Positions 1-64,000 of a stretch of DNA of 64,000 nt are shown piece by piece. The stretch is taken from positions 5,073,520 through 5,137,519 of the forward strand of contig CM119271.1 in assembly GCA_051294375.1 (NCBI GenBank), given 5' to 3'. This DNA comes from Paraspadella gotoi. Its lineage: Eukaryota; Animalia; Chaetognatha. A model generated the notes under the pieces. That model did no database searches, had not been told where the DNA came from, and was given only the letters and a program-made list of their open reading frames with translations. The position numbers and the translations under genes are program-made. How positions within the stretch are numbered: the stretch's first letter is position 1; each line of letters begins with the position of its first letter.

Positions 1-135
1 GAGAGACTATAAGAGAAGGAGGGAAACTGGGATTTATGGGTCATGGAGAAATAAAGGGAGGATGGGAAGAGTCTTCATCCTGAGGTGAGACAAAGAGGCC
101 ACGGATTTTTTTCTTCTCTTTCTCCCCGTTTTTTT

Positions 136-168
<33 letters not shown>

Positions 169-546
169 CTAAACCAAATCCTTGACGCACAGGTTTTTTT
201 TGTGCCGTCGGTTGCATAAATTCAGTTCACCGAGAAAAAGTGAAGGTAGTAGTGAAAAGAAAAGTCCCTAAATACTGATTACATATTACATATTACAACT
301 AAAACTCCGAATTTAACGACGACTAATTTAGGTATTTAAGTATACATTATACAATACAATCTATACTCTACAATCTTGGCTTTCTTTTCGGCAAAGACAG
401 GGTTCGAACTCGGAACCTTTTCAGAAAAGCCTCCGTGAAGGTCATTCAAGGGCATCTTTATTATCATCATAGCCGTCTTCACTGTTGCCTACTATGTCAA
501 AAATGTTATCATTGTCGTTTTTTTATGGAAACTGTCATTAATGTCG

Positions 547-578
<32 letters not shown>

Positions 579-581
579 GTC

Positions 582-3500
582 NNNNNNNNNNNNNNNNNNN
601 NNNNNNNNNNNNNNNNNNNNNNNNNNNNNNNNNNNNNNNNNNNNNNNNNNNNNNNNNNNNNNNNNNNNNNNNNNNNNNNNNNNNNNNNNNNNNNNNNNNN
701 NNNNNNNNNNNNNNNNNNNNNNNNNNNNNNNNNNNNNNNNNNNNNNNNNNNNNNNNNNNNNNNNNCCGCCAATTTCAAAGGGAGAGAAGATTAAAATTGT
801 GTTGATATTTATTTTCATTCAAAACAATCGTCAAATATTTGAAAAAGCTTCATCATCCCGTTTCAANNNNNNNNNNNNNNNNNNNNNNNNNNNNNNNNNN
901 NNNNNNNNNNNNNNNNNNNNNNNNNNNNNNNNNNNNNNNNNNNNNNNNNNNNNNNNNNNNNNNNNNNNNNNNNNNNNNNNNNNNNNNNNNNNNNNNNNNN
1001 NNNNNNNNNNNNNNNNNNNNNNNNNNNNNNNNNNNNNNNNNNNNNNNNNNNNNNNNNNNNNNNNNNNNNNNNNNNNNNNNNNNNNNNNNNNNNNTCTCTC
1101 TCTCTCTCCTACCAAATAAAAAAAATATGATTAATGAAGGAAACTGCTGCAGAGTTATGGCGTCCTTCCAAGGAATTTGACAGGAACAATGTTTGTGCTT
1201 TCTCATCCATTCCTGGAAGAAAGAGAGAGAGAGAGAGGGCGAGAAAAGAGAGAGAGAGAGAGAGACAGAGAGAGATATACTAATAGCGAGTTAGTATACG
1301 AGAGAGAGAGATAGAAAGTTAGAGATATAACGAGAGTGAGTGAATTAGAGAAAAAAAGAAAAAAAAGAAAGAGCAGTGATATAATTATAAAAAAAAAAGA
1401 CGTAAACAAAGAACCGAAATAGAGAATGAGAAGAAGAAAGAGAGAAAAAAAAAGAGAGAAAAAGAAAGATAGAGAGAGAGAGTGAGAGAGCGAAAGAACG
1501 AGTGGATGGGAGCACATGGCTCCCCCTTCATTCTCCCACAAAAGAATCAGATTCCCTTTGATCCAAAAGCAAATAATTCACTCCTTTCGATAAATTTTCT
1601 CTCCTTTTTTTTTCTTTCTTTTTTTCCTTTTCTTCTTATTTTTTNNNNNNNNNNNNNNNNNNNNNNNNNNNNNNNNNNNNNNNNNNNNNNNNNNNNNNNN
1701 NNNNNNNNNNNNNNNNNNNNNNNNNNNNNNNNNNNNNNNNNNNNNNNNNNNNNNNNNNNNNNNNNNNNNNNNNNNNNNNNNNNNNNNNNNNNNNNNNNNN
1801 NNNNNNNNNNNNNNNNNNNNNNNNNNNNNNNNNNNNNNNNNNNNNNNNNNNNNNNNNNNNNNNNNNNNNNNNNNNNNNNNNNNNNNNNNNNNNNNNNNNN
1901 NNNNNNNNNNNNNNNNNNNNNNNNNNNNNACATGCAAGTGTAATATGGAAGGTCTAAAACACTAGATAAGAAAAGACCAAATTGACAAATGGACACAAAA
2001 ATATTGTTATAAAATTGTCAGAATTTCTCACAATCCTTTAATCACCTTTTGTTCTTTAATTCGGGAGGAAGAGGAGGAGGAGGAGGAGCCGGAGGAGGAG
2101 GAGCAGGAGGAGGAGGAGCAGGAGGAGGAGAAGGAGGATAAAGAGTAGGTTTAGCGAGTTTGTGTTTTTCTCTCATTTCGAGCGAAGTTTTTCTTTTCTT
2201 TTCCTTCGTCTTCATTTTTATTTTCCTTGTTTTATTTTTTTTAATATTTTCGTTGTTTTTGTCTTTTTGCTTCGTTTTTTTTTTTTATCATTTTTTTCCT
2301 TTTTTTTATGTTTTGAACTCAACGCTAATTTTTTTTCATTAATTTTAAAAGCAGCTACTTTGTTTTCTCTTCAACCCAAATGTTTTTTTCCATCTTTCAC
2401 CAAATTAAATTTTACCTTTTTCAATTTCTTTTATTTGTATTCACTTTTTGTGTTCTTTTTTTTATATCAAACTCTGATTTTATTCAAATCTAACCGCTAT
2501 ATTTTCCCCAAAACTGAACAAAATTTTTTTGTCCATACAAAAAATACATACAAAAATAAAAAAATAAATAAATTAATATAATAAAATATAATCTAATAAA
2601 TATAATAAATATAAAAATTAGAAAAAAAAATTAATTTTTTTCTTGCGGACGGTCGTCATTCTTGTTTCTCCCTTAAAAATAAATGGCCACCCCCCTTCTT
2701 TTTATACTCTCTTTCCTCCCCCCCCCTACCCCCCCCTTCCTTTTTCAACACCCCGACAGGATAAGGATTATCCCCCCCCCTCTCCTTCGTTTTACCTCTC
2801 AGCGAATATCGACTCTGGATTTTTGTTTGTTTTTCGTTTTTTTCCGTTTCTGTCAACAGATTTTCAAAATCTTCTTATCTTTCCCCGCAAAGGTTGGCGG
2901 CGCTGCGGCGGTGGCGGCTGCGGCTTTCGACCGCGGCTCGCCTACCTAGCGATGGCGGCGACGGCGGCGGCAGGGGGGCGTCGGCCGCGGCAAGGGGACG
3001 TGATGGCCTCGACGGCTGCGTGAGGAAATCAAAATGGCGGGAAATAAAAATCCAAAATGCCAAGAAATCCGCTGCGAATAAAAATCTCGGGAGCGTTTGA
3101 AAACGGTTACGAAGAACGGGCGGATCCTCTCGAGAAAGGTGTGGTGAGATGGAGAGAGAGAGAGGGGGAGAGAGAAAGAGAGAAAGAAAGAAAGAGAGAA
3201 AGAGAGAANNNNNNNNNNNNNNNNNNNNNNNNNCCTCCACGATGTCCTTAAAATTCGGTTAGGACATTATTAAATAGTTTCTGTTTTACCATTTATCAAA
3301 ACAAACAAATATCCTCTAATTTTATTTTATGTCCCTCCTCTCTCTCTCTCTCTCTCTTCTCTCACTCACTCTTCTCTACTCTTCTCTCTCTCCATCTCTC
3401 TCTCTCTCTCTCTCGTTTTCGCAATTGCGACGATCTTTATGCTTTCAGATTTTTTTAACTTGCATCATTTTTCAGCAATTAATTAATTAATTATTCATTA

Positions 3501-6500
3501 ATTAATAAAACATTTATTAGTAATCATTAATATTAAAGATCAAGTAAATGTGATTTATGTTTTGTTCCCAATCTAAACTCATTTCCCCTGGGCACAAATT
3601 CCGTCCAATACTTTAATATTATTATATAACTTAATAAATATTTAAAAGCTTCATGCAACAACCCAATGAACTAAATTCAAAAAGTTACTATTGAAAATCG
3701 ATTTAGTGTAAAACGAAAAAAAAATTTAAAGAGAACCTGAGAAGTTATAAAAAAAGTGTTCATTTTGGCACCCTGCCCTACTCAGTATCACATTAGGTCC
3801 CTACTAGATATATTGCATTGATTAAACAATGTTATCGGGATAATAATTTATCAATTTTATGTTTTTGAAAGCTATTTTGAATAATTGTTTATTCAGTGAG
3901 TAAAATGAACAACTTTTTTATTCGCATAATTTTTCATCTCGTACTGAGGACTCTCTCTCTTTCTATCTTTCTTGTTCTCTATCCTCTCTCTCTCGTCTTT
4001 GCAATTGCGATGATCCTTATGCTCCATTTTACTGCTCCCTCTCTACTCTCTCTCTCTCTCTCCTTCTCGTCACTCTCGTCTCTCTCTCTCTCTCTCTTTG
4101 CAATTGCGAACGATGCCTTATGCTTTTAAGGATTTTACCACTGTAGCAATTTTCGCTTCAAGTAAAATGTGACTTAGGTTTTTTCCATTTAACTCATTTC
4201 CACTGGCAACAATTCCGGTCAAAACTTATTATCTAGCTTTTCAACAACTCTAAATGCACTTTCCTACCCGCTTCACAAAATTTCATCTCAATCTATTAGG
4301 GTTAAAATAACGTAAAGATTCAAGTAAATGTGAACTCATATTCTTTTTTCATTTAACTCATTTTCCAACTCGTACGTTTCCACGAAACTTTATAATCAAG
4401 CAATCGATACACATTTTTTCTAACCCACCCAACCAGAAAAAAATTTGAACGCTCAATCGTATTCTCCATCCATATCTATCATACATTCTCAATTAGAGGT
4501 ACTTTCATGTTCCGGTTAAAATATCTCGTAAAAAGTCACTTTACGTACTCATCTGCGAACCTATGTTTGCTTCGCACTTAAACTCAATTTACCTCCAGCA
4601 CATATCGATGTGAGCAAGGCAGAACTTATATTAGAGGAACAGATATTATTGCGAGCGAGAGCTACTCCTACCGCGACCATAATGAAGAAACAAAATTTCA
4701 TTTCAATCCAACCAGCCCCCATCACGAGTTATTGGAGCTTTTTGCTAAGCGGTGGGACGGAATGGACGGATTGAGTTTGACTGATTAATTAATATTGATT
4801 ATTAATTGCTAATTGAGTTAATTAAGCTGATTAATTATTTGACTTATTATACACTCCTCATATACATTAATATAAAGGAAAAAGAAGCATAATCAATTAC
4901 GCAAGGAGAGCAGGATTTTATGTTGTATTTTTTGTCTATTCTAACACTCATTCCACTCGAGAGAGACGAATCCATCGATAACTTGGTTTCCCTGAATCAG
5001 GATCACAGCACTTCTTCTACTTCACATACCAAATATTCCAGTTCACTCTGAGATAATTAAGGTTGATATATAAAAGCTATTCTTGGTCAACTTGCATAAT
5101 TTAATCTCCAACTGCCATAAATTTGTGTATGTCAAGGCTGAGACAAAATTGGATAATAAAAAGAGAACATAATTTGTCCTACCGACATAATTTGGTCGAG
5201 ACTGTATATAAATTAAATTTAAATGGTCTCAACAGACATAAATTTGTGAGACCCCAATTAAGATATAATTTGGTCAACCGGCACTTAAACTTATATGGTC
5301 TCTATACTGTCTATAATGGTTATCTACCTAGCCTATTATCTTCGGTCAAAACCAAGGCATTAAATTTGGTCAACTTATTGCACCAAACTGATAATTAGGA
5401 CAAATTGTCTAGATTGGTCAAGTCGGACCATACAATTTGTGCGAGTGGCATGTATGCATATAGTTCGGTCAAAAATCAAAATCAATCAATCAATTCAATC
5501 ATCAATCATCAGCAGAGATGATAGAAGAGAAACTTTACAATTCAAAATAAAATGTGTCTTTTGGTTTTCATAATTTGAACTCTTTCGCACTCCACTAACG
5601 ATTCCATAATAAAATTTTATATCCAGTCTCTTTTATACTATACCCTTCCTCTAGCGGCGCAGCCACACCACTAAAATCTAATTTCGCGATTTATCTAATC
5701 CAATTAATAATAAACAAATAATTTATGAGGTAAATTTAGGTGAATAAATACTGATTCAAGATAAAAGTATAGTACTATATTGATTTTTTTTCCTATCTTA
5801 CACTCATCTTACTACGCAGGCACCGATTCCATCGAAACAATATCGCACTCAATCTACACCTTTGGCTACATACAATGATCTCCCAAAAATTTCACATTCA
5901 AATTTGCAGCTACCCCACTCTACAAGAGCAAATCGGCATTCACAAATGATAGTAAATACTATCCGTTTTTGTTTTTTTTCCCATTTAAAATCCAATTGCA
6001 CTTGCACGATTCCCCGAACACACTTCTGAATCCCAATCACTCAATCACGATACAGTTTCACAAAACCACAACAACGTTTTAGAAAAATTTGTTTACAAAA
6101 GGCAAGTTACGTTAGTTGGTGCTAATTTATGTGATCTTAATTAACTAGTACTATCACAAGAATTCAGATACCATATCCATAACATCCAATCACGAGAGCG
6201 AGTAATTAGGAGAGTTTTTCTTAGCTAAGTGAAGGAGACGGACCAACGACGGAACGGACGGAAACAGGACGGACGACACGACACGGACGGACGGACAGAC
6301 GGATCTGTATCGGACAATCCATTTTTTATTTGCATTAATTAAAATCATAATATCGATTGTTCTGACATGAAATAATTTTTTTTAAATAGTGTTGATAGCC
6401 CCAGAGAATCTAATTCTTTAGAGAGGGGTCTTTGGGACCTTGACCGGTTACTCTGATAAGTGATGATTATTATGAGTCGGGATCTGCTGATTAAGCTGCT

Positions 6501-9500
6501 ATCCTGTTTCTTAACAAATTTCATGACAGTTTCATGTTTACATAATATCTTTTATATGTCAAATTATGTTCATGTTATTCTTTGTCATTGGTATTAGTTA
6601 ATTTACGTCTTTTTTACGTAGTTCCAATGTACCCAAGTCAATTATACTTCAAGTATACTTATCTATTTTTTTAAAATCATTTGTCCTTTAGATTCAATAT
6701 GTCATTTTATGTAGCGTGTTAGTATGATCAGTACTTCTTTATTAGTTTGGTTTGGTTTATTGTTTGCACTCATCTGGTCAATCATCAGTGACTTACTGCC
6801 CTTTTTTGTGCTATAATATCATTATATTAAAGCAAAGCAATAATCATTCTTTTATTTGCCTCTAATGGTCCATAATTATGTGACATTTTTCATTAAATTT
6901 ATTTTGTATTCAATATCGCCTTATATGCTTCTTTTCTTATCGTCTCTCTCGCTTGTCTGTATGTCTTTTTGAATTCATTTTTATTTAGGTCTCATTCTGG
7001 TATATCGTTAATCGTCATTTACGCATTTTATCTGTATGGTATCTGATTATTTTTTCTCATTAGTGTCACATGTGAACTTAAAGTTTTAGAACAGTATCAG
7101 TCAGCTCCTTCCGCGTACTAAAATCTTCCTAAATTTTAACTTTAGATATAAATTCTAAATAGTGTATGGAATCGAACATCATTATATTAAGTTGAACATT
7201 TTATTTGCTAATATATAATAAATTTTCTAATCTTAAATTTTACAATTACGTCAGTAGGCCATATTTATACTAGTACTAACCAATAAATGTTCACAAACTT
7301 AATTTCAAAAAACCTATTGTTTTTCCTTTTTTTCTTTAATTTTAAAGATTTTTTTGAGAATTGGATTCGCAGTCATAAAAAGTTGTTAAAATAAGAAAAT
7401 ATAACTCTTTTTGAAAAACTTCCTTCATTAAGTGGTCAAAAATTAGTAACATAGTTCTATATTTTAAGCTGAAAATTAATTTTTTACTATATTTAATTAT
7501 ATTTTTTTTAATTTTTAATCCCCAACTTTTAATGAAAGAATTTTTTAAAAATGATTATATTTCTTCTATCTAACTTTTTGACGAGGAATTCAAATCTGCA
7601 ATCAAAATTAAGAAAAGCCTATTTCTAAATGTTTTTCGATTTTATAAAAAGGATATGTACTCAATATATATAATTAATTATGCTCTACCTCTTGCAAAAA
7701 TTAACAAAACATAAAGACTAATTTTTTTTAAGCAAATTAATGTTTACTAATGGTAATGTTATTCAGTAATTGACTTTAGAATTTTCGGTATGTCACTTTC
7801 ACTACTAATGTATATAGTAGTTGGAGTGTTGAAAAAGATTATAGCCTGAGTTTAACACATATATCTTTGCTTGCTTTTGTCTTTAATGCTTATCTTTAAA
7901 TATTAAATCAAATATATACTATAGACATTGTTAAAATTGTAATAGTTCCTCTTCTTTTAGATGACTATAAAAAGTATATTCAAAGCAGCAAATTAGCTCA
8001 CTTGTCATCTATAGTAAGGAAGATAAAAAATTTCCCAATATAATGGCACGTATTGTTTTATGAGATATTATTGCGGATTTGTCAGAAAAAAATAAAAAAC
8101 TTTATGAGACCGGGATTCTCTTTTTTTTTCCTGCTTCCTTAAATATTTTTTTTACTGTAGAGAGCATATTTCACTACCGGTTATATACATGTCACCATTC
8201 CCAAATCCACGAGGAGTGTATTATTATTAATATATCTATAAAATTATATAAAATATTAAATTTCATTAATACGAGCCTCTGACGTTCCATCATTCAGAGA
8301 GAGTTTACAGCCCCAATAATACCACTGAGTGTAGTTACAAAGGGAGATACCGAAGATCTATGAAAAAACTAGACGCGAACACCCGAATGCATAAGTTGTT
8401 TCTATCACACATGTTTCACCTTAAATGATTTTTCTTTGCCATTTGGCATATAAAGCCGAGACACGAGAGATACCACTTTATGGTGAAACTTGAGCGTCCA
8501 GTGACATGGATGCATAACATCTTAAAATTGGTACGTGAGAGAAGGGGGAGCTGAGCGAAGGATGAGGAGCACATGAGCACGGGAGAGAAGAAGACGACCG
8601 GGCACTGTTGCAGAAGAGAAGGAGGGATGAGAACTGTCACCTTATTCATAACACACAGACAACACCTCTATTCCTACTGATCTTTATTGTATACGCTGGG
8701 TACTACATATAATAGACAAAACAATCTCCTACTGTCGCCGGGGTCGAGTGCTATCTACCGTATAAGAATCATCTCCTATGCCCGCGGCGAGCGAGAGCGT
8801 TCGCGCTATATGTCACTCGCGTCGTTGGTCGTTGTTCATCAGTCGTCGCACGAGTTATGTGTACCAGGTCTGGTACAGAACACCCCTCTTCTCAGTGCTT
8901 AGACGGAATCCTGCAGTTCGATGCTTTTGCCGGGGATGCCTGTTGGCAGTATATTCCATAATCACCGCGCTCTACGCATTCCATAATCGTTCAGCCAAAT
9001 CCATTGCTAGTATGGACCATTTTATTGGATACCCCAAATTTTAAAATTGAACACAGCAAGACTCTTAGTTATTACATAAATAGCAATGGTAAAAATAATT
9101 TTTCCACGCATTTTTAAAAACAATTTTAAATATAAATATTTTATTAATTATCAATATTTTTTATAATATTGATTAAAGTACACTAGTTTTTACAACTTTT
9201 TTATTCTAGGTATAGCAGGCCGCAGTCAAACGAAGACCAGCTTCATGAGCTTTAGTTCCATAGAAGACTTTATATAATGACAATTCACAGTTCACATACT
9301 ATTTTTAAAAATTAATACCAAGCATTCAACCTGCAATAGAGTGTTATCTTGTTCACATGTGACTGCCTTTCTTTACATGCACTATATATCAGTATATATA
9401 TTTAGTCAATAGAAGAGATGATGGATCAACGAGAGCACAGAGGTGATTGTTGTCCTGCTTTAAGTGATGTCAAGGGTCGCTCACACTGAAATCTAGAGAG

Positions 9501-12222
9501 ATATAGAGATAAGAAAGAGTAGAAGTAGACGAAGAAAGAGATGGATGGAGGAGAAAGAGATGAGTATTGAATGAGAAGAAGATATTTAATATCTCGTTCT
9601 TCTATATCTCACGAAATTCTCGTTATGTTCTATTCTAGTAATCAGCAACTTATTTATACAAAATTAAATATGGACATACATTTCTATCTATTCAAAATAT
9701 TTTGTATCTTTACGCCAGCGGTCACTTTTCGTTATTGTATTAATATGTTCTCGTCTTTTCCGTTGCTCGAAGCGAAGTAATTTTTAATTTTAAACACAAT
9801 TCCTCTAACATTATCCTTTTTTAACAAAATTTATTGTTTACACCCAGTTAAAAAATTATCTAAAAATTCAAAAACGTGAGAAATGAATGACTTCATTTAA
9901 ATGAGATGTTCTGATGCCCTCCGATCGATCCCGAATCCGGACGCGGAGCGGGTGGCCGGGGCCGTGGCAAACTAGAAAAAAATTTATCAAAAAATTAAAT
10001 TCGAAATAATAGTAATCATAAGATTGGTAAATGAACTTCATCTTTACATCTGTTAAAGTTCGGTAAGAGGCTTCAGAAAATACCATTTAATAACAAAGGT
10101 TCCGAGCTAGTCACGAATTAATGGGTAAAGATTACATGATACTGTATCCGTTTAGCGGCGCCGGAATCTGACGGTCGGAGAGAGCAGACGGGAACTGTAG
10201 ATTACTATTTCAGAGAGTTAAAAGTTCCGCGAGAATTGGTGGAGTCGTAAGCGGAGGGAAATGTTGTGTGGTTGGAATTTATTTTGCAAATTTTTCTGAC
10301 ACTGGAAAGAGGCTTCGGAGCGCGCAGAGGCAAGAAAGAGAGTATTTGATGTATAACATGTATTTTGAATAGAGAGTAGTGATGCACATAGAGATTGTTA
10401 TAAAGAACGAAGAGAGACAAGAGATGCAGAGAGAGAGAAGAGTAGAGTTAATATCACAATATTAGATATTTGACAGTATTGACGATTAAAAAATTTATTT
10501 GAGGATAAGTATTCTTAGTCTTAATAAAGATAATACTATATTATATATTATCCTTGCATGTGCGGGCCCATATCTGTTGTCAGTGGCGAATACACGGGCT
10601 ACAGGAAAGTTAATTATTTAGGTAAATAAACTTTTGTCAGTTATCGTGGAAGTCATGGAGCATGAGAACTATGCCTTCCTTAGTTGAAATGTGTTTCATC
10701 ACTTATGTGTACAGGTGAGCGAGGCTCATGACAAAGTACTGTCATATAGTGGGTATGGGCTGGAACCCAATGAGCACGAATCCCTCAAATATTTGGTACT
10801 TGAACACGCGCTCGATCTTTGTGAATGAAACTTTGGCAGCAGTAGTGATCCAACTCATTAATAATATAATTTATCTAGTCAGGTTTTCCATCTGATCTAT
10901 CCTCACATAACACATGAAAAGTAATAGGTCATGTGATGAGTCATCAAAACAATTGGATACGGAAACCCGAAGTGGTCCAGGAAAAAGATCCATACCTCGC
11001 GCTTTTCGTGTCGTTATGCGAACCAAACGACTTAGTCTGACAGGTAATAAATATAGGAATAAGCGAGAAGTAAGAAAGGATAAGCATTTTCTTAATCTAA
11101 GAATGTATACTAGTGGCTTCCTTCATTAGCTCTTCGTGCAAAAAATACATATATATCTAAATTTTTTGAATTTATTTTTTTTCTTGACAAATTATCAATG
11201 GTTGCGGTCGCGTGTATAATAGTTTGAAATGTATGGCAGAGACCGAGAGGTATCCAAAAAAATAAGAAAAGACAGTGGCGCCAGTTAAAGACAGGTTAAG
11301 GAATAAAGTAACATAAAGAGTGAGGGAGAAAGAAAAGAGCAGATTACAGTTGAGATAAGTAATATATATCTGAAACAATTTAAGTGTTTGCGACATTATC
11401 ATTTTAAGATATAAATTGTAAAATATAACACATAAACGTATCATTTTATTAAGATAAGAGAGTTACTTGTTAATATTATAATTATAGTAGTATTTAATTA
11501 AATGAGTTCTGGGCCTGCGCCCCCTCTGGACAGTAGAAAAGCAGTTGAATTCTTCCGATGATTGTCGATACCCTGAGATGATATAATTATGAGCAGGGCA
11601 CTGAGCGGCGATCGAGGATAAAGGGGTTCCGCCTTTGGCGAGTATCGTCTTTTACTTAAGCGCGGCCGTTCCGCGACGGAGAGCGCCGCATGCGCTCGGT
11701 CTGGCATCGTACATCTTTATAAAGCAGAAAGATCACTCTCGTATGTCGCTAGGAGGGATCTGATGGGTGGTTATATTTCTAATTAAACCTTACAACCAAG
11801 CTTCCGTCGGCAATCCATGAAAACCTCTGTCTTATTCACATCGCCTCCTATCCTTCTCAAACACCTCTCCCTTCTGCCCCCCCCCTCTCCTCCCTCCATC
11901 TCTTTTCTCCCACACCCACTCTTTCAAAAAAAAGGAGAAAAAAAAAAGAATTGAGACGAGAGAAGCCAAGTAACTTATTTATCATTGACTTTTTATTCCG
12001 TCGACTATCGGCGAAAGGATTGGATCTTTTTCTGACTTCGTTTCGTATTCAATCAACTGAGAAAGTCAAAAACTGGCCCAAGCATTTAATTGGTCGTCGG
12101 GATCCAATTGTGATCTCATTGGGCACCCATGAGCCCTAACCTGCCTTAGTGCTCCAAAAATTTTTTTCCCACTGACAACAGCCGCACGAAAAGCATCACT
12201 TTAACCAAACGCAAACAAATGT

Positions 12223-12256
<34 letters not shown>

Positions 12257-13221
12257 NNNNNNNNNNNNNNNNNNNNNNNNNNNNNNNNNNNNNNNNNNNN
12301 NNNNNNNNNNNNNNNNNNNNNNNNNNNNNNNNNNNNNNNNNNNNNNNNNNNNNNNNNNNNNNNNNNNNNNNNNNNNNNNNNNNNNNNNNNNNNNNNNNNN
12401 NNNNNNNNNNNNNNNNNNNNNNNNNNNNNNNNNNNNNNNNNNCGGCCGCCACGCCGCCCGGCGTCCGGATTCGGGATCGACGGGGGAGAAAGGAATAAAA
12501 ATTCGTCGCTTAGCAACGAGACGCGGCGAGTCACGTGACGATGAAGACTCGATTGAAGAAGNNNNNNNNNNNNNNNNNNNNNNNNNNNNNNNNNNNNNNN
12601 NNNNNNNNNNNNNNNNNNNNNNNNNNNNNNNNNNNNNNNNNNNNNNNNNNNNNNNNNNNNNNNNNNNNNNNNNNNNNNNNNNNNNNNNNNNNNNNNNNNN
12701 NNNNNNNNNNNNNNNNNNNNNNNNNNNNNNNNNNNNNNNNNNNNNNNNNNNNNNNNNNNNNNNNNNNNNNNNNNNNNNNNNNNNNNNNNNNNNNNNNNNN
12801 NNNNNNNNNNNNNNNNNNNNNNNNNNNNNNNNNNNNNNNNNNNNNNNNNNNNNNNNNNNNNNNNNNNNNNNNNNNNNNNNNNNNNNNNNNNNNNNTCTCT
12901 CTCTCTCTCTCTCTCTCTCTCCCTCTCTCAATAAATTTAATTAGTATCAAGAATTTATTTTAAAATAAATAAATAAATAACGTCCCTTTTTTCAGTCCGA
13001 TTTTTACCATATATGAGATAAATTTTAACAACGATAAAAATGACACCGATGGGAAACCCGGACATGTAAGTCGTGATATGATTCTCGAAAAAAAAAGGAA
13101 AGCAGAAAAAAAAAGAAGGAATCCCGGTCGACATAAATCTCCATCGGGCTGTTCTTTTGTTTTTCTCGTCGTCTGAATATTTCATAAAAAGAGGAACATA
13201 CACAAATGTATTATGAATATA

Positions 13222-13273
<52 letters not shown>

Positions 13274-16200
13274 AATAATAAAAGAATAAACAAAATTAGA
13301 AATTTTTATTTAAAAAAATTAAAATATTAATAGTAAAAATGTAATTTGTTTTTCGTTTTAATGATTTTGTTTTTGGACATCCAGAATTAGTAAGTAGTTG
13401 GTAGTTGGTAGTTGGTAGTTGGTACCAAAATTATTGTAATTAAATCACACTTAATTACACAATACACGTTACATTAGCCTTTTGTAAACAAATTTTTAAA
13501 ACGTGACGCTTGTCAGATTCAAGAAGCGAAAATCTCGTTTGATGGAATAATGAATAGAGACTTGGTCATTGGAGAACTTTATACTTTCACCAAAAAAATC
13601 TTAGAAAACTATCTTCCAGAAAATAATTTTATTTTTATGGTTTTTTTGCATAACTGCCACAATGTGACAATCTGCCATTGGATTAATAATTTGGAAACCA
13701 AAGTTGATAATCACCCAACAAACTTGGATTTATTAATTCACTTGCTTTTTCTTAAATCCAATACATGAAGAAAATAAATATTAAATAAGAAGAGCTTCCA
13801 TGGAATAAACTGCGGAACTCCTTCCCCTTGGGTGTCGTCATATGCCGAAGTCCAATCTTCCAATTTCTCTCAATCTGAGCGAGCGAGAGANNNNNNNNNN
13901 NNNNNNNNNNNNNNNNNNNNNNNNNNNNNNNNNNNNNNNNNNNNNNNNNNNNNNNNNNNNNNNNNNNNNNNNNNNNNNNNNNNNNNNNNNNNNNNNNNNN
14001 NNNNNNNNNNNNNNNNNNNNNNNNNNNNNNNNNNNNNNNNNNNNNNNNNNNNNNNNNNNNNNNNNNNNNNNNNNNNNNNNNNNNNNNNNNNNNNNNNNNN
14101 NNNNNNNNNNNNNNNNNNNNNNNNNNNNNNNNNNNNNNNNNNNNNNNNNNNNNNNNNNNNNNNNNNNNNNNNNNNNNNNNNNNNNNNNNATCAGCCTTTT
14201 ACCCCCCTCGATCACTGGGTTCCCTTAAGCAACTCAGACGATCTTTCGTGACAGGGTGAGGTGAAGATAATGTTAAGGAGAAAAAATGCAAAGATATATA
14301 AACAGTGAAAAATCAAGTTTATCGATAATTTCGACTCTTTACTTCACCGTAATACTTATATATAGCAAGAAAAAAAATAGTCATAAATGTGGACTGGAAG
14401 TGCAGGACTCAGCCACAAGAGTATCCTAGGGTTTTAGTCTTCTATAAGATCTTGCATAATTTAACAGTCGTCGTAATTTTGTTCACATTTTAAAATATTT
14501 GTTTCTTAAAAAAGTAAAAACACAAAAATTCTGATCCACCGAACGGAAAATCTCGCTCATGGGCGAGTTTATTGAGTCGACGTGTTACGTCTCTCCGTAT
14601 GTAATTGAACAAAGTAATAAGACACGTATGTAATTAGACGAAGTAATGAGGGCCAGAATGTTATAGGCTTTAGATATTATTCTAGTCAAGATTTTCTACA
14701 GAGTCCGCCATCTTGAAATTCACCGACTCCGACGCTTTCGACGTAATAAGTTTTACCCAAAACTCGCGCGAGTCGAAAGCGGTGAGAGAAAAAAAAAATA
14801 AAGAAGCAGAGCTGGCGAAGTCCGTTTGCATATATATTTCTATTCAAGTCTGACAAAGACTGCGGTGGTTAACTTTTCTTTTCTTTGGGGGTTAGGACGG
14901 AGAAGAGGCGGGGGGAGGGGATGAAGTTGAGGCGAAGTGAGGAAAAAGTAAAAAGAAAAACCCGACCCGTCATTTCACATTTTTTTCACACCTTTCTTAC
15001 CTTTTCCCTTTTTTTTTGGGCGGGGGGGGGGGGGGGGTCGGCCGCCGAAATTTGCTTTCTCAGGTTTCCCCTTATTCTTCTTCTCGGCTCGACTTACTTT
15101 CTGGTAAGTTTTTTTTTCCTTTTTTTTTCTTTTCGCATCTCTATTTTCATTTTCTTATTTTGTATACGGGAATGTAGTTTGGGTTTCTTTTCTATTCATA
15201 TTTATCACTGTCTTATTAATACATGAGCCATGCGGACTGATACTAAAAAAATACGTAAACTATTGATTTTTAATTATTGTATTTCTAAAATACTACTTAC
15301 GTTTTTTCTTGACTGTGACTATCTATCTTTTCTTAATCCCTAACCAAAACGACTTTCCCATCTTCTTTTCTCCTTCCTCCTCTTCTCTCCCTTCTTTCCT
15401 CCTTTCTCCTCTTCTCTTCGTCCTTTCCTTCTTTCCTCCCTCCTCCTCTTTTCTTCCTCCTTTCCTCCCTCCTCCTCTTCTTTCTTTCCTTCTTTTCTCC
15501 ATCCTCCTCTTCTCTTCCNNNNNNNNNNNNNNNNNNNNNNNNNNNNNNNNNNNNNNNNNNNNNNNNNNNNNNNNNNNNNNNNNNNNNNNNNNNNNNNNNN
15601 NNNNNNNNNNNNNNNNNNNNNNNNNNNNNNNNNNNNNNNNNNNNNNNNNNNNNNNNNNNNNNNNNNNNNNNNNNNNNNNNNNNNNNNNNNNNNNNNNNNN
15701 NNNNNNNNNNNNNNNNNNNNNNNNNNNNNNNNNNNNNNNNNNNNNNNNNNNNNNNNNNNNNNNNNNNNNNNNNNNNNNNNNNNNNNNNNNNNNNNNNNNN
15801 NNNNNNNNNNNNNNNNNNNNNNNNNNNNNNNNNNNNNNNNNNNNNNNNNNNNNNNNNNNNNNNNNNNNNNNNNNNNNNNNNNNNNNNNNNNNNNNNNNNN
15901 NNNNNNNNNNNNNNNNNNNNNNNNNNNNNNNNNNNNNNNNNNNNNNNNNNNNNNNNNNNNNNNNNNNNNNNNNNTTTTTTTCATCGATTCTTTTCCATTT
16001 TAATTTTAATTTTTATTTTTGCAATTTATGACATTTTTTTCTCTTTTAAAATTAAATTTCGTTTATATTTTTTGGGGGTTCGATTTCCAGACAAATCGTT
16101 TTTTCTTTCAATCTTCGTATTTTTCCTCTTTCAGACTTCGGTTCTCATAACTTTTACTTCTCTTTTTCGCCTCTCAACTTTTCCTCTCTTTTCATTTTCT

Positions 16201-16511
16201 TTTTTTTTNNNNNNNNNNNNNNNNNNNNNNNNNNNNNNNNNNNNNNNNNNNNNNNNNNNNNNNNNNNNNNNNNNNNNNNNNNNNNNNNNNNNNNNNNNNN
16301 NNNNNNNNNNNNNNNNNNNNNNNNNNNNNNNNNNNNNNNNNNNNNNNNNNNNNNNNNNNNNNNNNNNNNNNNNNNNNNNNNNNNNNNNNNNNNNNNNNNN
16401 NNNNNNNNNNNNNNNNNNNNNNNNNNNNNNNNNNNNNNNNNNNNNNNNNNNNNNNNNNNNNNNNNNNNNNNNNNNNNNNNNNNNNNNNNNNNNNNNNNNN
16501 NNNNNNNNNNN
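582..16511. other. Gap-rich, low-complexity region with about ten N runs flanked by (GA)n/(GTC)n/(TTTC)n microsatellites; no supportable gene
   Basis: N runs at e.g. 582-765, 867-1094, 1645-1929, 12257-12442, 12562-12895, 13891-14189, 15519-15974 and 16209-16511, mostly next to simple repeats. The ORFs here are X-runs or ER/SL repeats. Confidence 0.85.
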
Positions 16512-17794
16512 NGAGAGAGAAACAGAGAGAGAGAGAGCATCACCATAAACGTCAAATATGTTCAAATTTGTCGTATGTCGTTGATTCCCAGATGTAGAAA
16601 AAGAAGAAGCGAAGAAACACGACATTTGATGTATATATGTATTATGTATGTATGTATGTATTATGAAGCATCGAGCTCCTTCACGAAAATTGTATAGATT
16701 TGCTAGTACATTTACATTTATCTCTTTAACATTTTCTACGAGAAGGATGTGCAGCAGGGATCGAGTGAATAAGGCGTCATTGATTGAATCTCGCCATATT
16801 CGCAGAATAATTCGCATGTAAGCAGAAGTTTAGATGTATAGATCTAGATGTATAGATCTATACTATAGATTAAGCAATTGGGTGAAAAACGGCCTTGTTG
16901 CAACTTCTTCTAATAATTTGTCAAAACTTGACGGAAAAGAATTTTAGAAAAAAAGGCCGTGCTTTTCTTAAATTTATTATAATCTTACCTTTCGCCATTT
17001 ACGCAATGAAAATTACGATCTGTCATATCTGATGGCATTTGTCAATCTCACAAACTAGATTGACTTGGACTATTTCAGCAAAAAGAGTAGAAATCATGGA
17101 ATGCAAAATATTTTCTTAAAAAACCTCTGGTTAAAACGAATAACCTTTGATATGATTATACGAATTTAGAATACTACAATATGCAAATAAAATTAAGAGT
17201 TGTAATGTTTCTTGAAAGAACAAGAAAAAAAGAAAAAGATAAGAAACAGTATAAGAAAAAAGATGAGATAAGGAGGGATATATTTTACTTAACAGAGGAT
17301 ATCAGTAAGTAAAAAAAAAAACAAACAAAAATATAATAGAGAATAATAAAGAAAATATCAGACGGGGCATTATAAAGGGATGCTATAGTCCGAAATCCAG
17401 AAGAAAAGAGAGACGTCGTTGGCGACGAGAAACGAAGCGGAAACAAGATGGCGTCGACGCCAAAAAAAAAAAGGCGCGCGGACGTAAACAGTAAACAAAA
17501 GGCAGCCTCGTTTCCGACGTCGATGATGGCGCGATAATTTTTCTGACCAACGAGAGGCGCCGACGATAACGGGGTGAGGGTCGGTGAGGGAAGGAGAGGG
17601 TAAGACGAGGACGAGGTGAGATTGTATAACAAAGTATAGAGGGTGAGGACAGATAGGGGGCGGGTAAGGGTCGCAAAGACGCCCTCGTCGTCTTACGACG
17701 GCGATAAAAACGAAAATAAAAACAAGTGGCCGAAAGCAACGACGGCCTAAGGAAGGAATACAAAAACAAGAGGGAAAACGAGGGAATTAGGTGC

Positions 17795-17862
<68 letters not shown>

Positions 17863-18812
17863 GAGTTTTTCTTCTCTTTCTCTTCTCACCACGTCAGTCC
17901 CAACTAGTATGAAAGGAATAAAAAAATATATAAAAAAAAAGTGGGACGAAAATGTTGATGAATTGGAAAAGAATCCAGAGACGTTATTGGGGGAAATGGT
18001 TTTCCGAGGCAGAGGTCCGCCAAAGCGCTGATAAATCTTTTTATGGTTGACCCTGAAATCAAGGGAGGAAGGAAAGGGAGGCGAGGAAAGGGAGGAAGGA
18101 AAGGGAAATGAGGAAAGGGAGGCGAGGAAAGGGAGGAAGAAAAGGGAGGAAAGAAAGGGAGGGAGGAAAGGGAAGTGAGGAAAGGAAGGAAGGAAAAGGA
18201 GGTGAGGAAAGGGAGGCGATGAAAGGGAGGAAGGCAAAAGAGAAAGGAAAAGGAGGAAGAAAAGGGAAGTGAGAAAATGAGGGTCATAAAGGGTAAGTTG
18301 AAAGGAGAAAGGCGTGGTAAGGACTAAGGATACTGTCGAAAGGAAGTGATCGACTGAAGGTACGGACATACCTAATAGTTCTCGGTACTGTCGAAACTCG
18401 AAACTGACTGACACGTACAAGTTTGAAAATATCTTTGGTATTTGAATATTAAAAAAAAAATTATCTTGCCTCACACTATCGTGGGAAAACGTTTGGTCAC
18501 AATTTTTTTTAAAGTTACGTTTGAATTTTGAAATTGTTAAAAGTAAATAATTTTGACTGAAAATCAGTTATTATTTTATTCGACCCTCTTCCACCTATAA
18601 TTTTTCTTCACTTTTTTTCCCTTTTCCCATCTCTTAACTTATCTTTCCCTGCAACCCCTTTCCCTTTTCCCATCTCTTAAGTCTTAACTTACCTTGCCCT
18701 CCGATCGCTTTCCTTCGGAGCTTTTGTTTCATTCGGGAAATTGGAAAAGAAGGCTTTAGCCTCACTTTCACAAACACGCCCAGATTGGCAGCTGACTCGC
18801 ATGGAAATGGAG

Positions 18813-18902
<90 letters not shown>

Positions 18903-18989
18903 GTCAGAGCAAAAAACGGTGAGGAGTTAACATCGGTTTGGAGATTTTTTTTTACCGAACGAGGGAACGAAAGGCGGAGCAAGCGAAAT

Positions 18990-19031
<42 letters not shown>

Positions 19032-19175
19032 AGCAGAGAGAGAGAGAGAGAGAGATTGACTTGGACAAAGGCTCTTTAGCGATCTTCATTCAGGGAGGGG
19101 CACAGTTTTGATACAAAGTAATGGCACCGTCTGGTCACGCGCACGCTAAGAAAAAAAAAGCAGGCCAAGATAGCT

Positions 19176-19211
<36 letters not shown>

Positions 19212-19667
19212 TCTCTCTCTCTCTTCTCTCTCGTCTCTCTCTCTCTCTCGTCTCTCTCGTCTCTTCTCTCTCAAAGTCTCTCGTCTCTCTCTGCACGGAG
19301 AAACGGCCTCGTCCATTGACGGGGCAGCATAATGCTCGATTCGCAGAGGCCTCTCTACTCTGACCATCGGGGAAAAAAAGACCGATGAGTGACGTTGGAC
19401 GAAGGAGAGGAAAGAAAAAGGAGGAAAGGAGAGAAAAAGGAGGACGAGGTGAGATGGAGGAAAGGAAAGAAACAAAAAGAGAAAAAAGAGACGGATGAGA
19501 AAAAGGACAAACGAAGGTGTGGAGAGACCAATTTAAGAGTTAAAGGAGAATGGTAAAGACTAAAGAGGAAGAGCGTTAAGAGATTGAGTTGTCGAGAAGA
19601 TGAACCAAATATCCACGAGAAAAAGGGGATGGGAAAGTCTAAAACGGAGGCCTGAGGAGATGAGAGG

Positions 19668-20011
19668 AAACACAAGAACGGTAGTTCCAATGTGTTGTGC
19701 CGCAGTGACTTTATTTTCATTTTGATCACATGACATGAGATAATATAAAACGACTAAAAAACTTTTTGCCCTTGTATTTATGACATGCACTGCAACAAAA
19801 TAACGTCTTATATTCCTTATAGTTTTATGAATGCCTGAAGACGGCGCTAGCAGTCCCTTAGATTTGAGGTTTTTTTCTGTCTTAACAAATAAGCAACCAA
19901 CTATAGGAAAATTATAAATATTTTTAATTACAGACGGACATACCGACCGACAGACTGACCGAAAATTGACTTATAGAGTTGCTCCGCGAGTACTCGCGAC
20001 ACAAGTAAAAA
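19668..20011 (+). mobile_element. Helentron/HINE (DINE-1-like) non-autonomous repeat, copy 1
   Basis: Shares ccaatgtgttg.gcc.cagtgac, atttgaggtttttt..ctgtc.taacaaat, a (GACA/GACC) microsatellite and the terminal palindrome gcgagtactcgc followed by A-run with the copy at 46222-46626. The superfamily call is inferred from this layout. Confidence 0.55.
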
Positions 20012-21047
20012 GCGGGTAGGAAAGTCAAAATCGTAGGCCTGAGGGGATGAGAGGAAAAAAAAAGGAAGTAACGCGGCAAATGAGTCAGAAAATGAGTGGA
20101 ATGGGAGGAAAGGAAAAAAAAGGAAGAAGGCGCCGAAGAGATGAACGAGAAGATGGAGGAAAACATAGAAGCGATGGGTGAATGTCTCATTTAAGTAAGT
20201 AGACAGGGATTTGAACATGAAACCAAAGTGGAATTTATTGATATAAAAACAGATATGAAGACGGTGTCAATTTTGGACAGAATACTCAGATACAAAATCT
20301 ACATCTATTTATACAGAGCAAGTGGATCAGAGACGTGGGTAGATTTTACAGCCTCTTCGCTCATTGGCCGCTTCCATTTGAGTCTCGCCCAATGAGAGAG
20401 CTCGATTCCATTCTGGTAATTTCTTCCCGAGCCTCCGATCTCTGTATCAGAGAGCTCGATTCCATTTCTGTGATTTCTCCCCGAGCTTCTGATCCGGTTC
20501 CATCTCTGTATCTTCTGTGATGGTCTGTTAAAGAATTAGAAGAGAAGATGATTCAGATGATTCTACAAATGATTTTATCCAAATAGGAATATATAAGATG
20601 CTAGCCAACTGTGAAAATTCGCTGATGAGAATAAAAAATTTTAAGAATAGTAACGAGAAGGCGAAATCGGGCTGAAGTAAGAATTGAGAGTCCGATGAAA
20701 TGACGTTGCGAAGTCGTAATTGAAAAAACTGCACGATGGCGACATCGACGCGAATAACCGAGACATCGAATCGAGCGACATAACAATGACGAGACATTTC
20801 TCATTAAATTCAGCTTTGAAGGACGAGTTTTTAAATTGTAAAACAAAACTATCGCTACTTAATAGCGTTACAATAGAGAAGGACGCCCTTCGAAGCGTCG
20901 CCGCGACCTCTATCGTCAATGACACAAAGCTTTATTCTCGAGCGAAACGAAAAAAAAAATGTCGTCTCGAGATGAATAAAAATTGAATAAATTAAGAGTT
21001 AAAACAAATAAGAAAAGGAGTTGGGGGAAACTTCGCTCGAGGGAGAG

Positions 21048-21104
<57 letters not shown>

Positions 21105-21109
21105 GGAGA

Positions 21110-21145
<36 letters not shown>

Positions 21146-21156
21146 AGAGAAGAGAG

Positions 21157-21205
<49 letters not shown>

Positions 21206-21331
21206 TGTCGCCAGTAGAGGGATTACGATCAAAAAAAAAAAATCACAGATATGAGAGCGAAAGAAAGAGCGAGTAAAAGTGAAAAGGAGAGATATCAAAA
21301 ACATTACGAGAGAGAGAGAGTGTGAGAGAGT

Positions 21332-21372
<41 letters not shown>

Positions 21373-22420
21373 ATCCCAGTTAGGGCGCTGGAGGATAGGA
21401 ACGTGATCACCGATGAGTTGAACAGGGGCGCGTTCGCGCTATTTTTAGAATGTAAATGAGAAAAAAGTGGAATTATTTTTCTCTTATTAATCGTCGTCTT
21501 CATCGTCGTCGTCGCCGTCGTCGGCCTGGGATCACCTAAACAAAATAGCAGTGAATCCCGATCGCCGCAGGATAAAAACTCCAGATGTCGCTAGAAAGAT
21601 TTTTGGTCCCAACAGATCCAAACAATTTTTGTAAAAAAAATATTTCATATTCATTTAAAGTAAACGAATGACTGAATTTATTCATATCTCAAGCGCAGTT
21701 GAAATGGGCTTAGATAGGTCACAAAACCTCGCCAAAACAAGTCGTAAGCAAAGCGAGACGGTACTAACATAAGAGTCTTGGTTGAAAGCTGGGACCAGCT
21801 ATGTTATTATCTACTAAGTGTGATAGATGCCTTAAATCACGATAGCCTGTGCAAAGTCAGGGGCAAGATTGCTTATTTATTAAATAAATGGATAATTTTT
21901 CTATTGGTTGTACTGTGGCAAGTAAACGGGACGAGGTTCATAACTGATTAGATCTTAGTAGAATTATTTATGGCCGAATCAAACCGGTGCGATGCTCGGC
22001 GCCCCGTATCCCCCGAGCTGCGGCCGATGCGCCCCGTGGAATTTTTTCCGTACAGCATTGAAACATTAAGCGCGCGTTCAGTTATCTTACAACCTCCGAC
22101 GAGCTATCTTTTCTCGTGATCTCATAACCTCCCAGATCTCGTGTGATACTGATAGTAATAGTGATGAAACACTGAAGTCCATCAGCGCAGCTCCGGTGGC
22201 GTACGAGCGAGAAATCTCTCTTTCTTCCAAGCTGTCTTGGGTTTGCGCCCCATTGGTGTCAAAGCTAGTAAGCGGATAGGGAGGTCTCACCCACCTGTTG
22301 TGGCGGACTACGGTCAGATCCGAAGTTCTGAAACTAGCAAATAACAGGCGGTTATTTGTCCTGCCGTGTGGCTCTCAAACGTTACTCTTTAGACCATGAG
22401 CGCTTGATCTTCTGTTTTAA

Positions 22421-23310
22421 GGGGACCAAGTGAACAGGGGGGGTAAAGTCCTGAAAACATAACGTTTGACCCTTTAACTTAAGCTGGTTCTGATCATATA
22501 ATTTTTTCTTTCTATAATCATTTGGGAAAGTAGTTAAAAAAATTCGATAAAATCAGCGAGCTTAATTTTCTTTAAAAAATCGGTAAGAAGAAAATCTTTT
22601 CCAAGTTTAAAATTTTTTTTTCCAAAAAAGGGTAAGATCTAATTTTAAAAATATTTTCAGCTTTTATCATAAAAATTTTATAGAAAAAAAACTAGGAAAT
22701 GAATCAAAATTTAAGGTATCGACTGATTTTATTTAAACTTTCTTTTCAAATGATTCTGTTAATGGATGAAAATAAAACTCTTTGAAGTAATATAAATATA
22801 TAAAGAAGAGAAAGATTCTGTACTTTTGCTAAATTTTTAATTGTTATAATTAGGAATCAATATAGTTTAATTATACATTTAAGGGATGAATATGAATATT
22901 AATTAATAATTATTACAGTTTGTTTCTGAAGAATAAATTTAGGTTTGATTTGTCTGCTTTTAAGTAAATATAAAAAATAAAAAAATATTAGTCTTGTAAA
23001 GCCTTTGTTCAATGAGGCTTAAACCTAAAATTATAGCTTTGTACAGTAAAAAATAAAAAATTGGAATTTAGTAAAAAATACTTTCTAATGCAAAAATAAA
23101 ATAATGGATTATATAAATATTTAGGTAGGGTCAACTAAATTTTTTTTTTCATAATTATTAAATTTTTGTTTCGCTAGAATAAAGAGATAGGAATTTTTTT
23201 GCCACTTTCCCGTGCAAAGAAAATTAATGACTATCACCATTCAAATTCCTTTGATGATAGACCCTTAAGCTTCGCTGCTATGCATATCAACTTTTATTCA
23301 CTGGGTCCCC
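22421..23310. mobile_element. Non-autonomous TTAA-targeting DNA transposon (Kolobok-like MITE)
   Basis: TTAA at 22417-20 and 23311-14. TIRs are ggggaccaagtgaa / ttcactgggtcccc (13/14 match). RR...YY ends with a TTAA duplication fit Kolobok. No ORF inside. Confidence 0.8.
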
Positions 23311-24197
23311 TTAACTATATCGATTTTTTTCAACAAGTTTTTTTTTAATTTCTGACGCTTCGTTTGTCTTCACGATAACATTCTGTAATCAAATTTGAAA
23401 ATAATTTTTTTTTTTGCTTCGGAAAATCGGATAATCCATCATGCGGGTAAGCCTGGTAGATTTATTCTTCATGTAAAATGTTTAAAGCTAAATGCTTTAG
23501 GCTTCAAGCCCAATTTATCATTAACCTATTAATTGAGAGACGACCTCCACCCGCTGGAAAGTAAAGGAAAAAATCTTGATTAACCCGTTTCCATTGCAAA
23601 GAGCGGTCTCTCTGTCAGGCTTTACTTATCTTTCTACTACAGAGACAAAGATTAACGATTAATAGAAACTCGCTAATTTTGCGACCGGAAATGTCAAGGA
23701 CGTCGATGACCGGTTTTCAAGAAAAAACGTGATTTCGATCCCCGGCAATTCGACCAATCGCGGACAAGCGATGTCAAAAGCCCACGGTCTAAGATTTTTA
23801 ATTTATTACCAGCTTGGTTTCTTTTTTTTTTTTTTTTTTTTTTGTAAGCCGGGCGAGAACCCTTAACCATTGGCTAATGTGACTATAATAATCCGGCGCA
23901 ATTCGTAGGGATAAAGTCACTTGTCTACTAACTGGCTGAAAATGAATAGATCCTTAATAAAAAGAAAAATATTGAGTTAGACATCGATATATTAGATATA
24001 AGGCAGCCATCATCAAAATAAATACATATAGACTTTATTAAAAGTCATTGATACTTGCGATTTACATTTCAATATTTTATAAAACTTATTAACTGCATAC
24101 AAAAAATTTATAATATTGTATCATTGTAACACTGAGTCATTTAGCCATTTTAATTAAACTGTATATAAAATGTTGAACGTTGGCATTTGAATCTTAA

Positions 24198-27100
24198 TCA
24201 AACGCTCAAAAGGTCATCGTCGACCGTCTTGAAGGGATCATCGAGTCCGGCGCCACTGAAATCATTGATGAGCCTAAACGAATGTAATTCGCTGATTAAT
24301 TTACGATTGTTCAATTACATAACTTGAACTCTAACTTCTCGACTGACCTAAACAGAGCGTGGTAGGAGGTGTACAGTGCACCCTCGATCCATTGAGGTTT
24401 GAACGAAAAGCCATCCCCAGCGAAGTAAAGTCCTAGAGGTTAAAAATGTGAGAATTTTTAAAACAAGTTTGAGCAAACAATGCCGGATCAGCCCATGATC
24501 ATTGGACGGTAAGCAGCTGATCAGATAATTAATTAATTAATAATTAAATAATTAATTAATTTATTTTTATATTTTTTCTCTTCATAGTAAATGCTCACGA
24601 TCGTTAATGATGATCAATTTATCACTCATCACTTAGCAGCTTTCGTCTTCAGCCTTCTTTCATCGAACCTACCTTTGGGCGAGTCATCGCAGTATTTCAT
24701 CACTTTCGTCATCTGATGGAAACCGGACGGTGGATTAGAGAGTTGAACCCAAGGTTGAACGAAAAAGTTTCCCGTGAATTCCGAACGAACATTGACTTTA
24801 GGATGGAAATGTTGGAGTTCCTCCAGCGCCATCGTTACCACATCCTGAGGATTTGAATGAGACGGAAAATAAAGGGCGGCCTTTAAAACTAATCTGTTAA
24901 AATGAAAAACCTCACCCTGACGCCCGAATCATCGTCGAAGTCTCCGTCCTTCCACTTGGCAGTCGAATTTTTCATGTAACCTTGAGAACTGACTTTGTGG
25001 GCAAAGGCCTCGGCATTTTCGTGAAATACATACATCATGATGACGTTGCCCGGTTCTTGGGTGGACCGAGGATAACGAAATTGGGAAACGACCTCGGTGG
25101 AAGTTAGAAAACCTTAAGAAAATGATATTTTAAGTTGATGATTGAATTTAAATTAACAAAGCTGTTTCAAAAACGCATTAATAAAACGCGCTTAAGATCT
25201 CGTTATCCATTAACTGTTTAACGTGCTCAAAAGTTGTTATGTTTAACTATTAGTGAGAATATGTAATTTTAATTTCCACATTCACCGTTTTTATCATCGA
25301 TTACAAATCCCCCTTTATTGTTCCTTGGTGTTTTCCAAAACGGTCTCTTGAACTGTAGATGCATCTTGAAGAGGCTGAAGGTCTCAAAGAGCGCCGTGTT
25401 AGGGGCGATGTTCTCGCCACCAGCTATGATTGTCATATCACGGATGAAGGGCGCCGGAATCGTTGATACGACGGCGTTAAAAGCGCCGACTACGGTCATG
25501 CCACCAGTCACCTTGGAGGGTCTCAGGAGATAGACTGAGGTTCGGAGGAAAAGTGTAAATAACGTGAGTTTGGATTCGGCTAAAAACTGATATACTAATT
25601 AGTCACGCAATTTTGGAAAAAAAAAAGCCTGGACTTGAATTGTTTTGTTTTTTTAATTTTAAAACATTTAATACTTGATTTTTAATCATGATTTACCAAT
25701 TAGTAAAACATTTTATCTGCCGCCCTCCTTTCTCTGATAGTCTTTGGTAATTTTTAGTTTTGCCATTTCTAAAAGTTTTTTTCTTACCCTTTCCATTTTT
25801 AGCAATCTTTATTTTCTCAATGTCTCTTTTCCACAAAAACTTGATTTTTAAGTTAGAGTTCTTTTTTGACATCTTGACGAGTTCATCATAAAAAGCAGTG
25901 TAGCCAACTGTCTTATCCGGCTTCTCCACCAAGGAGTGCATCCCATCCCTGAGCGACATCATTCCTTCACTTTGCCACCAATTCCCAATAGACTCCATGA
26001 TAAAGTCACGAATTCTAAATGGAAAAGATTTAAAGGAAATAAAAATTGACTCATAGCAGAGATTCAAAATATGTACGTATTTATATAACAGCATTGGTCT
26101 TTTACCGATCTTCAGTGGGATAGTTGTAGCAGACTTCGAAAATGTCAATGACGGACTCGTGCCACCCATTTTTGATGAGGTGCTCGCGATACGTGGAAGA
26201 CCAATCGTGTTGAAACTTTTTCCAAGCGGCCAACTTCTCCTTTTCTTCGCTACGATTATTCAAAAGGGATTTTAATTTAAAAAATATATATATACATTTC
26301 TACTAAAAAAAAATACATGCAGCTCAATACCTCGGATCAGTGTCGGCGATTGCGCTGTGATCGTAGACCCACTCCATGACTTTCTGAACGACCGACTCCT
26401 CGAAGGCCTCGCCTAAAGATCCGTGATGCTTCTTTACGAGGAACTCGGCGAATTCACCATCAATGGCTTTGACTTTCTCCAGAATAAAATCTTCCATGCC
26501 GCGACCATCGGAATTTCTTAAACGGATGGCAGTAATCGGGTTGAGAAGTCGTTCGTCTTAAACATACTCGACTTTACATTCACGAATGGGGATTTAATCT
26601 CCCTGTTAACCTGTACGTGCCATTGTCTCCCTTGACAAAGACCCTTCCATTGATAGAGCGGGCGGCCACTCCCATGTTGTGACGAAATACTGGCACCTTG
26701 AATTTCTGAATATTGTGGGTGATTTATTTAAAAAAGTGAGGGAGAACCAAATCATTTTATCACTGTTCCTCTTGTGAGCCTGCCTTGAGGTAGTGTCGGA
26801 TGAGGAAGTGGGGAAAAGCCTCGTCAGGGACAAAATCAAAGTCTCCAGATCCGTGGACGAGCGATTGGAGCTCGTCGTCGCTCATGGAGCCGACGACGCA
26901 GTTGATGTTGCGAGTGGAACAGATGCTGGAGGAGTTCCTGGAGGAAGAAACAAGAATCGTTGTCGTTCAAAGACCATTCTGTAATTTAACTTTCGAAAAA
27001 TTGTTATTTAATTTTCTATAACGTTGTCATATTTTTTTTTTTAGCCATTTTTACCTGTTGTATTTGCAGTCCATCTCAGTCTGGGGTGGAAGTGGCAGAC

Positions 27101-27771
27101 GCATTGCGCCTGCATCTGATGTTGTCTTCTTGTTATTCCAAATATTTGGCAAAAAATGACCCTTTTTACCTTAAATAAATAGTTAAATAAATAGTTCTGA
27201 TTATTATTATTATTGATTAATGGTAATGGTATAATGCTCATTAAGCTTTGAATTTTAATTGAGTAACCACATTAATACGTGAAAACTTACCAACTGTTTT
27301 GATTCTTCCTCCAACGCGACTCTGTTTTTCAACGATTGTAATTTTTATCTTTGATTTCGTTTCTACAGCAAATTTTGCCAATTCGTATGCTGTGGCCAAA
27401 CCTAAATGAGGAGGAAGAAAGTTCTAATATACATTATACAATATACATATATATTATATAATATTGTATATTATATATTACTTGTTAATGCTTAGAGCAT
27501 TAAACGGCTTAGACCTTAGAAAGTTACATACGACATAGTGTTCAAGTTAATGCGCACTGTCAAAATATATATCTATAATACAACCATTATATCTATTGTC
27601 TAGATATTGCTCAATGCTCACCCGCCGGTCCTGCCCCAATAATTGCCACCTTCATCCTTCCCTTCAACTTTTTGCCGCCAAATCTTTGAGCGAATCCATT
27701 TTGGGCCAAATCAAGAAGATCTTTCTGCCAGAGATTTTGGAACTGGATGGAATGAAAGAGATCCTCGCATT
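24198..27771 (-). CDS. FAD-dependent L-amino-acid oxidase / flavin amine oxidase family protein, paralogue A (5' exon not located)
   Basis: Exons (-): 27622-27771, 27291-27401, 27055-27169, 26784-26937, 26611-26705, 26331-26516, ~26106-26249, 25788-26014, 25286-25534, 24916-25112, 24673-24844, 24348-24432, 24198-24273 (TGA). Splice phases are consistent. Motifs: VAIIGAGPAGLATAYEL...IVEKQSRVGGRIKT (dinucleotide-binding plus GG motif), DAGAMRLP, LYFAGDGFSFKPQWIEGAL. Confidence 0.9.
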
Positions 27772-27970
27772 CTGGAAAGAAAAAAAAAGAAATTGTCAAA
27801 TGTCGACGAATGTTTTTATTATCAATTCTATTAAAATTGTTGATTGACATTAAATAAGATTCTAAGCCGCACTATCGAACACCAAGAACCAAGAGATGAG
27901 GCTTAGCAATGCAATGTGATTAAAAGATTAAAACAAGAAGATTCTATGAAGGAAGTTTAAAGGCGAGTAG

Positions 27971-28226
27971 TGTGGCGGTATATTCACACCGCCTCACGTC
28001 CGTCATCCTTCAGCCAAATCCATTGGCTCAGAGGGGGAACACACCATCCCAAGCGTAGAGTTCCATCCACAGTCCTAACGACTTCCCTCTGCGTTGGCAA
28101 AGCGAGACCGTCCTAGGGTAACCGCGCCAGTGACTGGAGGCGTCACTGAGGGTCGGAAGCCCCCAAAGCCAACAGTGAGATGCCCCATCCCAATGGGCAT
28201 CACAGGCAACCCGGCTGTTGCCATAG
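27971..28226. repeat. ~250-bp GC-rich structured interspersed repeat, copy 1
   Basis: Closely similar to 32129-32355 and contains several hairpins (ggcggt..accgcc, cagtgac..gtcactg, ggcaac..gttgcc). Confidence 0.8.
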
Positions 28227-28363
28227 TAGTGAAAAAAAAAATATCAACAATTAAATCAAAATCATCGCTTACCCGGCTTTTCGGCGACGCCGACAACCAC
28301 GAGGACGAAAAGAAGCGACGCCGATAGGACGGCGCTCCGGCGACAATTCGGCGTCATTTTATC

Positions 28364-28402
<39 letters not shown>

Positions 28403-29045
28403 CTATAATGATATTATAGTATAATTATAAGTATTCAAAGAGAATACATTTTTTATATATTTTGCCAATAATAAAATATTAATACGAAAATCATTTTTTA
28501 GGGAAGATTAGATTAGTATTATTACATATTATATGTAATATTATGTATATATAATTAGAGCTGAAAGAAGACTAAAAAAAAATGAATCAAATTCAAAAAT
28601 TTTCGAGTGCTCGTTTTTTTAAATATGAAAACGCCATGACCTTTCGTAACTGGTTTTCGATTCCAGAAAAAAAAAAGCGAGGCCGACTCGTTTTTCCTGT
28701 TTGACCTGGAAGATAAGAAATGAGAAAACCAGTCTTTCTGTCTGTTTCTCTGTCTCACACTATATCTGTCTCTCTATCACTCTCTTTCTGTCTCTGTCTT
28801 TGTCTGTCTCTGTCTCTAACTTTTTTTCTCTCACATTGAAGCGATTTTGAATATTCGAATCTTCACTTGAAAAAAGTATGCCAAAGTATGCCAAGTATGC
28901 CAAAAACTACAAACCTATAAATTAAATCTTTATTTTTGAATCGTAAATTTCGTATATAAATATATATATATATATATATAAATATATAAATATATATATA
29001 AATGTAAGACGTATGACTGGCTCAATGATATCATTTTTTGCTTAA

Positions 29046-30255
29046 GGGGACCCAGTGATCGGGGGGGGGGTTAAAAGCTGATATCCTAACGTTTGGGCCC
29101 TTAAACTATGATGGTTCCGTCTGTGCGATTCTTTTTTCTCTGCTCTAATGGGAAAGTGGTCAAAAAATTTGATGTTGGTCAGCTCTGCTGATTTTTGTTA
29201 AAATATTTTCTTTATTTTCATTAATTGTTAATCATTGTCACTTGCGGCCAATAGACCAACTACTCACCATGAAGTTGGAGAGTTGCTTCCAATCTTTTAT
29301 GTGTCTTGTTTGTGTAAGGAAATCATATATTCTTAATCTGGCAATAGAAATGGCTTATACTTGAGTTTCTGTTGGTTGACAAGAACAAAGACGACGACAA
29401 CAAAAACAATGACAAAAACAATGATGAAAACGAGAACAAAGACGAGTAGTTATGTAAATGCATAAATAAGTTAATTTACTGTTAAAATTACAAAATATAA
29501 TTAATTATTCATCATAAGCTAACAAATTTATTTTAAAAGCTTTAATGTCTTGGTGAAAAAAGATTTTGAAGTAAGTAAATATCAAATCAAAATGTAAAGA
29601 ATTAAATGTTATTCATTCACTGTTTACTAACTTTAAAATAAGATTTTATTGTCAAAATCGTCATATTATTGTTGAAATTTGTCCACTCTTCTCTGTACGA
29701 TGTTGAGTTCATCACTTTCTGTCAGGGCCAGCTAATACGCTTATTATCTTTTTTTTTTCAAAAAAGAAAAAAAAAGAAAAAAAATCAGGAATGGTTAAAA
29801 AATTATGGTATGGAAAAATTTGAAGTTTTTTTAAAATCAAATCATTAATTGGATCAAAATATAACCCCTAATATTAATACAAGTATGAGAAGAAAGGAAG
29901 CGCTCTTTATCTCTCCTATAATTAAATCCGTTGCGAACAACAGTTAACGGAAACTGGAATGATATTACAGGGGACATGAGTAATGTTTACCAAATGAAAT
30001 GATATCTTTGTTTGCATTTTAAAAGGGATTTATGGAAAAACGACTTCCAGTAAGACAATGAAGGGTATCAGTATTTAGGGGAGATCTATGAAAAATTTTC
30101 CCAATAATTATCTTGTCCTTGTTCGCATTGCAACAAGGAGATGGTAATTTTTTTTTCACTTTCCTGCGCGAATAAAAATTAATGACTATCACCATTCGAA
30201 TTCCTTTAATGATAGTCCCTTAAGCTTATGATATCATTTTTATCACTGGGTCCCC
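29046..30255. mobile_element. Non-autonomous TTAA-targeting DNA transposon (Kolobok-like MITE), same family as 22421-23310
   Basis: TTAA at 29042-45 and 30256-59. Perfect 14-bp TIRs ggggacccagtgat / atcactgggtcccc. Subterminal sequences are similar to the 22421 copy; the interior differs. Confidence 0.85.
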
Positions 30256-30713
30256 TTAATCATCTCTGTCTTTTCTTTTACTAATGAAATTTAGTCGCTG
30301 GTGTTCTTACTGCCTATGGTTATTTTTCAAATGAAATTGTTACAAAAAAATATAGAAATTATCCTTTCATTTAATAAATAGGCTAACTTTTCATTGATTT
30401 TGGACAGGCCATGGTGGTTTAAGGCCTCCATAACTCTTACAAGATAATGTTAAATGAAGATGAGTCAATAATGATAAAACTACTTGTCATAAACTTCGGT
30501 TGTTTTCTAATAAATTTTTCGTTGCGAACAATTCTTTTCTAACCCGATCTGTGGTTCTTATAAACAAACTACTAAAACCATGCTCAATGAGAGAATTTAA
30601 TTATTTAATTGCACAATCGATGATTAAAAAATTACAATAATTTGAGACAGCAATTGTCCACGTTTTTTCTTTGGCTCCACTCGACGATCCTCTCCAGCCA
30701 AAATCGAAAATCC

Positions 30714-30954
30714 TCAGAATCTCTTGACGTCTTCGTCGAGAGTCTTGAAGGGATCCTGCAACCCAGCGCCGCTAAAGTCGTTGATGAGCCTGGTCGTGGT
30801 AGATAGTTTGTGTCTATGATTGGCTGATTAGTTATTAATCATTAATAATGATTAATAATTTGATTAATGATAACAAAAATAATAATGATTAATAATTCTC
30901 TCTCTATCTCTCTCTCTCTCTCTATTTAGCCATATCATGACATTATTTGGCAAA

Positions 30955-31026
<72 letters not shown>

Positions 31027-34000
31027 ATGTTTGGCCGAAGAATAGCACAAATGATCAATTTATTTTATTTATTTATTATACAATAAATTTAGGAATGCCT
31101 CTGAGATTCGCCAATTTTTCATTCTATTCACTTTGATTTGCTGTATAATCTATATCTTACGTATATTTTGTGAAATTTAATTTAATTTAATTTAATTTAA
31201 TTTAATTTAGTTTAATTTAATTTAATTTAATTTAATTTAACCTGAAGAGCGCGTGATAGGCCGTGTAGAAGGCGCCGTCGATCCACTGCGGTTTGAAAGA
31301 GAAGCCGTCGCCAGCGAAATAAATTCCTGAAAAAGAAGAAGAGTGTAGGAGCAATTTCGAGCTGGAGTTGAGACTCAAAGTGTCAATAGAATTGAGGAGC
31401 AAAAATGTTGATGAGGTTGAGTTAAATGCCGTTTGGGCTGTGGAGCAAAATAATTAAGAGGAGCAAAATATTGATGGTGTTTAGGAGCAAATGGTTAATG
31501 GAGTTGAGAGGTAAAATGTTGAGAGAGTTGTGGAGCAAAGTGGAGTAGAAAAGACCAACAAGAGAGAAGTCTGATTGGAGCCAAATTTCCCAGCCCTTTG
31601 GAAGCTGTGGAGCAAAATCTTGCACCAAAGTCTAAATGGTGCAAAGTCTGATTAAAACAGAGAATCAAAGCGTTTTTGAAGCAAAGCTGCGAAGCTTTGT
31701 TAGAGAAGAAGAGCTTTGTCTTTTTGATGCAGGAGAACAAAGTCTTTTTTGAGCAAAAAAACAAAAAAACAACCTGGTTAAAACTTACCCTAACAAACTC
31801 ACCCACCTCTTTCTCTCTCTTACCCTTGGGCGAAGCGTCGCAGTATTTTCTGACTTTGGTCAACTGATGGAATCCCGACGGCGGCATCGACAGCTGCACC
31901 CAAGGCTGCACGAAGTAGTTGCCAGTGAATTTGGAGCGAACGTCGATGCGCGGGTGGAATCGTTGGAGCTCCTCGATCGCCATCTCTAACACTTCCTGGA
32001 GAGAAGCGGAAATAGGGGGGGGGATGAGAGGTCAACAGCAACAACAACGACGACAACAACGACAACAACGACGACGACTTCGCTGACAAAAAAGACGAAG
32101 ACAAATAAAATAAAATAAAATAACGACTTGTGGCGGTATATTCGCACTGCCTCACGTCCACCATCGTTCAGCCATTGGCTCAGAGGGTTAAGTTCCATCC
32201 ACAGTCCTAACTACTTCCTTCTGCGTTGGCAAAGCGAGACCGTCCGAGGGTAACCGCGCCAGTGACTGGAGGCGTCACTGAAGGTCGGAAGCTCCCAAAG
32301 CCAACGGTGAGCACCACCCAATGGGCATCACCCGGCAACCCGGCTGTTGCCATAGACTGTCACCAGCCCCCCCCCGCATCCCCCGAGGAACCTTGACTCC
32401 CGTGTTCTCGTCGAACTCCCCGCCCTCATCCCACTTGGCCGTCGCGTTGCGCATGTAACCCTGGGCCGATAGTTTGTGGGCGAAGGCCTCGGAGTTTTCG
32501 TGGAAGACGTACATCATGACGACGTTGCCCTTCTCGAGGGTCGAGCGCGGGTAGCGCATCTTGGCCACCACGTTGGTGGAAGTGAGGAAGCCTTGGAGCG
32601 AGAAAAGGGGGGGAGGAGAGGGATCGATCGATTGATAGATAGATTGATTTGTTGAATTTGATTGGTTATTTGCTTTATCCCTGGTATCGATTGAATTAAT
32701 CCAGATCTATCGGTTGATTGATTGATTGAATGATTAATTGACTTATTATTTTTCTCATTCATTTTTTTTTATTTATCGAATATTCGGTTGATAAAACGAA
32801 ATTGGCCGGAGATGAATTTGACAGATTAATTGATTGATTGAATCGTGTAAGAATATTTTATTGATTGATTAAATGAATAATGATTTGATTAATTGTTCAC
32901 GCGATCATCTACCGTGCTTATCGCCAACCACGGATCGATCGATTGATTGATTGATTGACTGATTGATTTATCAATCGTCTACCGTGCTTATCGTCGACCA
33001 CGAATTGCCCCTGATTGTTCCACTTATGCTTCCAGAAAGGCTCAGCGAATTGAAGCTGCATCTTGAAGAGGCTGTCCGTCTCGAAGAGCGCCTCCTTGGG
33101 AGCCACGTTTTCCCCGTCGACGAAGATCTCGACGTTGCGGACGAAAGGAGCGGGGATGGTGGAGACGACGGCGTCGAAGGTCCCGACGCGGGAGAGGCCG
33201 GGACCTTTGACGGCCGGTTTGAGGAGGGAGACTGCGAGGGGGAGGAAGGGGGCAGGAAGGGGTGTGGAATGGGGGGGGGGGAGGGGAAGAGGATGAAGAT
33301 TCCTCGCTTCAATTTTTTGGTGTAATTTATTATGGATTTTATGGGCGATTGTATTTTATTTCTTATGATAAAATAATCAGGATCTCCTCACTAAATGTGG
33401 TTGACGTCGTAGTCGTCGTTCACGGTGGCTCATTTACTCATGACCACTAGCTACCGGGTTCAATCCCAAACCAGGACCTACCCTGCGGGAAGCCTGAGAT
33501 TGGCCGTAAGACTCCTTGGGGGCCTGGAAAACCCTCAAGCCTGGTTCCAAGCCCAGGACCCGTTCCATTGCTCAAGTGGTCTTGAACTAATGGTATTACT
33601 CAATGAGCCAATGGGTCACGGCTGAAGGTGTCGTGCTTATAGTCGAGCTGAACTTATGTAATTCCTGATTACATCCCTGACCCTTCCTCGACCAATCACA
33701 TCCGCCCATCTCTCACCCATCCCGTCCCCTTTCTTCTCCATTCGCTCGATCCTCGTCTTCCACAAAAACTTCACGTTCAGGTTGTAATTCTTCGGCATCT
33801 TCACCAACTCGTCGTAAAAGGCCGTGGCGCCTGCTGCTGCGGGGTCGGGCTTCCGCAGCAGGGAATGCATCCCGTTGCGCAGGGAGAACATGCCTTCCTT
33901 CTGCCACCATTTCCCGATCGTCGTCTCTATGATGTCTTCGCGAATCCTGAAGGACAAAGTCGAGACAATGAATTTTAATTTGGTTTAATTTATAATTTTT

Positions 34001-36055
34001 TTAGCAAAATGTTAACATTGCGTCAAATGTTGTTAGTAATTACTCTTCGGATCCGCGGAACCAGCCATTTTTCTTGTCAATTTTTTTCAAGTAGCATTTG
34101 GGTTGTGGGGATTTTTAAAGCATAATGAGACTTTTATCACATGAAAATGTTACAGAACAGCACGACTTATAAATAAAAGCGCCAATATAAACATGTTAAG
34201 AAAAGAAATATACTTTTCCATGAAAAATAGTGAATAAGGTGCATTTGAAACATTCAATTAATTTTAAAATCGATCAAAATACTAGTTTTTAACACAATTA
34301 CGTCTAAATAATTTTAGAAAAAAGAATTACAAGTAAAAAAAAAAAAAATAACCCCAAAAATTTAATGCATCAATATTTAATTAAATCAGAGTCAAATAGT
34401 CAAACCTTACTTCTAAATCATCTTTCTCAAACATCTTTCCCCTAATTGTACTCGCCTGTATTGAGTAAGCGTCATATAGGCGACTTCATAGATGTCGACA
34501 ACAGACTCGGGCCAACCTCTGGAGACTAGATGCTCTCGATAGGTGGCCGACCAGTCGTGTTGGAACTTCTTCCATGCGGCCAGCTTCTCTTTCAGTTTAC
34601 TGCGAGGGTTAGGATAATAGGGGAACGTCTTAGTTGTAAAAATTACATTATCCAGAGCTCTGGTGATTCGAATTAACCGCAGCCATTATTATGATGACCT
34701 CAGTCACAAAGAATCCTTTCACCGGACTACAGTGAAGCCTCAGTCGTCGTCGTCGTCGTCGTCGTTGCCTTTGTCGTCGTTTGTCGTCGGCTGCCTTTTC
34801 TCTTTTATATTGTGAAAAAACGATCATTCGAATCTCAAGCCAAGAACTAAAATTACGATTTTTTTCTCTTTTCAATCAACTACATTTTTAACCTCGTTGA
34901 ATTTTCTTCAAGTATATTATTTTTTTGAATATTTGTAATACGATGTAGAAACTTCGAATCTCGTTTGTCTTTGTTACCGACTTTTCAAGTAGTTAAAATA
35001 AATTTCAAAACCAAACTAGTGACAAAAAAACAAACAAACAAGAACGACCTGTGATCCGTCTCAGCGATGACGTGGTTCTTCTCCACCCAAGCCTCCACCT
35101 CCCTGTCCACCGCCGTCTGGAAGGCGTCGGCGAGGGATCCGTTGTGGTTCTGGCGAAGGAAGTCGGCGAAGGAAGCGTCGACGGCCTCGACCTTCTCCAG
35201 CACGTACTGATCGATGTTACGACCTCGAGTGTCTCTGGAGGAAGGAGTTGAGCAGGGAATTTTCATCGCTTGACCAATAAAATGGCTAAAGAGATATAAA
35301 CCTTATTTTATTTGGCGCTGCAATGAGGATTTATTCAATACTACAATACTACTCGTTGAGAAGTATATTAATTAAATAATGAAGAGACTAAGGAATAAAA
35401 TGTTTAAAAAACAATAAGGAATAGTTAAATAATTAAAAGAAAATTTCCTCGGAACCTAAAGTCGTCGTCCTTGCCCCTCACGAAGACCGTGCCAAAGAGG
35501 TCGTGTGCCGCCTGCCCCATGTTGTGGCGGAAGATGGGAACCTTGAATTCCTGGACGAGGCCAAGAGCAGAGAAGGAAAATATTGAACTTAGTTTGTTCG
35601 GTAAATTTAATTAAATTAAATTAAATTTCAATTTAATCGATGAACAAAACTTTTAAGACATAAGTTATTTAGTTATTGTTGTTTAGTTATAGTTACTTAG
35701 TTATAGTTATTTAGTTATTCAGTTATTTAGTTTAGTTATTTATTTATTTATTTTTTTAGAAAATGAAATGTAGTTCCCCCTTGCCTTGATGTAGTGGCGG
35801 ACAAGGAAGTGAGGGAATGCGTCGTCAGGGACAAAGTCGAAGTCTCCTGATCCGTGGACGAGCGATTGGAGCTCGTCGTCGCTCATGGGCCGACGACGAC
35901 AGTTGATGTTGCGAGTGGAACAGATGCTGGAGGAGTTCCTGGAGGAAGAAATTGAAAAATGAAGATCGGATTTGATTTCTAAGAAATGGGGAATCGAGAG
36001 CGAGGGGAGGAATGAGAATTTTGAAAACTAATATTCTCCTGTTTAAATATATCAC

Positions 36056-36146
<91 letters not shown>

Positions 36147-36214
36147 GGGAACGAAAAAAATAAAAAAAAAGGTCCGAGGCGACAAACAAACAATGAAACG
36201 TCGCCATAATTTCT

Positions 36215-36288
<74 letters not shown>

Positions 36289-36472
36289 CTCCTCAAAACA
36301 CAAACGGAGGAGGAATTTTTTAATTACTTTGATTTAGCAAATTTTTTTTGTTGTCGCAAATTTAGCAATTTTTTTCGAATCAGATTTCCAATTTTTTAAT
36401 TTTATTTTTTTTTCTGACTTCGATTCCAAAAAACTGAAAAAGTGGAAAACGAACTCACATTTCATCCATGAA

Positions 36473-36512
<40 letters not shown>

Positions 36513-36707
36513 CTCTCCTCTCTGCTCTCGAAATAAATGCAAATGAATTTAATGAGCAAAATTTTTTTTTTGTTTCCGCCGGTCTCTCTCTCTCTTCGCT
36601 TTTTTCGACCATTTAATATTATTATTAGTTTTTTATTATCATTATCCGACCATTTTATTATTCAGATTTTTCCCTCCGCATGGCGCGACAGACAGAATTA
36701 AAGCGAG

Positions 36708-36777
<70 letters not shown>

Positions 36778-38811
36778 AGACAAACGACGCCATTTTTTCG
36801 CCTCAGACGACCGCAAGATATAATCCGTTTTTACACCCAGAGTCGTTTGGCCTTTGTTTTTTTTTCACTTGATTAAGATCCGCGTTGCGACTTCCGCGCG
36901 TGAAATACACGTCGGTCGCGCGCGTAAACTGCATCGCCCGGATGTAGAGCATCGTTTGGGGATACGGAAGGGTCAGATCTCTCTTTTTCGAATCCTAGAA
37001 TCCACATTTATTTTCAATTTTCCCCTCGTACTCCCGCTGTCGGTTTCTGTCGGCTCCATCATTGGCATCTGTCGGTTTTTTTTAGCTCGTTACGTCATTC
37101 GGGCACCCGCTTTTTTTTTCCCGACGTCACCCGAAGGGCACCTGTCGTTTGCGTCTCGTCTTCGTCGAATGAAAAGAAGAACAAAAATGTGGCGAGAAAT
37201 GGATGACAGATGTTTGTCGCTTCTTGCGTCTCTAGTGACGAAACATTGAAAATTCGATGTTTTTTTTGTTTTGTCGTGAATCATATTCTTTCTTATGAAT
37301 TCTTAACTATATTATTTATTAAGTAACATAACCGTTATATAATATATATGTACTTAAATAAATTAGGTTACGCTAGTAGGAGACTCTTGACGTTTGAGCC
37401 TTGAACCCATAATCCTCGACCTCAGGAACGTGGGCCTATGACCCTTAAACATTAGTCCTCGAGCTGGGACCTATGACCTCCGACCTTTGACCCAGGACCC
37501 AGTTCACCTGTTGTATTTGCAGTCGATTTCCGTCTGCGGCGGAAGCGGGAGACGCATGGCGCCGGCGTCCGAGACCGTCTCCTGGTCTTTCCAAATGTCC
37601 GGCAAAAAGTGACCTTTTTTGCCTGAAGGATTCGACGATCGGACAGATATAAATAGATATATCTATTTCAAATCATTTTCATTTTTATAAAAACGACTAA
37701 ATTTCGGCGGCGACGACGACGACGACGACGATATCGACGACAGAGACAACGACGACGACGACAACAACAACGACGACGACGACAACAACAACGACGACAC
37801 CGAACCCACCGACAGTCTTAATTCTTCCTCCCAATCGACTCTCCTTCTCGATGATCGTGATTTCGATGGAAGATTTCGTCGCGAGAGCGAATTTGCCCAA
37901 CTCGTACGCCGTCGCCAGACCTGGAAGGCGGGTGAGGAGAAGAATGGGTCAGTTTTAAACGGTGCGAAAGCGTTAGGAAGGTAAGCTTACGCTTAAAAAT
38001 GGGATAATACATTGAAATTGAATCGATTAAAATGACGAACCCCCGTTTCGGCATTATTTTTTACCATAATACCCCTCGTTTTATCTTAAATTTCGGAATT
38101 AGATTAATTCTTTTAACCTAAAGATTAGGTTAGAAGTTTGGGTTAGAGATTAGGTTAGGGATAAGGTTAGTGGTTAAGGTTAGGGATTTGGTTTTGGGTT
38201 TGGGATTTGGGTTAGGGATTAACATTTAGGGTTAAAGGTTAAGGTTATAAATTAAGGATATCGGTTTAGGGTTTGGGTTCAGGGATTAGATTAATGTTAG
38301 GGATGATGGTTGGGTATTGGTTTATAAGTTTAAAAACATGTTTAGATTAAATATTGATACAACAACGAAAAAAAACCCATCGTTGTTGAAATTTTTTTTT
38401 TTAATCTGAGGTTAAACATAAAGTTAAACTTAAATTCGGGCCTAAACGAGCAGAAAAGTGTGCCAGAAAAGAGTGCCAGAAAAGAGTGCCAATAAACACC
38501 CCAAAATTATTCAGCGACACTTGGCCTCGCCCCTAACAAAAATGCTTTCTGATTTCAATGTGTCTAAAAATGGAAACAAATTTAAATTTATTTTTTTGGC
38601 CTACCTTAACAACCCACATCCCCTTAAGCCCGCCTCACCCTCGACTCACCCGACGCGCCCGCCCCTATGATGGCGACCTTCAGCCTCGAACTTAGTTTTC
38701 CCTTCGTCTTTTTCCCGCCAAATCTTTTCGCGAATCCGTTTCCCGCCAAATCGAGAAGATCTTTTCGCCAGAGATTTTGAAATTGGATGGAAGGGAAAAG
38801 CTCCTCGCATT
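30714..38811 (-). CDS. FAD-dependent L-amino-acid oxidase / flavin amine oxidase family protein, paralogue B (5' exon not located)
   Basis: Exons (-): 38650-38811, 37810-37920, 37508-37622, 35785-35938, 35456-35550, 35049-35234, 34456-34599, 33717-33946, 32983-33231, 32392-32591, 31824-31995, 31242-31326, 30714-30789 (TGA). Intron positions and phases are the same as in paralogue A. Motifs: VAIIGAGASGLATAYEL, EKESRLGGRIKT, DAGAMRLP, IYFAGDGFSFKPQWIDGAF. Confidence 0.9.
32129..32355. repeat. ~230-bp structured interspersed repeat, copy 2 (intronic in oxidase B)
   Basis: Homologous to 27971-28226. Confidence 0.8.
38120..38330 (+). repeat. Degenerate TTAGGG-like tract inside an intron
   Basis: Repeated gttagg/gggttag/ggttaagg units. 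A similar shorter tract lies at ~44030-44080 inside an inverted-repeat element. Confidence 0.6.
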
Positions 38812-39614
38812 CTGGGAAAGGGAAATAGACCGAAGGGGGGGGGGAAGAAATTTGATTATTTAATTCGTAAATGATAAACAAAAGATACGTGACCCTATCT
38901 TTTATGAGATTATTTTTTTTTTTATAGTGTAATTTGATAAACTTTTGTGGCCTAAATTCGCTGTCCAAGCCGATGGGAGCTGAGTATCACCAAGCCACAC
39001 TTTTCTGATTGATTGGTACACTGATTGAATAATTTATTAAGTTATTGATTGATTGATGGATCTTGTGATTTATTGATTGATTGACCTTTTAATCTAATTG
39101 ATCCTTTGATTATTTGTTACATTGATAATTTGAATAAATTGATCGATTCTTTCATACGTTCATTGAATAATATATGGATTGATTAAAATATTTTTTTTTT
39201 AAAGTTAATGCTTTTTTTTAAGTTTCCAATGTGAAAGACGATGCCACTAGCAGTTCACCATCCGTTTCACACTAGGACCCGGACTTTATAGATCAGTAGG
39301 GCGCGAACCCGAGTCTCTTGGGTTGAGAGGAATTCGTGCTAATCCCGACGAGTAGCGGGGTATAAAATACTACCGCTACACACTCCATATACATATATAT
39401 ATATATAAAACATAGATAAGGGAATTCGTCAGCATAGAATAGAAAAAGAGGGTGGTAACGGCGGAGACGACGACGACGACGACTACGACGACGACGAAAT
39501 GACGCGATAAGAATTAGAAGAAACTCTTAAAAGTCCAAAGAAACTAAAGAAAAATCTTAGCCACAAAAGAGGAAAAGATAAACAAAAACTTAACGACCGA
39601 GCAAAGAATCAGGA

Positions 39615-40185
39615 AAAACGACGACGACAACGACGAAGTTGACGACGACGACAACTCTGAAGATAATGGTGACAACGACAACGACGAAGATAATGGGGAC
39701 GACGACAACGACCATGACGAAGCTGACGACGACGACAATGGTACAGAAAATGGTGACGACGACAATGACGAAGACAAAGATGACGACGACAACTCTGATG
39801 ATAATGGTGACAACGATGAAGACAAAGATAATGGTGACGACGACAACGACGAATATGATGATGACAATAGTGAAGATAATTGTGATGACGACAATGACGA
39901 AGACAAAGATGACGACAACAAAGGTGAAGATAATGGTGACGACGACAATGACAAAGACAAAGATGACGGCGACAACTCTGAAGATAATTGTGATGACGAC
40001 AAAGAAAAAGATAATGGGGATGACGAAAACGAAAACAACGAAGCTGATGACGACAATGACGAAGATAATGGTGATGACTACTATGAGAATGATGAAGATT
40101 ATGACGACGATAACTGTGAAGATATGGGTGGCAATGACAAAGACAAAGATAATGGTGATGATGACAACGACAATGACTGTGAGAT
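39615..40185 (+). repeat. Degenerate trinucleotide (GAC/GAT/AAC) low-complexity tract; one frame reads as Asp/Asn-rich
   Basis: About 570 nt without an indel. The + frame reads NDDDNDEVDDDDNSEDNGD... and has no upstream ATG in frame. Confidence 0.7.
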
Positions 40186-40700
40186 AAACATTAACATAAA
40201 CATAAACATTCGAACATTGCCCGTTCCTTTAACATGGGCCCGAATAGAAAAGACGTTTCTTATTTTATTGTGAAACTTTATTAGTCAAAATCCTACCGGA
40301 TACCATAAAAAATGAGTTTTTGAAGCGGCTACAACATTTAATTGAGCTCTGAAGAGAAACTAAAAAACGAATCGCGAGCTCTCACGCAAAGTAAAAATAT
40401 TTACAAAGGTCACTTTGAATTGTGGTCGTTTTATATTAACCTGAACGAGTGTTGAGAGAGAAAAAGATGNNNNNNNNNNNNNNNNNNNNNGACGAAGATG
40501 ACGACGACGACGACGACCCCTCTTTCTTACCCTGACTTTCTTCATCTCACCTTTTTTTCCGTCCGGTTTTCGGCGTTCGGCTTCTGCTTGCTAGTACGAG
40601 TCTCCTTTGCCGCAGTAGCCAATGCTGCAGCAGGGATTAGTCGGGAGTCCGTCGCGCATTCCGCATCGTTGCCGCATTTGCCGTGTAGGCGGAGACACAT

Positions 40701-40731
<31 letters not shown>

Positions 40732-40874
40732 AGATGACTCGACACATCTCGTGTGATGAGAAACTTATTTCTAAGAAAGGATTTTTTTATAATTTTAGTA
40801 TATATAAACTAATAATAAACAAAATTTAAATAAATTTATTCTTTTTTATGTCATCTCATTTTTATCATTTTGGT

Positions 40875-40945
<71 letters not shown>

Positions 40946-41359
40946 ATCTTTCTTTATTTCTTTCTTTCTTTTTATGTTTTACGCAAAAAACTTGTAAACT
41001 TTTATAGCAAAAAAAGTGAATAATTGCATTTTCGGTTGACTAAACTTTTTTATATCCAGAAAATTTTTTTTATCTGACCAAAAAAAAACGCATATTATGA
41101 GAAGACGACAGGAAAGCCACCGATATAAATTTAATACAACTTTTTTTCTGAAATTTTTTTATTTTTTCAATAATGAATTTGATTGTGTTCACCAAATTAC
41201 AATTTTAAGGCTCAGAACAAATCTGAAATGCTTTGTCCTCGAAGCAGATTAAGTTGCGCATCTTGAAACAACAACATTTTTGTTCCAATCTTGGGATTGT
41301 AGCAGGTGCGCAGTGAGCCTTTTGTTTGACTGATTTATCTTTCTTTCTTTCGGTATGTA

Positions 41360-41400
<41 letters not shown>

Positions 41401-41413
41401 GTCTGTCTGTCTG

Positions 41414-41465
<52 letters not shown>

Positions 41466-41508
41466 TACTTTTGTTAGACTTTTGTTTGATTGATTTCTCT
41501 TTCTTTCG

Positions 41509-41585
<77 letters not shown>

Positions 41586-41914
41586 TTTTTCTTTACTTTT
41601 GTTAGTCTTTTGTTAGATTTTGTTAGAGTGATTTTTCTTTCTTTCTTTCTTTCTTTCTTTCACTTTTTTATCATTACTCAACCTTCGGACTTCTAATTAA
41701 GAAAAAAAATTAAGTCCAGCTGTTCTAAAATTTTTCTGCTGAGAATTAGCTTTTTATTAAGAACTAAGCTCTATAATGTACTTGGAGTTTTGAAACCAAT
41801 TTGCTGCAACTTAAATTAACTTAAATTAACTTAAATTAATCTTGTAAGATTTATCTTTTTCAAGAAGAGTTTAATTTCCTTTGCGATCTACGATTCCTAA
41901 AAATAGACTGTGAC

Positions 41915-41983
<69 letters not shown>

Positions 41984-42190
41984 CTGAATCAACCAGGATC
42001 TCAGTTCGAGAACTTAAAACAGAATCGATAATAAGCTGTTGCTGTTCTTGATTCAGCAGTTAATCCAAAACTCGGATTATTTTGTTTTTAACGAAAAGGA
42101 CACCTAATCTCTATTTTTTTTTATAGTTTTTTTTTAATTTCGTTCGTTTGTTTTATTTTCGTAAATAACCGAACGACTGAACTCAAGAGA

Positions 42191-44504
42191 ATGAACTTGA
42201 CGCGAGAAGAATCTTCCTCTTCTCTCTCAACCTCTTACCTTTCATCGACGTCGTCGTCGTCTTCGTCGTCCACGTCGTTACCATGCCAACGCCACCGTTT
42301 CGGCGCCATACCGGTCGTCGACATCCCCGTGGATTTGGACGAAGGTCTCCGCTCTTTCTGGCGGAGACGAGGCTCGGGAAAAGTGATGAAGCGGATCGCC
42401 CGCAGGATCCAAGATGATCTCGAGGCCGTCGCCAGGTCGTCCGAGATGTTTAGGTGAGGTTCATGGGGCCGAGATTTTTGGTCCGAGATTCTGTCGTGAT
42501 CGATTTAAGATCAACTTGCGTCGAGGGTCGTCTGCTAAGATCGCATTTAATTATTTATTTAGCGATGAAAATCTAATTCAAGAGCCGTTTTAAGCTAATT
42601 GTACTGTTAATTTTTTCGAATTTACCTTTTTACTTCGTGGATCAGAAGTACATAATTGAAATGGCAATTAAATGCTGTTTACTGCCATTAAAATGATCAT
42701 TTCTAGAATTTACAGTACAAGGTCGTTCTAGAAGCTTAGATGATATTGTTAATAAAGGACTTTCACTCAATTTGATGTAGAAATTTATCATGAATTCATT
42801 TATTAATCAAAGAGAAAATCGAATTTTTTATCCGTTTAAATATCATTTTTTGAAAGTGTACAAAACATTTCTTAAAAAAATCCAAAAAATTACACTCCTG
42901 CAATGTGCAAATGAAATTTTTGTTATTAAGAATTAGATTACTAAACCTCAAAAAATAATGCTGGGAACAATCAATTAATCGATCAAATCTACTAATCAAA
43001 TACATATGATCAATCAAATCAATCAAATCCATCGAATCAATTAACCTAATCAAATCTAGCAAATTAACGTAATTAACTTAATTATTAATAATTATTAATA
43101 ATTAATCATTAACACAAATCAAATCGCAGCGACCACCAAATCAGCGCATGGCTTCGTCAAGAACCCCTTGCGGCCACCCTCGACTTCCTCTCCGCCCTGA
43201 AGGATCATCCTTCCGCCATCAAACTCCGGCGCCTCGACGACTTCCTCAAGCAGACGGACAACGAGGCCGCGCGGACGATCTACTTGGGGCGGACGCCGGT
43301 CAGGATCACGGCGCCCCCGCCCAAGAGCGTCGTCGTCGTCGAGGGAACGTTAGAGGTCGGTCGTCGTCATCGGTCGGTCGGTCGGTCCGTCGTCGGTCGG
43401 TCGGGTCGGTCGGTCGTGTCGGTCGTCGGTCGTGTCTCGCGAGTCGGGGTTCGGTCGGTCGGTCGGTCGGTTCGGTCGTCGGTCGGTGTCGGTCGGTCGT
43501 CGGTGTCCGCGTGGCGGTCGTCGGTCCGTCGTCGGGGTCGGTGTCGGTCTGGGGTCGGTCCCGGTCGTCGGTCGGTCGGTCGGTCGGTTCGCGTCGGTCG
43601 GTCGGTCGGTCGGTCGGTCGGTCGGTCGTCGGCAAAAGATCATATTTCACAAACATTGACATAATTATGATAAATAAGAAAAGCGGTCTTGCCTCATGAG
43701 ATGTAATTATAATTGTAATTGTAATTGTAATAGGTTGAGGACTGATTGAAATGGCTCTCATAGACGTCTGAAATATTTGCAACTACGAAATCGACTACGA
43801 CTACAACCTATTATTGTTATTTTTGTTATTATTATTATTGTTATTTCTTATCCCAGGTGACGGTAGAAGCGATCGGGTTCCCTCGACCGCGCGCCATCTG
43901 GTTTCACGGGACCCGCCGTCTAGAAGACTCAACGAGGTGTGAAAGTTTGGAAGGCGATACATGGGCCTTATTTCCCGAAAGCGCTGCATTTCAGCTCGAA
44001 TTCAGAATTAAGTTAGAGATTTGTGTTGGGGTTAAAGCAAAGAGATTAAGGTTAGGGATTAGGGTTAAAAATTTGGTTAAAGATTTAAATTTCGCAGAAC
44101 ACAATTGAAGAGATACAACAAAGAATTATTCTTCATAGATGTTGTATCTCTTTCAAACATTTGTCTCTACCAATTTCATATTAACACAACGCAAGAAAGG
44201 ATATAATTCATAAAGATTAAATTCATAGATAGGCGCTTTCGGAAAATAGCGCCAAGGTATATCGATATTTCAAAAAAACGATATTCGTCTCAGTTATTAA
44301 GTTAAATCGAAGGATTACTCGGTTAGCTTGGTTCACTTGTAATTTTTATAAACGTTTTTCATTTGTAGTTAACCTATTTTTAAACATAATATTATCCCAA
44401 AATCATTACAATCAACCTAAAACATCTAAAAATATGCTAAAACGAGGACTTCGGGGCTATAAGTACAGAGAACGAGAGAGATTTGTTATCATAACTGATC
44501 GAAG

Positions 44505-44541
<37 letters not shown>

Positions 44542-45524
44542 GAATTTTTGAATTTGAATCTGAATTTTTTAAAGAATTTGTTTGATTGATAGACATTGTG
44601 TAAAGACTTACGATTTTTGTTGTTTTAGTAATTTGGAGAAAAACAATTTTATTTGTTTTGGCAACGAATTGTATTTGAGGCAATAAGCAGACACGTTTCG
44701 ACTCTGTAGTTTAGAGTCTTCATCAGTGTTTGAAAAATTACCAAGTTTTTCTCTTTAACATTAAGTTTGAGAAAGATAGAGAGAGAGACAGAGAGAGAAA
44801 GAGGGAGAGTTTCCAACTCAGAATTGAGAAAAGGACAGTGGTCAGATGTAAGGACAGGGGAGGAGTGAGTTTGGTGAAATTTGAAATTGAGAGAGAATGG
44901 GAGAGAGAGAGAGAGAGATAGAAAAATCTTTACATTTGACAATGTACAACAATGATAAAGAGATGTTAAAGAGAAAAACTTTTTAATTTTTCAAACACTG
45001 AGTCGAAACATGTCTGTTATTTCCTCAAATACAATTCGTTGCCAAAACAAATCAAATTGTTTTTCTCCTAAAGAATTTGTTTAAGAAACAGGTCCATGTT
45101 GTTCACTACAAGAAAACCCAAATAATTTTAGGAAACATTGAAAAAAGTCTTTATCTTCTGAGTAGCATAAAGTGAGCTGGGATTGAGGCCATATTAATTT
45201 TTATTCTCTTGAATTACAGCAGGAAAAAGAGAATTATTTTTCACAATGGCTTTTATTCTTCTTTTTCATATACTAAGTTGGCTGAGGCGAGTGGAGGAAG
45301 GTTTAGAAATGTTCTCAAAGCTCGCAGCTGAATTTTTTTAGATTTTTTCCCATTGGTAATCTGACTTAGTAACCCGGATCACACCTGAAAAGTCAAAATG
45401 GAACTCAAATATGGAAAGGACGAGTTGGAAGTTTGAAGCACTGATTTTAAGTAATTTTCTCTCAAAGTTTTTGAAAGTTTATTTAAGGCTACGATTTTGG
45501 ATTTAGCTTTATCAACTAAATGAT

Positions 45525-45570
<46 letters not shown>

Positions 45571-48500
45571 ACAAATTTTATTTTCGCGATTAAAAATAGC
45601 AAAGTCCATCCCTCCTTCCATTTTTTCCTCCGCGCTTCTGGCATTGTCCCAAAGAGCTTCTCAACACCCCCCAACGTCTCCCTTTCCCGCCGCAGCACTA
45701 CTCTCACACGCCCCGCCGCCGCCGCCGCCGACGCAGGCGAATATCGCTGCCGCGTTTTCAACGGCGACGATCCCGACGAAGACGTCGAACTCGAAGCCGT
45801 GTTCGTCGAGGTGCGGCCCCGCCGCTCCGTCCGGCTGCTGCGGGAATGCGACGCCAATCCTCTGCGGGTTCTGGGCGGACGTGGAGGCAGCGGCGCGCAG
45901 TGGCTGCGGCTCCGCTGCGTCGTTTCGCCGCCGCTGCCGCAGCCAAAGTTCGAGTGGAGGAAGGACGGAGCGGCGTTGGGCGGATTCGTCGGAGATAAGT
46001 TGGAGCGAATCGTCGACGTGTCCTCGGTGGAGGGAGATTACGAGTGAGTTTTTGCGTGGGATTTTTATTTATGACAACTTGTATATTTTTAATGATCAGC
46101 TATTTAAATATTGATGAGGCAATCATAAACTACATATAATGCTAATTATTAAATCATCGACAAAGACGTAGGAGCAAATGTAGAAAAACATACATCCCTG
46201 TGAGAAATTCAATCAAAAGATAAACAAGACCTCAGTTACTTGAAGAGTAGCGATCCATCCAATGTGTTGCGCCTCAGTGACTTTCTTTTCACGTCTATAA
46301 TATTTATGTATAACAAACGTCTTATGGTTAGATCACTACTGTGCAAAGTTTTATTTCAAAACAACCAGACCATTTAAGTTATGCATTTACTTGTGATCAT
46401 ATGACCATAGTTTGGCGTGACCACCTGACTATACAAGCATGAATCATATGTAAAAAACCTACATTTGAGGTTTTTTTTTCCTGTCCTAACAAATGAGCAC
46501 TAACTATAGGCTAATTATTGCATTTTGAACGTAAGTTGGACAGACAGACGACAGACGTACCGACCGACGAAAAGTGACTTCTAGTTATAGAGTCGCTGCG
46601 CGAGTACTCGCGGAAGCAACTAAAAACGGTTGATTCCAGCTCCACATTTTCTCACCTCCTCTCCTCCTCTTCCTCCCCCTCCTCCTCCAATATCCACCGC
46701 TATTCACTGGGATTTCCACTCCATTCGACTTTCGACTCTCTCTCCCGAGCTCAACGGGAAAAAAAAAATATTTAAACATAAAATTATAACGAATATAGAA
46801 ATGAATGGAATTAAAAAAAAAAAGGCTACGCAACCCGATTGAAACTTCATCTCATTCAGATGTCGCGTGACCTGGGATGACGGGACGACCCTCCAGTCGC
46901 CCGTCGAGTCCGTGGAGGTCAGGGTGGGCGATCCTCTTGCCGTTCTTCGGGAACCAGGGGACGTTACCGTCAGAGAAGGTTTGATCATATCGTTTGTAAG
47001 TATAAATGCCTATTTATTTCTTTTTTTGGCCGTTATTTTCCATTCGAAATTATTATTGTCCTCAACAGTAATAATCATTATCAGGAAGGAATTCTGCGCT
47101 GTACCGATTTTGTTTCTGTTACTATTTTTAAAATGTTAAAAAAAAAAGGATTATCAGCGATAATTATCATGATTAAATGTTAAATGTTATCTACATCATC
47201 AATATCAACATCAAATCATCATCATCAATTCATCATCGTCATCATCACCACCACCACCCCCGACCACCCCCAACCCCAACCTCCTCCCAGGCGCGCCCCT
47301 CCTCCTCGACTTCTCCCTCAACAGTTTCGTCGACGTCGAGTGTCGCTGGTTCTTCAACGGACGCCGCATCGACGACGCCTTCCTCCGCTCCTTTTGGCGG
47401 CGCGAGAATGTCGAGGGCGAGGCGTCGACGCGGCTGCGGATCCAAGGGGTGGGGAAGGCGCATCAAGGGGTGAGTCGAAAGAGGGAGAGTAAGGGGGTAA
47501 GTGGGTAAGGGGAGGACGGATTTTTTTTTTTTCTGATTGGAAATTGGTACAACCAATATAAAAAAATTATCCATTCATTTAATAAATAAGCTATCTTGTC
47601 CCTGACTTTGGACAGGCTTTGGTGGTTTAAGGCCTCCATCACACTTACGAGATAATAACGTAGCAGGTTTCTGCAAGCTTTCAATGAATTTATTGACTGA
47701 TTCAATGTTTTATTAATTAATTAATCGATTGATTTAATTGATTGATTGATTTTAGTCGTGGTTTCATTGTTTTGATTGATATATATATTTCCCGATTTCT
47801 TCATATTTCATGGTAATTATCCTTTCTTTTTCGTTGTTTGAGAGATTAACAAAGTTTGATTTTATTTTGCAACGAATTTTATTTTAAAAGAGCAGACATA
47901 TATAACTCATGTGCGCTGATGAAGGCTCGTATTGTGAGCCGAAACATGTCTGCTCTTTTAAAATAAAATTCGTTGCAAAATAAAATCAAACTTTGTTAAA
48001 ATTCATATTTCATAAATATTATTCAGTCCTTCAATCTATAATTGTTATACTACTACCATTATCAGCTGATCATCCAAAGATTTATAAAAATATTTTTTTT
48101 CCCATACAGCTTTACAACTGTTGCGTCACTGGAACAAGGGGGGAAATGTGTTTGACGAAGCAAGTCACTGTAAGTGTCTGTCTGTCTGTCAATCTATCTA
48201 TCTTTCTATCCATCCTTACCCACCCCTTACCCCACCCAATCTTAAAAATTAGGTAACCGTGGACCGTCCGGCCAACTATCACGCCGCCCAAAAGATCGCC
48301 CTCCTCATCGGCAACGGTCGCTACCGGAACCTTCGCCAACTAACGACGCCGCCCCAAGACCTCGCCCGCCTCGGCGAGGAGTTGGAGGCGCTGGAGTTCC
48401 GCGTGATGAGCTTCAACGACGTGGGGCGGACGACGACGTTGAAGGCGATGAAGATGCTCGTCGACGTGATCCGCCCTGGAGGATACGTCTTCTTCTTCTT

Positions 48501-51500
48501 CACGGTCACGGATTTCAAGAGGGAAACGACGTCACTTGATGCCCACCGAAGAGGACGGGGGTGAGGGGTGGTTTTGGGGGGGGTTTTGGGGGCTGTGGTG
48601 TGTAGAGGTGGTTAGGTGGTGCGTCGATTGACTTATATGAATTTAAAGTTTTATCGAGTCGAATCAAAATGATTGGAATTTACGGATTTTTTGGCGACTC
48701 GCAGTTTTAGACTCGCGTCAATCAGGATAACCTCAGTCACGACTTAATACTTTGTGACGACTGACGAGGGTCTCCAAAGATTGAAAAGTATAAATACGTA
48801 AACAAAGAAAAATTAAAATGTATAAATTAATTTAATTAAAATTAAGAACACTTCTTTTAACGTCTTCTCATGCACAGTTAATCTAATGATGAAAACGTTT
48901 ATCCTCCCTTTTCCTACACCTGAAATTGCTCTCTCTCTCACATTCCCTGCTTCTCTCGCTCCCCTTTCCCTTCTTCTTCCTCCCTCCCTTCTCTCTTACT
49001 CTCCCTGTCTCCTTTCCCTCCAATTCCTGCCTTTCTTTCCCTTATCTCCCTCCCCCTTCCCTCCCTCTTTCCTTTCCTCCCTCTCCCTTCTGGCCCTCCC
49101 ACTTTCCCTACATTCCTCCCTCCCTCTTTCATTCCTTCAGACGACGACGAACTCGGCATCAACTTCCAAGCTTTCGTCGACGCCGTCGAGTCAAAGTCTC
49201 CCGCGCTGACGGCTGCAGTGCTCGACACCTGCAGGGTGCCTTATCCGGGGAAGTTGAAGAAGGAGAGGAACTTCGTTCGTAAGAATCACAAGGTGTGTGA
49301 CAGAGTTGTGGGCATTCGACTGGATGTTAAAGATATTCAGTAAAGAGTGCAATGTCGCTGAGACTACATTGCAACTTAGTTGATCTCAAACTTTCGGCCT
49401 CTTGCTTAGTTGGCAACGCAAGACCACGACAGTGGTAGGGGTCCAAAGTTCCAAACCCTGAGATGGCCCGCGCTCTGGGCTTCACAGTTAATCCCTCCCG
49501 TTGCTAAAATAATTTGCTTTTTTAGTAATTGTGTAATCTTTATACATAGTCGGAAGCGGGAATTAATTAAGTCTTAATGAATGTGACAGATTAGAATTAA
49601 GAACAAAAGAATAAGATTTTTGAAAATATTTTTTTTTGGGGGGGAAAACCAGAGAAATAATAATCATGATCATCAATCACCACCATCATAACCACCACCT
49701 CTTCCACCACCCCCCCAACCCCCCCCAACGCAGGGCTCCACCATAATTCTCCACCCCACATCCTTCGGTCTTGAGTCCTACGAAGACCAGAATCGCGCCA
49801 ACGGCCTCGTGGTGGAGTATCTCCTGGCGGACGGCATCCTGCGCAGCCCCGTCAGCGTTAGAGAGGTTTTCTCTCGAGTCATGGACAGGATGCGATCGGA
49901 GAACCTCGTCGCCGCCCACGGGAAGGATCAGGTGAGGGGGAAGAAAGGAATGATGATGGGTTTATTGTGTGTTAATTGTCGTAGGGTGGATTTTTTTTGG
50001 GGTCGTCGTCATCTTCGTCTTGGTACTATCAAATAAAAAATATAATTATAAAATTATAAATACTATCCATTTATAACGTGAATAAGTTATCTCGCCTCGA
50101 ATTTGGATAGGTTACGCTGTTGTAAAATTGTTGTATTTTTTCGGTTTTTCGAACCAGAGTTAAATTTTTCTTAAGAATTATTTGTATGAGCTGTGCGCTT
50201 TAAAAACTTCTGTCTTCCTCTGAGCAAATAATTCTTAAGAAAAATTTAACTCTTTTAAGAAAAACCGAAAAAATATAACAAATTTACCAAAAATTAGTCG
50301 TAAAAATGAAAAAAAAAAGACAAGTGATAACGACAAGGACAACAACAACAACCAACAACAAAACCCTTGAATCCACTTCTCCATCAGTTCCCCGAACTCA
50401 AACTCCAACTGAGCGAGGAGCGCAGCCTCCATGACCCCGTCGACGCCCGCGTCTCTCAATCGCAGCGGCGACTCTTCCAACGCCTCGACGCGGAGATGTT
50501 CTGCTGCGTAGATGGCGATCGTTATCGGCAGGTGAGGCAAAGGGTAGGGATTACTGGGAGTGAGGAAACTAATTTCTCCAGCATTAATTGATGTGCAGAG
50601 GTGGTTTCATTGAGGGGACCCCGTGATAAAAATGATATCATAAGCTTATTAAGCTTATTAAGCTTAAGCGTCTATCATTAAAGGAATTGGGGGGAAAAAC
50701 TTGACTATTACTGTATTATAAATATTCTAGCTCGAAAGGAAGAATTGCATAAAAATAAGTTTATATTTGTTGTACCAATTTCATAAAAATAAGTTTATAC
50801 TCCCGCTGGCTTCAAAATAGTATTTCCTGGGCAGGCCCTTAAGCATCACTGGGGCATCGAGATCGGGCGGCCAATCACCAACGCGTTGAGAATCCGGGTC
50901 CCGGCCAAGACGCTTCGGACTCACGTGGTCACCTTCGGACCCGAGAGGTTAAATCGAGAGGACACAGTCTTCGCCGATTTGAACAAGATCGAAGATACAA
51001 ATGATATCGATCTCGTTGTATTTAATCAGGTGAGAGAGCGGCCTCTTATCTTTAGGATAGTCTTTTGTTAGTTTTTAATAAAATTTGTTTAATAGAGCAT
51101 AAATACTGTGGAAGGTTGACAAATATTTACTGTTTAATATTCGAGAAAAGAAACTTAATATATGTCGATACCTCCCATCCCGATGGTTCCAGGAATTAAG
51201 GTTTTTGAAGAGACAATAATGATTGTTGTGTGTTAGTGACAGAACCGTTCAATATAAGCAATCCCTGATCTTCGGATCAGGCTGTAACACCGTATTACAG
51301 TCGGGTTAAGCGCCTCATTCCTCTTAACTGCTAGGTGACCACTAGGCTAGAACCCCGAACCTTTGGGTTGGGAGGCGAATGACTTGCCTCTGGCACCAAT
51401 GGCTGCTGATGAACGGTTGGTGGATTTTAGTCCACCATACATCCCCCCCTCCCGTAGGGAGAAGTGAATTGTTGTTGGTGGAAAGTTCGTCACCAAGTTG

Positions 51501-53141
51501 AGGCATGTTGCCTGAAAGTGTTGTTGTTGCTGTTGTGTTCGGAAGTCGGGCTCACCAATGAAGAGACAATGATGATTGTTATGTGTCAGTGACAGAACCA
51601 TTCAATATAAGCAGTCCCTGAGCTTCGGATCAGGCTGTAACACAGTGTTACAGGCGGGTTAAGCGCCCCGTCCCTCTTAACTGCTAGGCGACCACCAGGC
51701 TAGAATCCCGGACCTTTGAGTTGGGAGGCGAATGACTTGCCTTTGGCACCAATGGCCCCTGATGAACGGTTGGTGGATTTTAGTCCACCATATTTTTTTC
51801 GATACAGTGACCGGTTAAAATTCGCCCCACCCGACAGGGAAGACCAATGTATCTGACGTAAGCCGCATACGTTGGTTCTTTGTCATTCTTCTCTTTATAT
51901 TTTATCGGAAATTTTATAAATTTATTCAGAATACGAAATTCAAAACGAGACTGCGAATTTATGACCGGCTCAACACTTTTATCAGGTTAGGGGAAATATT
52001 TGATCAGTTGGAAGGTGAACTTTCGTGTCATTAAATAATAATTTATAAAAATTCAAAAAATATGACACACAAGCATTAAACATGAAAATCTGAAGTACAT
52101 TTTTTTTTCTTATAATTTCAAACTGAGATGCTTCATTGATAGGCCAAAATAGTTAAATTTTATTAATAGTTTTATTTCACTATCAAAAATGCCACCGACT
52201 TTGGCCAGGCTTTGGTGAGTTAAAGCCTCCATCACTCTTACAAGATTTAATAACATTTGAATCAAGACTCGCAGTCACATATCATTGTTTTCTGTAACAG
52301 ATCTTACACGTTACCCAAAGACTTTCTCTCCACCGACGAATCTTCCACGAGTTCAAACGCTTGGACGGCGAATCTGGAGGAAGATTTGCCGCATCCCACG
52401 GAACAGGAGGCGGACGACGCATCGTGGAGGTTAGTTTCAACAGAAAATTGTACCTGAAACAAAAGCATAGCTCAATAATTATTTGTTTCTTTTTAGTAGT
52501 TCGTCTTCTACCACATATTCTGCAACGCACAACGAGCTGAAACGCTTATCTTCCTCCACTTATCAGTGAGTAGAGAGAAATTAGAATTAACTAAGAAAGA
52601 TCTCTCTCTCTCTCGGCTTTAAAATATTATCCTGCAAAAATATAAAATTAAAGAGAGATTTTATATTTTTTTTACTGTAAATTTTCTAGAAATAATTTAC
52701 AATTATCATAAGTAAAATAATAAAACTGTCATAAATCTATGATTTCTCTCTTGATCCAGCTCGACAAAGATGGCTGAAGAGGATGTCGACCAATGGACTT
52801 CCTTCCCGCCGCCGCAAATTCCTCGTTGCCCTCGTCATCAGCGTCCGGCTTCCTCTTCATCCCTCGGCGCCGGCGCGCCTTGCGATTGCCGGTATACGCC
52901 GACGCAGAACCCGATTGACTGCCGGTACACGGGATCTCAACATTCCGCCGATAATCGGTACAGTCATTTGAGAGAGCCAGAAGATTTCGGCGACGAGGAG
53001 CGTCCGGTCGACGAAGATTCGTCGGGACTTTTACCGGATTTTCGAATGCTTCGGGTGCCGGAAGAAGACGAGTTGGAACCAGATGAAACTTTGCAAGAAG
53101 AAGAAGAACTCTGGAAATTGGGAAAAGTCGTTCTCGTGTAA
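42191..53141 (+). CDS. MALT1: Type-1 paracaspase (MALT1-like): death-domain-like N-terminus, three Ig domains, caspase-like domain, C-terminal extension
   Basis: Exons (+): 42191-42453, 43130-43355, 43857-43936, 45696-46043, 46860-46978, 47291-47469, 48110-48169, 48253-48560, 49141-49292, 49734-49931, 50388-50531, 50835-51029, 51930-51985, 52301-52429, ~52500-52565, 52760-53141. Motifs: AAQKIALLIGNGRY; GHG (His codon 48507-09, needs frameshift correction); LDTCR (Cys 49230-32); ESYE..ANG; QFPELKLQLSEERSLHDP; Ig signatures DAGEYRC, GDYEC, GLYNC. Confidence 0.88.
43356..43632. repeat. (GTCG)n-derived microsatellite in MALT1 intron
   Basis: Tandem gtcg/ggtc units that start right at the donor site. 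Confidence 0.9.
43955..44265. mobile_element. MITE-like inverted-repeat element in MALT1 intron
   Basis: cgatacatgggccttatttcccgaaagcgc versus gcgctttcggaaaatagcgccaaggtatatcg (imperfect TIRs), plus an internal gaagagatacaaca/tgttgtatctcttt hairpin. Confidence 0.5.
44686..44731 (-). ncRNA. Minimal type-I hammerhead ribozyme (Penelope-like element type)
   Basis: Minus strand reads aaaca CUGAUGA a GACUCU-aaacuac-AGAGUC GAAAC GU GUC ugcuu: conserved core boxes, 6-bp stem II, GUC triplet. Confidence 0.75.
46222..46626 (+). mobile_element. Helentron/HINE-like repeat, copy 2 (MALT1 intron)
   Basis: Homologous to 19668-20011, with (GACA) microsatellite and terminal gcgagtactcgc hairpin. Confidence 0.55.
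47911..47955 (+). ncRNA. Minimal type-I hammerhead ribozyme (Penelope-like element type), sense to MALT1 pre-mRNA
   Basis: gugcg CUGAUGA (47916-22) a GGCUC-guauugu-GAGCC GAAACAUGUC ugc. Palindromic ACAUGU helix III. Predicted cleavage after 47950. Confidence 0.8.
50128..50282. repeat. Palindromic MITE-like foldback in MALT1 intron
   Basis: agagttaaatttttcttaagaattatttg ... caaataattcttaagaaaaatttaactct arms, with extended outer pairing. Confidence 0.65.
50611..50842. mobile_element. Truncated third copy of the Kolobok-like MITE
   Basis: ggggaccccgtgataaaaatgatatcataagctt is the reverse complement of the right end of 29046-30255. The right boundary is uncertain. Confidence 0.65.
51206..51792 (-). 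mobile_element. Tandem pair of tRNA-derived SINE-like elements (51206-51439 and 51559-51792)
   Basis: Two ~233-bp direct copies. The minus strand has A-box-like TGGTGCCAGAGG and B-box-like GGTTCTAGCC, followed by hairpins (cctgatc-ttcg-gatcagg; ctgtaa..ttacag). Confidence 0.7.
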
Positions 53142-54114
53142 GAATTGACGCCGTGGTTGTGGTTGTCATTTTAAAGAGTTGTCAGGGTGTCCACTGTCTA
53201 TTAGAATTTACAATGTTCTTATGAAAGCCTATTTAGACAGTGTCATAAGGACTTTCATAAGGACATTGCAAATTCTGTGCTACCTTTTCATCCTGTTACG
53301 AATTTTTCTGTATTTTAATATTCATTATTTTTTTAGAATTAGCTGAAATTGTTAAGAAAGCGTCTGCAAGCAATCCGGTTGAACCAAATGTGGTCAATAA
53401 ATAGTTCTTGTTGGTTTAAAAGGGGATTTTCAATCGGTTCGCGAAGCCGATCTTTTTTACAATCACCTTCATCACTTTTGTACGAGGCAGCTGTTTAAGG
53501 GAAAGCTATTGGAACCCAAATCGACCTTGTATAAATGTGAAGTCGCCTTTCCAAACTTACCAATTGACGTCAGAAACGAGAGTCAGTCTTGTTGTGTGAA
53601 GTGAAGATGCCCTCATTGCAAAATGAGGGCATCTTTTCTCCAGTTAACATCCTAATGCCTTGAAGATAATCTTCCATGATAGTTGGATAGAAATCATCAT
53701 TCTTAAACTTTGCTAAATCCAAAACGTTTATTGGACCATCCTGCCCTTCACATTTTATTTCCCAAAGTTGCTGGTTTTGCTCCCATTTAAACTATCTTGT
53801 GCAAAGTGTTAGGATTCAGTCTGTTCATGGCTTTGTAAAGGCCGTGGACAGGGTTGTAAAAAAGAAAAAGGTAATTAAGAAAATGGAAAAGGAACAGGAA
53901 AAATCCCAAAGGTGAACAGAGATGTATAAAAGTAACTTTGGGAGCCTTACTTCTGGTCACACATTCCAATCTGATGATGTCATATCCGGTCACTTCCCTT
54001 TTCAGTCATTTCTGATTCTAATTATAGTTGTCATTGCCAACATCTTATTGACACGCACCGTGCATGCGTGCGAAAAATTAACAGAATAACATCCTGCTGC
54101 AGAATCCGATTTCT

Positions 54115-54198
54115 TTTAATTCTTTCTCGCTATCTCTATCTCTCTTTTAATTTTCTCTCACTATCTCTCTCTCTCTGATTAAAGTTCGATCTTTGAGT
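54115..54198 (-). repeat. ~80-bp motif repeated three times (54115-54198, 54607-54689, 62614-62678), each upstream of minus-strand ORF remnants
   Basis: tcgctatctctatctctctttt(a/g)attttctctc(a/g)ctatc.ctctctctct shared by all three copies; gattaaagttcgatct shared by the first two. Confidence 0.7.
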
Positions 54199-55513
54199 GT
54201 AATCGCAGGTGTTTTATTCACCTGGTTTTGTAAATATTATTCTTTGGGTAAACACGATTGACAAACAGCTCCACAATTAAATTTAACAATTATTTACAAA
54301 GATTTAAATTTTATTTTTATTTAAATTTTAACAACATATAATTGATAAGTAAGGGAAGCGTCCATTATCGCAAATATTCCCCCCCTCATCACCTTCTCCA
54401 TCAAATGATTCTCCCATTTCCGCAATTTCTTCCTCCACCAACACCGTCTTCAATTGCATCACACCTTCCCGGACGGATCTTTTCCGGTTCTCTTTTCAAT
54501 TCTTGTTTCCCTGATGTGATGTAAATGATTTTGTTTTCCCACAAGAGTAATAATAAACGGGGTCTGCAGCTTGATCTAGAACCCGGGCGGGACTGGAGCA
54601 ATTTCTTTAATTTTCCATCGCTATCTCTATCTCTCTTTTAATTTTCTCTCGCTATCCCTCTCTCTCTGATTAAAGTTCGATCTTGAGTCTTGATATTTCA
54701 CACCCTATTTCAAATACGAGAGAAAACAATACTTTCTTTGGTTGAGCTTGATTATTATCATAATTATAAGTCCTAATCGCCTGATTAATAAAATCCATGT
54801 CAACGGTCAAAACGGGTTCGAGCATATCCAAACAAGTTAACAACTCTCAAATGATTAACGTCTAATTCTTTCAAAATCAAAAATGGTAAAAAAGTCTTTC
54901 TTATAGGTTTTAATTAGTTTTTTTCCTTTCGTAAGCCACTTCCTCCTCATTTCCTGGAATCGCCGTGAGTTCTTTCAGGTCGTCAATTTCGCTATAACGC
55001 CAATGCCTTTGCATAGTGTACTGACGAACTTGCATGTCTGTCACACATCCACGATTGTTAATCTTTTCATCGTGAACCAATATCCCCCGTTCCTAAAGAG
55101 TCTCGACATGGGAAGGAAAGTCTTTACGAAAATTCGGTTCACGTGTACTAAAAGTTCTAGTACTTGAAACATTTTTATTGTTAAAAAGTTTATTTCGATC
55201 CGTTCGTGACTAACGGAAAATCCACCGTTCGCAATTGCACCATTTTTGGCCATGTTTATGGTTTAATTCTAAAAAATTATAATGAATTTCATTGATCAAA
55301 AAATATAATTCAATTTTAATCAAACTCATAATTTATGATATTAAAGAAGTTAAATAATATAGCTAATGTTTAATTTATAATTAAAAAATTATTAATAATC
55401 AATATTCCCAATAATCAATATTCCCAATACAAAAAATCAATGTATTTAATAATTAAGCTTTTTGTCTAATCAATATTTTTCCCAAATAACAAAAAGATTG
55501 CTACGAAGCAATT

Positions 55514-55969
55514 TCATTTAACTCCTTTCACATTCTTTTTACAGTTCGCAACGATTAACTCGTCTTTGGTCAGAGACAAACCGAAACAGACAGGCGAACA
55601 AAAGAACAAAGAGCTAGAATGGGTCTCATAAACGTATGGTTTTATCTGCATGGTCGCCTTCGCGATGGCCGAGGTTTGCGGATGAAAGACGCTGATGGCA
55701 TAAGCTAAATGACTCGAAATCGGGAGTTTCATGCCGGATAAACTGTCCATGTTATGAGCTAAACTTTCTTTCTTGTCAAAGTTGGATTTTAAATCCCCTT
55801 CGTCCCACATTTCAATCAACTTGCGGGCTTCTTCGTAAGATATAAACAGCTTCAATGGACCAGAAGCCTTCTCCACGCGCTCGCTAGAACCCGCCCCGAC
55901 AAAACGTTCTTTAGACACTTTAAAATATCCCTCGCCTCCTTTCAAAAAAGAATGTGTAATGTAATGCAA
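55514..55969 (-). CDS. Orphan ~150-aa ORF of normal amino-acid composition (unknown function)
   Basis: Open, non-repetitive frame in AT-rich surroundings, with a possible acceptor at ~55986. No motif recognised. Confidence 0.45.
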   Translation of the reverse strand: MHYITHSFLKGGEGYFKVSKERFVGAGSSERVEKASGPLKLFISYEEARKLIEMWDEGDLKSNFDKKESLAHNMDSLSGMKLPISSHLAYAISVFHPQTSAIAKATMQIKPYVYETHSSSLFFCSPVCFGLSLTKDELIVANCKKNVKGVK

Positions 55970-56549
55970 ACTCGAGCGGTCGATCTGAGATTATAAAGAT
56001 TGGACTTTGATCTTTTGTTTGAAAATACGTAACCATTTTTGAAATTGAATTATTTATAATACTTAAGTACAAACGACGAATTTTTACCCTGAGAATTTTC
56101 CATATGATGAACTAGGATTTCGATTTACATTTACAGTAGATACTGTTTGTAATGAATTAAACACCTTTGTTACGACTATAAGAAATATATAATTATTGAT
56201 ATTTATACAATTAATATAAAAAAACAAAAACATGCAATTACCCAAAAAATTGGCCACCATAAAAAACTATAGATTAAGTTAAAAATAAATTTGGGTTAAA
56301 GGTACAATATAAAATTTATGGATTTATCCGAAGAATTAAATGAAGAAGATGACAATTTTTAAAATGTCGTGATGTCAAAAAGGACATTATCGTCATCTTC
56401 ATTTTCATTTAATTCTTGGGATATATTTGAAAATTCTATATTGTTCCTTTGTTGAACCAAATTTATTTGGCTCAACAATTTATACGGCGGGAGGGTATTG
56501 TTTCACTTTGGTCTTCTTCGGCATCTTCTTCTTCTATTGATATATTTTT

Positions 56550-57405
56550 TTATTTTAGTTTTTTTTCCTTACTTGAATTAACATTTTTAACATTTTTGAA
56601 AATAATAATAACAAAAGTTAAAATAAAAACTAAAATCAACAAATTTGCTAATCCGATTGTTGTCATGATCCAATTTGAGCTATGAAAAAGAATAAAAAAA
56701 ACCGAATTAAGAAAAACAGAAATATATAATAATGATGATGATGATAACATTTAACAATATAAAATATTCATATTAATTTTTTACTTGTTTTGTTGACTCG
56801 TGGTTGGGTCTGCCGATCTTGTAATTGAATTGGAAGTCGAACTGTGAAATAAAAAAAACGAAAAAAAAAACAACTAAAGATGTACACTTTTAAAAAATGA
56901 ATATAAACAATAAAAAATATGAGAACAACTTTAAATTCATTACTTGTTATTGTACGATATTGTAGACTCCGCCGTCGAAGCCATGGACGCCGCTGACGTC
57001 ACCAGTGTTGAGGGCGCCTCTGGTGACGTCATCGGCATGGACGGCGTCGTCTTTGACGCCGGTGACGTCGCCGAGGTAGATGGCATTGACATCGGCGACG
57101 TCACAGACGTCGATGGCACCGCCGATGGATTCTTAGGGGAGACGGAGATGAGATGAGACCGGGTTCATGGACGAGGAGGAGAAAGGCGGGTTTATGGACG
57201 ACGAGACGGAGGACGGGAGGACGTTCGGGGTCGCCGGTGACATCGTTGCCAACGAAGGAAAAATGGTCCATGACGTCACCGACGTGGGATTTACGGACGA
57301 AATGGAGGATGGTGTAGCCGATGACGTCCTTGCCCATGGATGAAAGGTCACTGGCGTATTTGTTGTCACTTTATTCGTCCGTGTAGTTGACGTGCACGTC
57401 GCCAT
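56550..57405 (-). pseudogene. Ser/Thr/Pro-rich mucin-like single-pass membrane protein, copy 1 (spliced, frameshifted)
   Basis: Exons 56944-~57405 (S/T/P-rich, one frameshift near 57140), 56785-56841 and 56550-56679, joined by phase-2 GT-AG introns. TM segment NWIMTTIGLANLLILVFILTFVIIIF followed by KNVKN. Confidence 0.6.
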
Positions 57406-57865
57406 CGTCGTCGTCCATTTTCCTTTTTAGTTCATCGGTTCAAATGGATTGATAGCGACATGATGGTGGGGTTGAGGGTTTATAAAGGAGGGGAAGATTA
57501 TTTGTTGGGCGATGTGGAGGGGTAATAAATGGGAGTTAATTTGAATTAAATGGGGAGGGAAGGTAATGGTTAAAACAGTGGGGGTAAATAAATCATGATA
57601 ATATGCAGTATTATTTAAATGTACAAAGGTGATGGAGAAGCGACGACGACGTCTAGAGGGATGTCTTCCATCTCCATCTCCAATGTACAAGATTTGAGTG
57701 GCGGTGGTGGTGTCGGCCAACTCAAATATTGTGGGTTCTATGATAGAGCTTGATTTGTTGCTTGCGTTGTTGTTGTCGTGTCTCATCGGGAAATTGTGTT
57801 ACCAGATTTTAAATTCAAATAACAATCAAAACGCTTAACGCGTTTTGAATGTTGTTATTAATCAT

Positions 57866-59130
57866 TTATAGCGTCATTCCTGACGAAGCAGTCAGGTAGG
57901 CGGGCGTCCCAGGTGGTAAACTTGGCATAGTGACCCAAGTGACCAGTGGTAGGGGAGACTCGGGGAGGTTTGGAGAATCATGTGTGGAATGAAAGATGCT
58001 GGTGGGTGGAACCTCTTGATTCATTATGGTGTTGGAGGAAGCAGTGATTGATTGGGTGTCTAGAAGGGGAGGTTCAATTCTACCATTAAGACTTTGCCAG
58101 TACCATAGCTGAGGAGGTATTCCATAGTCATTTAACCACTTTGCTGGAAATTCATCATCATAGTATTCTTTAATAGTATCCAAATCAAACAATGACCTGA
58201 TATTTGTATACATTTCATCTCTTAGCATATAACTGGTAGGGCACTTATGAAAAGTTAAAGGGACATTAATACAGATAGTAGCTCCTTGTTCTTTGTGAAT
58301 GCTTAATAGGGCCTGTTTGCTGTCTCTAAGCACATCATCTGCAACTTTTATAGCGCTAGCATAGTTTTTTTCATCTGCATAAATCATGGTCATCAATCGA
58401 ACTTTCGCACTCAAGAAGACAATTTTCTCTAAGTCAAAATGTTTAGCTGGTATGAACTCATAATAAGGGATGCAAATTTTTAGCCTTCTGGCTCTTAAAC
58501 TCTGTGATGTCACTTAAACAGCTGAACTGACAATAATCTCCTCTTCATTATTTGACTTCCATTTGTATGCTCTGGTTGTGTAGTATTTTTTAAGCTCCTT
58601 AAGTGTCCGTGTCAGTTCTTTTTCAGTGTTATCAGCCCCCTTCCCTTCTACCCATTCTGTTATCCACTGGATTCTACTTTGTCTAATTTCTGGTAAAGTT
58701 AATAATGACAAGTATACAGATACCACATCAGCACTTTCCTTGTGGAATCTCATCTTTTCCTCTGGTTTTGCCAAATTGACTGCTTCTTCTAGCTGATTCA
58801 ATATTGGGTTTTCATTTAATATATCAATCATTGACCCATCACTCAAAAATATTTCTGCTGTTCTAGCATTTTTCCCTGAGGTTTCAGTGTCCCTTGCTTG
58901 GCTGAGGTGATCATCGGGACCCTGCTCACCTCTTAGCGAAAACCCGATGGCTGAGCTGGAAGTGAAGTGTTGATCGATGGGAGTGGAGGCTGTGGAGTTT
59001 GGGCTCGAGATGTTTCAACCTGGGTGGCCTGAAGTGGAGCTTGTTGGTGCTGGGCACCTTGAGGAGGAGGTTGTGGCTGGTGCTGGGTGTTTTGAAGTGG
59101 AGGCTGTGGGTTGCCCTGTGCCGTTGCAAA
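57866..59130 (-). pseudogene. Degraded ~400-codon ORF of unknown origin (Gln/Pro-rich start, CpG-depleted)
   Basis: ORFs 58514-58846 and 57866-58513 abut in the same frame across a single TAA. The Q/P-rich segment 58933-59130 joins by a frameshift. CG dinucleotides are visibly rare compared with the flanks. Confidence 0.5.
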
Positions 59131-60078
59131 AAAAATGTCACAACCGTTACAAACGGATAATTCTGAGGACAAAGTAAAAAAGGAAAAATTGGATATATTA
59201 AATATGAATGTTAGTAAGAATTTTAAAAAGCTTGTAATTTTTTTCGCCGAAAAAAATGCGTAATAAAAAATGCCAAAAAACGCCAAAAAAGACATTTTTC
59301 ATGGCCTTTTTTTCTTTGGAAAACATGTACCGTGGTAGTAAGTATGTTAAACGTATGGAATAATAATAATAACGAAAGAGGGCAGAAGTAAGGTCGTTTA
59401 TACCGATCGACTGACCAACCGACGAAAATCTGAAAACCAAGGGGGGAAAAGGAAAAAAAACTCATGAGTGTTTGTTTTTTTTCGCTTTTCCCCCTTTTTT
59501 TTCGCCGTTTAAAAGAAAAGAGAGAGAGAGAGAAAGAGATAGTAACTAATATTACTACTACGAATAACTTAGCTTTTTTCGCCGGCACCGCGCATCGTGG
59601 TCGTCCACCCCACCCCGTCCCATCTTCTTCTTGGCTTCGGGGTCCATTTTCTTTGTTCGGACATGTATTATTCCAAGGGAGAGAGAGTCGCATTTTTATA
59701 GGCAAAATTTTTTTTTTATCTCTCACTGTGGTGGTGAAAAAGATTGGTTAACGAGAGTAGGTAAAAATGGTGGTTTTATTAAAAAATTAATGAAAAATTG
59801 TTACGATTACCACCACCGAGTATCGATAAAAGTCAAGAAAATAATAGTTTTTTTCGTTCGCTTTTTGGATGGACAAAGAGAGAGAGGTCCCGCCACAGCG
59901 ACAGCTGCGTCAGACGCTGCTAAAAAGTTACTTTCTGCTGGATCGTCGATCCCTCCTGGCTCCTCGTTGTCACGCTCCTCTTCTTCTTCCATTATTCGGA
60001 GGGGAGAGAGAGAGTTCCACGAGGGTGGATAAGTGTCATCGTCGTCGTCCTGCTGGGCCCTTCTCGTCATCCACGTCG

Positions 60079-62262
60079 TCATCGCCCCGTCTTTTCGTCG
60101 TCCCTCGTCGTCGTCGTCTCTCTCCTCCTCTCTTCGGCGTCCAAGATAGCCGCGGCTCGAAACGCCAGATGATGGTTCAAGGGGAGGGAATAATAAGGAC
60201 TCAGCCAGAAGCGTTTGTCCTGTTAGTAATATATATAAATATATATAAATATCTATATATAAATATAAACAAAAAAAATTCAACTACTAACTTTGAAATT
60301 GCTGAGGGAAATTTTTTCCAATTCGACCTTGAACATGGAATATCCGACCGTTCTAAATTGAGTTAGTCTGTGTCGTCTGGGCCTGTCATGACTCAAGACG
60401 TCTTCGAACAAGTCTGTCGTTATAATAATAACAATGATATTTACATAGTACTACATAAATGTAAATCTCTCTCTCTCTCTAAAAACCGACCTGTATTCGT
60501 CAAACGTTGAGCCACCAATCTCTTGGTTATTCCCTTACATCTGGCGCTTTTTTTGACGACGACGAGCCTCTTATCATCGTCATCAACTCCTCCTCAAAGG
60601 GCCAGGTCCTGGCGACGTATCCGTCGGGATCCCCAAAAGTGGCCAGAGTTTCCAAGGAATAACATTTTGGCTTGAGGGATACGCATTTGTACAAAAATCC
60701 GGCACCGGACTCGTCTGTTATTTTAAAAAATGAAATGAAATAAAGTAAAAGGGAAAAAGGGTGAAAGAGAGAGAAAGAGAGTGAGAGAGAAAGAGAGAGA
60801 GTGAGAGAGAAAGAGAGAGAGAGAGAGAAAAAAAGATTTTTTTCTTTCTCGCACCTTTTAAACAACTGAGTCGATTCCTGTTATAATCCCTCCACAGACG
60901 TAATAAAGGCATCCTGTCCTTATTTTCCAACCAATATGGATGAGTTTCTTTGGGACTATAAATGATATAATTATATATTGTACCAATTTCATAATATAAA
61001 TAATCTAATAATGATAATTCAATAATCAATTATTATTATTTATTAGTCTTTAACGTCCAAAATGAAACATAGATTGGCCCAATCGCACCAAAACGAAGCC
61101 AGTCGGCTCTCGTATCGAAAAGCCAATACAAACGAATCCTAAATTATTATTATTTATTAAGTAGAATATTAATCCCCAAAAAAATCGGCTCATCGTGTCA
61201 TTTTACTGTAATCTCACGATCACGTCGGTCCTTGCTTTGTTAAATACTCTTCTTAAATTCATTTGGAAAAATAAAATATTGTGAAATTTTGAATTTTCCA
61301 ATATGATACCTGGATAATTAATTAATTGATTAATTAATTGAATAATTAAATAATTTCTGCGGTAAATAAAATACCTCCGACCATTATCGGTTTGTTCAAA
61401 TTTTGAGACATTGCTTTACCTATAATGATAATAATAATAATAATCCAAAATGAGTTTATCCTGCTGCCGCCGCATCGCAATAATCGTGACCCATCGACTC
61501 ATCGAGTCGTCGGGTCTCTCGAGTCGCGACTATATACTTAGTAACTAAAGCCTACCCCCCTCTCCCTTCAAGGTGAGTACTATCGCAAATCGATCTCGGT
61601 ACTCGAATAGTCGCGAACCGAGGGCGTCACTCGATGAGCCAAGGTGCCATGATTAAAGAATAAAGTTGGTAAACATATTATCACGATGATAAAAATACAT
61701 AGAGATTGGTAAAATCTTGATAAATTAAATGTGTGCTGCCATCGTCCTCAGACGATAAAGGATCGAAGCCCACTTCGCGATTATTGGCAACGGCGTAGCG
61801 CTCAGAAACTTCGCATATGCCTCCGCGAATCATGCGATTGTACGTTAAATACTGAAGGGAATCGGCTTTGCTAAATAATGGGATTTCCACCTTGGTCAAG
61901 GACAGAAAAATGTCGAGACTGATTCCTGCGAAACAGTAATAGTGGGTCGGCGAAATGCCGTGAAGTTTTATCGTGTTTTCTATAAAGTATTCGAAAACTG
62001 CTTCTAAGGTCAAAGTGTCTATCGTATTGTAAAATAGAATTATTTGACCAAAGTTGCTAAAGTTGAACATACGATAGATGGCGAGTGTTTTTTCGTAATC
62101 TTATCGACTGCAAACTTCCTTGGACATATCGTCGGTAAATTCCTCGATGAACGGAAGGTTGGGATCGCTCAAACGGTCCAACGAAAATGCCGAATATGGC
62201 ATTTTTATTTTTTGTAAAATTTGCATAAAATTTTGCCCTTTAGCTTCCCCATAAGTTTCCAC
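60079..62262 (-). pseudogene. polB: Polinton/Maverick/adintovirus-type protein-primed family-B DNA polymerase, interrupted by spliceosomal introns and degraded
   Basis: Segments (-): 61699-62262 (KMPY..., ISPTHYY, MIRGGICEVSERYAVANN, LIYQDFTNLY); 61375-61419 (GKAMSQNLNKPIMVG); 61194-61309 (GIILENSK...LQ*NDT); 61055-61138 (DSFVLAF); ~60855-60955 (THPYW...CLK); 60491-60714 (DESG...VSLKPKCYS...RCKGITKRLV); 60292-60413 (FRT...KISLSNFK); 60079-60219 (DKRFW...SLPLNHH). Motif order matches the Polinton-type pPolB C-terminal half. Confidence 0.85.
61492..61648. mobile_element. Small inverted-repeat element inside a polB intron
   Basis: ctcatcgagt...tcgcgactat versus atagtcgcga...actcgatgag arms. Confidence 0.5.
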
Positions 62263-63505
62263 CTATGACCTATGACTACACGATTCTACGGCGATGTTCA
62301 TCTGTACATCGGAATCTCCCAAAACCCTTTCTACACACTGGTGCCATCTATCGAAATTTTCCCCTAATAGTTCTACGCTAAATCTATTGAAGAATGATCT
62401 GTAACCTAATAAATTTATTAGGAAATCTTCCCCCTCTTCCCAATTACTAAACTCTACCTTACTCAGAATTTTATATGATATAGTATACATTTCAAATATA
62501 TCCCACATAAGAGAGTAAGAAAAACCGGTAGAAAAATGTATCATGTTGAAAAACTGTTAGTCCGGTTAAGTCACATACTGTAGAAACGGGGTCCGATTCA
62601 AACACACTTTGTCTTTTATTTCTTTCTCGCTATCTCTATCTCTCTTTTGATTTTCTCTCGCTATCTCTCTCTCTCTTTTATTTGAACTCGGCGAACTCGT
62701 TGAAGTCGAGATAAGAGATCTTGAGATCTTTTTTTGAGTTTGATCTTTTGTTTAAATTATTGAGTTACTTAAGTACATCTACAAACCAAGGTATAATTAT
62801 ATTATCTTTTGTTTAAATTTTCTTTGACTCGAATTTTCTTTGACTCGAATAATCTTTTTAAGTACAATCTTTTAATTACTCTCTCTCTCTCCTCTCTTCT
62901 CTTTCTCTCTCTCTCTCTCTCTCTTTTCTCGATCTTTCTCTCTGTCCATTTTTGCACGTGAATCACACCTGATTTTTGAAAATGGATTTGAGGATTTGAG
63001 TAAATACAAACATTAAACATTTTGATGTCAATCGTATCTAAAAGCTTTTTACAATGCTTATCAGGATTGTTTGATTTGAGATTTAACAGTAGTTACTTTT
63101 TTAGATTTAAAAAAATTAAGATATAATATCGTTAAAATGAGTATATTAAATTATAAAAAAAAACAATGACACAAAAAATAAATGAATGATTAATTAAATA
63201 TATCAATTATTTAAAAAATTAGCCAGCGTAAAAAACCCGTGATTTTATTTAAAAAATAAGAAAATTTTTAAAATTAAGGGAAATATTGAATTAAACGATT
63301 TAAGAGAAAGAATTAATTAAAGAGAGCTGGTGATGTCGAAAAGCACATCGTCATCACTTCGTTTAATTCTTCTCCAAATGTTTAACTCAATATTTCCTTT
63401 TAAATTAATTTGGCTAATCGGGGGTTTTTGATGCTGGCTAATTTTTTGGGGGAAGGGATAAAAGATGAGAACATATTTACATTGTGGGTTGCAAGGGGGG
63501 GAAAT

Positions 63506-64000
63506 TTATTTCCTCTGGTTCTTCCTCTTCCTGTTCTTCAACCAAATATTTGACGATTTTAATTGTCTTTTTTCTTTTACATTTTTCTTTACCATTTTAA
63601 AATAATAATAATGAAACTTAAATACATAATTTAAAATCATCAAATTACCCAGAGAAAGAGTTATTAACATCCAGTTTGTTGAAGACTTGGACACTGGGGA
63701 TGGGTAGGATGAGCTGGAGGAGGAATTTGCAATCGAGGTCGCCTGTGACGCAGATGACGTCGCCGGGGTCGATGATATCGACATTGTTTTGTTTACCGGC
63801 GACGTCATAAACGTCGGCGGCCTAGACGAGGTCGGTGTAGTTGTATCCGTTTGCACCCTCGGGGACGACGCCGAGGGTGCTGAAGATGCCGGGTCTTTTG
63901 ATGTGTTACTTGTAGATTTCGGCGACGCCGGAGCGGTGCTGCTCAACGGCGCCGACGAAGAACTTGGCGCCGACGAAGAACTTGGCGCCGGGTCTCTTGA
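63506..64000 (-). pseudogene. Ser/Thr/Pro-rich mucin-like membrane protein, copy 2 (runs off window)
   Basis: S/T/P-rich frame ending STNWMLITLSLGNLMIL, paralogous to SNWIMTTIGLANLLIL of copy 1. The rest of the TM and the acidic tail need frame changes. Confidence 0.55.

Follow-up and report, generated by a model that had tools for sequence, protein, structure and literature searches.

We analysed a window of 64,000 nucleotides from Paraspadella gotoi, the right part of which holds a block of ~11 kb on the minus strand. The block lies directly behind the plus-strand host gene MALT1, in convergent, head-on arrangement, and runs beyond the right edge of the window. Ten of 11 PDB matches of the host gene were MALT1, and contigs of the public set X1 joined two of its exons over a GT-AG intron. 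The junction between MALT1 and the block was crossed by one X4 contig (52250-54154, depth 99.3) and by one X1 contig (52761-54156), which extends ~1 kb beyond the MALT1 stop. The junction is real according to these public contigs, and the block was found in public samples from three studies. An initial annotation had placed every coding-looking segment behind the MALT1 stop, where the last long frame ends at 53141, on the minus strand. This held for the polymerase gene and a pair of mucin-like genes; segment 53691-53915 is open on the plus strand also.

Features of the MALT1 flank and the minus-strand block (window coordinates; a dot marks features given no strand)
Feature	Position	Strand	Basis
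MALT1 paracaspase, 3′ exons	48259..53141	+	Peptidase_C14 E 1.8e-8; PDB matches; X1 joint 52565>52761
Hairpin behind MALT1 stop	53203..53276	.	blastn self-palindrome; z -6.8 and -6.2, one value per strand
CpG-poorer single-copy stretch, broken frames	53280..54108	-	CpG o/e 0.62 (53141-54100); X4 depth 99-115
AG-rich leader/promoter module, copy 1 (putative)	54109..54198	-	self-blastn; X4 depth peak
Short interrupted frame (putative) following leader copy 2	54340..54600	-	ATG directly after leader
Leader/promoter module, copy 2 (putative)	54601..54688	-	91% identity with copy 1 (90 nt)
Two putative short overlapping frames	54910..55262	-	open frames
Orphan gene, 151 codons	55514..55969	-	codon-position pattern against second form; no ATG at 5′ end here
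TATA-containing upstream module	55966..56030	-	X4, X7 and X9 joints to AG-rich leader
Long hairpin behind mucin-like gene 1	56283..56468	.	z -11.4; 0/200 shuffles
Mucin-like membrane gene 1 (Ser/Thr/Pro-rich, single-pass)	56470..57460	-	sequence; TM ~56660-56600
Small hairpin behind CpG-poor frame	57810..57860	.	z -4.6
CpG-poor, intronless coding-like stretch, largely single-copy	57866..59120	-	composition; depth
Short putative 5′ exons with a TATA box, leading into CpG-poor stretch	59120..59705	-	sequence; related sequence elsewhere in genome
pPolB pseudogene, 3′ exons	60080..61698	-	introns read from sequence; 5/8 pieces in profile order
pPolB, Exo III to motif A region	61699..62250	-	E 6.8e-16, 34% identity; profile E 3e-16; alignment; premature stop ~62103
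In-frame 5′ stretch of polymerase gene	62263..62544	-	one stop between stretch and polymerase
Leader/promoter module, copy 3 (putative), before polymerase	62600..62780	-	self-comparison; core ~62611-62700
Long hairpin behind mucin-like gene 2	63213..63447	.	z -11.0; core common with first long hairpin
Mucin-like membrane gene 2, 3′ part	63460..64000	-	leaves window at right edge

Segment 62250-61684 on the minus strand encodes a DNA polymerase B of the protein-primed type (pPolB), with 28-37% identity to intact Polinton-type polymerases (E 7e-16 to 5e-13). The gene extends as short exons down to ~60080. Four of its introns are clean GT-AG introns in phase (61374-61310, 60854-60715, 60490-60414 and 60291-60220), three have defective junctions (near 61698-61420, 61193-61139 and ~61050-60956), and one intron interrupts the conserved K-D-E motif. 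AG/CT microsatellites resembling those of the host were present in the introns, and self-comparison of the block revealed no similarity between one intron and another. The minus-strand, intron-containing polB of the initial annotation was thus borne out by the sequence match, the profile, the alignment and the introns. The gene is damaged by a premature stop (~62103), a further stop (~61204) in the region of motif C and a frameshift (~60555), and ~195 codons, including motif B, are gone inside the short exon 61419-61375. As judged from these letters, the polymerase copy is dead and the element copy would be unable to replicate. Five of the eight 3′ pieces, which were picked by eye, aligned in order to P0003 (positions 481-489, 581-596, 602-617, 639-659 and 661-675); the pieces are individually weak (E 6e-4 to 0.11), and the other three did not align at the expected place. 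Taken together as a tile they scored E 0.011, no better than the best controls (0.007 and 0.009; 39 tiles). The stretch 62263-62544, listed initially as an orphan, showed no match to the N-terminus, Exo I/II or EndoVII of the relatives. Because it lies in frame, one stop upstream of polB and behind the shared leader, it is more likely to be the 5′ part of the polymerase gene than a separate orphan.

The internal repeats described initially as peculiar to the block were confirmed. Leader copies 54109-54198 and 54601-54688 are 91% identical over 90 nt (E 4e-28), and a third copy lies at ~62611-62700. Comparison of the block with positions 1-53000 by blastn gave no match at E<1e-4, and the leader is absent from these 53 kb of host sequence. 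The leader is common to three genes, the polymerase and two orphans. Copy 1 had the highest summed depth in X4 (2299), with loose ends running into other sequences. Part of the TATA-containing module is repeated upstream of the polymerase, and copies elsewhere fuse the AG-rich leader to this module upstream of ORF 55969 (joints 54175>55966 and 54665>55966 in X4, 54665>55966 in X7, and 54174>55966 in X9). The two long hairpins, one after each mucin-like gene, are homologous and fold about equally well on both strands. Their two-sequence consensus fold kept only 7 pairs, of which 1 was compensatory; thus, no covariation was demonstrated. Strong hairpins also occur in the host part of the window. 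Each of 8 Rfam matches at E<=1 scored well under its gathering cut-off. The hairpin behind the MALT1 stop is likely the 3′ end of the last gene of the block.

The two mucin-like genes are paralogous: the DNA of their transmembrane regions and tails aligns with a mean column identity of 75%, in agreement with the two minus-strand mucin-like membrane genes annotated at the outset, although BLASTP between the two tails gave no alignment. Gene 1 has two GT-AG introns in phase (56943-56842 and 56784-56680). Both genes are damaged by stops or frameshifts, gene 1 by both.

ORF 55514-55969 occurs in a second form. Of the 15 differences listed between the forms, 12 fall on codon position 3, 3 on position 1 and none on position 2, and 11 are synonymous by hand count. 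This bias supports the early description of the orphan as coding, and by its codon pattern the ORF qualifies as a real gene under purifying selection. In X4 the two forms together reach approximately single-locus depth (120, as compared with 113-117 nearby), and in X7 only the second form is present; the forms may therefore be alleles. No relative was found in PDB, ESM Atlas, IMG/VR or JGI metagenomes. A search of 1.84 billion representatives with ORF 55517-55969 gave a single match, P0041 (E 1.2e-4; 32% over 65 aa), a five-fold repeated Ig-like protein that was rejected as a repeat artefact. A PC4-like fold, considered as a guess, gained no support (model pLDDT 35.5; Foldseek 0 matches at E<=0.001). 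For three further segments that had been called coding remnants (53550-54050, 54340-54600 and 54920-55260), the pieces scanned matched no family significantly. Their coding status and strand consequently rest on upstream motifs, and the call was not sustained.

The longest coding-like stretch of the block was missing from the initial annotation. It lies at 57866-59014 on the minus strand, comprises 382 codons with one stop, and has a CpG o/e of 0.25, as compared with 1.0-1.3 in the host part. Its upstream region is related to sequence elsewhere (59166-59697, X4 summed depth 659-693). Sequence and profile searches with 57869-59014 revealed no relative, no integrase match was obtained that would allow it to be read as an integrase, and it showed no likeness to 53573-53791. 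Its structural model had a pLDDT of 37, with 0 Foldseek matches at E<=0.001; the folding and structure search proposed at the outset for the orphans gave low pLDDT and no match at this threshold for the two frames modelled. The two single-copy CpG-poor parts of the block may represent cargo of foreign origin or insertions that came later; an RNA-virus origin of the CpG-poor frame is a guess.

Sequence related to the block is present elsewhere in the genome. In X4, 416 contigs were placed on the block region, and 304 of them were less than 95% alike. Most bins from 54112 on had a summed depth of 129-2299, as compared with ~99 in MALT1; summed contig depth is not copy number, and it stems in part from AG- and T-rich matches. 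Related sequence at 80-95% was found for most of 54.1-60.2 kb, a range that excludes the polymerase (60200-62550). Segment depths are uneven across the block (97 to 2299), and copies elsewhere join segments differently (among the joints listed, for example, 54175>55966, 54778>55028 and 55076>55339).

The X1 contigs carry no strand and were taken as RNA by guess, none of the source samples listed being recorded as RNA. In MALT1, two X1 bins had depths of 10.2 and 4.81, equal to exon-only cover of 9.7 and 4.8 (computed by hand). Over the block, one contig (56780-57562, depth 35) runs in one piece across the mucin intron 56943-56842, and another (57534-59447, depth 27) shows no difference from the window. 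The block thus appears to be covered by unspliced RNA in a run that splices the MALT1 intron. This RNA is possibly MALT1 read-through, antisense to the element genes.

All relatives found for the polymerase are Polinton-type pPolBs of ~1,250-1,400 aa or fragments thereof. Of 3714 candidates, 981 are relatives of at least 1,351 aa, many on megabase contigs. A single-sequence query with the polymerase gave no match in IMG/VR or PDB. Among 217 metagenome loci, identity to it was 28-36% for each of the best 80, so that no close relative was found. PF02945 EndoVII is present in many of the 120 relatives listed, and the P. gotoi copy has no region corresponding to it. Alpha adintoviruses are characterised, in the available text of PMC8502044, by a PolB matching PF03175 plus an N-terminal OTU domain; neither PF03175 nor OTU was matched in the window's polymerase or in nine relatives scanned. 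In five of five IMG/VR relatives (L001-L005), an rve integrase lies on the same contig as the polymerase; their scanned ORFs gave a Pox_A32 match in three and a double-jelly-roll match in one.

Available descriptions give as marks of Polintons/Mavericks terminal inverted repeats (TIRs), a 6-bp target duplication, a length of 15-25 kb, an rve integrase, an A32 ATPase, a double-jelly-roll capsid and adenain. Of these elements' genes, the pPolB was found, as a pseudogene that lacks motif B. The five integrases had no tblastn match in 53-64 kb. When all ORFs of at least 90 aa from the same five contigs, ATPase and capsid included, were compared with the block, only the polymerase was matched, apart from two weak matches (E 0.009 and 0.02). 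Pfam revealed no adenain protease and no RepHel or transposase in the ORFs scanned. Of 135 pairs, the 25 longest included no end-to-end inverted repeat, and no target duplication was seen, the right end lying outside the window. These searches agree with the initial report that integrase, ATPase, capsid genes and TIRs were not recognised in the window, and the block is therefore not classifiable as a full Polinton.

We conclude that a family of Polinton/Maverick-type elements probably gave rise to the block, a decayed, non-autonomous piece inserted head-on behind MALT1. The annotation had proposed an endogenised polinton-like or large DNA-virus element with spliced genes. Polymerase type, introns, leader and related copies favour the former, of which a pseudogenised fragment without motif B is left; the latter finds no counterpart among the relatives. 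By analogy with the polymerase relatives, the ancestral element would have replicated by protein priming and integrated by means of an rve integrase. Its genes may have been Pol II cassettes, each with TATA and shared leader, host-type introns and a 3′ hairpin. The mucin-like proteins would have been surface proteins of virion or cell, and the two CpG-poor stretches are probably captured cargo. Present activity would be passive, the unspliced RNA cover being explained most simply as MALT1 read-through antisense to the element genes.

The uneven X4 depths and the differing joints of other copies are also compatible with a mosaic, in which a Helitron- or Pack-type capture element or segmental duplications assembled host pieces and a Polinton polymerase fragment in one orientation, and which never was one virus-like genome. 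The lack of a morphogenesis or integrase gene, orphans without viral relatives and host-like AG/CT microsatellites within the introns point the same way. We nevertheless consider a mosaic unlikely: the same leader precedes the polymerase and the orphans and ties them together, this leader is absent from the window's 53 kb of host sequence, and no RepHel or transposase was matched in the ORFs scanned.

Chance integration of an integrase-less pPolB animal DNA virus (bidna-like, segmented, or larger and enveloped), with leader and hairpins as common regions of gene units or segments, would account for the missing integrase, the surface-protein-like mucin genes and the repeated leader-gene-hairpin units. 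MELD viruses without integrase and bidnavirus PolBs are described in the available text of Starrett et al. (PMC8502044). However, an integrase is present on each of the five viral contigs whose polymerase is related, the repeats are direct rather than inverted termini, and many spliceosomal introns together with many related copies better fit a long-resident genomic family; such a virus is improbable here. We rate equally low a domesticated host cluster, in which ORF 55514-55969 and the mucin pair now serve the host and the polymerase alone decayed. The synonymous bias of the ORF, its two possibly allelic forms and the presence of the block in samples of three studies agree with domestication, whereas the copy of the ORF lacks a 5′ ATG, both mucin genes have stops or frameshifts, the presumed RNA across the mucin introns is unspliced, and the bias may stem from the active life of the element.

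Within the preferred reading of a decayed Polinton-type piece, a bolder and rather doubtful extension is an animal Polinton lineage whose spliced cassettes are interchangeable (one shared promoter/leader, a 3′ hairpin, and host-type introns that occur also in the polymerase), with foreign cargo exchanged downstream of the common leader and mucin-like surface proteins taking the position of a known fusogen. The dead copy at MALT1 would then form a >10-kb unspliced antisense tail templating silencing of the family.

The block resembles animal Polintons/Mavericks (Eupolintoviridae, proposed adintoviruses) in its integrated state, in related genomic sequence elsewhere and in its type of pPolB, which in them neighbours rve, A32 and double-jelly-roll genes (PMC6431247, PMC8502044, available text). 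It differs in its dead polymerase with seven intron-like stretches, in a window without integrase, ATPase, capsid or TIR, and in its shared leader, 3′ hairpins and mucin-like transmembrane paralogues. Its identifiable genes all run one way, whereas orientation-independent accumulation of ORFs is described in the review text available (PMC6431247, PMC8502044). Nematode Mavericks, in the accessible text of Widen et al. (bioRxiv 10.1101/2022.07.12.499685) and PMC10748475, have cargo whose genes bear introns and differ in base composition, and a membrane-anchored fusogen, intronless core genes with transcription undetected, and an HNH-type endonuclease insertion in one class of pPolB. By these descriptions, intron-bearing cargo and a surface protein are common to both, and the EndoVII of our polymerase relatives parallels the HNH insertion; here, however, introns lie within the polymerase, and the genes for surface proteins resemble mucins rather than gB. 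Dinoflagellate eupolintoviral elements carry introners (PMC12166617, available text) and are thus alike in having spliceosomal introns inside Polinton-like elements; their hosts are protists and their introner sequences repeated, in contrast to the animal host and mutually dissimilar introns here.

In mainly open-access literature, supplements aside and as far as its text was available, we found no description of an intron-split animal Polinton polymerase or of antisense read-through over a Polinton. Jeong et al., in the accessible text, kept only polymerase ORFs of at least 900 aa (PMC10748475), a cut-off that would miss intron-split copies; introns were not considered in the survey of bioRxiv 10.1101/2025.04.19.649669, according to its available text. 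Surveys based on long unbroken ORFs would overlook intron-split Polinton families like the P. gotoi block. As known now, the block is one decayed copy without identified function, and its leader-gene-hairpin layout offers DNA handles to locate an intact family.

In uni-strand piRNA clusters and antisense traps of endogenous viral elements, dead mobile-element fragments face an unspliced host transcript. If the unspliced RNA at MALT1 is antisense read-through, a host transcript would here make the dead virus-like element a template for silencing. The likeness to piRNA clusters lies in fragments facing a host transcript that is left unspliced over them, the strand of the transcript being putative here; the difference is that co-orientation in the block may be inherited from one element.

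The block to the right of MALT1, initially annotated as a co-oriented virus-like module around an intron-bearing polB, is genuine and coherent, and its polymerase gene (pol, a protein-primed DNA polymerase B or pPolB) is of Polinton type; however, it is a dead remnant, in which pol has premature stops at ~62103 and ~61204, a frameshift at ~60555 and no motif B. The loss of motif B is indicated by the short exon 61419-61375, where the last residues of motif A are joined directly to sequence that lies ~195 residues further on in the reference protein. Pol is thus unable to encode a working polymerase.

The alignable part of pol begins shortly upstream of Exo III. The frame at 62544-62263(-) is that of pol, with one stop between, and has no match to relatives. 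Downstream of the alignable part, pol was read from the sequence as short exons to ~60080. One clean GT-AG intron sits within the conserved K-D-E motif; three introns besides those in the table show a faulty junction. Eight pol pieces were selected by eye, and five of them aligned in order to a C-terminal profile (E 6e-4, 0.07, 0.02, 0.06 and 0.11); the other three gave no alignment at the expected place. The 3′ region as a tile scored E 0.011, no better than the best controls (0.007 and 0.009; 39 tiles). Because the tile score and single pieces are weak, order, strand, splice phase and motif position jointly make the case for the 3′ exons.

Features of the block and its host flank (window positions)
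Feature	Position	Strand	Observation
Amine oxidase-like exons	25696-26259, 31498-33984, 38627-38986(-)		resemble duplicated flavin amine oxidase genes; Amino_oxidase match E 0.008 for 32921-33355; identical 36-mers at 26913 and 35914
Interspersed repeat, host introns	21794-21905, 30349-30448, 47558-47668, 52180-52250		~110 bp, 78-87% alike; last by eye
Tandem array	39547-40228		long, GAC/GAT-rich, 27-nt period; open frames on both strands
MALT1	left of block	+	Peptidase_C14 E 1.8e-8; MALT1 in 10 of 11 PDB matches; final long frame ends at 53141
Hairpin, MALT1 intron	47851-48000		top hairpin of window in sliding scan; MITE-like
Tandem pair, MALT1 intron	51170-51800		similar copies of ~330 bp
Leader, copy 1	54109-54198		AG-rich, ~90 nt
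Orphan ORF	55514-55969	-	
Mucin-like gene 1	57460-56470	-	two GT-AG introns, in phase
CpG-poor stretch	57866-59014		intronless, CpG o/e 0.25
Same, extended	57866-59120		single-copy, coding-like; strong CpG depletion in a genome without it
pol introns	61374-61310, 60854-60715, 60490-60414, 60291-60220	-	GT-AG, frame kept
Inverted repeat, first pol intron	61480-61660		CpG-rich, imperfect, MFE about -70 kcal/mol; may be a small MITE-like insertion
Mucin-like gene 2	64000-63460	-	runs off window

Among 704 candidates, four matched the segment 62250-61684(-), translated with X at its one stop (E 7e-16 to 5e-13, 32-34% identity); of 3714 candidates screened with a pol profile, 981 reached E≤1e-10. 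The profile relatives listed (120) are ~1,360-1,410 aa long, at 29-37% identity; most lie on long contigs and many have EndoVII. Five pol loci were found among 84 IMG/VR pattern matches; in the 19 ORFs scanned, rve integrase was present at 5/5 loci, a Pox_A32 match at three and a double-jelly-roll match at one. On these grounds the closest kin of pol are, judged by sequence, Polinton-type. The pPolB of these five contigs is ~1,250-1,320 aa, an EndoVII match occurs in four, and integrase directly adjoins pol in four. No close relative was found; the best 80 of 217 metagenome loci were at 28-36% identity. PF03175 matched neither the window pol nor nine relatives, which places this pol outside the Alpha adintovirus class of PMC8502044.

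The two Ser/Thr/Pro-rich mucin-like genes end in a TM segment followed by a charged tail, and their TM/tail DNA is 75% alike in alignment. A long hairpin lies 3′ of each (z -11.4 and -11.0; 0/200 shuffles), with a common core, and smaller hairpins lie 3′ of two CpG-poor stretches (z -4.6, -6.8); hairpins are present in the host part too. The leader stands upstream of pol and two putative orphan frames and was not found in window 1-53000. A TATA-containing module precedes the orphan ORF, and part of it recurs upstream of pol. This ORF, which had no relative in any database search, is a true gene: the 15 listed differences from a second form (drawn from 40 of 260 rows) fall at 12 third, three first and no second codon positions, and 11 are synonymous by hand count. 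CpG o/e is 1.03-1.26 in 1-53140, so the host part lacks CpG depletion; our guess for the donor of the CpG-poor stretch is a methylating organism or RNA virus. The scaffold is gapped across the window, with 2,322 N, and the introns of the host, an animal, are rich in microsatellites.

Contigs from four of 11 listed public runs were aligned to 52250-60200 (likeness 80). In X4, the deepest DNA run, a single contig covers 52250-54154 at depth 99.3; the block therefore adjoins MALT1 in a second study too. X4 depth was 97-115 in CpG-poor bins, and summed depth was 129-917 in most other bins and 2299 in the leader bin, sums that differ from copy number and are inflated by simple repeats. Sequence related to the block clearly exists elsewhere in the genome (304 of 416 aligned X4 contigs were <95% alike). 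Joints in the contigs reveal other copies in which the leader adjoins the module that precedes the orphan ORF, and at loose ends the leader is followed by different sequences.

An endogenised polinton-like element with spliced genes had also been proposed. Polinton-type kin and GT-AG introns bear this out in part; however, integrase, ATPase and capsid were sought within the window and not found, and no TIR was seen there among the 25 longest of 135 inverted-repeat pairs, so Polinton membership is withheld. The block is probably what is left, after decay, of a Polinton-type family member: a non-autonomous piece that carries cargo and spliced genes in cassettes and would have inserted head-on behind MALT1. 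A mosaic of captured pieces seems unlikely. Another pPolB virus without integrase is improbable; we give equally little credence to a partly domesticated cluster.

The block is covered in X1, a run labelled 'RNA?'. One X1 contig joins 52565 to 52761 over a MALT1 GT-AG intron, and mean depth in two MALT1 bins was 10.2 and 4.81, versus 9.7 and 4.8 predicted from exons alone at depth 18; MALT1 introns are covered in DNA runs X4 and X7. X1 thus acts like RNA without visible DNA. The splicing contig extends to 54156, 1 kb beyond the MALT1 stop. X1 covers 30/30 bins and contains 0.81 of the words of 54000-63900; its near-identical pieces, at depth 8-35, include one at 56780-57562, which spans a mucin intron, and one at 57534-59447. 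At similar depth, and with no splicing, the run in which the MALT1 intron is removed extends over the entire block (52761-54156, 54100-60200). No CT..AC ends occur among the X1 joints listed. A plus-strand transcript would retain minus-strand introns, so this cover is most simply explained by read-through from MALT1; it comes from one data set of strandless contigs, in which a single transcript is not demonstrable. MALT1 possibly has a very long 3′ tail antisense to the element.

Widen et al. (bioRxiv 10.1101/2022.07.12.499685) describe Maverick core genes as intronless, with intron-bearing cargo near one TIR, and detected no Maverick transcription. Among other sources, Jeong et al. (PMC10748475) retained pol ORFs of at least 900 aa and introners are described in dinoflagellate elements (PMC12166617); the comparison also drew on PMC6431247, PMC12220804 and bioRxiv 10.1101/2025.04.19.649669. 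Particular to the block are its cassette layout, mucin pair and unspliced cover.

What the first reader, a model, noticed from the sequence alone, without database searches (positions are those of the whole stretch)
60079..62262. Virus/Polinton-type DNA polymerase B built from spliceosomal exons, with an intron splitting the catalytic DTDS motif
Seen in sequence: removing short AT-rich introns restores pPolB motifs with correct spacing. Intron 61310-61374 (GT-AG, 65 nt) gives KPIMVG|GIILENSK (consensus KPIYVGFSILDLSK). Intron 61139-61193 gives NDT|DSF, motif C, with the donor apparently mutated to ATGAG. Intron 60715-60854 gives CLK|DE. Intron 60414-60490 gives TNT|DLF. Intron 60220-60291 gives LSNFK|DKRFW (consensus LSxxDDKRY). 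The introns look like host introns: one has a (GA)n tract and one a MITE-like insert. Established knowledge: Polinton/Maverick/adintovirus polB genes are typically long intronless ORFs. Inference: either an intron-bearing lineage of polinton-like elements or a domesticated viral polymerase that later decayed (stops at 62101-03 and 61203-05, a frameshift near 60595). The junction around 60955-61055 is unresolved.
Basis: partly seen in the sequence, partly recalled or inferred. Interest (0 to 1): 0.9.

Follow-up and report, generated by a model that had tools for sequence, protein, structure and literature searches.

The report
Intron-split Maverick polymerase, decayed copy
A broken copy of a virus-like transposon's (Maverick/Polinton) DNA polymerase gene in an animal genome is cut by seven short predicted host-type introns, at least three of them shared by related copies, so this lineage likely depended on the host's splicing machinery, although such genes are described as intron-free.

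Summary
The minus strand at 62238-60082 encodes pieces of a Maverick/Polinton protein-primed DNA polymerase B (best relative 40% identical, E 8e-23). Read with X at each break, the pieces align in order to a profile of 37 relatives (151 + 61 bits). All five listed introns are at the stated coordinates, and there are two more (61698-61420; probably 61088-60956). At four junctions the intron ends match the cut that the protein profile prefers. Related copies in the same organism are interrupted at two of the sites by different AT-rich sequence and carry a third intron, while exon differences lean synonymous (15 of 28, p 0.006). So the introns are likely older than the decay. With two stops, two frame breaks and an AT donor, this copy is a pseudogene. 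No other Maverick gene was found in the window, and no RNA test was possible. Best reading: a fossil of a multi-copy, intron-bearing Maverick lineage, not described in the papers I searched, but noted repeatedly elsewhere in this scan.

The parts
61699..62238 (-). pPolB exon A: end of the exonuclease domain (ExoIII) to polymerase motif A; one in-frame stop at 62103-62101; no intron in 540 nt
   Evidence: (profile 152-328)
61420..61698 (-). predicted intron 1, 279 nt, GT..AG, right after motif A; frame off by one across it in this copy; GC-richer core with imperfect inverted repeats (MITE-like). Related copies are interrupted at the same site by different AT-rich sequence
   Evidence: loose end at 61697 in 5 of 5 runs laid
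61375..61419 (-). 45-nt exon that holds the junction of the large internal loss: profile position 335 is followed by 542, and motif B (profile 483-492) is absent
   Evidence: contigs of runs X1, X2 and X6 hold the same 144 letters across 61310-61453
61310..61374 (-). predicted intron 2, 65 nt, GT..AG, phase 1, GC 0.17
   Evidence: rank 1 of 321
61194..61309 (-). exon leading to motif C; in-frame stop at 61205-61203
61139..61193 (-). predicted intron 3, 55 nt, AT..AG (non-canonical donor), phase 0, splitting the DTDS motif; related copies have a different AT-rich sequence here
   Evidence: loose end at 61142 in runs X6 and X9
61089..61138 (-). exon after motif C (3' end uncertain; could reach 61055)
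60956..61088 (-). predicted intron 4, best reading 133 nt, GT..AG, phase 2; also present, with indels, in a related copy
   Evidence: 65.3 vs 63.7 and 55.2 bits for other donors; rank 38 of 321; X9 record 11
60855..60955 (-). exon; 4 of 5 differences in a related copy are synonymous
60715..60854 (-). predicted intron 5, 140 nt, GT..AG, phase 1, with a (CT)n/(GA)n tract
   Evidence: rank 1 of 321
60491..60714 (-). exon with the KxY and KG motifs; frame break between 60596 and about 60555, inside a 28-residue insertion relative to the profile
60414..60490 (-). predicted intron 6, 77 nt, GT..AG, phase 1
   Evidence: rank 59 of 321; weakly conserved region
60292..60413 (-). exon, thumb region
   Evidence: (profile 674-717)
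60220..60291 (-). predicted intron 7, 72 nt, GT..AG, phase 0, GC 0.12
   Evidence: tied best of 321
60079..60219 (-). last exon and stop codon; matches the profile to position 736 of 742

Best explanation
This is a decayed copy of a Maverick/Polinton protein-primed DNA polymerase gene from a multi-copy family that likely gained spliceosomal introns while the gene still worked and would have needed the host spliceosome to make its polymerase. Inferred order: an integrated ancestor, transcribed in the nucleus, gained short AT-rich introns in the 3' half of polB. The intron-bearing gene was then copied, and the copies diverged under selection on the protein while their intron sequences turned over. 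This copy later collected two stops, two frame breaks, a spoiled donor and a MITE-like insert, and it lacks about 205 residues with motif B (whether that loss came early or late is unknown). Shown: homology, collinearity, intron ends, lesions, and copies interrupted at the same sites. Inferred: splicing, order of events, mobility of the family.
For: pPolB homology: 2228 hits at E<=0.001, best 40%; 2 of 11 relatives scanned hit PF03175 and 8 of 11 Endonuclease_7. Collinearity beats shuffles. Intron ends match the profile-preferred cut at 4 of 7 junctions. Related contigs leave this sequence exactly at the start of intron 1 (61697; 5 of 5 runs laid) and at the end of intron 3 (61142; runs X6, X9) and go on in AT-rich sequence unlike this copy's intron. 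One related contig spans intron 4: its listed indels lie in the intron and 4 of 5 exon differences are synonymous. Pooled coding differences: 15 of 28 synonymous against 0.29 expected, p 0.006. No contig joint skips any intron. Intron size and make-up resemble host introns in the window. Related copies depart from this sequence at the gene's 5' edge (loose end at 62260, runs X3, X6).
Against: No other Maverick gene and no terminal inverted repeat was found in the window, though these scans are weak: Pfam misses the polB exon itself. Sharing is shown for 3 of 7 introns only, from 30-letter loose ends and one contig, and the donor of the related copy's intron 1 could not be read. Whether other copies keep motif B is unknown, because 61310-61453 was masked as repeat. 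The synonymous count pools several copies from capped tables. At two junctions the profile does not pick the GT..AG cut. The protein sits on a very long branch (3.43 vs median 0.9, quick tree), which a domesticated gene would also give.
Confidence: 0.66

Rival explanations
1. A polB gene captured from a Maverick was domesticated by the host, gained introns as a host gene and was duplicated with host DNA; this is a dead paralogue. The loss of motif B could be family-wide, giving a non-polymerising nucleic-acid-binding protein.
For: Solitary gene among host genes, with no other Maverick gene detected. Long branch. Host-like introns. Purifying signal among copies. The large loss keeps the frame and joins inside one exon. 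Another gene in this window is tandemly duplicated.
Against: Motif A, motif C and ExoIII acidic residues are kept in this copy. Related contigs show depth ratios to this locus that differ widely between runs: 1598-2401 vs 186-242 in X6, 23.5-30.5 vs 13-17 in X9. That fits a mobile repeat better, though contig depth is no copy number. About half of the coding differences still change residues (13 of 28).
Confidence: 0.22
2. The abundant relative seen in some runs is a free (episomal or infecting) intron-bearing polintovirus, and this locus is an old integrated fragment of it.
For: Related contigs reach many times this locus's depth in runs X3 and X6 and about one to four times in X1 and X9. Free linear adintovirus DNA is reported in animal data sets (PMC8502044, passages).
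Against: Collapsed genomic repeats give the same picture, and the tool warns that depth is no copy number. No relative was found in IMG/VR with the exon as query. No contig ends or terminal repeats were seen.
Confidence: 0.08
3. The inserts are random insertions into an already dead, intronless Maverick polB, and the GT-AG ends are chance. Barreat and Katzourakis read such gaps in degraded vertebrate elements this way.
For: The copy is dead. One insert holds a MITE-like core, one has an AT donor, and one leaves the frame off by one. 0 of 40 IMG/VR relatives show intron-sized inserts.
Against: GT..AG is tied for best at 3 of 7 junctions, chance about 1e-4. All seven inserts end in AG after an AT-rich tract. 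Diverged copies are interrupted at the same sites while their exon differences lean synonymous.
Confidence: 0.04

Closest known systems
Maverick/Polinton (adintovirus, polintovirus) pPolB, probably the divergent 'Beta' class of Starrett et al. (PMC8502044; passages)
   Same: Same protein family and motif order. Named relatives come from insect genomes (2 of 10 looked up). Most relatives miss Pfam PF03175 (9 of 11), as the Beta class is described to do; the class label is my inference and was not tested against named Beta proteins.
   Different: Seven predicted introns; motif B region absent; N-terminal half not in the window.
Intact vertebrate Mavericks (Barreat and Katzourakis 2021, PMC8097293; passages) and nematode Mavericks (Widen et al., 10.1101/2022.07.12.499685; passages)
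   Same: Integrated multi-copy elements, mostly degraded, with pPolB.
   Different: Both papers state that the core genes are intronless; in nematodes only cargo genes have introns. Jeong et al. (PMC10748475; passages) kept only pPolB ORFs of 900 aa or more, a filter that would drop an intron-split family.
Introners inside dinoflagellate maverick-polinton-like elements (Gozashti and Corbett-Detig, PMC11957031, first of four parts read; PMC12166617, passages)
   Same: Intron-type sequence inside polinton-like elements.
   Different: There they are repeated transposon-derived introners, about 25% in coding regions, mostly post-integration, in protists. Here the seven introns are unrelated to each other beyond AAT tracts, all interrupt a core replication gene, and the host is an animal.
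Intron-rich mirusviruses (Medvedeva et al. 2025, PMC12768974; abstract and outline)
   Same: DNA viruses whose core genes hold spliceosomal introns, taken as a sign of nuclear reproduction.
   Different: Unrelated large viruses of protists, with introns enriched in virion genes and often coding endonucleases; here short non-coding introns in polB.

Membership tests
Maverick/Polinton | protein-primed family B DNA polymerase | tested here: met
   partial gene (profile 152-335 and 542-736 of 742)
Maverick/Polinton | retrovirus-like integrase, packaging ATPase, protease, capsid genes beside polB | tested here: inconclusive
   none found: 694 ORFs from 40 related loci by tblastn against the window; 123 fragments of 50300-64000 against Pfam. 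Low sensitivity for split, divergent genes; the window ends 1.7 kb upstream
Maverick/Polinton | [quoted passage not shown] | tested here: inconclusive
   no long inverted pair around the gene in the window self-comparison; the other end may lie beyond 64000; no genome held
Maverick/Polinton | interspersed multiple copies | tested here: met
   diverged related contigs in all 5 runs laid; their genomic places were not seen
Maverick/Polinton (as described) | intronless core genes | tested here: not met
   seven interruptions, against 37 of 40 relatives in one ORF and 3 with frameshifts only
active family B polymerase | open frame with motifs A, B and C | tested here: not met
   motif B region absent, two stops, two frame breaks
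U2-type spliceosomal intron | GT..AG ends whose removal keeps the frame | tested here: met
   5 of 7 GT..AG and in frame; 1 AT..AG in frame; 1 GT..AG with the frame off by one
U2-type spliceosomal intron | removed from RNA | not testable with these tools
   only contigs could be laid
introner | repeated, mutually similar intron sequences | tested here: not met
   no similarity among the seven, or elsewhere in the window, beyond simple repeats; rest of the genome not available

The most novel reading that the evidence does not exclude
An animal carries a still-mobile Maverick/polintovirus lineage whose replication gene is built from eight or more exons, with introns at polymerase motifs A and C. 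Its replication then depends on host splicing and could be switched by it. The far more abundant relative seen in some sequencing runs is the live member, and ORF-based surveys have missed the whole lineage.
Probability: 0.3. Interest if true: 0.8.

Novelty: new variant of a known kind. Interest (0 to 1): 0.57.

Why it matters
Maverick core genes are described as intronless, gaps in degraded copies are read as decay, and surveys filter on long ORFs. A family with selected, inherited introns in polB would mean that a part of Maverick diversity is invisible to those surveys. It would also mean that these elements can persist long enough in the nucleus to take on host gene structure. Intronless relatives give a known ancestral state, so such families are a clean test bed for how and where introns are gained. 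This copy is a pseudogene, and like cases have been noted elsewhere in this scan, so its value is as one more host and as evidence that the introns predate decay.

Tried and rejected
No RNA holder listed for 60000-62500; no conclusion drawn from that. No whole genome held. Word-index homologue searches with exon A found nothing at longer or near lengths, so no close relative is on hand. Metagenome scan: one locus, L001, a bacterial false hit with no match to the profile, dropped. IMG/VR scan with exon A: none. Pfam and PHROGs do not recognise any of the window's polB pieces. The relatives' profile finds no solved polymerase, only zinc-finger matches. The idea that 62263-62499 is more pPolB was tested and rejected. 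Extending the exon after motif C to 61055 scores lower (60.1 vs 65.3 bits) and leaves the frame broken; the stretch 61087-61055 also differs more in the related copy (4 in 33 nt) than the exon before it (1 in 50 nt). The loose ends at 60966 and 61011 were set aside: a motif there recurs near 47540 and 50780 in the window, so these contigs are likely another small repeat. An assembly error as cause of the large loss was rejected: contigs of X1, X2 and X6 have the same length across it. The tree is a quick one that did not finish its careful search, and the large gap may inflate the branch; placement is unsure. The ESM Atlas did not complete for exon A and gave no usable hit for the ORF at 57869-58513; a homologue search for that ORF also found nothing. 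No structure was predicted.

Full report
Setting. The window is AT-rich animal DNA. A plus-strand gene at about 42000-50000 has immunoglobulin domains and a caspase domain, an arrangement I recall as MALT1-like. No genome is held. The feature lies on the minus strand, 1.7 kb from the window's end.

What it is. The largest exon (62208-61699, stop read as X) matched 2228 of 1.84 billion representative proteins at E<=0.001, the best at 40% identity and E 7.8e-23. Of 11 relatives scanned (of 150 listed), 2 hit Pfam DNA_pol_B_2 and 8 hit Endonuclease_7. Of 10 looked up, 4 carry a name: two insect proteins, one 'DNA polymerase, partial', one hypothetical. I built a 742-position profile from the 37 relatives that are complete at the C-terminus. 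Nine window segments, joined with X at each break, align as two domains: 151.0 bits to positions 152-335 and 61.3 bits to 542-736. The C-terminal match is independent of how the relatives were found. It scores 65.3 bits alone, against at most 39.5 in 60 segment-order shuffles and at most 0 in 60 residue shuffles.

The introns. There are seven interruptions: 61698-61420, 61374-61310, 61193-61139, 61088-60956, 60854-60715, 60490-60414 and 60291-60220. They are 55-279 nt long, GC 0.12-0.43, and all end in AG. Six begin with GT and one with AT. Twelve host introns picked by eye from a neighbouring gene are 58-501 nt, GC 0.21-0.44. For each junction I scored all 320-321 frame-keeping cuts within 15 nt of both ends. 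The GT..AG cut is tied for best at three junctions (chance about 1e-4 allowing for any 3 of 7), and the AT..AG cut in motif C is within 0.1 bit of best. At intron 1 the best cuts remove 278 nt, one less than the GT..AG span, so the frame is off by one in this copy. At introns 4 and 6 the GT..AG cuts rank 38 and 59, in weakly conserved parts. Three donors are preceded by exonic AG. The introns do not resemble each other beyond simple repeats, so they are not an introner family. Intron 1 has a GC-richer core with imperfect inverted arms (27 nt at 78%, 16 nt at 88%).

Between motif A and the KPxxxG motif there are 9 residues here, against 170-223 (median 214) in the 33 of 37 relatives where the pattern was found. 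Motif B, at profile 483-492, falls in the gap. The junction lies inside the 45-nt exon 61419-61375, not at an intron. Contigs of runs X1, X2 and X6 hold the same 144 letters across 61310-61453, and contigs with no other letters cover both stops. So the loss and the stops are in the DNA, not assembly errors, although X1 or X2 may be the window's own source. With two stops, two frame breaks and an AT donor, this copy is a pseudogene.

Are the introns older than the decay? Nine public DNA runs of one organism in three studies hold the stretch; I laid five. Besides this locus they hold diverged relatives. Related contigs match exon A up to 61697 and then go on in AT-rich sequence unlike this copy's intron 1 (5 of 5 runs). 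Others match the exon after motif C and depart at 61142, the end of intron 3 (X6, X9). One X9 contig spans intron 4; its listed indels lie in the intron (two gap rows were not shown), and 4 of its 5 differences in the next exon are synonymous. No joint skips an intron (2 unrelated joints, none); contigs show presence, not absence. Of the listed differences, 28 fall in coding segments: 21 of the 40 shown (17 more not shown) plus 7 new. Intronic and outside rows were left out. Fifteen of the 28 are synonymous, against 0.29 expected for the observed transition share (p 0.006; 13 of 24, p 0.012, without four in the uncertain 61087-61055 stretch). The inference is that copies which already had the introns diverged under selection on the protein. 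Limits: pooled copies, capped tables, sharing shown for 3 of 7 introns. Related contigs have depth 1598-2401 against 186-242 for this locus in X6, and 23.5-30.5 against 13-17 in X9. This is a weak hint of uneven abundance, not a copy number.

Element or domesticated gene? No other Maverick gene appears in the window: 694 ORFs from 40 IMG/VR loci hit only polB, apart from one weak 27-residue match near 40300, and 123 fragments gave no relevant Pfam hit. No long inverted pair flanks the gene. These tests are weak, since Pfam misses the polB exon too. Homology stops near 62238, where related contigs also depart, and a very abundant repeat lies at 62542-62775, so the 5' half may have been cut off. 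In a quick tree the protein has an end branch of 3.43 against a median of 0.9, placement unsure. I favour a decayed member of an intron-bearing Maverick family (0.66) over a domesticated gene family (0.22), a free virus with an integrated fossil (0.08) and chance insertions (0.04).

Compared with what is known. Of 40 IMG/VR relatives, 37 have the matched part in one ORF and 3 are split by frameshifts without excess DNA; that search favours unsplit genes. Barreat and Katzourakis saw no introns in intact vertebrate Mavericks and treat Genewise 'introns' in degraded ones as insertions (PMC8097293, passages). Widen et al. call the nematode core genes intronless, with introns in cargo only (10.1101/2022.07.12.499685, passages). 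Jeong et al. required pPolB ORFs of 900 aa (PMC10748475, passages), and a survey of 7103 genomes did not consider introns (10.1101/2025.04.19.649669, passages). The nearest published cases are introners in dinoflagellate polinton-like elements (PMC11957031, part 1 of 4; PMC12166617, passages) and intron-rich mirusviruses (PMC12768974, abstract and outline). Passages on introns in PMC12220804, 10.64898/2026.10.13.758929, PMC8502044, PMC11296320 and PMC11244446 report no spliceosomal introns in Maverick polB. Seven searches found no paper describing an intron-split animal Maverick polB. The library lacks most subscription papers and Repbase, and I saw no supplements, where such a case could be recorded. 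Motif names A, B, C, ExoIII and KxY are recalled textbook labels.

Within this scan the pattern is not unique: 29 earlier notes in at least 6 genomes hold the same words, and some report split ATPase, helicase and integrase genes as well (8 shown). These are unchecked notes that I did not test. None concerns this genome or a look-alike sequence. They lower the surprise of this single case and make the element reading more plausible as a lead.

Verdict. Observation confirmed and extended; new variant of a known kind; interest 0.57.

Noticed in passing
window 42000-50000 (+): Host multi-exon gene with immunoglobulin domains (45520-46044) and a caspase domain (48253-48561); MALT1-like by recall.
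   Followed up: partly
window 24200-28360 and 30700-38820 (-): Tandemly duplicated multi-exon gene, exon blocks 68-92% alike; one exon hits NAD_binding_8 and Amino_oxidase, so a flavin amine oxidoreductase-like pair.
   Followed up: partly
window 57866-59014 (-): Two long frames in register (166 and 215 aa) separated by one stop, 1 kb downstream of polB on the same strand; no Pfam, PHROGs, homologue or Atlas hit. Could be a decayed accessory gene of the same element.
   Followed up: partly
window 55514-55990 (-) and 62266-62556 (-): Unexplained frames of 158 and 97 aa that look coding; the second runs in frame into polB exon A but does not match pPolB.
   Followed up: partly
window 62542-62775, 54109-54198, 54601-54688: Short repeat with a 31-nt unit, three times in the window; at 62542-62775 by far the highest contig depth of the stretch laid.
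   Followed up: no
window 63213-63447, 56283-56468, 50122-50287, 47846-47999: Imperfect palindromes of 150-240 nt, MITE-like. The first two lie in similar surroundings, which suggests that 56300-57150 and 63200-63850 are old copies of one unit.
   Followed up: no
window 61286 to 62655: A contig joint in runs X1, X2 and X6 skips 1368 bases, from the exon before motif C to the abundant repeat; only 21 letters on the short side. Possibly another truncated copy.
   Followed up: no
window 39544-40273 (+): Long GAC-rich tandem array (27-nt unit, about 20 copies) open in several frames.
   Followed up: no
P0001: The best pPolB hit carries a bacterial genus name from a metagenome bin on a 1182-base contig; likely a mis-binned Maverick fragment (inference).
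   Followed up: no
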